A stretch of DNA of 64,000 bases from Nemertoderma westbladi (taxonomy: Eukaryota > Animalia > Xenacoelomorpha): the NCBI GenBank assembly GCA_032718475.1, contig JAUCBJ010006708.1, positions 1 through 64,000 on the forward strand, in the 5' to 3' direction. Each line of letters begins with the position of its first letter. Position 1 is the first letter of the stretch. A model generated the notes under the pieces. That model worked only from the letters and a program-made list of their open reading frames with translations, made no database searches and was not told the DNA's origin. Below are positions 1 to 64,000 of the stretch, piece by piece. The translations under genes were made by a program, and so were the position numbers.

Positions 1-560
1 CTGTTGTCGGATTGTTGTTGGGTTTGGAGAGATTACGGCGTGTGTAGAGTTTGTCCGATAGAGTGCCAGTTAGTAAGTTGGGGCAGCCATAGCTGTAAGG
101 TCAATCCCCTCTTAAAGAATAAGTCGTACTACCGTGTTAGAACGCATACTAACTAACCATTTTGGAATCTGCACATACTGTAGTTTATTTAGGCTTGACA
201 GTATTCTGCCAACGTTTTGGCCTGTGTTTGTTTGTGTGGTCTGTTCAGGACCGTAATAGTTATTACTCAGATATTTTGTAGGCTGGATTGTTGTCTAGCT
301 ATTATTAGGTCTGAAGAGATTGCTGCATGTGTGGAGTTTGTCTGATAAAGTGCCAGTTAGTAAGTTGGGGCAGCCATAGCTGTAAGGTCAATCCCCTCTT
401 AAAGAATAAGTCGTACTACCGTGTTAGAACGCATACTAACTAACGATTTCGGAATCTGCACATACTGTAGTTTATTTAGGCTTGGTGGTAGTCTGCCAGC
501 GTTTGGTTTGTATTTTGTTTGAGTATTCTGTACGGGTAGCGTAATATTTATTATTCAGAG
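1..560 (+). repeat. ~287-bp direct duplication in the retrotransposon 5' leader
   Basis: The block TGCCAGTTAGTAAGTTGGGGCAGCCATAGC...TTTAGGCTTG starts at 64 and again at 351. The same duplication is at ~17500/17790 in copy B. Confidence 0.85.
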
Positions 561-1849
561 TTTATGCGATTATTCGCAACATTCATGTCCCCAAGTTTAT
601 TCCTACAGTAATTGTGTTTGTTACACATACCATTATAGTTAAATTAACCCCGGTACTACACGGGCTGCTTGGCGTAGGAAAAGACTGGTGACTTTGTGCT
701 TCGGTCACTCCAGCAGATGCCGTGGTTCTTTTAACTGTTCAAGTATATTTAACTACTGATTATTTGTTGTACCAGTACTTGTACCTAATTTAGGGTTTAG
801 TGTACAGTGCTTTCCGAAGTAATTAGTGTGTAGGCAGTATATTTGTGTTGTAAAGTGGTTAATAGGCACGTTGGATCTGGTAGTCCGCGGTAATTAACTT
901 CCAGGTAGGAACACTCCGTGATACATAACGTAGTACCTATAGCGATACGGCTATAGGTCGTCAGGCGGTGGTATTTTCCTATCTGGACAGTGCAATATAT
1001 TTACTACTACTTATTATTTTCAAATACCGTAGTATCCTGTCCGATGTAATAACCAGAAAATCTAACACTCTGTTAGACTGGTTTGTAGTTCCTTGTAAAA
1101 TTACTCTAAAATTTCGTATTTGTGTTTTTTGTAATTTGTTGAGTTTAATTAGAGATTTAATCTCACCGTATCGTAAGTAATTTGTAGTATTAAGTAACTT
1201 AGGTAAATTAGAATAATCTGTTTTAGTGTCCCATAAGTAGCACTCCACTGAGAGCGCACAGCTTCTGTGTAGTGACTTCCCCCAGAAATAATAACATTTA
1301 TTTCAAGTATTGACAAAACCCATTTTAAACGGGTATATAAATAATATAAATCAACTCAAACGATTTATAAATAGTAGGCCTGCCATACAACAACTAGGTC
1401 TCAATATCAGTTGGACTACTGCTTAGATAACGGTAATAAAGTAAGTTAAAGTAACCAAGTAACCCTAAAATATTCAGAAATTCAATTATTCTAAAATAAT
1501 TGACATACCGGTATTTACCATAGGCTTATTATATTTATTTCTATAAATTTGGGCTGAAATCATACCGGTACTCTGTAATTAATTCTAGTTAATAATTATA
1601 CTTATATACACTATAAGTGCAAGCTGTATACCGGTATTCACAATAGGCCTATTATATATTTATATATATTTGTGCTGAATTTATATACCGGTACTCTGTG
1701 ACAAAACTAGTTTACAATACTTATATATATTATAAGTGTATTCTAATATACTGCAATAAATTACCGGTACTAGGCCAACGGTCATACTGAATTACTAGAC
1801 TTGCTTTAACTGTAACTATAGCAGTAAGCATTCAACTGTATAGCTAAAC

Positions 1850-4800
1850 ATGTCTGACACCCAGCAAAACCTGTCAGACAGTCTAATCGATACAACCATC
1901 TGTGACACAGATAGGAGTGTGGAGCGATTAAGAAAGGAGTTCAGCTCACCTCCTACTGAAAGAAAGGTCATCCCTCCAGTAGTAGTGTCAGACCCTAAGC
2001 TAATCCAACACCGTAGGTCTATCATCGGCACTCGGGCCCAAGTCAAACGGAACCAGGAAGCAGCTGTCCAGCAGCAGCAACAGCCTAGTCAAGAAACTCG
2101 TTCCCAGCGATCCGATAGCTCCAGTAGTTCGGATACTGTAGAGCTGACCCCCGAACGCGGAGTGCAGATGGCGGCTACAGCCTACTCGGATCCCCTTCTC
2201 ACCCTTCCTGCCGCAGTGCTAACTACTATATTGATTGCGGTGGAGGAACATCAAGCCGATTGGGCGAGAAGTAAGAGAGCGACCCAAGATAGTTATGCGG
2301 GATACGCCAGGGAAGAATTGATGTCTATTGTCGAGTCACAATGGAACTTTCCCGGACCCGGACTCCCGTTAGATTTGTCCGAAGCTACTTGGGAAGATAT
2401 ACACAGGATGGGAGTGACTAAAGATACAATGGATCCAGCTGTTTGGAAGAGGTCGGCAGCAGGATATGTGCAGGGATTCTTCGGCTCCTTGGAGCGATTG
2501 GAAGAACAACTGTTTCGACAACCCCAAGGACCTCAAGAGCAGGAAGAGCTGCTATATCAAGTACGCGAAAGAACCCTACGCATTAGACTAATCCTATCAG
2601 CCTTTGAGGAAACTTCCAAAAGAAGACAGGACACGTCGCTGCAGGTTGCTGTCAAAACTTGGTTCCAGCGGGTAGGTCTCAAAGTACAAGAAACGGACCA
2701 GTGGAAATCCCAGCTGTCTGAGAGACTAACCTATGAAGAACCAACCGATGCCACCCTTTCTCAAGTGGAAGGCGAAGAGACCGCAGAGAGACCACGAACG
2801 AGAGACGCCATCGACATTTATCTGTCCGACTATCAGCGTTTCCTAGGAGACGAAGAGTTGAGGAGACGGCTGTCTGGACTTTCCCCTAATAGTGAAGGAA
2901 CCCAGCGTGTGTTAGACTCAATCGATGCTGAAATGTTAGCTGCAAACCAAGCTAAATTTGATGAAAAACTTCGCCTCGCTAGAGTCCAGGAAGAAGAAGT
3001 AAAGAAAAGACGGATAGAGGAACAAAAGGCGGCGGCCATGACAGAAGCAGAAGTAGAAAGAAAGGCAGCGGCGGCAGAAGCAGAAGCAGAAAGAAAGGCA
3101 GCGGCGGCAGAAGCAGAAGCAGAAAGAAAGGCAGCGGCGGCAGAAGCAGAAAGAAAAGCAGCAAAGGCAGTGGCAGAAGCAGAACGGAGAGCCTCTGAGG
3201 AGACTACCCAACTGGAGTTGGAGAATCTACAAGAGACGCAAGACAACATAAATAAACAGTTAACTGCTAGTCACATGCAGATGATGAGAAGATCTACTCC
3301 CAAACGCCAGGGATATACGTCATCGGAGGAAAGCGAAACCACCGATCCTGAAGGCGGAGGAAATAGATCTCGTCTAAGCAGGCATAGAAAAACATCTTAC
3401 CGTCACAAATTGCCTGATTTGCCCCCAGCTGTGAGAAGACAACTAGCTAGCACAGACTTAAGTAGAATAGAACCTACAGACCAAATTATTAAGGTCAAAA
3501 AACTCCCTACTATAGTTGATGAGCCTGAAATAATTAGGCCTGTCGTTCCCAAAGTCACTCCTGTGCTAGAGACCCCTGTACTTCCAGAGCTTAACTCTAA
3601 GTTCCCTTTACACAGTACTACACTGCCTGTACCCGGTAGAACAGTCCATGAGAATATCCCTGTCCTGGAAGCTGAGAGAGAAATCAAAGATTTGTCTCCC
3701 GTCGTCCCGCATCAGCCCGCTACAATGTTGGCGACTCCCGCTTCGGCGGTCGAGTGGGTAGAGGAGGGACGGCGGGGGATGAATCTCCTGCTCGGACAGA
3801 TGCAGGAGACTGTCCACCAACTTAAGGGAACAGTAAGGGAAGGTAGGGCCGAATTGCAAGAAGTGCAGCAAAGTATCGCGCTAGAACGCGACAAATTAGT
3901 CAATATCCAAAAAGGGATACCAATACCCCCTGTAAAATTGTGTCAACCTGTTAGGTGTGAAGTATTACATGCGCAAGGTGTGGAGCCTACACGCATCTAT
4001 ACTGCTAGTGAAGTAGAAACTCCTATAGCAAACCCTATTAAGGGTGATTATAGACCTGTTGTTAATTATATTCCTTATAGACCTGATAATGATCCGAGAA
4101 ATTTATATACCGATAATTCGATATTAAATAACACGATGGCCCAAGAAAGCTTTGCGCGTCAGATGGCTAGAACAGAAGCCCGCCAAGCGGTCAAAGTGGG
4201 AGAGATCGTCAAATTCAATGGAGATGAGATGAAATGGTTACCTTTCAACGAATATTACAAAGACAGCATACAGAACTCTGTGCTATCTAACGGAGAGAAA
4301 CTTAGGTTCCTCATCAAGTGCTTGGAAGGACCTCCCAAGTTAATGGCGTTAAAGTTTATTGGACATCCAGAAGGATTAAGACAAGTTTGGGATACATTAA
4401 ACATCAGGTATGGTAACAAGGATAACATAGCTAAGTATTTGTATGCAAAATTAGTAGCCCCCCGAAACTTCCTTAGTAGTGGGATTATAGAGTTTTCCGA
4501 TGAGATTCAGGAGATCTGTAGACAATTAGACTGGTTAGGTAAGTCTCATGAATATCAGAGTTCCATGGTTATTGGAGCCGTAGTCTCTACTTTGCCAAAG
4601 GGTGGAGTATGTACACGCTGGGACAAGAAAGTGTTGTACATGAATGAACAACAACGACGAAGCCCTACCATGGCTGATCTCATGTCCTTCTTAGATGGTG
4701 AAGTAAAACTACAACTCATCAAGCAGTCCAGAGAGAAAACATCGGAAAATAAGGTAAGTGAGAAACCCGCTTCTAGGAGAAGAGTAACACCAGTGTGTTA

Positions 4801-7800
4801 CACTGACGACGGCGAAAGCCAAGCTTCTCAAGAAGAGGACAGTGGGAAAGACACTGAGAGATCTTACTATGTTGACAAAACCTCAAAAGACGTAAGTAAA
4901 TACAAAGCTCGAACCAACGATAGGAGAGAACAGGTTGCCAAGACCCCTCCTCAGTCCCCTAACAGAATGCACGTAAGAAAGCCCGAACAAAGAACGAGAG
5001 TGCATCAGGTTACCCAAGGTAAAGTGAGTAACATAAAACCTAACTGTGCGCTGTGCGACGGTACCCACCGTTTGAGTGCGTGTGCTGAATTTCTAAAGAA
5101 ATCCCTTGTAGACAGACGTGCAGTCGTATGGGATAAGCGGTTATGCTATAATTGCCTCAGACCAGGACACCAACGGCGAACCTGTTACTCCGACGTAAAG
5201 TGTGCAAAGTGTAGCGCGAAACATCACATCTTGTTACACAGTGAGTTCGACCGAGACAACCCGAGTCAGGTAAGTGAGCCCGAACTACATGTCCAATTCA
5301 GTGATGTAAACGACACTGATCAAGAATCTGAGATGGAAGGATTCTATACTGACGAATTCTCCGACGCCAACGAATCCTGTTATCTAATCAATACCGCAGT
5401 GTATCGAGCACTTACTTATGAAAAGGACACCAACAATGAGTTTCCCCCAACTACTTTTGCCAGACAACCATCTTGGAAAGCTCCAACTTCCAACGTAGGA
5501 ATCAGAGAATTTCCTGTAGTGCAGGTAAGAGTTCACGGTCCTAACAAAAGTTACATAGTGAACGCACTCCTTGACTCCGGCAGCACAGGAACATTCATCG
5601 ATCAAGAACTAGCCGAAGATATCTTTGCTGGACAACCCAAATTCCGGACTAAATTGAATATGTCAGGAATTATGCAGGTTTGGAAATCTACCCTAACGGC
5701 AGATTACTATGTAGGTGTGTTGTCCACCCCCCAGGATAAATTAGGAGCACAAGGTATAAGGTCGGTAAAAATGGTGGCTATAAAGAACTTCGCTACTACT
5801 CAAGCAGACCTTTATAATTGGGACGAGGATGAGAGCATCCAACATCTTAAGATACCTCGATTCCAGACAGATTATCCTGGAGTGCAAATACTCATCGGCC
5901 AAAACGCGCATGAGGCGCTCGAGACATTGGAGAAACGGCCTGCTCAACCACAGCCACTGCAAACCTATGCGGTAAGAACTAGAGTAGGTTGGTACTTTAC
6001 TGGCCCTTCCCGCAGGACTCTCGAAGAGAGAATGCCACAAGAACGAATATACCAAGTAAACGATTGGGAAGTGGAGAGCAGTGAGGTGGACGAACTAACT
6101 GAGGGAACACCATACTCCTCAGATAATGACGACATCTACCAACTCTTCGATGAAGAGAACACAATCGACCTACTTACAGAAAACCAAACTTGGAAAAATC
6201 AGGTGAACCTATGTCAACTGATTCGCCCATCGGAACCCATCGCTTACAATGACGAACTAAACGATGAGATAGAGCGCTACAACGCTAGAACTCGGGACGA
6301 ACTAGCCGTACGATTCTTTACTCAAGAACTGGTAGAGCCCAATTCATATGATAAGGCCCTATCGATAGAAGAAGAAAGAGCCAAGCAAATCCAGGAAACA
6401 ACTACACGTTTTTTAAAGGACCAAGGTAGATATGAAATCGGCCTACCATTTCGAAAACGAGAACCTAGATTTATAAATAACAGACCCTTGGCAGAGAAAA
6501 GAATCGCTCAATTACATCGACGCCTTACAGCTAATGCTTCAGCTAAAGAAATGTACCAAACTCAGCTGAAGAAATTTATAACAAAGGGATACGCGGAGCG
6601 AGTACCGGAAGGAACACCAGTGACTGAGAGAACGTATTACTTAACACATCATTACGTTCCCAAACCCGGTAAACCCCACGAAGTACGAGTCGTATTCGAT
6701 GGCTCCGCCCTATATATGGGCCAATCCCTCAATTCCGAGTTGTTACCAGGACCCAACTTACTCCAATCTTTGTTGGGAATACTTTTAAGATTAAGACAAT
6801 ATTCCATCGCGTTCGCCTCCGATATAGAAGGAATGTTCTTACAAGTCAAGGCGCTGGATAGAGATAGAGACAGCCTGAGATTTCTGTGGTGGCCTGAAGG
6901 AGACCTCAATCAGAAACCGGTAGAGTACTGGATGACCATCCAGGCTTTTGGAATCATATCAAGCCCTTCCAACGCCTGCTCCGTGGTGCGAACCACTGCG
7001 AATGACAACCGAGACTCCTTCTCAAAAGAAGTGATAGACAACATAAAACGTAATATATACATGGACGACAATTTAAGGTCCCTTCCATCAGTAGAAGAAG
7101 CCATAGATGTCGCGAAAGGAACGGTAGAGTGTTTGAAAAGAGGTGGATTTCGACTGACGAAATTCACTAGCAACTCCCGTGAGTTTCTGGAAGCCATACC
7201 GGTAGAAGACCGAGGAACGAAAGACCTAGACTTAATAAAGGACGATCTTCCTGAAACCAAGACGCTTGGCTTGAAGTGGGACACTGAAAGAGACATCCTG
7301 TTTTTTCAGTTAAAACAGCGAGATAATCCAGTTCGGACCAAACGGATTTGTTTAAGTATCCTGAGCACTTATTTCGACCCATTGGGATTTATAAGCCCAG
7401 TTATATTGATTGCTCGGAGTTTAGTACAACAAATGTGGCTTGAAAACCACTCATGGGACGATCCGCTTAAGGGAGAATTGTTAAAGAAATGGATGAAATG
7501 GGAAGATTCTCTACCCGCCATCGAGAACTTTATAATTTCCCGTGCATATTTTGGCCATGTTCTTCCTACGTATTCCTATCAACTCCATGTGTTTGGAGAC
7601 GCCAGCGACATGGGAATAGGTATAGTAGCATATCTGCGAGTCGAAACCCCGGATGGAATCAAAGTCGCCTTGGTTACCTCTAAGGCATTGATTAACAACA
7701 AGTTAAAGGTTCCTCGAGCGGAGTTAAAGGCGGCTTTATACGCTACAGCCATCGGCCGGAACGTAACGGAACAAATCGACTATCCACTGGAGAAAACGGT

Positions 7801-9931
7801 TTATTGGACCGACGCTTTACTCGTGTTGGAGTATCTAACCAATGAAGTCTGTCAGTTCAGCGTTTTTGTTACTAACAGGGTAGCTATTATTCTTAGTCGC
7901 ACAAAGATAGATCAATGGAGACATTGCCCTGGTACGATTAATCCAGCCGATATCGCCTCCAGGGGAGCAACTCCACAGGAACTGATAGATACTCCAGATT
8001 GGTTGGGTGGACCCGACTTCCTGAGCAAGGAAGAGGATGAATGGCCCCCTCACCTTACTACGGCGGAGATTAGACAAGCCAAGGGAGCGGAGACAGTCAA
8101 ACCTAAAACCCGGGCGAGTAAATCGAAGTTATTTAAACCGACTATCGATCTATCTGTATTACATACTTCCGGGAATGATGCTTCGGATCCACAATCCCTC
8201 AACACAAATAAGTCTGTTGTGGAAATTAGAGATAGAGATTGGAAATCTGGAATACCAGACGTCTCGCAAGGAATCTCACCCATGCTGCAGAGAGCAATGC
8301 ATCACTACAGTTCCTGGAATCGGCTCTGTAAAGCCGTCACATATTTAAGACGATGTTTTCATCATCACTACTCCAGGACGAAGACCACTAGTGATACCGC
8401 TCCATTGACATCTGCACAAGTTCATGTTATTAAAAATTTACCCAAATATAAGACATCTGACCGTTTTCTAAAGGAGAAAATTAGTCACCAGGAGCATGAA
8501 GAAACCAATAAGCAGATACTGAGACTCCTGCAATGCTATGAGGATTCCGAAAAGTATTTCCTGTTGTTGAGAAATCCGCAGATGCGCTTAAGGGATCGAT
8601 TCTCGAGCACAATGATAGATGGGTTAATACGTGTTGGAGGAAGACTCACCAATGCGCCCTTATCCTTTGACACCAAATTCCCCATACTCATTAGAAATCT
8701 TGAAGTACAAATCAAGATGATTGTAGATGTTCACAGTAAACTTTATCATGCTGGTAGAGAACGAGTTCTTAGCGAAATTCGAACTCGCTATTATTTTGAT
8801 AAACCCCGTAGAGCTCTGAACCAAGTTCTTAGGAACTGCATACCCTGTAGGAAAGCATTCAGTAGGCCTTTAACACAGCGAGAGGCAGAATTACCTAGGG
8901 AACGAGTAAGCTTCTATGAACCACCTTTTACTAATACTGGTGTAGATTTATTTGGCCCTATTGAAGTATATCGTGCTAGGACTATAGTCAAGAGATGGTG
9001 TGTCATCTTCGTGTGCATGACTTGTAGAGCCATCCATCTCGATATGGTGAACGATCTATCCACCAACAGCTTTGTCTTAAGTTTACGACGACAGATCGCT
9101 CGCTTCGGGACGAGTAATACCATGAGATCGGATAAGGGAACGAACTTCATTGGTGCCAACAACGAAATACAGGACTGGAACCAAAGACAGGTGGACGACC
9201 AGCTAAGGATAACAGCGTCTAGCTGGACCTTCAACGCCGCCGACGCCCCTTGGTGGGGAGGAAGTTGGGAGAGATTAATTCGAAGTGTCAAAACCGCATT
9301 TCACTTTATAGTGCCATGCCGCACGTATCTCACCGACGAACTTTTGCGGACGTTAATGGAGGAAATAGCTGCCTATTTCAACGAGAGACCACTTATGCCA
9401 GTCTCATCGAGTCCCGATTCCCTGGAAGCGCTAACACCCGCGCACTTCCTACTGAAGAAACCTGTAGCCATGCTCCCACGATCGGAGATTGCCGACGGAG
9501 ACGAATACTGCCGTCGAACTTGGCAACTTATGCAGTTGCTATCCCGTCGTTTCGCTGACCATTTCGAGAAACATTATCTGCCCACGCTACAACTTCGAAC
9601 TAAGTGGTTTGCGCAGCAAGAAAACGTCAGCGCCGGAGATATGGTGCTTATTGTAGATCCAGACCTCCCACGTAAACGGTGGCAGACAGGTCGTATCATC
9701 GAGACTCACATCTCGGATGATGGTTTAGTGCGCTCAGTAGAACTTGTCGTCATGCGGCGTAACTTCAAGAAGCCAGGCATAATCTTTGAGACGCAACAAC
9801 TCAATCGCCCAGTTGGTCGTTTATGTTTACTGGAAAGAGACAGAGAACTCTCTGGAAACTATGGAAGGCAAGACACTCTTCCCACGACCACCTCCCTAAT
9901 TCCTCAAACATCTAGGGACTCCCCAACGTGA
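1850..9931 (+). CDS. Gag-Pol polyprotein, BEL/Pao (Belpaoviridae), 2693 aa, uninterrupted
   Basis: DUF1759-like Gag (KFNGDEMKWLPF...EKLRFLIKCLEG). Triple zinc knuckle CALCDGTH..C / CYNCLRPGH..C / CAKCSAKHH..H. Protease LLDSGS, RT YMDD. Pao RNase H FGDAS..PRAEL..WTDA..NPADIASRG. Integrase H..H..CIPC, GVDLFGP, RSDKGTNF, WERLIRSVK. C-terminal YLPTLQLRTKW..DGLVRSV. Confidence 0.97.
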   Translation: MSDTQQNLSDSLIDTTICDTDRSVERLRKEFSSPPTERKVIPPVVVSDPKLIQHRRSIIGTRAQVKRNQEAAVQQQQQPSQETRSQRSDSSSSSDTVELTPERGVQMAATAYSDPLLTLPAAVLTTILIAVEEHQADWARSKRATQDSYAGYAREELMSIVESQWNFPGPGLPLDLSEATWEDIHRMGVTKDTMDPAVWKRSAAGYVQGFFGSLERLEEQLFRQPQGPQEQEELLYQVRERTLRIRLILSAFEETSKRRQDTSLQVAVKTWFQRVGLKVQETDQWKSQLSERLTYEEPTDATLSQVEGEETAERPRTRDAIDIYLSDYQRFLGDEELRRRLSGLSPNSEGTQRVLDSIDAEMLAANQAKFDEKLRLARVQEEEVKKRRIEEQKAAAMTEAEVERKAAAAEAEAERKAAAAEAEAERKAAAAEAERKAAKAVAEAERRASEETTQLELENLQETQDNINKQLTASHMQMMRRSTPKRQGYTSSEESETTDPEGGGNRSRLSRHRKTSYRHKLPDLPPAVRRQLASTDLSRIEPTDQIIKVKKLPTIVDEPEIIRPVVPKVTPVLETPVLPELNSKFPLHSTTLPVPGRTVHENIPVLEAEREIKDLSPVVPHQPATMLATPASAVEWVEEGRRGMNLLLGQMQETVHQLKGTVREGRAELQEVQQSIALERDKLVNIQKGIPIPPVKLCQPVRCEVLHAQGVEPTRIYTASEVETPIANPIKGDYRPVVNYIPYRPDNDPRNLYTDNSILNNTMAQESFARQMARTEARQAVKVGEIVKFNGDEMKWLPFNEYYKDSIQNSVLSNGEKLRFLIKCLEGPPKLMALKFIGHPEGLRQVWDTLNIRYGNKDNIAKYLYAKLVAPRNFLSSGIIEFSDEIQEICRQLDWLGKSHEYQSSMVIGAVVSTLPKGGVCTRWDKKVLYMNEQQRRSPTMADLMSFLDGEVKLQLIKQSREKTSENKVSEKPASRRRVTPVCYTDDGESQASQEEDSGKDTERSYYVDKTSKDVSKYKARTNDRREQVAKTPPQSPNRMHVRKPEQRTRVHQVTQGKVSNIKPNCALCDGTHRLSACAEFLKKSLVDRRAVVWDKRLCYNCLRPGHQRRTCYSDVKCAKCSAKHHILLHSEFDRDNPSQVSEPELHVQFSDVNDTDQESEMEGFYTDEFSDANESCYLINTAVYRALTYEKDTNNEFPPTTFARQPSWKAPTSNVGIREFPVVQVRVHGPNKSYIVNALLDSGSTGTFIDQELAEDIFAGQPKFRTKLNMSGIMQVWKSTLTADYYVGVLSTPQDKLGAQGIRSVKMVAIKNFATTQADLYNWDEDESIQHLKIPRFQTDYPGVQILIGQNAHEALETLEKRPAQPQPLQTYAVRTRVGWYFTGPSRRTLEERMPQERIYQVNDWEVESSEVDELTEGTPYSSDNDDIYQLFDEENTIDLLTENQTWKNQVNLCQLIRPSEPIAYNDELNDEIERYNARTRDELAVRFFTQELVEPNSYDKALSIEEERAKQIQETTTRFLKDQGRYEIGLPFRKREPRFINNRPLAEKRIAQLHRRLTANASAKEMYQTQLKKFITKGYAERVPEGTPVTERTYYLTHHYVPKPGKPHEVRVVFDGSALYMGQSLNSELLPGPNLLQSLLGILLRLRQYSIAFASDIEGMFLQVKALDRDRDSLRFLWWPEGDLNQKPVEYWMTIQAFGIISSPSNACSVVRTTANDNRDSFSKEVIDNIKRNIYMDDNLRSLPSVEEAIDVAKGTVECLKRGGFRLTKFTSNSREFLEAIPVEDRGTKDLDLIKDDLPETKTLGLKWDTERDILFFQLKQRDNPVRTKRICLSILSTYFDPLGFISPVILIARSLVQQMWLENHSWDDPLKGELLKKWMKWEDSLPAIENFIISRAYFGHVLPTYSYQLHVFGDASDMGIGIVAYLRVETPDGIKVALVTSKALINNKLKVPRAELKAALYATAIGRNVTEQIDYPLEKTVYWTDALLVLEYLTNEVCQFSVFVTNRVAIILSRTKIDQWRHCPGTINPADIASRGATPQELIDTPDWLGGPDFLSKEEDEWPPHLTTAEIRQAKGAETVKPKTRASKSKLFKPTIDLSVLHTSGNDASDPQSLNTNKSVVEIRDRDWKSGIPDVSQGISPMLQRAMHHYSSWNRLCKAVTYLRRCFHHHYSRTKTTSDTAPLTSAQVHVIKNLPKYKTSDRFLKEKISHQEHEETNKQILRLLQCYEDSEKYFLLLRNPQMRLRDRFSSTMIDGLIRVGGRLTNAPLSFDTKFPILIRNLEVQIKMIVDVHSKLYHAGRERVLSEIRTRYYFDKPRRALNQVLRNCIPCRKAFSRPLTQREAELPRERVSFYEPPFTNTGVDLFGPIEVYRARTIVKRWCVIFVCMTCRAIHLDMVNDLSTNSFVLSLRRQIARFGTSNTMRSDKGTNFIGANNEIQDWNQRQVDDQLRITASSWTFNAADAPWWGGSWERLIRSVKTAFHFIVPCRTYLTDELLRTLMEEIAAYFNERPLMPVSSSPDSLEALTPAHFLLKKPVAMLPRSEIADGDEYCRRTWQLMQLLSRRFADHFEKHYLPTLQLRTKWFAQQENVSAGDMVLIVDPDLPRKRWQTGRIIETHISDDGLVRSVELVVMRRNFKKPGIIFETQQLNRPVGRLCLLERDRELSGNYGRQDTLPTTTSLIPQTSRDSPT

Positions 9932-10480
9932 TACGTCTGGAGTGGGTGTATGACTATATTATTTTATCTATTTTGTTATATTTTTATATGCGAACTTTAT
10001 TATGTACTTTATTATAATCGTTTTTATTCAATTTTATTTAGTAGAATGTTATTTTAGTGATTATTTAGTAGATTAGTGCAATATATTAGTGTTTATTACG
10101 TACGTAATTACTTATAATATATATTTAGTGCGACGGCGAGAAAATAATTATTTTTCTCTTTCCTTACTGTCCGTATCATATTATAAATACGTGACTACAG
10201 TAAGATGAAATGTCCGTACTTCTTAAAGTACAATAAAGCCACTACTATATTCAAGTATTATTAGTAGGCAGAGTATTAGGAATGCAAAGTTCAGATCCTC
10301 GTGTCTCGGCTAAACCAAGCTCTGGGTAGACCTTGGAAACGACTTGCCTCTTCACACTGACATTGCTTCGTGCGATATTGCTCTTCTACCTTATATTAAA
10401 TAATACATATAGTAGCGTGATGTCCATATAACAGTAGCGTAAAACGCAAATAAATCTGTTAAACCTTTTGACCATCTGTA

Positions 10481-10752
10481 ATTCTAGTCGATTAAGATAT
10501 CGCGGCACCCACCGATATACTTGAAAGACAAATTCTAGAATCAGTGGTTAACGTCCCCAGACAAGCTCTGGAATAAATCGGTGCCCATCTTAAATATTAA
10601 TTTAATATTTAGTAAAATCTGTAAAATTCAGATCCTTTAAATTTCTAGTCAATTAAGATATCGCAGCACTTACCGATACTCTTAAAGGACAATTGTCATA
10701 GAATTAAGGATCCTATGCCCCCAGACCTGCTCTGGAATCAAATTGTGTCAAT
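10481..10752 (+). ncRNA. Duplicated putative structured RNA motif in the pol-ORF2 intergenic region
   Basis: Two ~110-nt imperfect repeats about 160 bp apart. Each has a TAAGATATCG/CGATA..CTT stem and a CCAGA-N5-TCTGG hairpin. Also present in copy B (~28015-28285). Confidence 0.45.
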
Positions 10753-11365
10753 TTTAACATCAAATAATAAAATTCACGGGAATAAATTTAAATTCATATT
10801 TTAAATGAATTTCATAAATTGTCATTTTGTGCAATTTATAACATTCCCAAAATTCCATTAATTAATAGATCATGGGAGCGGAGATTCATCCTATTGAGTG
10901 TATTAGAGTGCGAGAATCTCCAACATATAGTCAATAGCCGATAAAATTAATAAAATCATACATAAAGAGGATATTGACAATTAAAGAATTATTATTAAAT
11001 AGCATTCCAGATCTGGATGCATGAGAATTACCCTAATTCTACCGCTAGCATTCCATAATGTCACCATAGCAACACCCACGCTAGAATTAGAAGCAAGTTA
11101 AAAGAACAATAGAAAGCTTGTCCCATTGCATAGCATAGAGAATATATAGCACACTGTTAGTATCCAAGGATACACAGTAATAACGTGACATTCTGGAAGG
11201 CACTGACTAACGGACAAATGGCCTGTATGTGTGCAGTTGGTGACAGTTGTGTGGAATTTGTGCGTTTATAGGTGAATGTTACTGCTAAAGTATGTTTACA
11301 GTAGCTAGTCGCAATTGTAAAAGTAGCCCAACTCTCCTATAGAAAGAACCTAAGTGGATCCAAGC

Positions 11366-11516
11366 CTTTGGGACGGACAGTGGAGTGACTTGTGCCGGTT
11401 ATCGTTGTCGTGCTGTTGCTACATGTTGGCGTAAACACCGCGACGACGGTACATCGGCGCTGAGAATCCCACTGTCCGGGGGCAAAGAGAAGTAGGCAGC
11501 GACGCCCGCTCGCCTA
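11366..11516 (+). ncRNA. Long imperfect stem-loop plus short hairpin just upstream of ORF2
   Basis: Nested pairings 11374-11383/11469-11478, 11392-11399/11453-11460 and 11401-11417/11434-11450, with several G-U pairs. Hairpin TAGGC..GCCTA at 11493-11516. Conserved in copy B (~28900-29050). Confidence 0.6.
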
Positions 11517-11557
11517 AATATAAACTTATTTGATATTAATAAACTCAGATAGCAGAT

Positions 11558-14500
11558 ATGACGGAGTTGATAGAAGATGATCTTGGTATTAGGGAGCGAT
11601 ATACCCTACCTTTACAAGCATTTGTGGATAGCTTAATACGCGGTGAAGCCGATCCAACCATTACGGAGGACGATGGTCGTTATATCGAACCGCCGATGTC
11701 CCAAGAGCAACTTGCGCGTGAATTGGACTATCGAAAATTCACCACTCGCTATACGAATCGTAATGGTACGTATATGGACTTCTTAACTACCGGCCATCCT
11801 ATCGATTTGCATGATACGGACGATGTAGATACAGAGAGGGAAATGGTTCTATTTAAATATCATACCCAGCGGAGTCGTAACGATAAACCGAGAATAGATC
11901 ACGAAAATTCTATTCGTAATAGACTGGAAAGAGAAAACGTTGAAGAACCGGATAAACGCATCGACTTCAACGAATACCTAGAATTTTTGAGAGAAACCTA
12001 TCTCAACATCGCCAGTCAGCAGAACCTAGAGACTCGATATCCTCAAGGTATACATCATGACCCTGTGGTAGAACTCAAACGGCTCTATTTCACTATGATG
12101 TATCTTACCGCCGATCGTCCACTACCTGTTATCCCGGATAGTTTTGAACAAATGGAAGAATACTGCAAAACTGGAGAACGATCACCCGCGTTTCCTCTAC
12201 AGGACGTACGTCTTTGGTATTATTGTGACGAATGCCCTAGACCCAACCAACAAACTGAAAGACATAAACATCCGCGGAGACGTTGCGCTAAACACAGCTT
12301 TACGCGTTACACTTACGGGAGTTTCGAGCGAAACCTGTTCGACGTACCACCTACGATCGCTCGTCTTAAACGATCACTGAATAAACCCATGATCAGAGTT
12401 CCGGAATACTCGGTCAGGCCTCCTCATTCCCTAGTGAGACCTCAAACTCTTGATCCTAACAGTATCACTGATCCTCCCGAACTATATTCCCTGTTCAAAG
12501 ACTTAGTGTTACCCGAACAATTAATCGGTGGTGCTCCGGTAGTGGGTTCGTTAGACATCCGCCCATCCTACTTAGCCGGATTGGGACGCGGGCAGCTAAT
12601 ATCGCCCTTTGATCCTTACAATCGTCCAGGATTAAACCCGATGCAACCCGCCACGGAAGTCGAGGAGAGCGTTATAAGAAACGCTTTAGACGCCATTCGA
12701 CAGAAAATCGGAAAGGGAACACAAGATTGTTTAGAGAAACGTAAATTACAACAACAAGTCCAATCGGTGAAGGAGTTAGCCTTGCCACAGTTCGATAGAG
12801 AAATCCAAAACCTCGAGGAAGACATCGAGCTTGGACGCACGTATTCTCTACAAGAATTTTTAGATGAACGCTTACAGAGACAAGCGGAAGAAAATCTACT
12901 CGAAGAGAAACACACGAAACTGGAAGAGAGAGAAGAAGCCGCTTTAGCCCAACCGGAAGCTCAAATCCTCATGACGGACCTCTACTCTAAAACCGTTCGT
13001 CATCCCTCGATGATTCCACATTTCGGGGACAAGCTCTTCGCGACGATACAACCTCAACCGGTTGATATCAGTACAGGATCGCAAAATCTTATCGCTGACG
13101 CCCCTATGTTACAGCGTCCGCCGATCGAGGCCGCTCGTGTTGACGGTATACTCGTTGAACCTCCGGACAATCGAGCGGATCTTGTCCGTCGTATGGTACA
13201 CGATGTCAACATACGCGCTAGACCTTTACAGAACTCGTTTTATGGGATTAAAGACCACCCTTATTACGTTAATCTGACTCAATATTATATGGTAAAACCA
13301 GAAGACCCGACACATAATTTAAAGTTTCTACCACTAATAAATCCTCTAGACATTGTCGAACTCGAACAATTGCAGAAACATCTGGATCAGTTAGTAAAGG
13401 TAAACTCATTTAGAAAACCATATAACATTTCTCGAATCGAGAAAGATATAGAACCTCCTTATAATCTCGATGGATTTATTAAAACTCGATTAGTCCATTG
13501 GAATCTAGATGTATTATTTGAAGAAGAGAAAATACAAAGATATGGAAATGTGGAGACGTATACCACTCGGCACATGAAGTATAGTGATCTCCCTGACGCT
13601 AACCAATGCGCCACCTTGTGGCATCCAGTAGGGATGACCCTAGAGAACGCCACCAAGGAGTGGAATGAAACTCTTAATGTTATTGAGATGTATGGAGTTG
13701 TCACCTACGATAATGAAGGTAGCGTTCCGGTCGGAGAACTAGGAACTACGCGCATGATCCACATACGCGGATTAGCTGGTTCTACCCACGTGTTTACTCG
13801 AGCGTGTTCCGACGTGATTGATTATTCTTTTGAAACTCTCACCGAAACACAAAAGAATCTCCGACATGGACAATTCGAACTCGCGCAGCGTTACGTCATT
13901 GACACCGAACGCAAACCGGCCATGGGCATCGATGGATCGATGTTACCCCAGCCCGTACTCGAGATGTTGTTCAACGAAAGAATCCTTAAAATCGGCTCAG
14001 CTGTTTATGGAGATCTCCAAAACGACTTTCGGAATATGGAGAACATTCCATACCCTTTCGTTGATACTCAGCTGATTGCTCCCTGGGCAGAAGGTCGAGG
14101 TTTCTTCCGCACCATGTATGCTAATACGTCTAGCAACATTACAAAGGTGCAACGAACTTCCATCGGACATCTTGCCTTTCAGGAATACGGATGGAATTTC
14201 AAAGTCGGAAATCCCATTAACTATCAACAAGTATACGGAGACCATTATTCTCGATTATACTTTGATGGACCATTGACCGCACCTGGCGCCGTGTATAGCT
14301 TCATGAGTGTTCCACTCCGTCCCTCCTTAGCTATATACACGATCTTTGAAAACACCGCACTTGCCGGTTGGCTAGCCGATGTGTGCAGTCGTACTATACG
14401 CGCCCATCCATTAATACTTGGGACCAAACTCGCTAAGCTAGATGAACATAATAAATTCATCCGTTTCGAATGTTTCCGGCGATTTTTAACCCCGTTCCGC

Positions 14501-15106
14501 AACGTGGATAGCCAATTTAAAGACCGCGCTTTGACCAAGCTCAGCCTAAGAAACTCAGCTGCAGAGAAGTTGGATAGCGCTGGATTCGCCATTTTCCAAG
14601 AGATTTGTATATCGAACTTGCACTCCTCTGTTATACAAAGACCTCGAATCCCCACAGGTTATTCTGTCGTGGAAATTCAGACAATAGGTCCACCTTCCGC
14701 GGACCTCCGCCGCGCTACAGTCGGCTCCGCGGACCTCCGCCGCGCTACAGTCGGCTCCGCGGACCTCCGCCGCGCTACAGTCAGCTCCGCGGACCTCCGC
14801 CGCGCTACAGTCAGCTCCGCGGACCTCCGCCGCGCTACAGTCGGCTCTGCGGACCTCCGCCGTGCTACAGTCGGCACCGCGGACCTCCGCCGCGCTACAG
14901 TCGGCTCCGCGGACCTCCGCTACGCTACAGTCGGCTCCGCGGACCTCCGCTGCGCTACAGTCGGCTCCGCGGACCTCCGCCGCGCTACAGTCGGCTCCGC
15001 GGACCTCCGCCGCGCTCCACTCCAGCCCTCTCTCTGGCGGGATTGTATTTATCGGGTGGGATTCCCCGCACCTCCCGACTTTATGTGGGATTGTTTTACT
15101 TGTTAG
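11558..15106 (+). CDS. Retrotransposon ORF2: Cys/His cluster, coiled coil and DEDDy-type 3'-5' exonuclease domain (C-terminus runs into a minisatellite)
   Basis: 1182-aa ORF. ExoI VVTYDNEG (D718/E720). ExoII LPQPVLEMLFNERILKIGSAVYGD (D819). FVDTQLIA and SIGHLAFQEYG motifs. ExoIII PLRPSLAIYTIFE (Y927/E931). No signal peptide or transmembrane segment. Confidence 0.8.
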   Translation: MTELIEDDLGIRERYTLPLQAFVDSLIRGEADPTITEDDGRYIEPPMSQEQLARELDYRKFTTRYTNRNGTYMDFLTTGHPIDLHDTDDVDTEREMVLFKYHTQRSRNDKPRIDHENSIRNRLERENVEEPDKRIDFNEYLEFLRETYLNIASQQNLETRYPQGIHHDPVVELKRLYFTMMYLTADRPLPVIPDSFEQMEEYCKTGERSPAFPLQDVRLWYYCDECPRPNQQTERHKHPRRRCAKHSFTRYTYGSFERNLFDVPPTIARLKRSLNKPMIRVPEYSVRPPHSLVRPQTLDPNSITDPPELYSLFKDLVLPEQLIGGAPVVGSLDIRPSYLAGLGRGQLISPFDPYNRPGLNPMQPATEVEESVIRNALDAIRQKIGKGTQDCLEKRKLQQQVQSVKELALPQFDREIQNLEEDIELGRTYSLQEFLDERLQRQAEENLLEEKHTKLEEREEAALAQPEAQILMTDLYSKTVRHPSMIPHFGDKLFATIQPQPVDISTGSQNLIADAPMLQRPPIEAARVDGILVEPPDNRADLVRRMVHDVNIRARPLQNSFYGIKDHPYYVNLTQYYMVKPEDPTHNLKFLPLINPLDIVELEQLQKHLDQLVKVNSFRKPYNISRIEKDIEPPYNLDGFIKTRLVHWNLDVLFEEEKIQRYGNVETYTTRHMKYSDLPDANQCATLWHPVGMTLENATKEWNETLNVIEMYGVVTYDNEGSVPVGELGTTRMIHIRGLAGSTHVFTRACSDVIDYSFETLTETQKNLRHGQFELAQRYVIDTERKPAMGIDGSMLPQPVLEMLFNERILKIGSAVYGDLQNDFRNMENIPYPFVDTQLIAPWAEGRGFFRTMYANTSSNITKVQRTSIGHLAFQEYGWNFKVGNPINYQQVYGDHYSRLYFDGPLTAPGAVYSFMSVPLRPSLAIYTIFENTALAGWLADVCSRTIRAHPLILGTKLAKLDEHNKFIRFECFRRFLTPFRNVDSQFKDRALTKLSLRNSAAEKLDSAGFAIFQEICISNLHSSVIQRPRIPTGYSVVEIQTIGPPSADLRRATVGSADLRRATVGSADLRRATVSSADLRRATVSSADLRRATVGSADLRRATVGTADLRRATVGSADLRYATVGSADLRCATVGSADLRRATVGSADLRRAPLQPSLWRDCIYRVGFPAPPDFMWDCFTC
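14696..15016 (+). repeat. 30-bp GC-rich minisatellite (~10.5 copies)
   Basis: Unit TCCGCGGACCTCCGCCGCGCTACAGTCGGC, which translates as SADLRRATVG in the ORF2 frame. Confidence 0.95.
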
Positions 15107-15876
15107 TTTAAGGTTTATTGTTTGTGGTCGACTGGCTTGGGTTACATTGATGGTTTCTAGAATGTCAGATTGTCTATTTACCGGTTCTACTTCGCCCTGT
15201 CGACACCCCCTGTCATTTTTTAACCATTAATTTGTTGGTGAATGTTCTAGAACATTAGTAGGTATTTTTTCAAGGAAGGGTAGATAGTATATATATTATG
15301 AAAATACAAAATATATTTTATTCTTAAATTATTACTTTTTTGCTCGAATATAGCCCAAAATCGGGAGAAAAAGTTGCTCTTTTTTTCCCAAGGGAAAAAA
15401 GTAAAATAAAATATTTTGTTTGAATTTCTTAAATTTTAATACAATTTGATTGAAAGAGAATCGAAGTAGAAAAGGTTCGCAAATAATTTGAGCCAAAATC
15501 CATTCAAAAACTCAAAATTTATTGACAAACTATGAAAGACAAACTATAAAACCGAACTCAGTATCCATTATTGGTTTATGTTGTTAAGCGGCTCTCTAAG
15601 TTACCTAATAAATATCCGAGAACATTAAATTATTTAACATTGAGTTAAGGCAGCCATCAGGAGTTGGAGAGTTCAATAATTACAATAGCAGTAAATATGG
15701 AAGCAATATAGTAAAATACTACAGTTCAATTTATTTTATAACACAACTGTACTGTAGTATATCGCTATGTTTCATTAAAGAATTGAGCAACAAAAAAGTA
15801 AGAATATAATTACGTATTACATGGGAAAAAAGTGGAACATTTCTTTTCAATATTCTCTCGACCCTTTATTAACCTC

Positions 15877-17059
15877 TGTAAAAGCTTTTGCGGATATACT
15901 CAGTCCCCCTCGCCCGCAAGGTACCGTTATAGGTGTTTTAACAGACATAAAAGTCATTCTTCTATATACGTGCTTTGGAGGACATGGTAAGGCAAAAAAC
16001 CCACAATGCACCAAATACCCTTGCACAGCTTAGCCTTGATGATTCAGATTACGACATCTAACAGCTGGTTGCTGACATGGAAACGGCCATTGGACACATG
16101 GTTCTTTGTTTAGCTTAACAGCCAATCAGAGCGATTTTTTCTGTCGATGTGGAGCTTTTTGGCAGATCATGCTAGGAGTGTTGAGTCTTACGCTTTTTCT
16201 TGATACTGTTGTGTTGTTTCTATCTAGGCCAGGAACACCGGCTCTAGAGTCAACTCGTTTTCATACTTTAGAAGAAACATTAGTAGGCTTAAATTATAGA
16301 GCGTATAACTGTTATCTTATCATATCTCACTTCAGTCTTACATTATCGGTTCAACATACATTATTATACTGCTATTTACTGTTGTCATATTTTGTATCAG
16401 TTGGTTGAATATTATTTGGAGAACATTTATAAAGAACCCAAATTTCCCAATTTTCTTGATACACTACAGGTTAGAGAGACGGGTTATATATAGCGATTGC
16501 GACTTATATTATTGTGGTTTGTAGTGAATTTAATGCTATTTGATAAGCACTACAAGAGTCCGTTGCTGTTCTCTTTATATATGATAAAATTCATTGACTG
16601 TCTGCAAATTAGTGAGCAGTATTGTGTGTTACCGGTAGTGTGCCTGATTGTGACTGATAACTAAGCATTTCCTAAAGAATGCGCCTCATACGTGAATCAT
16701 AAGCCTTACCGACTTACCGTTGTGATTAGTATAAGTCATATCTCTGTTTACCTAGATAGAGCGCCACGTCCTAAAGGAACTGTTAATATTTCCCGAAAGT
16801 GAATAATATTGGTCAGAAATTATTTATTAACGATCAATCGAATAATACAGTAAGCTTACACTGCAATAATAATCTAAGCCCTCAGAATCCAGTCTCCCGG
16901 GTATATCCAGCGGGTGAATGGACGCGCACTAGGCTGGCTTCTGCTAATGTTGTGTTTATTGGTATTAAATATTTGTCAACTTCTAAAGTCTATTTATAAA
17001 CCAAAAGACATATAAATTTTGGCAGGTTAAACTGCTAAAGGTCTTCAAAAGCGCGTACA
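15877..17059 (+). repeat. 5' LTR (1183 bp)
   Basis: Begins TGTAAAAGC and ends GCGCGTACA. Near-identical to 30032-31216. CCAAT motif near 16120. Confidence 0.96.
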
Positions 17060-17070
17060 ATAACAGTTAT
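17060..17070 (+). promoter_or_regulatory. Non-tRNA primer-binding site (candidate self-priming PBS) ATAACAGTTAT
   Basis: Directly abuts the LTR end, has no TGG, and is the exact reverse complement of ATAACTGTTAT at 16305-16315 within the LTR. Confidence 0.6.
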
Positions 17071-17125
17071 TGACTTTATTGCAGTAAGCAATAAAGTTGA
17101 AAGTACCGGTCGACCGGTAAACTTG

Positions 17126-17252
17126 AACCGGTACTTCTGTAGGTCAGTAGGCCCAACTGCCAGAACCGGTACTGCTGTAGGTCCATAGGTCCAACTGCCA
17201 GAACCGGTACTTCTGTAGGTCTGTAGGCCCAACTGTCCTAACCGGTACTTCC
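17126..17252 (+). repeat. ~38-bp tandem repeat (3+ copies) in the leader
   Basis: Unit like AACCGGTACTTCTGTAGGTCAGTAGGCCCAACTGCCAG. Confidence 0.85.
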
Positions 17253-19296
17253 AGTATAAGTACATTAGTATTATTCGATTTTGATTATTGTATACCGGTA
17301 GGTCTCGATATTAAATCGGGGACGCCTGGTTTTTATTGGGATTTTACTTAGGTCTATTTCTGTCAGTTTTATTTCCTAGTAAGTTAATATTGTTCTGAAG
17401 ACGTGTAAGTCTGCTCAGATTGTTCAGATAACTGTAGGCCGGACTGTTGTCGGATTGTTGTTGGGTTTGGAGAGATTACGGCGTGTGTGGAGTTTGTCCG
17501 ATAGAGTGCCAGTTAGTAAGTTGGGGCAGCCATAGCTGTAAGATCAATCCCCTCTTAAAGAATAAGTCGTACTACCGTGTTAGAACGCATACTAACTAAC
17601 CATTTTGGAATCTGCACATACTGTAGTTTATTTAGGCTTGACAGTATTCTGCCAGCGTTTTGGCCTGTGTTTGTTTGTGTGGTCTGTTCAGGTACCGTAA
17701 TAGTTATTACTCAGATATTTTGTAGGCTGGATTGTTGTCTAGCTATTATTAGGTCTGAAGAGATTGCTGCTTGTGTAGAGTTTGTCTGATAAAGTGCCAG
17801 TTAGTAAGTTGGGGCAGCCATAGCTGTAAGGTCAATCCCCTCTTAAAGAATAAGTCGTACTACCGTGTTAGAACGCATACTAACTAACCATTTTGGAATC
17901 TGCACATACAGTAGTTTATTTAGGCTTGGTGGTAGTCTGCCAGCGTTTGGTTTGTATTTTGTTTGAGTATTCTGTACGGGTAGCGTAATATTTATTATTC
18001 AGAGTTTATGCGATTATTCGCAACATTCATGTCCCCAAGTTTATTCCTACAGTAATTGTGCTTGTTACACATACCGTTATAGTTAAATTAACCCCGGTAC
18101 TACACGGGCTGCTTGGCGTAGGAAAAGACTGGTGACTTTGTGCTTCGGTCACTCCAGCAGATGCCGTGGTTCTTTTAACTGTTCAAGTATATTTAACTAC
18201 TGATTATTTGTTGTACCAGTACTTGTACCTAATTTAGGGTTTAGTGTACAGTGCTTTCCGAAAGTAATTAGTGTGTAGGCAGTGTATTGTGTTGTAAAGT
18301 GGTTAATAGGCACGTTGGATCTGGTAGTCCGCGGTAATTAACTTCCAGGTAGGAACACTCCGTGATACATAACGTAGTACCTATAGCGATACGGCTATAG
18401 GTCGTCAGGCGGTGGTATTTTCCTATCTGGACAGTGCAATATATTTACTACTACTTATTATTTTCAAATACCGTAATACCCTCTCCGTTGTAATAACCAG
18501 AAATCTAACCCTTTGTTAGACTGGTTGGTAGACTTCCTGTAAAATTACCCTAAAATTTCGTACGTAATATTTTTGTTGTGTTTAATTAGAGATTTAATCT
18601 CACCCGTATCGTAAGTAATTTGTAGTATTAAGTAACTTAGGTAAATTAGAATTATCAGTTTTTAGTGTCCAATAAATAGCACTTCACTGAGAGCGCACAG
18701 CTTCTGTGTAGTGACTTCCCCCAGAAATAATAACATTTATTTCAAATATTGACAAAACCCCTTTTTAAACTGGTATATAAATATTATAAATCAACTCAAA
18801 CGATTTATAATAGTAGGCCTGCCATACAACAACTAGGTCTCAATATCAGTTGGACTACTGCTTAAATAACGGTAATAAAGTAAGTTAAAGTAACCAAGTA
18901 ACCCTAAAATATTCAGAAATTCAATTATTCTAAAATAATTGACATACCGGTATTTACCATAGTCTTATTATATTTATTTCTATAAATTAGGGCTGAAATA
19001 GTACCGGTATTCTGTAATTAATTCTAGTTTATAATTATACTTATATATACTATAAGTGTAAGCTGCATACCGGTATTCACGATAGGCCTATTATATATAT
19101 ATATATAGTTGTGCTAAAATTATATACCGGTACTCTGTGACAAAACTAGTTTACAATACTTATATATACTATAAGTGTATACCGGTATTCTAATATACTG
19201 CAATAAATTAACGGTACTAGGCCAACGGTCATACTGAATTACTAGACTTGCTTTAACTGTAACTATAGCAGTAGGCATTCAACCTTATAGCTAAAC

Positions 19297-22200
19297 ATGT
19301 CTGACACCCAGCAAAACCTGTCAGACAGTCTAATCGATACAACCATCTGTGACACAGATAGGAGTGTGGAGCGATTAAGAAAGGAGTTCAGCTCACCTCC
19401 TACTGAAAGAAAGGTCATCCCTCCAGTAGTAGTATCCGACCCTAAGCTAATCCAACACCGTAGGTCTATCATCGGCACTCGGGCCCAGGTCAAACGGAAC
19501 CAGGAAGCAGCTGTCCAACAGCAGCAACATCCTAGTCAAGAAACTTGTTCCCAGCGATCGGATAGCTCCAGTAGTTCGGATACTGTAGAGCTGACCCCCC
19601 GAACGCGGATTGCAGATGGCGGCTACAGCCTACTCGGACCCCCTTCTCACCCTTCCTGCCGCAGTACTAACTACTATATTGATTGCGGTGGAGGAATATC
19701 AAGCCGATTGGGCGAGAAGTAAGAGAGCGACCCAAGATGATTATGCGGGATACGCCAGAGAAGAATTGGTGTCTATTGTCGAGTCACAATGGAACTTTCC
19801 CGGACCCGGACTCCCGTTAGATTTGTCCGAAGCTACTTGGGAAGATATACACAGGATGGGAGTGACTAAAGATACGATGGATCCAGCTGTTTGGAAGAGG
19901 TCGGCAGCAGGATATGTGCAGGGATTCTTCGGCTCCTTAGAGAGATTGGAAGAACAATTGTTTCGACCTCAAGAGCAGGAAGAGCTGCTTTATCAAGTAC
20001 GCGAAAGAACCCTACGTATTAGACTAATCCTATCAGCCTTTGAGGAAACTTCCAAAAGAAGACAGGACACGTCGCTGCAGGTTGCTGTCAAGACTTGGTT
20101 CCAGCGGGTAGGTCTCAAAGTGCAAGAAACGGCCCAGTGGAAATCCCAGCTGGCTGAAAGACCAACCTATGAAGAACCAACCGATGCCACCCTTTCTCAA
20201 ATGGAAAGCGAAGAAACACCAGCAGAGAAGCCGCCCTCGAGAGATGCCATAGACATCTATCTGTCAGACTATCAACGCTTCTTGGGTGATGAAGAGTTGA
20301 GGAGACGGCTGTCTGGACTTTCCCCTAATAGTGAAGGAACCAAGCTTGTGTTGGACGCAATCAATGCGGAAATGTTATCTGCAAACCAAGCTGAATTTGA
20401 TGAAAAACTCCGCCTCACTAGAGTCCAAGAAGAACAAGTAAAAAAAAACAGATAGAGGACCGAAAAGCAGCAGCAGTAACGGCGGCAGAAGCAGAAGCAG
20501 CAAAGGTAGCGGCAGCGGCAGAAGCAGAAGCAGCAAAGGTAGCGGCAGCGGCAGAAGCAGAAGCAGCAAAGGTAGCGGCAGCGGCAGAAGCAGAAGCAGC
20601 AAAGGTAGCAGCAGCGGCAGAAGCAGAAGCAGCAAAGGCAGCGGCAGAAGCAGAAGCAGCGAAGGCAGCGGCAGCAGCAGAAGCAGAAAGAAAGGCAGCG
20701 GTGGCAAAAGCAGAACTGAGAGCGTCTGAGGAGACTACCCAACTAGAGTTGGAAAATCTGCAAGAGACGCAAGACAACATAAATAAACAGTTAACCGCTA
20801 GTCACATGCAGATGATGAGAAGATCTACTCCCAAACGCCAGAGATATACATCATCGGAGGAAAGCGAAACCACCGATCCTGAAGGCGGAGGAAATAGATC
20901 TCGTCTAAGCAGGCGTAGAAAAACATCTTACCGTCACAAATTGCCTGATTTGCCCCCAGCTGTTCGAAGACAACTAGCTAGCACAGACTTAAGTAGTATA
21001 GAACCTACAGACCAAATTATTAAGATCAAAAAACTCCCTACTATAGTTGATGAGCCTGAAATAATTAGGCCTGTCGTTCCCAAAGTCACTCCTGTGTTAG
21101 AGACCCCTGTACTTCCAGAGCTTAACTCTAAATTCCCTTTACACAGTACTACACTGCCTGTGCCCGGTAGAACAGTCCATGAGAATATCCCTGTCCTGGA
21201 AGCTGAGAGAGAAATCAAAGATTTGTCTCCCGTCGTCCCACGTCAGCCCGCTACAATGTTGGCGACTCCCGCTTCGGCGGTCGAGTGGGTAGAGGAGGGA
21301 CGGCGGGGGATGAATCTCCTGCTCGGACAGATGCAGGAGACTGTCTACCAACTTAAGGGAACAGTAAGGGAAGGTAGGGCCGAGTTGCAAGAAGTGCAGC
21401 AAAGTATCGCGCTAGAACGCGACAAATTAGTCAACATCCAAAAAGGTATACCCATACCCCCTGTAAAATTGTGTCAACCTGTTAGGTCTGAAGTATTACA
21501 TGCGCAAGGTGTGGAGCCTACACGCATCTATACTGCTAGTGAAGTAGAAACTCCTATAGCAAACCCTATTAAGGGTGATTATAGACCTGTTGTTAATGAT
21601 ATTCCCTATAGACCTGATAATGATCCGAGAAATTTATATACCGATAATTCGATATTAAATAACACGATGGCCCAAGAAAGCTTTACGCGTCAGATGGCTA
21701 GAACAGAAGCCCGCCAAGCGGTCAAAGTGGGAGAGATCGTTAAATTCAATGGAGATGAGATGAAATGGTTACCTTTCAATGAATATTACAAAGATAGCAT
21801 ACAGAACTCTGTACTATCTAACGGAGAGAAACTTAGATTCCTCATCAAGTGCTTGGAAGGACCTTCCAGGTTAATGGCGTTAAAGTTTATTGGACATCCA
21901 GAAGGATTAAGACAAGTTTGGGATACATTAAACATCAGGTATGGTAACAAGGATAACATAGCTAAGTATTTGTATGCAAAATTAGTAGCCCCCCGACACT
22001 TCCTTAGTAGCGGGATTATAGAGTTTTCCGATGAGATTCAGGAGATCTGTAGACAATTGGACTGGTTAGGTAAGTCTCATGAATATCAGAGTTCCATGGT
22101 TATTGGAGCAGTAGTCTCTACTTTACCAAAGGGTGGAGTATGTACGCGCTGGGACAAGAAAGTGTTGTATATGAATGAACAGCAACGACGAAGCCCTACC

Positions 22201-25200
22201 ATGGCTGATCTCATGTCCTTCTTAGGTGGTGAAGTAAAACTACAACTCATCAAGCAGTCCAGAGAGAAAACATCGGAAAATAAGGTAAGTGAGAAACCCG
22301 CTTCTAGGAGAAGAGTAACACCGGTGTGTTACACTGACGACGGCGAAAGCCAAGCTTCTCAAGAAGAGGACAGCGGGAAAGACACTGATAGATCTTACTA
22401 CGTTGACAAAACCTCAAAAGACGTAAGTAAATACAAGGCTCGAAACAACGATAGGAGAGAACAGGTTGCCAAGACCCCTCCTCAGTCCCCTAACAGAATG
22501 CACGTAAGAAAGCCCGAACAAAGAACGAGAGTGCATCAGGTTACCCAAGGTAAAGTGAGTAACATAAAACCTAACTGTGCGCTGTGCGACGGGACCCACC
22601 GTTTGAGTGCGTGTGCTGAATTTCTAAAGAAATCTCTTGTAGACAGACGTGCAGTCGTGTGGGATAAGCGGTTATGCTATAATTGCCTCAGACCAGGACA
22701 CCAACGGCGAACCTGTTACTCCGACATAAAGTGTGCAAAGTGTGGCGCGAAACATCACATCTTGTTACACAGTGAGTTCGAACGAGACAAACAGAGTCAG
22801 GTAAGTGAGCCCGAACTACATGTCCAATTCAGTGATGTAAATGACACTGATCAGGAGTCTGAGATGGAAGGATTCTATACTGACGAATTCTCCGACGCCA
22901 ACGAATCCTGTTACCTAATCAATACCGCGGTGTATCGAGCACTTACTTATGAAAAGGACACCGAAAATGAGTTCCCCCAACTACCTTTGACAGACAACCA
23001 TCTTGGAAAGCTCCAACTTCCAATGTAGGAATCAGAGAATTTCCTGTAGTGCAGGTAAGAGTTCATGGTCCTAACAACAGTTACATAGTGAACGCCCTCC
23101 TTGACTCCGGCAGCACAGGAACATTCATCGATCAAGAACTAGCCGAAGATATCTTTGCTGGACAACCCAAATTCCGGACTAAATTGAATATGTCAGGAAT
23201 TATGCAGGTTTGGAAATCTACCCTAACGGCAGATTACTATGTAGGTGTGTTGTCCACCCCCCAGGATAAGTTAGGAGCACAAGGTATAAGGTCGGTAAAA
23301 ATGGTGGCTATAAAGAACTTCGCTACTACTCAAGCAGACCTTTATAATTGGGACGAGGATGAAAGCATCCGACATCTTAAGATACCTCGATTCCAGACAG
23401 ATTATCCTGGAGTGCAAATACTCATCAGCCAAAACGCGCATGAGGCGCTCGAGACATTGGAGAAACTGCCTGCTCAACCGCAGCCATTGCAAACCTATGC
23501 GGTAAGAACTAGAGTAGGTTGGTACTTTACTGGCCCTTCCCGCAGGACTCTCGAAGAGAGAATGCCACAAGAACGAATATACCAAGTAAACGATTGGGAA
23601 GTGGAGAGCAGTGAGGTGGACGAACTAACTGAGGAAACACCATACTCCTCAGATAATGACGACATCTACCAACTCTTCGATGAAGAGAATACAATCGACC
23701 TACTTACAGAAAACAAAACTTGGAAAAATCAGGTGAACCTATGTCAACTGATTCGCCCATCGGAACCCATCGCTTACAATGACGAACTAAACGATGAGAT
23801 AGAGCGCTACAACGCTAGAACTCGGGACGAACTAGCCTTAAGATTCTTTACTCAAGAACTGGTAGAGCCCAATTCATATGATAAGGCCCTATCAATAGAA
23901 GAAGAAAGAGCCAAGCAAATCCAGGAAACAACTACACGTTTTTTAAAGGACCAATGTAGATATGAAATCGGCCTACCATTTCGAAAACGAGAACCTAGAT
24001 TTATAAATAACAGACCCTTGGCAGAGAAAAGAATCGCTCAATTACATCGACGCCTTACGGCTAATGCTTCAGCTAAAGAAATGTACCAAACTCAGCTGAA
24101 GAAATTTATAACAAAGGGATACGCGGAGCGAGTACCGGAAGGAACACCAGTGACTGAGAGAACGTATTACTTAACACATCATTACGTTCCCAAACCCGGT
24201 AAACCCCACGAAGTACGAGTCGTATTCGATGGCTCCGCCCTATATATGGGCCAATCCCTTAATTCCGAGTTGTTACCAGGACCCAACTTACTCCAATCTT
24301 TGTTGGGAATACTTTTAAGATTAAGACAATATTCCATCGCGTTCGCCTCCGATATAGAAGGAATGTTCTTACAAGTCAAGGCGCTGGATAGAGATAGAGA
24401 CAGCCTGAGATTTCTGTGGTGGCCTGAAGGAGACCTCAATCAGAAACCGGTAGAGTACTGGATGACCATCCAGGCTTTTGGAATCATATCAAGCCCTTCC
24501 AACGCCTGCTCCGTGGTGCGAACCACTGCGAATGACAACCGAGACTCCTTCTCAAAAGAGGTGATAGACAACATCAAACGGAATATATACATGGACGACA
24601 ATTTAAGGTCCCTTCCATCAGTAGAAGAAGCCATAGATGTCGCGAAAGGAACGGTAGAGTGTTTGAAAAGAGGTGGATTTCGACTGACGAAATTCACCAG
24701 CAACTCCCGTAAGTTTCTGGAAGCGATACCGGTAGAAGACCGAGGAACGAAAGACCTAGACTTAATAAAGGACGATCTTCCTGAAACCAAGACGCTTGGC
24801 TTGAAGTGGGACACTGAAAGAGACATCCTGTTTTTTCAGTTAAAACAGCGAGATAATCCAGTTCGGACCAAACGGATTTGTTTAAGTATCCTGAGCACTT
24901 ATTTCGACCCATTGGGATTTATTAGCCCAGTTATATTGATTGCTCGGAGTTTAGTACAACAAATGTGGCTTGAAAACCACTCATGGGACGATCCGCTTAA
25001 GGGAGAACTGTTAAAGAAATGGATGAAATGGGAAGATTCTCTACCTGCCATCGAGAACTTTATAATTTCCCGTGCATATTTTGGCCATGTTCTTCCTACG
25101 TATTCCTATCAACTCCATGTGTTTGGAGACGCCAGCGACATGGGAATAGGTATAGTGGCATATCTGCGAGTCGAAACTCCGGATGGAATCAAAGTCGCCT

Positions 25201-27473
25201 TGGTTACCTCTAAGGCATTGATTAACAACAAGTTAAAGGTTCCTCGAGCGGAGTTAAAGGCGGCTTTATACGCTACAGCCATCGGCCGGAACGTAACAGA
25301 ACAGATCGACTATCCACTGGAGAAAACGGTTTATTGGACCGACGCTTTACTCGTGTTGGAGTATCTAACCAATGAAGTCTGTCAGTTCAGCGTTTTTGTT
25401 ACTAACAGGGTAGCTATTATTCTTAGTCGCACAAAGATAGATCAATGGAGACATTGCCCTGGTACGATTAATCCAGCTGATATCGCCTCCAGGGGAGTAA
25501 CTCCACAGGAACTGATAGATACTCCAGACTGGTTGGGTGGACCCGACTTCCTGAGCAAGGAAGAGGATGAATGGCCTCCTCACCTTACTACGGCGGAGAT
25601 TAGACAAGCCAAGGGAGCGGAGACAGTCAAACCTAAAACCCGGGCGAGTAAATCGAAGTTATTTAAACCGACTATCGATCTATCTGTATTACATACTTCC
25701 GGGAATGATGCTTCGGATCCACAATCCCTCAACACAAATAAGGCTGTTGTGGAAATTAGAGATAGAGACTGGAAATCTGGAATACCAGACATCTCGCAAG
25801 GAATCTCACCCCTGCTGCAGAGAGCAATGCATCACTACAGTTCCTGGAATCGGCTCTGTAAAGCCGTCACATATTTAAGGAGATGTTTTCATCATCACTA
25901 CTCCAGGACGAAGACCATTAGTGATACCGCTCCATTGACATCTGCGCAAGTTCATGTTATTAAAAATTTACCCAAATATAAAACATCCGACCGGTTTCTA
26001 AAGGAGAAAATTAGTTACCAGGAGCATGAAGAAACCAATAAGCAGATACTGAGACTCCTGCAATGCTATGAGGATTCCGATAAGTATTTCCTGTTGTTGA
26101 GAAATCCGCAGATGCACTTAAGGGATCGATTCTCTAGCACAATGATAGATGGGTTAATACGTGTTGGAGGAAGGCTCACCAATGCGCCATTATCCTTTGA
26201 CACTAAATTCCCCATACTCATTAGAAATCTTGAAGTACAAATCAAGATGATTGTAGATGTTCACAGTAAACTTTATCATGCGGGTAGAGAACGAGTTCTT
26301 AGCGAAATTCGAACTCGCTATTATTTTGATAAACCCCGTAGAGCTCTGAACCAAGTTCTTAGGAACTGCATACCCTGTAGGAAAGCATTCAGTAGGCCTT
26401 TAACACAGCGAGAGGCAGAATTACCTAGGGAACGAGTAAGCTTCTATGAACCACCTTTTACTAATACTGGTGTAGATTTATTTGGCCCTATTGAAGTATA
26501 TCGTGCTAGGACTATAGTCAAGAGATGGTGTGTCATCTTCGTGTGCATGACTTGTAGAGCCATCCATCTCGATATGGTGAACGATCTATCTACCAACAGC
26601 TTTGTCTTAAGTCTACGACGACAGATCGCTCGCTTCGGGACGAGTAATACCATGAGATCGGATAAGGGAATGAACTTCATTGGTGCCAACAACGAAATAC
26701 AGGCTTACGTGAAGGACTGGAACCAAAGACAGGTGGACGACCAGCTAAGGATAACAGCGTCTAGCTGGACCTTCAACGCCGCCGACGCCCCTTGGTGGGG
26801 AGGAAGTTGGGAGAGATTAATTCGAAGTGTCAAAACTGCATTTCACTTTATAGTGCCATGCCGCGCGTATCTCACCGACGAACTTTTGCGGACGTTAATG
26901 GAGGAAATAGCTGCCTATCTCAACGAAAGACCGCTTATGCCAGTCTCATCGAGTCCCGATTCCCTGGAAGCGCTAACACCTGCGCACTTCCTACTGAAGA
27001 AACCTGTAGCCATGCTCCCACGATCGGAGATTGCCGATGGAGACGAATACTGCCGTCGAACTTGGCAACTTATGCAGTTGCTATCCCATCGTTTCGCTGA
27101 CCATTTCGAGAAACATTATCTGCCCACGCTACAACTTCGAACTAAGTGGTTTGCGCAGCAAGAAAACGTCAGCGCCGGAGATATGGTGCTTATTGTAGAT
27201 CCAGACCTCCCACGTAAACGGTGGCAGACAGGTCGTATCATCGAGACCCACATCTCGGATGATGGTTTAGTACGCTCAGTAGAACTCATTGTCATGCGGC
27301 GTAACTTCAAGAAGCCAGGCATAATCTTTGAGACGCAACAACTCAATCGCCCAGTTGGTCGTTTATGTTTACTGGAAAGAGACAGAGAACTCTCTGGAAA
27401 CTATGGAAGGCAAGACACTCTTCCCACGACCACCTCCCTAATTCCTCAAACATCTAGGGACTCCCCAACATGA
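19297..27473 (+). pseudogene. Gag-Pol of copy B, broken by three 1-bp frameshifts
   Basis: ORF pieces 19297-19722, 19610-20455, 20701-23028 and 23049-27473 align to copy A. Indels fall in a C-run (~19600), an A-run (~20445) and a T/C-run (~22975). Confidence 0.93.
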
Positions 27474-29091
27474 TACGTCTGGAGTGACTATATTATTTTA
27501 TCTATTTTATTATATTTTTATATGCGAACTTTATTATGTACTTTATTATAATCGTTTTTATTCAATTTTATTTAGTAGAATGTTATTTTAGTGATTATTT
27601 AGTAGATTAGTGCAATATATTAGTGTTTATTACGTACGTAATTACTTATAATATATATTTAGTGCGACGGCGAGAAAATAATTATTTTTCTCTTTCCTTA
27701 CTGTCCGTATCATATTATAAATACGTGACTACAGTAAGATGAAATGTCCGTACTTCTTAAAGTACAATAAAGCCACTACTATATTCAAGTATTATTGGTA
27801 GGCAGAGTATTAGGAATGCAAAATTCAGATCCTCGTGTCTCGGCTAAACCAAGCTCTGGGTAGACCTTGGAAACGACTTGCCTCTTCACACTGACATTGC
27901 TTCGTGCGATATTGCTCTTCTACCTTATATTAAATAATACATATAGTAGTGTGATGTCCCTCTAACAGTAGCGTAAAACGCAAATCAATCTGTTAAACCT
28001 TTTGACCATCTGTAATTCTAGTCGATTAAGATATCGCGGCACCCACCGATATACTTGAAAGACAAATTCTAGAATCAGTGGTTAACGTCCCCAGACAAGT
28101 TCTGGAATAAATCAGTGCCCATCTTAAATATTAATTTAATATTTAGTAAAATCTGTAAAATTCAGATCCTTTAAATTCTAGTCGATTAAGATATCGTAGC
28201 ACTTACCGATACTCTTAAAAGACAAATTTCATAGAATTAAGGATCCTATGTCCCCAGACATGCTCTGGAATAAAAATTGTGTCAATTTTAACATCAAATA
28301 ATAAAATTCATGGGAATAAATTTAAATTCATATTTAAATGAATTTTATAAATTGTCGTTTTGTGCAATTTATAACATTCCCAAAAATTCCATTAATTAAT
28401 AGATCATGGGAGCGGAGATTCATCCTATTGAGTGTATTAGAGTGCGAGAATCTCCAACATATAGTCAATAGCCGATAAAATTAATAAAATCATGCATAAA
28501 GAGGATATTGACAATTAAAGAATTATTATTAAATAGCATCCCAGATCTGTATGCATGAGAATTACCCTAATTCTACCGCTAGCATTCCATAATGTCACCA
28601 TAGCAACACCCACGCTAGAATTAGAAGCAAGTTAAAAGAACAATAGAAAGCTTGTCCCATTGCCTAGCATAGAGAATACATAGCACACTGTTAGTATCCA
28701 AGGATACACAGTAATAACGTGACATTCTGGAAGGCACTGACTAACGGACAAATGGCCTGTATGTGTGCAATTGGTGACAGTTGTGTGGAATTTGTGCGTT
28801 TATAGGTGAATGTTACTGCTAAAGTATGTTTACAGTAGCTAGTCGCAATTGTAAAAGTAGCCCAACTCTCCTATAGAAAGAACCTAAGTGGATCCAAGAC
28901 TTTAGGACGGACAGTGGAGTGACTTGTGCCGGTTATCGTTGTCGTGCTGTTGCTACATGTTGGCGTAAACACCGCGACGACGGTACATCGGCGCTGAGAA
29001 TCCCACTGTCCGGGGGCAAAGAGAAGTAGGCAGCGACGCCCGCTCGCCTAAATATAAACTCATTTGATATTAATAAACTCAGATAGCAGAT

Positions 29092-29953
29092 ATGACGGAG
29101 TTGATAGAAGATGATCTTGGTATTAGGGAGCGATATACTCTACCTTTGCAAGCATTTGTGGATAGCTTAATACGCGGTGAAGCCGATCCAACCATTACGG
29201 AGGACGATGGTCGTTATATCGAACCGCCGATGTCCCAAGAGCAACTTGCGCGTGAATTGGACTATCGAAAATCCACCGCTCGCTATACGCATCGTAATAG
29301 TACGTATATGGACTTCCTAACTACCGGCCATTCTATCGATTTACATGATACGGACGATGTAGACACCGAAAGGGAAATGGTTCTATTTAAATATCATACC
29401 CAGCGGAGTCGTAACGATAAACCGAGAATAGATCACGAAAATTCTACTCGTAACAGACTGGGAAGACGAACCAATATGCCTAGAATCTGAGGAGATTCAG
29501 CCTATCGCACCCGGAACAGCGACAACGATTACATCCTAGAATGGTATCAAGGTCCACAGTGTCTCACTGCGTACGATTATCGACATGCCAACTATGTTTC
29601 TAGGCAACGTTGTCGGTTATGCGCATCGAGAGACCATGATACGCCCATGGACACCAACGTCCGCTGTTCCTATTTCCAAGAACAACCGACTATGGAAATT
29701 TATTGCGCATATTGCAGACTCAATAACTTGCATATTTTTGCGGTTTGCCCTCAATTTATGATTTGATGTCAATCAACCCGGTACTTCGACTGGCGGATAC
29801 ACCGACCATAATCCTACACCCTCTGATGCAATCATATTGCACCCTTCACCCAGGAGTTATAGCCCTCCTTGTAAAGTGGCTCGCCCCAAAGAGAAAAAGA
29901 CTCTGGCTAGCTTTAAAAAACTGCGTAAACGCCGTCCGCGCAAGAAAGACTAA
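29092..29953 (+). pseudogene. ORF2 of copy B: internally deleted, retains N-terminus plus C-terminal CCHC zinc fingers and basic tail
   Basis: The first ~123 codons match copy A, then the sequence diverges at ~29460. After a TGA (29488-29490) the same frame reads CRLCASRDH..C..CAYCRLNNLHIFAVCP. After a frameshift near 29765 it reads ...KKLRKRRPRKKD* (stop 29951-29953). Confidence 0.75.
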
Positions 29954-30023
29954 CTGTTTAGAGTATTTACATATATTAGAAACTGTGATTTTTGTACATT
30001 TATAAACTTGAATCCCATTTTCT

Positions 30024-30031
30024 GGGAGCGG
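30024..30031 (+). promoter_or_regulatory. Putative polypurine tract GGGAGCGG
   Basis: Purine-rich run directly 5' of the 3' LTR. Confidence 0.55.
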
Positions 30032-31216
30032 TGTAAAAGCTTTTGCGGATATACTCAGTCCCCCTCGCCCGCAAGGTACCGTTATAGGTGTTTTAACGGA
30101 CATAAAAGTCATTCTTCTATATACGTGCTTTGGAGGACATGGTAAGGCAAAAAACCCGCAATGCACCAAATACCCTTGCACAGCTTAGCCTTGATGATTC
30201 AGATTACGACATCTAACAGCTGGTTGCTGACATGGAAACGGCCATTGGACACATGGTTCTTTGTTTAGCTTAACAGCCAATCAGAGCGATTTTTTCTGTC
30301 GATGTGGAGCTTTTTGGCAGATCATGCTAGGAGTGTTGAGTCTTACGCTTTTTCTTGATACTGTTGTGTTGTTTCTATCTAGGCCAGGAACACCGGCTCT
30401 AGAGTCAACTCGTTTTCATACTTTAGAAGAAACATTAGTAGGCTTAAATTATAGAGCGTATAACTGTTATCTTATCTTATCTCACTTCAGTCTTACATTA
30501 TCGGTTCAACATACATTATTATACTGCTATTTACTGTTGTCATATTTTGTATCAGTTGGTTGAATATTATTTGGAGAACATTTATAAAGAACCCAAATTT
30601 CCCAATTTTCTTGATACACATTTTCTCTTAGAGAGACGGGTTATATATAGCGATTGCGACTTATATTATTGTGGTTTGTAGTGAATTTAATGCTATTTGA
30701 TAAGCACTACATGAGTCCGTTGCTGTTCTCTTTATATATGATAAAATTCATTGACGGTCGGCAAATTAGTGAGCAGTATTGTGTGTTACCGGTAGTGTGC
30801 CTGATTGTGACTGATAACTAAGCATTTCCTAAAGAATGCGCCTCATACGTGAATCATAAGCCTTACCGACTTACCGTTGTGATTAGTATAAGTCACATCT
30901 CTGTTTACCTAGATAGAGCGCCACGTCCTAAAGGAACTGTTAATATTTCCCGAAAGTGAATAATATTGGTCAGAAATTATTTATTAACGATCAATCGAAT
31001 AATACAGTAAGCTTACACTGCAATAATAATCTAAGCCCTCAGAATCCAGTCTCCCGGGTATATCCAGCGGGTGAATGGACGCGCACTAGGCTGGCTTCTG
31101 CTAATGTTGTGTTTATTGGTATTAAATATTTGTCAACTTCTAAAGTCTATTTATAAACCAAAAGACATATAAATTTTGGCAGGTTAAACTGCTAAAGGTC
31201 TTCAAAAGCGCGTACA
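30032..31216 (+). repeat. 3' LTR (1185 bp)
   Basis: TG..CA ends. By eye it differs from the 5' LTR by about 7 substitutions and one short replaced block. Confidence 0.96.
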
Positions 31217-31772
31217 ACCTCGGTGTCGCTCGGTAAATGAAATGCCTCGAGAATAGTGAAAAAAAGTTCTACTTTTTCTCCCATGTAATAAATAATTATT
31301 ATTTGTTGTATACAAGTCACTTTTTTAGTCAAAGTCGTTTATCAAGTTTGACATAAAAATAGCACTTTTTCTGCCAACACAAAAAGTAATGTTTCCATGA
31401 CATTAATTATAATACTGCATTTAAATAGATTAAATAGATAATTTCTAATAATAGCGAGTTTTTGCTTATTTTATTATAAATGTTCTAGAACAAGTGTTGG
31501 TTATCAATTTTGATAAATATTTTTGTTCTAGAACACATTTTTTTTTCTAGAACATTTTTAGGAAAAAAAATACCATACCACTGTCAGAAGGTCAAATATT
31601 TGTTCTAGAATAAAAACCTCATGATAAAAGCCTATTTATATGAAAAAAAATAGGTCAAACTACGGGTACCCAAGGTGTTATTGTAATGCCCGTATTTAAC
31701 TATGGAAGAAACTTCGATGGACGATATTTATGCTGAAATAGGCCCAGATAAAAGTGAGAGAAGATTTACAAC

Positions 31773-31910
31773 AAATAAAACGATGTAAGTTGTGGAAAAA
31801 AGTAACATTTTTTGCCTTGTTTGGCTTTCTTATTTGTCTCGCTACGCTCGCCAAATAATATCGCTCAACAAATAAAGCATACTTTTTTGCCACAACTTAA
31901 ATGGTTATTT
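31773..31910. mobile_element. Small fold-back / MITE-like element
   Basis: ~30-bp imperfect inverted arms (TAAGTTGTGGAAAAAAGTA / TACTTTTTTGCCACAACTTA). No TSD established. Confidence 0.5.
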
Positions 31911-32325
31911 ACTTTTTTTTGTTAACATTATTAGTTAGTTATGGTTGCGAGTATTTTATGGAGCTCTTTAATTTTTTACTAGCTAGTGGGGCGAGCCACG
32001 AAAGTAAGCGAGCTTAGCATACAGGTACCACTAACTCAATCGGTGTGTCTGTCGTTCTGTTGAGTTCAATTTTAAACATTAATAACTCCGCCAAATCTTA
32101 ATGAAATCTATCCAAACTTGGTACACATGTTGTCTGGCAAAAGTTTAGAAATTTTCCAAGTTGAATTTGCATGTGGCCTTCGAGAAGCTAAGTTAAGAGC
32201 AGTTAATTAATTAAATTAAAATTAATTAAGGGTAAAAACAGCATTTTCAAGGAAATTGCTGGAAATCTTTAAATGGAAATTAATTGTAATTATTATTATA
32301 AGATATAAATAATTATACTTAAAAG

Positions 32326-33695
32326 AAGGGACGGATACGATACGATACGTAAACGGATTTTCGTATTTCGTATCGCAGTATTTTATTCGTATCGAATTTC
32401 GTATCGGATTATAAAAATTGTCTTCGTATCGTAAAATACGAAAAAATATTTTTCGTAGTTCGTATCGGATTTTCTTATCTTATTATTTTGTAAATATTCA
32501 TGTTTTTAACAGACAAACCAGAGATCACACCATTTATTTCTTTACATGTGAATAAATTAGGTTTCAGCTTATAGTTTTATTACCCATGTCAATAAAATTG
32601 TAACAAATGAGGATCGTTAATCGTAGAAAAATGATAAAATATAATCGAATAATCTATCCACCGAATGTATATGTCAGTACTGTAACCTCCCATGTACACG
32701 ACGATATCATGCACTGAACTGCAGCGACTGCCCTCCACTTTCCCGTCTCGCATCTCAATAACTAATAATTGTATTCAATTTATTTTCTATTTATTTATGT
32801 ACATAAATTTTACTGGTTTCCATTTACCCCGCCTGGGGGTGTATCGAATTAATATTAAAAATTACAGTTGAGCGAGGATAACTCTAATCGCGCCTACTGC
32901 ACAAGGCCTTGACGTCTTTCTAGTGAGAGAATAAAAAAATAATAAATTTATTTTGAAATAAAACATAGTTTTATTCTAGTATTAGTTTGACTTGGAAATT
33001 GAAGTTTTGCATTTTTTTCAATATTGGTAATAATGCACAGTCATCATTCTATATATAACAGCAGTAGGTATATACGTAAAGCAGTACAGTATACATAAAG
33101 TGGCAGGGTAATATGGAAACGCCTACTATTGGGCCGTGTTGCATAACGTCCATATGGGATGTTGTAGCCAGTAGACACACTATTGCTGTAGCAAGCATAC
33201 TGGACTGGAACATTGAAATAAAATATATTTGCCTATTATATAGATATTTATATGATTTTCTAAGTGTAGAATACAAAATCCCAATATTTTATCAACTCTT
33301 AGATAAAATACGATAGGAAAAACATACGAAATTGTTTCGTATTTCGTATCGTATCGTAATTCCTCAAAATTTCAAGAGTATTGTATCGTATCTTAAACAT
33401 TGGTTTGTATCGTATCGTATCGTATCGTATCGTATCGTATCGTATCGTATCGTATCGTATCGTATCGTATCGTATTGTCGTATCGTATCGTATCGTATCG
33501 TATCGTATCGTATCGTATCGTATCGTATCGTATCGTATCTGAAACATTGGTTTGTATCGTATCGTATCGTATCGTATCGTATCGTATCGTATCGTATCGT
33601 ATTGTATCGTATCGTATCGTATCGTATCGTATCGTATTGTCGTATCGTATCGTATCGTATCGTATCGTGTCGTATCGTATCGTATTCTGTCTCTG
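32326..33695. mobile_element. Non-autonomous hAT-like DNA transposon with (CGTAT)n subterminal repeats
   Basis: 8-bp direct repeat CTTAAAAG at 32318-32325 and 33696-33703. Degenerate TIRs AAGGGACGGATACG / reverse-complement CAGAGACAGAATACG. Confidence 0.7.
33407..33685 (+). repeat. (CGTAT)n pentanucleotide microsatellite
   Basis: Two long runs separated by GAAACATTGGTTT. Confidence 0.97.
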
Positions 33696-34018
33696 CTTAA
33701 AAGTTATACAGCTGTAATCCCCGTACCCAATTTCATTATAGTTTTTAATTAGTTCAAGTGATTTGCTTTAAGAAATGTGTTTTTAATTGATCTAAACGTA
33801 ATTAATTTATTAAAATGCCACGTCTCCAGCTATAGCTCCCTCCTTCGTTGGCATACTAACTATTGGCTATTAGTTGGAACCAGTCCAAATCTCATCACTA
33901 TTAGGCAACGCGTAATTACATCTATAGGACATAGGCAAGGCCGGCACTACTAGTGTAAAGTGACTAATAAGCCAGCTTGCTTATTATTTATTTATCTAGC
34001 AAAATGATTCCCTGGAGT

Positions 34019-35766
34019 CAAGGATGTTTACGTTACGTTACATTACTGTATTACGTTACGTTACGGTTGAAAAACTGAACTTTTTACGTTACGATATTAC
34101 ATTGCGGAATAATTTCCAAATTACATTACGTTACTGTATTCCGAAAAAAATAATTGCGTATTACCGAAAATACCGTAACGTAATAACCGGTTCAGATTCC
34201 ATAGGACCACAAAGAGATATTTAAAGTTTCATACTAATTTTGTTTGAAAATCGGAAAATTATAGTTTCAATGTTTTGAAATTGCAAATTAACTTAACATA
34301 AAAATAACTTTAAATTGGTAGAACGGCTTGGCTTGTGTTGTAATAGGTTGTCATAATAAGACATACAGGTAGCGGTAGCCCTGTAGGTAGGTCTACCATA
34401 CCGACCTACTGTTCTGTAAATCTATGATCTATACCATTACAGCATACTGCGTTGTTATAGGCTACAGCTGGTAGAGCAGAGACTCGGTATAAATAGTTCA
34501 GTCAGTAGCCCTAGTTAGCTTAACATTAATTAAAACTTAATGTTTAATTAAAACTTATTTTAACTTTAAATTAATTATTAATTAAAACTTCAACATAAAT
34601 AACTGGAGAAGCCAGGAAGCTGGCTATAAGGATACCGTGTACAGACAAACAAAACCGGATAGTACTAGATCGTGACAACAGTCGAAAACAAGCGAAAACA
34701 AGCGAAAACAGTTGGAATTTAGAGAAAACAGTCGAAAACAGTTAGATCGTTTAAAAATAATCATCCATGCATCCAGGTGAAAATAGATATTGAAGTTAAC
34801 TTGGTGTAATAATAGATTTAAAATTTAGTGGCATTTATAATGTCGCTAACTTAAGATGACGTACCCATGTACAATAACACTGCTCATATCAGCGAGTGTT
34901 GTAGTTACTGTGTCCGTACCGGTTGGGAAGAACCGTATTGAATTTATTATTATTGCAGAGATGCACTTTATTGATTGTTATACAGTAGTACTGTAGTAGT
35001 AGCTAGTACAGTAGGCCTAAGTTGGACTCCATGTCTGTAAGAACGATACTAGGTACGTAAAATACATAGCACATAGGCCTATTTCATTTCCAGCAATAAA
35101 TAATTGTGTTTGTTCTGATAATGGCGAAACCGCTGGAAGCGAAGATACCGGAACTTCGTACTTCCACATCTTCTTCTATCGGTGCCGGTACGGGTGCCGG
35201 TACAATTGACTCACTGAATACTCTACTCTGTAGGCTTACTGCCGCACTGGAGTAATCCATAATCAACGGGTAATCAGTGTTATTGTACATGGGTTACGGG
35301 TAAAACGTCATCTTAAGTTAGCGACATTATAAATGCCACTAAATTTTAAATCTATTATTACACCTAGTTAACTTCAGTATCTATTTTCACCTGGATGCAT
35401 GGATGATTATTTTTAAACGATCTAACTGTTTTCGTCTGTTTTCCCTACATTTCAACTGATTCCGCCTGTTTTCGATTGTTGTCACAATCTAGTACTATCC
35501 AACAAAACCTAAAAGCATTTAACTTTATATGGAATAGCTAGAACGTTCAAGTGAAAGTTTTTTGTTGAAAGATTTACTTTTTTGTCCAAAATGATTGCTT
35601 GGTAGATAAAACAAATATTACGCTATTACGTTACGGTTTATTAAATTAAAATTAAAATATACAGTAATATTACGTTACGGTATTGAAAAAGCTATTACGT
35701 TACGGAAAAATATTGAGCTACGGTATTCCTGAAAAGATACCGTAACGTAACGTAATAACATCCTTG
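34019..35766. mobile_element. Non-autonomous hAT-like DNA transposon
   Basis: TIR CAAGGATGTT / AACATCCTTG. 8-bp TSD CCTGGAGT (34011-34018, 35767-35774). TTACG/CGTAA subterminal repeats. Confidence 0.88.
34657..35500. mobile_element. Non-autonomous Mutator (MULE)-like element nested in the hAT-like element
   Basis: ~225-bp TIRs starting GGATAGTACTAGAT and ending ATCTAGTACTATCC. 9-bp TSD AACAAAACC (34648-34656, 35501-35509). Confidence 0.88.
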
Positions 35767-37249
35767 CCTGGAGTCTTTAATCATATTCTTTAGAATCATT
35801 AGCTAAATAATTTATTTGAGGTGTTGACCTTATAAATTAATATTTCAGTATCAATACTATCGGCATAAGGTAAGTTTTAATAATTTTTACATATTTGGTT
35901 GCCTCCACACGTAAAAATATAATACTTTTAAAACACAAATTTCCTGTTAATACCTCTGCCTTTCATTAATCCTCTGTGCTCCTTTGGTTTGGGGTGCGTG
36001 GTGCAGATTAAGAGATTTATTCTTATTGGCAGTTTGATTAAATTTCTTATTTATTTATTTAAATTTCTTAAGTACCGATTTTGGGATAGAATTGCTCAAT
36101 TTGAATCTGTATCTGATAACTTAGCCTCGTGCTGCGCGAAGGCCCCACGAACGTGTAATAATCCGTATTTAAAATGTTTAGAGCTAATCTGTTTAATGTT
36201 GTGTTTGTATAGGTGTTGTTGGTTGGTTAAGGAGCCTTTATTGTTTCTCGGCGTGTTAATTTGCATAAAATATTTTCCTGGAATAATGCGACAGTATTTG
36301 CAAATTAAATAAAGTCTCATAAATATAAAATTAAGTAGCTAACTTAGGGGTCATCCATAAAAGACGTCCGAGCTAGAGGGGGGGGGGTCGGCCGAATTCG
36401 GACATTTACGGACAGGGGGGGGGGGGGGGGGGTGTAGCAAAATTCGGACGTCTGTTTTTAAATTTTTTATTGTCAACTTTGCAGCCCATATGGCCAAATG
36501 TAGTCTAAACTTAACTTTGGGATGGGCACCTAGGCCCCGCATATTTAAAGTGAAAGTAAACGTTTGGCTAGGTATCACAGACGATGCTATTAAGGTCAGA
36601 TTTAGATGTCTATCAAACACACTAACTCCCCGGGGCACTGGTTAAGAATAGCCGGAGGTTAATTTTCGCGAGAGTTATCTCGTCTCATCTCGTACTACGT
36701 TCTCATCACCAATTTGGGAGGAATCATTCCTAGCTGACTCGTAAACTACAGTATTTTATATAGTTTTCTATATATATTAGTACTGTTAATATTAGTAGTC
36801 GCCCCCCTAGCTGTACAATGTACAGCAATAATTCGTGTATTTGTTTTCTGAAACTTTGCCCGCGGGCAATGATCCTCCATGAGCAAACATCGCCCACTAA
36901 ATAATTATTTTTTGGTTAGAAAAAGCCCTCTCTGTAACCTGCTACTTTCCTTCAATTGGTAACAACATCGTTTATTGTTTTGGTTAGAAAAAGCCGACTC
37001 TGTAACCTGTTCCTTTCCCTCAATTGGTAACTGAAATGGTAACTAACACAAATATTATGGGCGAAGGTTGCTGGCGGGCGAAGATTCCCTTGCGGGCGAA
37101 GTTTTCACCGAGCGAAGTTTTCACCGGGCGAAGTTTGGATGCGGGCGAAGGTTGCACCATTCCTTGGCCAGCATCCCACCTCGGCACTAACAAACCTAAG
37201 TCAACGACAGACCGGAGAGACCCAGGCTACATCCCCCTAGTGGCCTATC

Positions 37250-40200
37250 AAGTACAACTAACAGCACTGCGACAAGTAGAACTAACAACACTGCAGCATG
37301 TGTGAATAACAGCACTACGGCATGTAGAACTAACAACACTGCAGCATGTGTGAATAACAGCACTACGGCATGTAGAGCTAACAACACCTCAGTATGTGTG
37401 AATAACACCACTACGGCATGTAGAACTAACAACACTGCAGCATGTGTGAATAACAGCACTACGGCATGTAGAACTAACAACACTGCAGTATGTGTGAATA
37501 ACAGCACTATGGCATGTAGAACTAACAACACTGCAGCATGTGTGAATAACAGCACTACGGCATGTAGAACTAACAACACTGCAGCATGTGTGAATAACAG
37601 CACTATGGCATGTATAACTAACAACACTGCAGCATGTGTGAATAACAGCACTATGGCATGTAGAACTAACAACACTGCAGCATGTGTTAATAACAGCACT
37701 ACGGCATGTAGAACTAACAACACTGCAGCATGTGTGAATAACAGCACTACGGCATTTAGAACTAACAACACTGCTGCATGTGTAAATAACAGCACTGCGG
37801 CATGTAGAACTAACAACACTGCAGCATGTGTGAATAACAGCACTACGGCATGTAGAACTAACAACACTACAGCATGTGTGAATAACAGCACTACGGCATG
37901 TAGAACTAACAACACTGCAGCATGTGTGAATAACAGCACTACGGCATTTAGAACTATCAACACTGCAGCATGTGTGAATAACAGCACTGCGGCATGTAGA
38001 ACTAACAACACTGCAGCATGTGTGAATAACAGCACTACGGCATGTATAACTAACAACACTGCAGCATGTGTGAATAACAGCACTGCGGCATGTAGAACTA
38101 ACAACACTGCAGCATGTGTGAATAACAGCACTACGGCATTTAGAACTAACAACACTGCAGCATGTGTGAATAACAGCACTGCGGCATGTAGAACTAACAA
38201 CACTGCAGCATGTGTGAATAACAGCACTACGGCATTTAGAACTAACAACACTGCAGCATGTGTGAATAACAGCACTACGGCATGTAGAACTAACAACACT
38301 GCAGCATGTGTGAATAACAGCACTACGGCATGTAGAACTAACAACACTGCAGCATGTGTGAATAACAGCACTACGGCATGTAGAACTAACAACACTGCAG
38401 CATGTGTGAATAACAGCACTACGGCATTTAGAACTAACAACACTGCAGCATGTGTGAATAACAGCACTGCGGCATGTAGAACTAACAACACTGCAGCATG
38501 TGTGAATAACAGCACTACGGCATGTAGAACTAACAAAACTGCAGCATGTGTGAATAACAGCACTACGGCATGTAGAACTAACAACACTGCAGCATGTGTG
38601 AATAACAGCACTACGGCATGTAGAACTAACAACACTGCAGCATGTGTGAATAACAGCACTACGGCATTTAGAACTAACAACACTGCAGCATGTGTGAATA
38701 ACAGCACTGCGGCATGTAGAACTAACAACACTGCAGCATGTGTGAATAACAGCACTACGGCATTTAGAACTAACAACACTGCAGCATGTGTGAATAACAG
38801 CACTACGGCATGTAGAACTAACAACACTGCAGCATGTGTGAATAACAGCACTACGGCATGTAGAACTAACAACACTGCAGCATGTGTGAATAACAGCACT
38901 ACGGCATGTAGAACTAACAACACTGCAGCATGTGTGAATAACAGCACTACGGCATTTAGAACTAACAACACTGCAGCATGTGTGAATAACAGCACTGCGG
39001 CATGTAGAACTAACAACACTGCAGCATGTGTGAATAACAGCACTACGGCATGTAGAACTAACAAAACTGCAGCATGTGTGAATAACAGCACTACGGCATG
39101 TAGAACTAACAACACTGCAGCATGTGTGAATAACAGCACTACGGTATGTAGAACTAACAACACTGTAGCATGTGTGAATAACAGCACTACGGCATTTAGA
39201 ACTAACAACACTGCAGCATGTGTGAATAACAGCACTGCGGCATGTAGAACTAACAACACTGCAGCATGTGTGAATAACAGCACTACGGCATGTAGAACTA
39301 ACAACACTGCAGCATGTGTGAATAACAGCACTACGGCATGTAGAACTAACAACACTGCAGCATGTGTGAATAACAGCACTACGGCATTTAGAACTAACAA
39401 CACTGCAGCATGTGTGAATAACAGCACTGCGGCATGTAGAACTAACAACACTGCAGCATGTGTGAATAACAGCACTACGGCATGTAGAACTAACAAAACT
39501 GCAGCATGTGTGAATAACAGCACTACGGCATGTAGAACTAACAACACTGCAGCATGTGTGAATAACAGCACTGCCGCATGTAGAACTAACAACACTGCAG
39601 CATGTGTGAATAACAGCACTACGGCATGTAGAACTAACAACACTGCAGCATGTGTGATTAACAGCACTACGGCATGTAGAACTAACAACACTGCAGCATG
39701 TGTGAATAACAGCACTACGGCATGTAGAACTAACAACACTGCAGCATGTGTGAATAACAGCACTACGGTATGTAGAACTAACAACACTGTAGCATGTGTG
39801 AATAACAGCACTACGGCATTTAGAACTAACAACACTGCAGTATGTGTGAATAACAGCACTACGGCATGTAGAACTAACAACACTGCAGCATGTGTGAATA
39901 ACAGCACTACGGTATGTAGAACTAACAACACTGCAGCATGTGTGAATAACAGCACTACGGCATGTAGAACTAACAACACTGCAGCATGTGTGAATAACAG
40001 CACTGCGGCATGTAGAACTAACAACACTGCAGCATGTGTGAATCACAGCACTGCGGCATGTAGAACTAACAACACTGCAGCATGTGTGAATAACAGCACT
40101 ACGGCATGTAGAACTAACAACACTGCAGCATGTGTGAATAACAGCACTACGGCATGTAGAACTAACAACACTGCAGCATGTGTGAATAACAGCACTACGG

Positions 40201-40320
40201 CATGTAGGACTAACAACACTGCAGCATGTGTGAATAACAGCACTACGGCATGTAGAACTAACAACACTGCAGCTTGTGTGAATAACAGCACTACGGCATG
40301 TAGAACTAACAGCCCTACGG
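37250..40320 (+). repeat. 48-bp minisatellite (two related 24-bp halves), ~64 copies
   Basis: Unit AGAACTAACAACACTGCAGCATGTGTGAATAACAGCACTACGGCATGT. Confidence 0.97.
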
Positions 40321-41849
40321 CATTTTCTATTATCAGATAGTCGGGGAACTTTCGACGCAAGAAAAATTGTATCCTCTCTAGGGGAAAATCGACGCAATAA
40401 TGGTCGGCTATATGAATCCAATAACAATGCGTCTACCCTAATTACTGTCCCTCATTATCATGTACAGCATTTGATTGGTTAATTGGTATAACTACGTACT
40501 ATATAGTTGGCCAGTTATTACTATTTACTATTAATTATATATTTAATGTCTATTTAAATTATTTTGAATCTGTTAACTAGTATATATGAATAATAAAGTG
40601 GGTACAAATATTATTATGACTATTACTCCGTTGGCAAAGACATACCAGTTCATTTCATTTTATATGAAAGCCGACCAGCCGACCACAGTTGACTTATGGA
40701 GGATCGCTAGAAGTCGGCTAGTTTACACATAAGGTATTTAGGTTAGGCCAAGTTCCAACCACTCTTGGGTCATGTATAAAGAGTAAGTCGCAAGTGGTCG
40801 GCTTACATATATATCATCATAGACTACATAAAGTTTTGGTCTAACATTTACACTCATTTTTAACGGAATAATTTGTTTGCGGTAAAGGTAAATGATACGT
40901 ACCGCCGTGTCTATTGGTTTGGTTACTTCCGAAACAGATCATTACAGAAATGGATTACAAAAATAGGTTTATCTTACCAAATTCAATGCAATTTCTTCAT
41001 TCCATGCTGACTCCTATTCGCCGATATTAAATAAATAAAATAATTCTCGTACATATATTAAAAAAAATATGTAAAAAATTTAAAACAATTCATTACAAAC
41101 TAACTGCCTCCACTCTGCGTCCAAACCCACACCAGAAGGATATTGTTTTACTATCGAAATATCTATGAATATCTCGTGAACATAAATATCACAAAAACTA
41201 AAATATGGCTCACATTATAATATATAACAAAAGTATAACTTACAATGGGTTGATTTACAATTATTAAGTTCTGGAACTGAAGGTTATTGGATGGAACGAG
41301 AAGGAACGTTGGTAACTGGGGAGGTTCGTCTATAATTATTCACTTCGAATTTGATCTTCTGTATCGTTGATCAACCTAAAATAATAATATTACAAGCCGA
41401 TAGTAATTATGGTTTAGTAATAATGACAGTAGGTATCTATGTATGTAAAGATTGATGTTCTGTGTTGGTATCTACGTACATACTGATGGTAAAGGCAGTG
41501 ATTTTTTATGTCCTTTTATTTGACTTTTTTTGTCATTTTTTTTTTCGAATTATGCATAATGACTTTTGTTGTCCTTTTAATGACTTTTATTGTCCTTTTA
41601 ATGACTTTTTATGTATGTATTTCTTCAAACTGTCAGACTGCTGATTTCTGGACTGTCAGACAGTTGATTTCACTATGCCTGTGCCAAAACATTCCATGAT
41701 TCCATGATTTATAGACTATGAGATAGATTTCCATATGCGCCTGTGGTAAAAAGACTCTATATTTAATAGTTTGTGGTTGTTGTCGATAATCGATTACCAC
41801 ATGACGTAGCAAAACACTCATTTTATAGCCAAAAACAATTACCAATTGA

Positions 41850-42745
41850 TGGAAAGGAGCAGGTTAAGGCCGAGTTTTCTAACCAAAACAATAAACAGTC
41901 ACTTTACCAAATCAGGGAAAGGAGCAGGTTACAGAGACGGGATTTTCTAACCAAAACAATAAACGATCACTTAACTAATTGAGGGAAAGGATCAGGTTAC
42001 AGAGGCGGGATTTTCTAACCAAAACAATAAATGATCACTTAACTTATTGAGGGAAAGGAGCAGGTTACAGAGGCGGGATTTTCTAACCAAATCAATAAAC
42101 GATCATTTAACTAATTGAGGGAAAGGGACAGGTTACAGAGGCGGAATTTTCTAACCAAAACAACAGACGATCACTTAACTAATTGAGGGAAAGGAGCAGG
42201 TTACAGAGGTGGGATTTTCTAACCAAAACAATAAACGATCATTTAACTAATTGAGGGAAAGGGGCAGGTTACAGAGGCGGGCCTTTCTAACCAAAACAAT
42301 AAACGGTCACTTTACCAATTCAGGGAAAGGAGCAGGTTACAGAGGCGGGATTTTTCTAACCAAAACAATAAACGATCATTTAACTAATTGAGGGAAAGGG
42401 GCAGGTTACAGAGGTGGGATTTTCTAACCAAAACAATAAACGATCATTTAACTAATTGAGGGAAAGGAGCAGGTTACAGAGACGGGATTTTCTATCCAAA
42501 ACAATAAACGATAACATTACCAATTGAGAGAAAGGAGCAGGTTACAGAGGCGGGATTTTCTAACCAAAACAATAAACGATAACATTACCAATTGAGGGAA
42601 AGGAGCAGGTTACAGAGGCGGGATTTTCTAACCAAAACAATAAACGATCACTTAACTAATTGAGGGAAAGGAGCAGGTTAAGGCCGGATTTTCTAACCAA
42701 AACAATAAACAGTCACTTTACCAAATCAGGGAAAGGAGCAGGTTA
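41850..42745 (+). repeat. 68-bp tandem repeat, ~13 copies
   Basis: Unit GAGGGAAAGGAGCAGGTTACAGAGGCGGGATTTTCTAACCAAAACAATAAACGATCACTTAACTAATT. Two degenerate inverted copies lie at ~36905-37030. Confidence 0.93.
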
Positions 42746-44369
42746 TCCGTAACACTACTCAGACAGTAGTCATGATCCATTATTGATTATAAAACTAATA
42801 CAGTAATAGGCCTAAATTATGTGAAAGGTATATCCACATTTTCCAGAATCCTGCAATCCAGTTTGGCCTATCAATTATTTAAAATTTATTAGCACAACCG
42901 GTAGGCCTACCATTACCTTATTTAAATGGTAGGCTACACAGTAGGCCTATAGCAGTACCGGTGCCGGTACCGGTACTAAAATACAGAAATACCTGCTTTA
43001 TACCTACATCTGTACATACATAATACAGCAAAATAGTGCTATATATACTAATACCGGCACTGATAGCCTGAGAGAACAGCAGTAGAGAAACCGGTAGCAT
43101 GGAACCTAACATTAGACTTTTGGAGGACATAAAAAATAAAAAATAAAGGACAAAAAAAGGATTTAAACGGACAATAAAAATTATTGCGGATGGTAAATCT
43201 CCGTATGTACTTTATGTACGTACATAGAGACAGCTGGTTGGTCTAATTATGTACGAACAGACAGATAATTGGTCTAGTTATTTATACTGTATAACCTGAT
43301 TAAGTGTACGGTCACACTGTGACTGGAATGTTGTTGTATGTTTATGAAGCAACATTAATAATGTTGGTGAAAGATTTAATATAAGATGTTCAGGAGAAAA
43401 TATATTACTAAAAATGTATCTATTTCTACAAAAATAATTCTGCACCTTTGCTACTTTATATGTATAACATAAGGCAACGCAATTAGATTACAAACTTACA
43501 TTTATTTGTAGATAAATTTTGTCTTTCGTCAGGATCTTTGGAGCTGAATAAATTGTAGCGATTCTGCGACACTGTGATTAAGTACTCGTAAGGTATACTG
43601 ACTGACACACAGCCGTTTATCAGCCTTTTTTATGGTTAGGTAACAACTGAACTTTACTTCTACAAATATGGGTGTTACTATTTAGTTCACTAATTAATGG
43701 GCTGTGTGTTCCAAGGGAGATATTATCTATCGCAAATATCTCTGTAATGTAATGTTTGTCATCTTTATACAAGAAGGGGGTGTGTGTACGTAGAAATCGA
43801 TTATAATTAATTGAAATCCGTGACTATGTTCCTTGAATATGACTCAGGTCATGGGAACCAATAATCTTAACGGAAGTTTCCCCTACTGTAAGATAACCAA
43901 GGATATAACACCCAGGATATATATTCATCGCCTGTCTCCAACACTCATGGTATTTGACAATAAATCTCAGCATAAGTCATGTGATGATGTTTAGTGCTGT
44001 TCTTAATAGTCTTTTATGTGGATTTCAATTTGATAGAGAATCAATGGGTGTGGTGAGTTACTGTAACTTTGGCGCTCGTCTAGGAAATACTACTACTGCT
44101 ATCGGAGTGCTGCATTGCAGCAGCATAGTTTTATTACATATATATTAAATATAATTAAGTATAATACTACTTTGATCACCTGACAAAGATCGAACCCGGA
44201 GAACGGACAGAGACCCGGACAGAACCACGGGGGCGGACAATTACCCACAGTTGGCTTATGGGGCAGACAGAGACCCGAACCGAACCCAGGGGGGGGGGGG
44301 GGGGGGGCACAGCCACACAGTGGATTCTAGACAATGTACAGTAACACATAAAGATGAAAGTTCACTTAC

Positions 44370-44770
44370 TCAAAAATGGTACGCTATGGTGATGGAAGCG
44401 TTGCTGGGCGACCTAAATAGTTAAGAGATTATTGGGAGGTGGTGAACTCAATAGGGCCAGGATATGGGTATTTCCCATATCATATGAAATCTACTTTATC
44501 GTAAAGGAAGAGCACAGAGCTCAGGCAGAGGCGATTATAGCAGGAACCGGCATCCAACTTCCCTATGGACACCGGGTACTTGGATCTGTAATAGGATCTC
44601 AGCCAGCCTGTCAGAAATTCATATCACAGCGAGTCGGCCAACTACAAAAGGAGTTACCTTGTTTCAATGATTTCGCAGGTTCAGCCCCACACCCCGTTTA
44701 CAGCTGCCTAATGTATGCAGCCAAAGTTTACTTATCTCTCTCGTACAACCCCAGATTTCGTGGAAAACTT
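44370..44770 (+). pseudogene. Degenerate non-LTR retrotransposon RT fragment (CRE-like)
   Basis: Frameshifted translation QKWYA..DGSVAG...LRDYWEVVNSIGPGYGYFP / IVKEEH..AEAIIAGTGI..GHRVLGSVIGS resembles RT subdomains 5-7 of CRE-type elements. Confidence 0.65.
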
Positions 44771-44900
44771 GTTCCATTTGTGCGTTTGATTTTGATTTAT
44801 TATAGCATTGTTATTATTATTTGAAATAATATTATTTATTTTGTTCATATATTATATTAAACATTTACAATCTCTTTAGTATAAATTCCTTTCAATAATT

Positions 44901-45011
44901 ATGAAACACTTATTGATTCTTACATCACTTGTGGCAGTTGGCTACGGTTTGAGTTGCCACAGTGCCGGGCCAGATGGAAAAATGAGTAGAGATGGTTGCG
45001 TACGATGTGTT
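44901..45011 (+). CDS. Secreted three-finger (Ly6/uPAR/snake-toxin-like) protein, coding exon 1
   Basis: MKHLLILTSLVAVGYG-LSCHSAGPDGKMSRDGCVRCV, then a GTAAGT donor (phase 0). Signal-peptide-like N-terminus. Confidence 0.8.
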
Positions 45012-45204
45012 GTAAGTCTTCAGCAATAAATATTAGACTATCTGTACAAGTGTAATAGTTTGGAAGGGGACAGACATGATGGATTAGGTTTAATGGGTCG
45101 AACCACTAACTACAACTACTATAGTCGGCCTACAGCATTGAAACTGCACATTGAGATGCTATGCCGGTTTGACAAAAACATTTTGTCACATTTTGTAGAA
45201 GTAG

Positions 45205-45410
45205 GGGTCCATGGTTCCAATGTTGGAGACTTTCAGACAAGTTGGTCCATGGTCCTCGGGTCCATGTTCTGCGGATGGAGGCTGTCAGACTGGGCGGGGT
45301 CCATGGTTCCGGGGATGGAGGCTGTCAGACAAGGTGGGGTCCATGGTTCTGGGATGGCGGCATTCAGAGAAGTTAGGGTCCATGGTTCCGTTCATGGAGG
45401 TTTCCATACA
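45205..45410 (+). repeat. Degenerate ~40-bp tandem repeat in the three-finger gene intron
   Basis: Recurring GGGTCCATGGTTC...GGAGGCTGTCAGAC. Confidence 0.7.
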
Positions 45411-45542
45411 AATTTCTCCCCTGGCACGCCCTGATGACCCCCCCCCCCCCCCCCCCCATTGAATTAATAAATTAAATTATAATTTCTTGTATTCGAATGT
45501 ATTGCTCTGTTGTGTTATTGTACGACAATGTTATTATTTCAG

Positions 45543-45737
45543 ACTATGACCATAGTCCACCATGGCGGAATCCCTCCAACCACAATGCCAATGTGTTTAC
45601 CTAAAGACGCCCCTCTATCTGACACCGAATGCAACACAATAGAGACCTACATTTGTGCTGGACAAAGAGGCGACCCTAGTGCACCTCCAGACACTTCTTG
45701 TAGTGTCACTTGCTGTGATGAAGACCTTTGCAACTAA
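45543..45737 (+). CDS. Secreted three-finger protein, coding exon 2
   Basis: TTATTTCAG acceptor, phase 0. Ends in the LU-domain signature CCDEDLCN*. The joined product is 101 aa with 10 Cys. AATAAA at ~45889. Confidence 0.82.
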   Translation, partial: TMTIVHHGGIPPTTMPMCLPKDAPLSDTECNTIETYICAGQRGDPSAPPDTSCSVTCCDEDLCN

Positions 45738-46313
45738 AAATTAATTCTTCAAATAGACTAGGACAATCTACTTTCTTTTTGAATGTTAGGTGATGGAATT
45801 TAAAAATAATTAAAAGGTCTAAAAAACAACCAACTGTATTGGGTTAGCCTGTGTAAAGTAAATACAACTATATATCTTCTTAACAAACAATAAAAATTCA
45901 TTTTATTGTTAAAAATTCAAAAAAACATTTTCACTTAAATCTGTTCTTTTATTTGACAATAAATAAAATATGCCTTACCGGTATCTATCGCTCGTTCCAA
46001 AATCAATTTATTTAATGGTTGAACGCTACGATAAACTATATCTAGAGATGGGAAGGATAATAAAGTATATAATTAAATCTACATTAATTAAGAAATTTTA
46101 TTATTAAAATGAAGTGTTAGAATTACCGAAATAGTATTGGGGCCTATTGTTTATCATTACACATATTGTAGAATAGGTAGTTTACCCAAACATTTACCAG
46201 ATATTTAGGTTTTTTTTTTAATTATATACATTTCGAGCGGAGTTAATCTATTCTATTAAAATGAAGTTATTTATATATAAAATATAATAATGTCAAATTG
46301 AAATTTGTGTTAA

Positions 46314-46362
46314 CCCTATTACCACTGCCCCCCCCCCCCCCCCCCCCCCTGTGGTAATAGGG
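46314..46362. mobile_element. Tiny piggyBac-like remnant / perfect hairpin
   Basis: TTAA-CCCTATTACCAC [poly-C] GTGGTAATAGGG-TTAA. Confidence 0.55.
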
Positions 46363-46509
46363 TTAACACTAAACATTAAAGGTCTGCTAATAGTAATTTA
46401 AATTAAATTGATTTAGCCCCAAGCTGGGCAATAGGTCTGGGCAATAGTTGGACCTTTTTTGCAGTTCATGGTATCTAGTTATCGATATTTCATTGCAATA
46501 TTTACAACA

Positions 46510-46630
46510 GCCAGAGCATTATCTTGTACTTTGGCAGCCTCATGGAGTGAATAAGCATGGTGGACAGCCCATGACTTTCTTGAGACACATCTTAAAGGAC
46601 ACTGGCCTTGAAGATGCGGATGATCTAGCA
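46510..46630 (+). pseudogene. C-terminal fragment of an RTE-like non-LTR retrotransposon ORF
   Basis: LVLWQPHGVNKHGGQPMTFLRHILKDTGL resembles the LLW.P.HG.R.RGRP..TY...L..DTGL tail of RTE-type ORFs. Confidence 0.45.
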
Positions 46631-47301
46631 AGTAAGCTACTACTATTTATTGAATGGATAGCCCAAACTGCACAGAAGTATATTACTTGCCAAATTTATT
46701 ACTATATCACTCTAACCCAGACAGTAATCAAACATCAACTGTAAGTTTGTATAATGTATTACCCCACCAGATGAATAGCAGCTCTTCCCAGTGAATCCTA
46801 TGACAATAATCTATAAGGTTACTCACTGCTATGTTAGGTGGGAGGGAGTTGATGATAATGAATGAGGAGGGACCCAACTAACACTACGTTTGTCTATGGA
46901 GGGTCTCCTTACAGCCAGCTGGCTGGCTTTCTAGTTGAATCATATTATTCCGCAACTAAATAATTTACTCTTTTAGATGAATTTGTGCGTTTTTTTGCCG
47001 GACTAACAAATTTTGGCGACGTTCTGTGCGAGATTGGCGATATTTGAAAAGATTCTGAGGCTCAAATATGTTGCTCAGATGACTGAATATCTCAAATAAA
47101 AAAGTTGGTGCATATTCGACGAGTTTAAATCGGTGAAATTCGACTTTAAATTTTCAAAACCACTATTTTTCAGTGACCTCGTGATCGAAACGCCACAAAA
47201 AATATACAGTCTTGTGCGCAACCAAAATTTATGTAGAGTTTGTTATTAAAATTTTTGCGTACCTGCTTGAGTTTTTGAGATATTGGATGGTTATACATTC
47301 A

Positions 47302-47327
47302 GACACACACACACACACACACACACC

Positions 47328-47382
<55 letters not shown>

Positions 47383-47385
47383 CAA
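47302..47385 (+). repeat. (CA)n microsatellite
   Basis: Interrupted CA run. Confidence 0.95.
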
Positions 47386-47871
47386 CACGCACACCCGCCA
47401 TGGTTCTTTCACACACTGAATTTTGAATTTTACTAACTGTAAAATTCATTATATCTTCACATCAACAATTTGCAGAGTTTGTGTCATGTTTTTTTCACAC
47501 ACGAAATGAAAATTACAAAACATCTGCTAAGGGGCGTCGGAGGGGTGGTTGCGATGTGTGTGTGACTTTATAATTTTTTGCATTGTATGTGTTATTTACA
47601 AATTCCCGCTTTCTGATTATTTCTGCTACTTTCTACCTTATCCAGGTATTTACCGAGTGCCGAGCCGGTGAGGTAAATATAACAAAATACATAAATAATA
47701 ATAAATAAAATAAATATAAATACATAATTTGAATAATTTATAATCGAACATGATTTATTCAAGTTTGTTCTAATTGGCCATTTTAGGTTTATATAATATA
47801 CTCCAAGCCATACTTACAAGTCTTCCTCATCTTACATACCTTGTGCGGTATTTCTGTTTTTTTAGTTTATT

Positions 47872-47908
47872 TCCCTGATGATGCCCCTAGTGGGAGAAAT
47901 TAATTGGA
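47872..47908 (+). ncRNA. Possible degenerate minimal hammerhead ribozyme (Penelope-type)
   Basis: TCC-CTGATGA-T-GCCC-CTAGT-GGGA-GAAA-TTAA-TT-GGA, with one mismatch in stem II. Confidence 0.3.
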
Positions 47909-48258
47909 TTGTATAATAAAACAGATAGAGTCGGGCGTAAAGAAACTCCTTTATTTCTCAGTCAGTGCACGAAATGCATTGTCGCGCCCTGAAGTCGGCT
48001 TGCCGTTTGATTAATAACTTTAATATGATAGATGTCTGGCTATGAGTAAAATGCAATGACTTCACATATATATGTCTTAAGTCAAATGTGAATGAGCTAC
48101 AAGTACGTTAAAGCACCAATATTAACATTATGTGAAGAAAACCTTTGTATTCATTCAGACTGGCCCACATTGACTATTATAGGGTCTTCTCCGTTTTTTC
48201 AGAATCAATATGCCTAAAATGATCTATGGCTATGAGTAAAGGGTAACAGTATAACATA

Positions 48259-50372
48259 AGGGCTATCGTCCCCAACACCCCCACTCCGTTTCTTGGGGGC
48301 TATCGTCCCCAACACCCCCACATCTTTTCTTGGGAGCTATTGTCCCCAACACCCCCACTTATTTTCTTGGGGGCTATCGTCCCCAACACCCCCACTTCGT
48401 TTCTTGGGGGCTATCGTCCCCAACACCCCCACTTCTTTTCTTGGGGGCTATCGTCCCCAACACCCCCACTTCTTTTCTTGGGGGCTATCGTCCCCAACAC
48501 CCCCACTTCTTTTCTTGGGGGCTATCGTCCCCAACACCGCCACTTCTTTTCTTGGGGGCTATCGTCCCCAACACCCCCACTTCTTTTCTTGGGGGCTATC
48601 GTCCCCAACACCCCCACTTCTTTTCGTGGGGGCTATCGTCCCCAACACCCCCACTTCTTTTCTTGGGGGCTATCGTCCCCGACACCCCCACTTCTTTTCT
48701 TGGGGGCTATCGTCCCCAACACCCCCACTTCTTTTCTTGGGGGCTATCGTCCCCAACACCCCCACTTCTTTTCTTGTGGGCTATCGTCCCCAACACCCCC
48801 ACTTCTTTTCTTGGGGGCTATCGTCCCCAACACCCCCACTTCTTTTCGTGGGGGCTATCGTCCCCAACACCCCCACTTCTTTTCTTGGGGGCTATCGTCC
48901 CCAACACCGCCACTTCTTTGCTTGGGGGCTATCGTCCCCAACACCCCCACTTCTTTTCTTGGGGGCTATCGTCCCCAACACCCCCACTTCTTTTCGTGGG
49001 GGCTATCGTCCCCAACACCCCCACTTCTTTTCTTGGGGGCTATCGTCCCCAACACCCCCACTTCTTTTCTTGGGGGCTATCGTCCCCAACACCCCCACTT
49101 CTTTTCTTGGGGGCTATCGTCCCCAACACCCCCACTTCTTTTCGTGGGGGCTATCGTCCCCAACACCCCCACTTCTTTTCTTGGGGGCTATCGTCCCCAA
49201 CACCGCCACTTCTTTTCTTGGGGGCTATCGTCCCCAACACCCCCACTTCTTTTCTTGGGGGCTATCGTCCCCAACACCCCCACTTCTTTTCTTGGGGGCT
49301 ATCGTCCCCAACACCCCCACTTCTTTTCTTGGGGGCTATCGTCCCCAACACCCCCACTTCTTTTCTTGGGGGCTATCGTCCCCAACACCCCCACTTCTTT
49401 TCTTGGGGGCTATCGTCCCCAACACCCCCACTTCTTTTCTTGGGGGCTATCGTCCCCAACACCCCCACTTCTTTTCTTGTGGGCTATCGTCCCCAACACC
49501 CCCACTTCTTTTCTTGGGGGCTATCGTCCCCAACACCCCCACTTCTTTTCGTGGGGGCTATCGTCCCCAACACCCCCACTTCTTTTCTTGGGGGCTATCG
49601 TCCCCAACACCGCCACTTCTTTTCTTGGGGGCTATCGTCCCCAACACCCCCACTTCTTTTCTTGGGGGCTATCGTCCCCAACACCCCCACTTCTTTTCTT
49701 GGGGGCTATCGTCCCCAACACCCCCACTTCTTTTCGTGGGGGCTATCGTCCCCAACACCCCCACTTCTTTTCTTGGGAGCTATTGTCCCCAACACCCCCA
49801 CTTCTTTTCTTGGGGGCTATCGTCCCCAACACCCCCACTCCGTTTCTTGGGGGCTATCGTCCCCAACACCCCCACATCTTTTCTTGGGAGCTATTGTCCC
49901 CAACACCCCCACTTCTTTTCTTGGGGGCTATCGTCCCCAACACCCCCACTTCTTTTCTTGGGGGCTATCGTCCCCAACACCCCCACTTCTTTTCTTGGGG
50001 GCTATCGTCCCCAACACCCCCACTTCTTTTCTTGGGGGCTATCGTCCCCAACACCCCCACTTCTTTGCTTGGGGGCTATCGTCCCCAACACCCCCACTTC
50101 TTTTCTTGGGGGCTATCGTCCCCAACACCCCCACTTCTTTTCGTGGGGGCTATCGTCCCCAACACCCCCACTTCTTTTCTTGGGGGCTATCGTCCCCAAC
50201 ACCGCCACTTCTTTTCTTGGGGGCTATCGTCCCCAACACCCCCACTTCTTTTCTTGGGGGCTATCGTACCCAACACCCCCACTTCTTTTCTTGGGGGCTA
50301 TCGTCCCCAACACCCCCACTTCTTTTCTTGGGGGCTATCGTCCCCAACACCCCCACTTCTTTTCTTGGGGGC
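48259..50372 (+). repeat. 37-bp minisatellite, ~57 copies
   Basis: Unit TTGGGGGCTATCGTCCCCAACACCCCCACTTCTTTTC. Confidence 0.97.
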
Positions 50373-51772
50373 TAGCGTTTTCTTTTTTCTTGGGGACCAC
50401 AAACAATTGTCGCAATATTATGACAGCCACAAAAAAATATCGTAATGTTGTGACAGTCACAAACAATTGTCGCAAGGTTGTGACAGCCACAAACAATTGT
50501 CGTAATGTTGTGACAGCCACAAACAATTGTCTTAATGTTGCGACAGCCACAAACAATTGTCGTAATATTGTGACAGCTACAAACAATTGTCCGAATGTTG
50601 TGATAGCCACAAACAATTGTCGTAGTATTGTGACAACCACAAACAATTGTCGTAATGTTGTGACGGCCACAAACAATTGTCCGAATGTTGTGACAGCCAC
50701 AAACAATTGTCGTAATGTTGCGACAGTCACAAACAATTGTCGTAATATTGTGACAGCCACAAACAATTGTCGTAATGTTGTGACGGCCACAAACAATTGT
50801 CCGAATGTTGTGACAGCCACAAACAATTGTCGTAATGTTGCGACAGCCACAAACAATTGTCGCAATATTCTGACAGCCACAATCAATTGCCACAATGTTG
50901 TGACAGCCACAAACAATTGTCGCAATGTTGTGACAACCACAAACAATTGTAGCAATATTGTGACAGCCTCAAACAATTGACGCCATGTAATGACAGCCAC
51001 AAAGAATTGTCGTATTATTGTGACAGCTACAAACAATTGTCGTAATATTGTGACAGCCACAATCAATTGTCACAATGTTGTGACAGCCACAAACAATTGT
51101 CGTAATATTGTGACAGCCACAATCAATTGTCACAATGTTATGACAGCCACAAACCATTGTCGTAATGTTGCGACAGCCACAAACAATTGTCGTAACATTG
51201 TGACAGCTACAAACAATTGTCGTAATATTGTGACAGCCACAATCAATTGTCACAATGTTGTGACGGCCACAAACAATTGTCGTAATATTGTGACAGCCAC
51301 AATCAATTGTCACAATGTTGTGACAGCCACAAACCATTGTCGTAATGTTGCGACAGCCACAAACAATTGTCGTAACATTGTGACAGCTACAAACAATTGT
51401 CGTAATATTGTGACAGCCACAATCAATTGTCACAATGTTGTGACAGCCACAAACAATTGTCGTAATATTGTGACAGCCACAATCAATTGTCACAATGTTG
51501 TGACAGTCACAAACCATTGTCGTAATGTTGCGACAGCCACAAACAATTGTCGTAACATTGTGACAGCTACAAACAATTGTCGTAATATTGTGACAGCCAC
51601 AATCAATTGTCACAATATTGTGACAGCCACAATCAATTGTCACAATGTTGTGACAGCCACAAACAATTGTCCAAATGTTGTAACAGCCACAAACAATTGC
51701 CGTAATATTAGAATTAATCCTCAAATAAACTTTTAAATTTATCATCAAAATAATATAAGTGTGTAAATTTAC

Positions 51773-51901
51773 CTCTTTATCAGCGGTGGGTTCATCGAGC
51801 AGATCAAGATCGCTTGTGCAGATCGGTTGCTTATCAGGAGCAGCAGAGCCACCCAATATCAACGGAATATTATCCGTTATGTCGTCAATTTCTTCGTTAA
51901 A
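51773..51901 (-). CDS. Repeated 129-nt phase-0 exon, copy 1
   Basis: TTTTTCCAG|FNEEIDDITDNIPLILGGSAAPDKQPICTSDLDLLDEPTADKE|GTAAAT. Only this frame is open. Confidence 0.6.
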
Positions 51902-53125
51902 CTGGAAAAAATATAGATACATTGGATTGTGTTAATAAACAATGCTTGCAGGTTTGCAAAGAGTAACTCTTGCAAACCTCTTACCATGGTAGTTTCACAC
52001 ACAAAATCTCACAGCTAAAACTAACTGTGTTGGGACACTAACAAAATTTTCCGAATATTGTGACAGCCACAATCAATTGTAGTAATTTTGTGACAGCCAC
52101 AAACAATTGTCTGAATGTTGTGACAGCCACAAACATTTGTCGCAATGTTGGGATTGCCACAAACAATTTTCCGAATGTTGTGGCAGCCACAAACAATTGT
52201 CGCAATGTTGTAACAGCCACAAACAATTGTCCGAATGTTGTGATAGCCACAAACAATTGTCGTAATGTTGTGACAGCCACAAACAATTGTAGTAATGTTG
52301 TGACAGCCACAAGCAATTGTCGCAATATTGTGACAGCCACAAAAAAATGTCGTAATGTTGTGACAGTCACAAACAATTTCAGAATGTTGTGACAGCCGCA
52401 AACAATTGCCAGAATGTTATGACAGCCACAAACAATAGTCGTAGTTTTGTGATACGCACAAACAATGGAGAAATTCTGTATCAGCCACGAACAACTGCTG
52501 TGTTGCAGTATGCCGTGCAACCGGGACAGCTACAAACAATTTTCGTAATGTTGAGACAGCCATAAACAATTGTCGTAGTATTGTGACAACCACAAACAAT
52601 TGTCGTAATGTTGTGACGGCCACAAACAATTGTCCGAATGTTGTGACAGTCACAAACAATTGTCGTAATGTGGCGACAGTCACAAACAATTGACGCCATG
52701 TAATGACAGCCACAAAGAATTGTCGTAATATTGTGACAGCTACAAACAATTGTCGTAATATTGTGACAGCCACAATCAATTGTCACAATGTTGTGACAGC
52801 CACAAACAATTGTCGTAATATTGTGACAGCCACAATCAATTGTCACAATGTTGTGACAGCCACAAACCATTGTCGTAATGTTGCGACAGCCACAAACAAT
52901 TGTCGTAACATTGTGACAGCTACAAACAATTGTCGTAATATTGTGACAGCCACAATCAATTGTCACAATGTTGTGACAGCCACAAACAATTGTCGCAATA
53001 TTCTGACAGCCACAGTCAATTGTCACAATGTTGTAACAGCCACAAACAATTGCCGTAATATTAGAATTAATCTTCAAATAAACTTTTAAATTTATCATCA
53101 AAATAATATAAGTGTGTAAATTTAC

Positions 53126-53254
53126 CGCTTTATCAGCGGTGGGTTCATCGAGCAGATCAAGATCGCTTGTGCAGATCGGTTGCTTTTCAGGAGCAGCAGA
53201 GCCACCCAATATCAACGGAATATTATCCGTTATGTCGTCAATTTCTTCGTTAAA
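53126..53254 (-). CDS. Repeated 129-nt exon, copy 2
   Basis: TAG acceptor and GT donor retained; open; ...APEKQPICTSDLDLLDEPTADKA. Confidence 0.6.
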
Positions 53255-55000
53255 CTAGAAAAAATATAGATACATTGGATTGTGTTAATAAACAATGCTT
53301 GCAGGTTTGCAAAAAGTAACTCTTGCAAACTTCTTACCATGGTAGTTTCACACACAAAATCTCACAGCTAAAACTAACTGTGTTGGGACACTAACAAAAT
53401 TTTCCGAATATTGTGACAGCCACAATCAATTGTAGTAATTTTGTGACAGCCACAAACAATTGTCTGAATGTTGTGACAGCCACAAACATTTGTCGCAATG
53501 TTGGGACTGCCACAAACAATTTTCCGAATGTTGTGGCAGCCACAAACAATTGTCGCAATGTTGTAACAGCCACAAACAATTGTCCGAATGTTGTGATACG
53601 CACAAACAATGGAGAAATTCTGTATCAGCCACGAACAACTGCTGTGTTGCAGTATGCCGTGCAACCGGGACAGCTACAAACAATTTTCGTAATGTTGAGA
53701 CAGCCATAAACAATTGTCGCAATGTTGTGACAGCTACAAACAATTTTCGTAATGTTTTGAAAGCCACAAACAATTGTCGTAATGTTGTGACAGCCACAAA
53801 CAATTGTCTCAATATTGTGACAGCCACAAACAATTGTCGCAATATTGTGACAGCCACAAAAAATTGTCGTAATGTCGTGACAGTCACAAACAATTTCAGA
53901 ATGTTGTGACAGCCGCAAACAATTGTCAGAATGTTATGACAGCCACAAACAATAGTCGTAGTTTTGTGATACGCACAAACAATGGAGAAATTCTGTATCA
54001 GAACCAACAACTGCTGTGTTGCAGTATGCCGTGCAACCGGGACAGCTACAAACAATTTTTGTAATGTTGAGACTGCCACAAACAATTGTCGCAATGTTGT
54101 GACAGCTACAAACAATTTTCGTAATGTTTTGAAAGCCACAAACAATTGTCGTAATGTTGTGACAGCCACAAACAATTGTCGTAATGTTGTGACAGCCACA
54201 AACAATTGTCTCAATAATGTGACAGCCACAAACAATTGTTGCAATATTGTGACAGCCACAAACAATTGACGCAATGTAATGACAGCCACAAAGAATTGTC
54301 GTAATATTGTGACAACCACAAACAATTGTCGTAATGTTGTGACGGCCACAAACAATTGTCCGAATGTTGTGAGAGCCACAAACAATTGTCGTAATGTTAC
54401 GACAGTCACAAACAATTGTCATAATATTGTGACAGCCACAAAAAATTGTCGTAATGTTGTGATGGCCACAAACAATTGTCCGAATGTTGTGACAGCCACA
54501 AACAATTGTCGTAATGTTGCGACAGCCACAAATAATTGTCGCAATATTCTGACAGCCACAATCAATTGTCACAATGTTGTGACAGCCACAAACAATTGTC
54601 GCAATGTTGTGACAACCACAAACAATTGTAACAATATTGTGACAGCCTCAAACAATTGACGCAATGTAATGACAGCCACAAAGAATTGTCGTAATATTGT
54701 GACAGCTACAAACAATTGTCGTAATATTGTGACAGCCACAATCAATTGTCACAATGTTGTGACAGCCACAAACAATTGTCGTAATGTTGCGACAGCCACA
54801 AACAATTGTCGTAATATTGTGACAGCTACAAACAATTGTCGTAATATTGTGACAGCTACAAACAATTGTCGTAATATTGTGACAGCCACAAAAATTGCAG
54901 GAATGTTGTAACAGCCACAAACAATTGCCGTAATATTAGAATTATTCTTCAAATAAACTTTTAAATTTATCATCAAAATAATATAAGTGTGTAAATTTAC

Positions 55001-55129
55001 CTCTTTATCAGCGGTGAGGTCGTCGAGCAGATCAACATCGCTTATGCAGATCGGTTGCTTATCAGGAGCAGCAGAGCCACCCAATATCAACGGAATATTA
55101 TCCGTTATGTCGTCAATTTCTTCGTTAAA
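55001..55129 (-). CDS. Repeated 129-nt exon, copy 3
   Basis: AG/GT retained; open; ...ICISDVDLLDDLTADKE. Confidence 0.6.
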
Positions 55130-57323
55130 CTAGAGAAAATATAGATACATTGGATTGTGTTAATAAACAATGCTTGCAGGTTTGCAAAGAGTAACTCTTG
55201 CAAACCTCTTACCATGGTAGTTTCACACACAAAATCTCACAGCTAAAACTAACTGTGTTGGGACACTAACAAAATTTTCCGAATATTGTGACAGCCACAA
55301 TAAATTGTAGTAATTTTGTGACAGCCACAAACAATTGTCTGAATGTTGTGACAGCCACAAACATTTGTCGCAATGTTGGGACTGCCACAAACAATTATCC
55401 GAATGTTGTGACAGCCACAAACAATTGTTGCAATGTTGTAACAGCCACAAACAATTGTCGCAATATTGTGACAGCCACAACCAATTGTCGCAATATTATG
55501 ACAGCCACATATAATTGTCGTAATGTTGTGACAGTCACAAACAATTTCAGAATGTTGTGACAGCCGCAAACAATTGCCAGAATGTTATGACAACCACAAA
55601 CAATAGTCGTAGTTTTGTGATACGCACAAACAATGGATAAATTCTGTATCAGCCACAAACAACTGCTGTGTTGCAGTATGCCGTGCAACCGGGACAGCTA
55701 CAAACAATTTTCGTAATGTTGAGACAGCCACAAACAATTGTCGCAATGTTGTGACAGCTGCAAACAATTTTTGTAATGTTTAAAAGCCACAAACAATTGT
55801 CGTAATGTTGTGACAGCCACAAACAATTGTCGTAATGTTGTGACAGCCACAAAAAATTGTCTCAATATTGTGACAGCCACAAACAATTGTCGCAATATTG
55901 TGACAGCCACAAAAACTTGTCGTAATGTCGTGACAGTCACAAACAATTTCAGAATGTTGTGACAGCCGCAAACAATTGTCAGAATGTTATGACAGCCACA
56001 AACAATAGTCGTAGTTTTGTGATACGCACAAACAATGGAGAAATTCTGTATCAGCCACGAACAACTGCTGTGTTGCAGTATGCCGTGCAACCGGGACAGC
56101 TACAAACAATTTTCGTAATGTTGAGACAGCCACAAACAATTGTCGCAATGTTGTGACAGCTACAAACAATTTTCGTAATGTTGAGACAGCCACAAACAAT
56201 TGTCGCAATGTTGTGACAGCTACAAACAATTTTCGAAATGTTTTGAAAGCCACAAACAATTGTCGTAATGTTGTGACTGCCACAAACAATTGTCGTAATG
56301 TTGTGACAGCCACAAACAATTGTCTCAATAATGTGACAGCCACAAACAATTGTTGCAATATTGTGACAGCCACAAACAATTGACGCAATGTAATGACAGC
56401 CACAAAGAATTGTCGTAATATTGTGACAACCACAAACAATTGTCGTAATGTTGTGACGGCCACAAACAATTGTCCGAATGTTGTGAGAGCCACAAACAAT
56501 TGTCGTAATGTTACGACAGTCACAAACAATTGTCATAATATTGTGACAGCCACAAAAAATTGTCGTAATGTTGTGATGGCCACAAACTATTGTCCGAATG
56601 TTGTGACAGCCACAAACAATTGTCGTAATGTTGCGACAGCCACAAATAATTGTCGCAATATTCTGACAGCCACAATCAATTGTCACAATGTTGTGACAGC
56701 CACAAAGAATTGTCGCAATGTTGTGACAACCACAAACAATTGTAGCAATATTGTGACAGCCTCAAACAATTGTCGCAAGGTTGTGACAGCCTCAAACAAT
56801 TGACGCAATGTAATGACAGCCACAAAGAATTGTCGTAATATTGTGACAGCTACAAACAATTGTCGTAATATTGTGACAGCCACAATCAATTGTCACAATG
56901 TTGTGACAGCCACAAACAATTGTCGTAATGTAGCGACAGCCACAAACAAATGTCGTAATATTGTGACAGCTACAAACAATTGTCGGAATATTGTGACAGC
57001 TACAAACAATTGTCGTAATATTGTGACAGCCACAAAAATTGCAGGATTGTTGTAACAGCCACAAACAATTGACGCAATGTAATGACAGCCACAAACAATT
57101 GTCGTAATATTGTGACAGCCACAAACAATTGACGCAATGTAATGACAGCCACAAACAATTGTCGTAATATTGTGACAGCTACAAACAATTGTCGTAATAT
57201 TGTGACAGCCACAAAAATTGCAGGAATGTTGTAACAGCCACAAACAATTGCCGTAATATTAGAATTATTCTTCAAATAAACTTTTAAATTTATCATCAAA
57301 ATAATATAAGTGTGTAAATTTAC

Positions 57324-57452
57324 CTCTTTATCAGCGGTGGGTTCATCGAGCAGATCAAGATCGCTTATGCAGATCGGTTGCTTATCAGGAGCAGCAGAGC
57401 CACCCAATATCAACGGAATAGTATCCGTTATGTCGTCAATTTCTTCGTTAAA
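57324..57452 (-). CDS. Repeated 129-nt exon, copy 4
   Basis: AG/GT retained; open. Confidence 0.6.
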
Positions 57453-59993
57453 CTAGAAAAAATATAGATACATTGGATTGTGTTAATAAACAATGCATGC
57501 AGGTTTGCAAAGAGTAACTCTTGCAAACCTCTTACCATGGTAGTTTCACACACAAAATCTCACAGCTAAAACTAACTGTGTTGGGACACTAACAAAATTC
57601 TCCGAATATTGTGACAGCCACAATCAATTGTAGTAATTTTGTGACAGCCACAAACAATTGTCTGAATGTTGTGACAGCCACAAACATTTGTCGCAATGTT
57701 GGGACTGCCACAAACAATTATCCGAATGTTGTGACAGCCACAAACAATTGTCGCAATGTTGTAACAGCCACAAACAATTGTCGTAATGTTGTGACAGCCA
57801 CAAACAATTGTCCGAATGTTGTGACAGACACAAACAATTGTCGTAATGTTGTGACAGCCACAAACAATTGTAGTAATGTTGTGACAGCCACAAGCAATTG
57901 TCGCAATATTGTGACAGCCACAACCAATTGTCGCAATATTATGACAGCCACATATAATTGTCGTAATGTTGTGACAGTCACAAACAATTGTAGCAATATT
58001 GTGACAGCCACAAAAATTGTCGTAATGTTGTGACAGTCCCAAAAAATTTCAGAATGTTGTAACAGTTGCAAACAAATGCCGGAATGTTGTGACAGCCACA
58101 AACAAATGTTGTAGTTTTGTGATACGCACAAACAATGGAGGAATTCTGCATCAGCCACAAACAACTGCAGTGTAGCAGTCTGCCGTGCAACCGGGACAAC
58201 TACAAACAATTGTCGGAATGTTAAGACAGCCACAAACAATTGTCGCAGTATTGTGACAGCTACAAACAATTGTCGTAATGTTGTGACAGCCGCGTACAAT
58301 TGCCGGAATGTTGTGACAGCTACAAAAAATTGTCGAAATGTTGTGACAGCCACAACAAATTGTCGCAATGTTGTGACAGCCACAAACAATTATCGCAAGG
58401 TTGTGACAGCCACAAATAATTGTCGTAATGTTGTGACAGCCACAAACAATTGTCGTAATATTGTGACAGCCGCAAACAATGGTCGAAATGTTGAGATAGC
58501 CACAAAAAATTGTCGCAATGCTGTGACAGCCACAAACAATTGTCGCAAGGTTGTGACAGCCACAAACAATTATCGCTCGGTTTTGACAGCCACAAACAAT
58601 TGTCGTAATGTTTTGACAGCCACAAACAATTGTCGTAATATTGTGAAAGCCGCAAACAATTGTCGGAATATTGTGAATGCAGAAAACAATTTTCGTAATG
58701 TTGTGACAGCCACACACAATTGTCGTAATATTGTAACAGCCGAAAACAATTGTCGGAATGTTGTGACAGCCACAAACAATTGTCGTAATGGTGTGACAGC
58801 CACAAATAATAGTCGTATTGTTGTGATAGCTACAAACAATTTACGGAATGTTGTGACAGCCGCAAACAATTGCCGGATTGTTGTGACAGCCGCAAAAAAT
58901 TGTCGTAATGTTGTGACAACCACAAACAATTGTCGTAATGTTGTGACGACCACAAACAATTGTCCACATGTTGTGACAGCCACAAACAATTGTTGTAATT
59001 TTGCGACAGCCACAAACAATTTTCGTAATATTGTGACAGCTACAAACAATTGTCGTAATGTTGTGACGGCCACAAACAATTGTCCGAATGTTGTGACAGC
59101 CACAAACCATTGTCGTAATGTTGTGACAACCACAAACAATTGTCGTAATGTTGTGACGGCCACAAACAATTGTCCGAATGTTGTGACAGCCACAAACAAT
59201 TGTCCTAATGTTGCGACAGCCACAAACAATTGTCGTAATATTGTGATAGCCACAAAAAATTGTCGCAATATTCTGACAGCCACAATCAATTGTCACAATG
59301 TTGTGACAGCCACAAACAATTGTCGCAATGTTGTGTCAACCACAAACACTTGTAGCAATATTGTGACAGCCTCAAACAATTGACGCAATGTAATGACAGC
59401 CACAAAGAATTGTCGTAATATTGTGACAGCTACAAACAATTGTCGTAATATTGTGACAGCCACAATCAATTGTCACAATGTTGTGACAGCCACAAACAAT
59501 TGTCGTAATGTTGCGACAGCCACAAACAATTGTCGTAATATTGTGACAGATACAAACAATTGTCGTAATATTGTGACAGCTACAAACAATTGTCGTAATA
59601 TTGTGACAGCCACAAAAATTGCAGGAATGTTGTAACAGCCACAAACAATTGCCGTAATATTGTGACAGCTACAAACAATTGTCGTAATATTGTGACAGCT
59701 ACAAACAATTGTCGTAATATTGTGACAGCCACAATCAATTGTCACAATGTTGTGACAGCCACAAACAATTGTCGTAATGTTGCGACAGCCACAAACAATT
59801 GTCGTAATATTGTGACAGCTACAAACAATTGTCGTAATATTGTGACAGCTACAAACAATTGTCGTAATATTGTGACAGCCACAAAAATTGCAGGAATGTT
59901 GTAACAGCCACAAACAATTGCCGTAATATTAGAATTAATCTTCAAATAAACTTTTAAATTTATCATCAAAATAATATAAGTGTGTAAATTTAC

Positions 59994-60122
59994 ATCCTTA
60001 TCAGCGGTGGGTTCATCGAGCAGATCAAGATCGCTTATGCAGATCGGTTGCTTATCAGGAGCAGCAGAGCCACCCAATATCAACGGAATATTACCCGTTA
60101 TGACGTCAATTTCTTCGTTAAA
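59994..60122 (-). CDS. Repeated 129-nt exon, copy 5
   Basis: AG/GT retained; open; FNEEIDVITGNIPL...TADKD. Confidence 0.6.
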
Positions 60123-61977
60123 CTAGAAAAAATATAGATACATTGGATTGTGTTAATAAACAATGCTTGCAGGTTTGCAAAAAGTAACTCTTGCAAACCT
60201 CTTACCATGGTAGTTTCACACACAAAATCTCACAGCTAAAACTAACTGTGTTGGGACAGTCACAAACAACTTCGGAATATTGTGACAGCCACAATCAATT
60301 GTAGTAATTTTGTAACAGCCACAAACAATTGTCTGAATGTTGTGACAGCTACAAACATTTGTCGCAATGTTGTGACAGCCACAAACAATTGTCCGAATGT
60401 TGTGACAGCCACAAACAATTGTCGTAATGTTTTGACAGCCAAAAACAATTGTCGCAATATTGTGACAGCCACAAACAATTGTCGCAATATTATGACAGCC
60501 ACAAAAAATATCGTAATGTTGTGACAGTCACAAACAATTGTCGCAAGGTTGTGACAGCCACAAACAATTGTCGTAATGTTGTGACAGCCACAAACAATTG
60601 TCGTAAAGTTGTTACAGCCACAAACAATTGTCGTAATGTTGTGACAGCAACAAACAATTGTCGTAATGTTGTGTCAGCTACAAACAATTGTCGCAATGTT
60701 GTGACAGCCACAAACAATTGTCGTAATGTTGTTACAGCCACAAACAATTGTCGTAATGTTGTGACAGCAACAAACAATTGTCGTAATGTTGTGTCAGCTA
60801 CAAACAATTGTCGCAATGTTGTGACAGCCACAAACAATTGTACGAATGCTGTGACAGCTACAAACAATTGTCGTAATGTTGTGACAGCCACAAACAATCG
60901 TACAAATGTTGTGACAGCAACAAACAATTGTATGAATGTTGTGACAGCTACAAACAATTGTCTTAATGTAGTGACAACTACAAACAATTGTCGTAATGTT
61001 GTGACAGCCACAAACAATTGTAGTAATTTTGTGACAGCCACAAACAATTGTCCGAATGTTGTGATAGCTACAAACAATTGTCGTAATGTTGTGACAGCTA
61101 CAAACCGAATGTTGTGATAGCTACAAACAATTGTCGTAATGTTGTGACAGCTACAATACAATTGTCGTAATTTTGTGACAGCCACAAACAATTGTCGTAA
61201 TGTTGTTACAGCCACAAACAGTTATTGTCGTAATGTTGTGAAAGCAAAAAACAATTATCGCAATCTTGTGACAGCTACAAACAATTGTAGTAATGTTGTG
61301 ACAGCCACAAACAATTATTGTCGTAATGTTGTGACAGCCACAAACAATTATTATCGTAATGTTGTGACAGCCACAAACAATTGTAGTAATTTTGTGACAG
61401 CCACTAACAATTGTAGTAATTTTGTGACAGCCACAAACAATTATTGTCGTAATGTTGTGACAGCCACAAACAATTGTAGTAGTTTTGTGACAGCCACAAA
61501 CAATTGTAGTAATTTTGTGACAGCCACAAACAATTATTGTCGTAATGTTGTGAAAGCAAAAAACAATTATCGCAATCTTGTGACAGCTACAAACAATTGT
61601 AGTAATGTTGTGACAGCCACAAACAATTATTGTCGTAATGTTGTGACAGCCACAAACAATTATTGTCGTAATGTTGTGACAGCTACAAACAATTGTCGTA
61701 ATATTGTGACAGCCACAATCAATTGTCACAATGTTGTGACAGCCACAAACAATTGTCGTAATGTTGCGACAGCCACAAACAATTGTCGTAATATTGTGAC
61801 AGCTACAAACAATTGTCGTAATATTGTGACAGCTACAAACAATTGTCGTAATATTGTGACAGCCACAAAAATTGCAGGAATGTTGTAACAGCCACAAACA
61901 ATTGCCGTAATATTAGAATTAATCTTCAAATAAACTTTTAAATTTATCATCAAAATAATATAAGTGTGTAAATTTAC

Positions 61978-62106
61978 ATCCTTATCAGCGGTGGGTTCAT
62001 CGAGCAGATCAAGATCGCTTGTGTAGATCGGTTGCTTATCAGGAGCAGCAGAGCCACCCAATATCAACGGAATATTACCCGTTATGACGTCAATTTCTTC
62101 GTTAAA
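61978..62106 (-). CDS. Repeated 129-nt exon, copy 6
   Basis: AG/GT retained; open; ...QPIYTSDLD... Confidence 0.6.
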
Positions 62107-63815
62107 CTAGAAAAAATATAGATACATTGGATTGTGTTAATAAACAATGCTTGCAGGTTTGCAAAAAGTAACTCTTGCAAACCTCTTACCATGGTAGTTT
62201 CACACACAAAATCTCACAGCTAAAACTAACTGTGTTGGGACAGTCACAAACAACTTCGGAATATTGTGACAGCCACAATCAATTGTAGTAATTTTGTAAC
62301 AGCCACAAACAATTGTCTGAATGTTGTGACAGCTACAAACATTTGTCGCAATGTTGTGACAGCCACAAACAATTGTCCGAATGTTGTGACAGCCACAAAC
62401 AATTGTCGTAATGTTTTGACAGCCAAAAACAATTGTCGCAATATTGTGACAGCCACAAACAATTGTCGCAATATTATGACAGCCACAAAAAATATCGTAA
62501 TGTTGTGACAGTCACAAACAATTGTCGCAAGGTTGTGACAGCCACAAACAATTGTCGTAATGTTGTGACAGCCACAAACAATTGTCGTAAAGTTGTTACA
62601 GCCACAAACAATTGTCGTAATGTTGTGACAGCAACAAACAATTGTCGTAATGTTGTGTCAGCTACAAACAATTGTCGCAATGTTGTGACAGCCACAAACA
62701 ATTGTCGTAATGTTGTTACAGCCACAAACAATTGTCGTAATGTTGTGACAGCAACAAACAATTGTCGTAATGTTGTGTCAGCTACAAACAATTGTCGCAA
62801 TGTTGTGACAGCCACAAACAATTGTACGAATGCTGTGACAGCTACAAACAATTGTCGTAATGTTGTGACAGCCACAAACAATCGTACAAATGTTGTGACA
62901 GCAACAAACAATTGTATGAATGTTGTGACAGCTACAAACAATTGTCTTAATGTAGTGACAACTACAAACAATTGTCGTAATGTTGTGACAGCCACAAACA
63001 ATTGTAGTAATTTTGTGACAGCCACAAACAATTGTCCGAATGTTGTGATAGCTACAAACAATTGTCGTAATGTTGTGACAGCTACAAACCGAATGTTGTG
63101 ATAGCTACAAACAATTGTCGTAATGTTGTGACAGCTACAATACAATTGTCGTAATTTTGTGACAGCCACAAACAATTGTCGTAATGTTGTTACAGCCACA
63201 AACAGTTATTGTCGTAATGTTGTGAAAGCAAAAAACAATTATCGCAATCTTGTGACAGCTACAAACAATTGTAGTAATGTTGTGACAGCCACAAACAATT
63301 ATTGTCGTAATGTTGTGACAGCCACAAACAATTATTATCGTAATGTTGTGACAGCCACAAACAATTGTAGTAATTTTGTGACAGCCACTAACAATTGTAG
63401 TAATTTTGTGACAGCCACAAACAATTATTGTCGTAATGTTGTGACAGCCACAAACAATTGTAGTAGTTTTGTGACAGCCACAAACAATTGTAGTAATTTT
63501 GTGACAGCCACAAACAATTATTGTCGTAATGTTGTGAAAGCAAAAAACAATTATCGCAATCTTGTGACAGCTACAAACAATTGTAGTAATGTTGTGACAG
63601 CCACAAACAATTATTGTCGTAATGTTGTGACAGCCACAAACAATTATTGTCGTAATGTTGTGACAGTCACAAACAATTATTGTCGTAATGTTGTGACAGC
63701 CACAAACTAATACCAAAATGTTGTGGCAGCTGCTAATAATTGCAATAATTTTGTGACTGACATACACAAACAAATGTCACAATTAATCATCAACTAAATA
63801 TGTGTGTAAATTTAC

Positions 63816-63944
63816 CTCCTTATCAGCGGTGGGTTCATCGAGCAGATCAAGATCGCTTGTGCAGATCGGTTGCTTATCAGGAGCAGCAGAGCCACCCAAT
63901 ATCAACGGAATATTATCCGTTATGTCGTCAATTTCTTCGTTAAA
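63816..63944 (-). CDS. Repeated 129-nt exon, copy 7
   Basis: AG/GT retained; open. Confidence 0.6.
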
Positions 63945-64000
63945 CTAGAAAAAATATAGATACATTGGATTGTGTTAATAAACAATGCTTGCAGGTTTGC

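Follow-up and report, generated by a model that had tools for sequence, protein, structure and literature searches.

The window, the whole 64,000-nt stretch of DNA analysed here and the frame of all coordinates below, contains at 15877-31216 a young BEL/Pao element (copy B) that probably primes reverse transcription with its own RNA. Its primer-binding site (PBS) adjoins the 5' LTR, lacks TGG and has an exact 11-nt complement inside the LTR (16305-16315, termed core in the following). To judge by these letters and by their counterparts in related elements, self-priming through the core is the likely mode. That the RNA supplying the primer begins upstream of the core is a narrower claim, plausible but somewhat short of probable. 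Copy B and its sister, copy A, have the following features:

1844..9931, plus strand: gag-pol of sister copy A, one frame, 2695 aa, query for protein searches (ORF, Pfam)
15872..15876, plus strand: 5' target-site duplication (TSD) ACCTC (sequence)
15877..17059, plus strand: 5' LTR, TG...CA, 1183 bp, 98.8% identical to the 3' LTR
16305..16315, plus strand: predicted core of the self-primer, ATAACTGTTAT, intron-less and exactly complementary to the PBS (sequence, comparison with relatives)
16964..16969, plus strand: ATTAAA, sole poly(A)-signal hexamer within the LTR (motif scan)
17060..17070, plus strand: PBS ATAACAGTTAT, adjoining the 5' LTR, no TGG (sequence)
19595..27473, plus strand: gag-pol of copy B, split over three frames (19595-20455, 20422-23028, 22971-27473) (ORFs, Pfam)
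30024..30031, plus strand: polypurine tract (PPT) GGGAGCGG, present before the 3' LTR only
30032..31216, plus strand: 3' LTR, carrying a core copy at 30460-30470 (LTR pair)
31217..31221, plus strand: 3' target-site duplication ACCTC (sequence)

The two LTRs of copy B differ by 7 substitutions and one short replaced block. Since copies A and B alike carry DUF1759 (Gag, E 3.5e-36), the Pao peptidase A17/RNase H region (5e-12), integrase H2C2 (6.4e-7) and DUF5641 (1.6e-19), copy B is a BEL/Pao element, and Pfam thereby bears out the assignment made in an earlier sequence-only reading of this DNA. Domain order, taken from Pfam and translation, is PR-RT-RH-IN, and translated Gag displays three Cys/His clusters, the triple Cys-His box described as a BEL/Pao hallmark (PMC554778, in excerpt). 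PF05380 is present in all top protein relatives. TG...CA LTRs of this length, TSD and PPT all fit BEL/Pao (LTR range 0.2-1.2 kb), and the element is filed there by protein and tree. With its long leader and extra 3' region, copy B measures 15,340 bp in total and exceeds the 4.2-10 kb given by ICTV. LTR and PBS of copy A lie outside the window, in which no further LTR-like stretch was found besides the copy B LTRs.

The PBS sequence is found once in the window, at 17060, and that of the core at 16305 and 30460 only. Complementarity is perfect over 11 nt at offset 0 and ends on both sides. Absence of TGG after the 5' LTR and the exact complement at 16305-16315 and 30460-30470, both reported before, were confirmed by the LTR pair, TSD and sequence. 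The expected count of an LTR complement arising by chance is 0.0012-0.0045 (Markov orders 0-3), 6 of 12,909 internal 11-mers have a complement in the LTR, and shuffling of the PBS gives p=0.013 (300 shuffles, offsets 0-2) or p=0.004 (1000 shuffles, offsets 0-4). Depending on method, the chance of such a match is about 0.001-0.013. When the LTR of the window is compared with the PBS of 14 other elements, matches reach merely 5-9 nt. With GT[AG] donors allowed, 16305-16315 is the sole LTR partner of at least 10 nt for the copy B PBS, and the best spliced alternative in this LTR reaches 8 nt (p 0.17). An intron inside the core would have its donor GTTATC at 16311 and an acceptor that precedes GTTA (16469 or 17026), and would yield a match of 10 nt at offset 1. 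It was set aside because the donor is devoid of the +5 G of the ten pair-fixed spliced relatives described below and the unspliced core already pairs 11/11.

Nearest proteins are 37-43% identical, and named ones come from echinoderms, cnidarians, molluscs and fish. An RT/RNase H alignment search yielded 80 metagenome loci with 36-44% identity; two scans of viral contigs retrieved no relatives. In 14 of the 80 loci, the LTR's 3' end is fixed by divergence of the two LTR copies (LTR starts of L062 and L030 were placed approximately by hand). PBS-LTR matches were called by a fixed rule: offset 0-4, and either contiguous or joined across GT[AG]...YAG. By this rule, the PBS matches its own LTR over 10-15 nt in 12 of the 14 end-fixed BEL/Pao relatives, across a GT-AG junction at ten loci (L002, L007, L013, L033, L035, L040, L052, L057, L062, L079) and contiguously at two (L043, L048). 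Among mismatched LTR-PBS pairs, 5 of 210 reach 10 nt, two of these being sisters with a common PBS. If the rule is relaxed to any GT donor, 7 of 210 mismatched pairs pass, and L030 passes too. PBS and LTR therefore co-vary across BEL families at the family level (12/14 matched vs 5/210 mismatched), which is the outcome of the comparison proposed in the sequence-only reading. A tRNA-type PBS, with TGG after the LTR, is absent from 12 of the 14; L041 has one, and L030 is ambiguous, showing both TGG at offset 1 and, through a GTTCGT donor, a spliced match of 10 nt. LTR introns of the relatives span 72-186 nt and possess strong donors and pyrimidine tracts. A compensated A/T change between PBS and LTR distinguishes the sisters L043 and L048.

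A whole LTR in single copy is contained in 20 further loci, 11 of which were read across the terminal overlap of their contig. Own-LTR matches of 10-14 nt at a plausible LTR end occur in 17 of the 20, a count that comes without a null and is partly circular, since the LTR end was inferred from the match itself; no plausible LTR partner for the PBS was found in L074, L078 and L046. Scanning 38 more loci upstream of gag gave 5 matches (L003, L023, L045, L053, L080), and most others start too near gag for an LTR. The PBS of L029 (LTR end inferred) begins with ATAAC at offset 0; its exon 1 ends with TCATATG and its exon 2 begins with GTTAT, which places the intron inside the primer. These first bases of exon 2 are the same as the 3' five bases of the copy B core. 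The position of the core differs between copy B and its relatives: the distance from core 3' end to LTR end is 744 nt in copy B vs 66-208 nt in 23 relatives. The core ends in AC in 23 of 27 elements and in AT in copy B.

Absence of the intron is seen in one pair of contigs:

L047 18-28 and 7111-7121 vs L079 7042-7219: L047/L079 intron comparison (contig sequences)

The intron of L079 and its kin L069 and L073 is missing from L047 (RT distance about 0.06) precisely at the GT-AG ends, so that the contig either represents spliced RNA or records intron loss via reverse transcription. L034, L037, L044, L072 and L077 form one clade (SH-aLRT 98), and cores are contiguous in 5/5 members read. Contiguous cores in this clade and in L043/L048 suggest repeated intron loss. 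A quick RT tree, built from 47 rows after removal of near-identical and some unlabelled ones, places the window RT in a group of 8 rows (SH-aLRT 99), which includes three spliced-primer elements together with the TGG element L041; L029 falls in the next group. On simplest reading, copy B would be an intron-less member of a self-priming lineage, with a ready-made core. Since the relatives are as distant as stated above and the branch of the window RT is long (1.24), that the core position is homologous is something we infer. Given the relatives, the match of PBS to own LTR is beyond chance as far as the letters go.

Run X1, possibly the source sample, is represented by contigs only. Twelve of these lie on 16990-17125; among the 8 listed, 5 cross from the LTR end into the non-TGG PBS, three of them with at least 31 letters on either side. 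Of 7 loose ends, 6 are listed and none of these falls at 17059, so no TGG variant was seen among them. One contig of depth 3.55 carries T17068C in the PBS, its partner site being uncovered; X1 contigs leave 16236-16369, including the LTR core, without coverage, and their joints are not GT-AG. With the missing TGG, the co-variation of PBS and own LTR and the X1 contigs that run into the non-TGG PBS, the self-priming proposed by the sequence-only reading gains support. As a separate observation, two separate X1 contigs have loose ends with changed 5' and 3' arms of the hairpin at 17070-17100 that are mutually complementary, which suggests, at the level of sequence, a compensated change in a sister family.

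Two parts of that proposal, the RNA start at about 16305 and a primer made of the first 11 nt, fared differently. The features that bear on them are:

16280..16304, plus strand: segment upstream of the core, containing a purine-rich run and an Inr-like TTAGT whose A (16282) is a candidate start
16304..16311, plus strand: TATA-like TATAACTG, 7/8 to TATAWAWR, overlapping the core (motif scan)
16332..16337, plus strand: Inr-like TCAGTC, A at 16334, 30 nt past the TATA-like box (motif scan)
16339..16642, plus strand: predicted rod-like stem of 300 nt (z -3.35, 0/100 shuffles, pair probability about 1)
17070..17100, plus strand: 13-bp hairpin beside the PBS, containing donor-like GTAAGC at 17084 (folding)
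17104..17119, plus strand: perfect 16-nt palindrome (-31.5 kcal/mol), putative dimerisation site

In motif scans (promoter motifs from PMC3601003, in excerpt), bases 1-33,000, scanned on both strands, gave TATAACTG/TCAGTC as sole TATA-Inr pair, bar its 3' LTR copy, and neither a TATA about 30 nt upstream of 16305 nor an Inr at 16305 was found. 16305 thus appears to be the candidate start with least motif support, the scans pointing to 16334 or 16282, and the claim of a start there gains no support. The same is true for the primer as first 11 nt of the RNA: in relatives, the core frequently straddles a splice junction, and complementarity continues on its 5' side. Across 24 families, post-PBS sequence pairs with the 28 nt that precede the core above the mismatched level (0/20,000 permutations); three control pairings give p 0.45-0.83, and 10 of the 24 families are in the top tenth both ways. 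Owing to this family-matched pairing, primer RNA in the lineage probably reaches beyond the core on the 5' side, so that spliced relatives would have no need of first exons of 4-8 nt. Inr motifs do not cluster significantly upstream of the cores of relatives (five patterns, best p 0.10). The purine-rich run before the copy B core resembles runs before the cores of relatives, and a start at 16282 would give a 34-nt primer. Additional pairing of 16280-16304 with 17071-17089 is weak (shuffle p 0.03-0.09; rank 0.30/0.22, not significant), this downstream partner being sequestered in the hairpin.

The duplex of core and PBS is itself weak (-10.1 kcal/mol). For RNAs ending by 17200, its predicted pairing is 1.0 with start at 16305 and 0.87-0.99 with start at 16282; with start at 16263 it is 0.18-0.32, and it is 0 once the folded RNA reaches 17300 or 17450. 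Since predicted pairing changes with the RNA ends, folding neither proves nor excludes the duplex. According to the model, the rod at 16339-16642 would absorb 300 nt of the 744 nt between core and LTR end.

In the strict Tf1 model, the RNA would start at 16305 and its first 11 nt would pair with the PBS and be cut off as primer. We regard this as unlikely, although several observations agree with it. The perfect duplex stops at 16305 and directly meets the hairpin 17070-17100, so that stacking is possible; this start gives the cleanest of the predicted duplexes; L035 has TATATAAG 31 nt before its core; and the Tf1 primer is exactly 11 nt (PMC7175516, in excerpt). The missing TATA and Inr speak against the model, as do the 4-8 nt first exons that it would require in spliced relatives and the pairing that reaches upstream of the core across families. 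Candidates exist for the two further helices of the three-duplex Tf1 pretzel, between PBS flanks and LTR sequence downstream of the primer (16853-16869 with 17076-17089, -16.4; 16922-16927 with 17051-17056); the local hairpin outcompetes them, and the 25 nt after the core carry no family-matched signal of such helices (p 0.59 and 0.83). Alternatively, the main RNA may start at the Inr 16334, which would put the core into U3 as a TATA box and leave priming to 30460-30470 (of the same RNA or of a dimer partner) or to a rarer upstream-started RNA. This is likewise doubtful. Uniqueness of the TATA-Inr pair favours it, the long stem begins at 16339, only 5 nt past that start, and in Tf2 priming is controlled by alternative starts, with primer-less and primer-bearing RNAs (PMC5341516, in excerpt). 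On the other hand, TATA and core overlap in no relative, the TATA-like box has one mismatch, TCAGTC alternatively reads as pyrimidine tract and CAG splice acceptor, and priming from 3' U3 would presumably strip R from the same molecule. Applied to the whole lineage, the idea would be that the self-primer is something other than the first bases of the RNA: most families would build it by splicing an LTR intron, while in copy B the core would double as TATA box, the main RNA from 16334 would be primer-less, and priming would come from the 3' U3 copy or a second, upstream-started RNA. Such a scheme is possible but not probable; if true, priming would take a two-RNA or circularising route that carries an inherent switch from mRNA to replicable genome and back.

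It is improbable that the 11-mers are no primer pair at all but a palindrome that serves protein binding or dimerisation, the result of local duplication or a product of chance, the real primer being another. The 11-mer is a 5-1-5 palindrome, unique among 24 cores, its LTR site can also be read as TATA box, it lies at an unusual distance from the LTR end, and both 11-mers are preceded by GCGT, as local duplication would have it. Duplication would, however, give identical central bases, and these are complementary (A and T). A dimer site is disfavoured by the energy of PBS-PBS pairing, -5.0 vs -31.5 kcal/mol for the palindrome at 17104-17119, and non-primer readings in general by the own-LTR partner that the non-TGG PBS of relatives nearly always has and by the uniqueness of 16305-16315 as partner in copy B. 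The caveat attached to the earlier proposal, that the near-palindromic 11-mer could be a dimerisation or protein-binding site, is thereby weakened: the 11-mer is indeed palindromic, but most relatives' cores are not, and a stronger dimer palindrome is at hand. Very improbable, finally, is priming at the PBS by a host RNA without CCA end, such as a half-tRNA or other small RNA. Half-tRNA priming exists in Copia lineages (PMC6317226, in excerpt); no tRNA gene was found in the window. The PBS varies freely between families yet tracks its own LTR, which a fixed host RNA would not allow, and the exact LTR complement would be left unexplained.

For self-priming through the core, we infer a course of events that builds on the observed anatomy, the PBS-LTR match of the relatives and the intron absence in L047, and that beyond the sequence match is a proposal. 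RNA of copy B would start probably some 15-40 nt upstream of the core (candidate 16282), and its 16305-16315 would pair with the PBS at 17060-17070, so that the primer would exceed 11 nt, with pairing confined to the 11 nt at its 3' end. As in Tf1, the primer RNA would be cut just after 16315, probably by RNase H of the element, and the new RNA 3' end at 16315 would prime minus-strand DNA. The 300-nt stem and the PBS-side hairpin may draw core and PBS close to each other and leave the PBS accessible.

A similar arrangement is known from Tf1/Tf2 of S. pombe, Tj1, Tosmo and the Tf1/sushi chromoviruses (Ty3/gypsy) in general, which have an LTR-adjoining PBS with an 11-nt complement in their own LTR and no tRNA site (PMC7175516, PMC4600332, bioRxiv 2022.12.06.519325, in excerpt). 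A literature search gave no paper bearing on the suggestion of the sequence-only reading that the Tf1/Tf2 PBS likewise begins with ATAAC. Unlike these, copy B has BEL/Pao protein without a chromodomain match in Pfam, a 5'-terminal position of its primer is putative, pretzel helices have no family-matched signal and the core is remote from the LTR end; moreover, in most BEL/Pao relatives splicing forms the core. Copy B would thus probably work like Tf1 self-priming without being a Tf1/sushi member, and the first 11 nt of its RNA are probably not the primer. Self-priming has also been predicted, from sequence alone and in more than one superfamily, for the TAR lineage (Houba, Osr-1; Ty1/copia) and Tcn1 (Ty3/gypsy) of plants (PMC6317226, in excerpt). 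These belong to other superfamilies and hosts, and the excerpted text does not mention a splice-built primer for them.

As to BEL/Pao itself, the ICTV profile of Belpaoviridae lists an 18-nt PBS for tRNA-Arg or tRNA-Gly, tRNA priming and a 4.2-10 kb genome (PMC8742986). Copy B resembles Belpaoviridae/Semotivirus in domain set, LTR length (0.2-1.2 kb) and PPT, and differs in having no tRNA PBS and 15.3 kb (PMC8742986). Most marine-type relatives with readable PBS likewise have no tRNA site and match their own LTR, usually after splicing, whereas tRNA priming is what ICTV lists; judged by PBS letters, the tRNA PBS of the profile is not general in BEL/Pao. In the excerpted literature, the elements described as self-priming are limited to Tf1/sushi, Tcn1 and the TAR lineage of Copia (PMC6317226, bioRxiv 2022.12.06.519325, PMC5341516, PMC4600332, PMC7175516). 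The words "PBS" and "tRNA" are absent from the main texts of two BEL/Pao papers (PMC3118150, PMC554778), and PMC8220671, in excerpt, mentions the PBS only generically. No self-primed or splice-primed BEL/Pao element was found in the literature searched, although subscription papers, Repbase/GyDB entries or supplements could hold one.

If confirmed, BEL/Pao would be the third LTR superfamily with self-priming, and its reverse transcription would be gated by host splicing or start-site choice. Such elements would presumably escape control by tRNA fragments, and annotation tools requiring a TGG PBS would miss them. Copy B allows a sharp test, since the primer would differ between the three candidate starts (16282, 16305, 16334).

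Further observations concern the surroundings. Copy A, whose 3' LTR is not in the window, is 94-97% identical to copy B. After pol it has a second long ORF (1187 aa, 11543-15106), of which copy B retains the start only, diverging after 29466. The part at 13700-14650 resembles a DEDD 3'-5' exonuclease (PF01612 among Atlas best matches, score 0.81, a lead only); no Pfam or PDB match was found for it. Behind it lies a 30-nt repeat, interpreted as encoding pentapeptide repeats. Copy B is flanked by a short inverted repeat (15806-15857 with 31249-31299, 85%) and therefore probably inserted into another small element. In its 2.5-kb leader, the palindrome at 17104-17119 precedes tandem repeats of 38 nt (17125-17251) and about 287 nt (17424-18003). 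The right half of the window is occupied by satellite arrays with units of about 10, 48, 68, 37 and 30 nt, located at 33331-33689, 36905-42745, 48260-51699 and 60249-64000, which produce spurious long ORFs.
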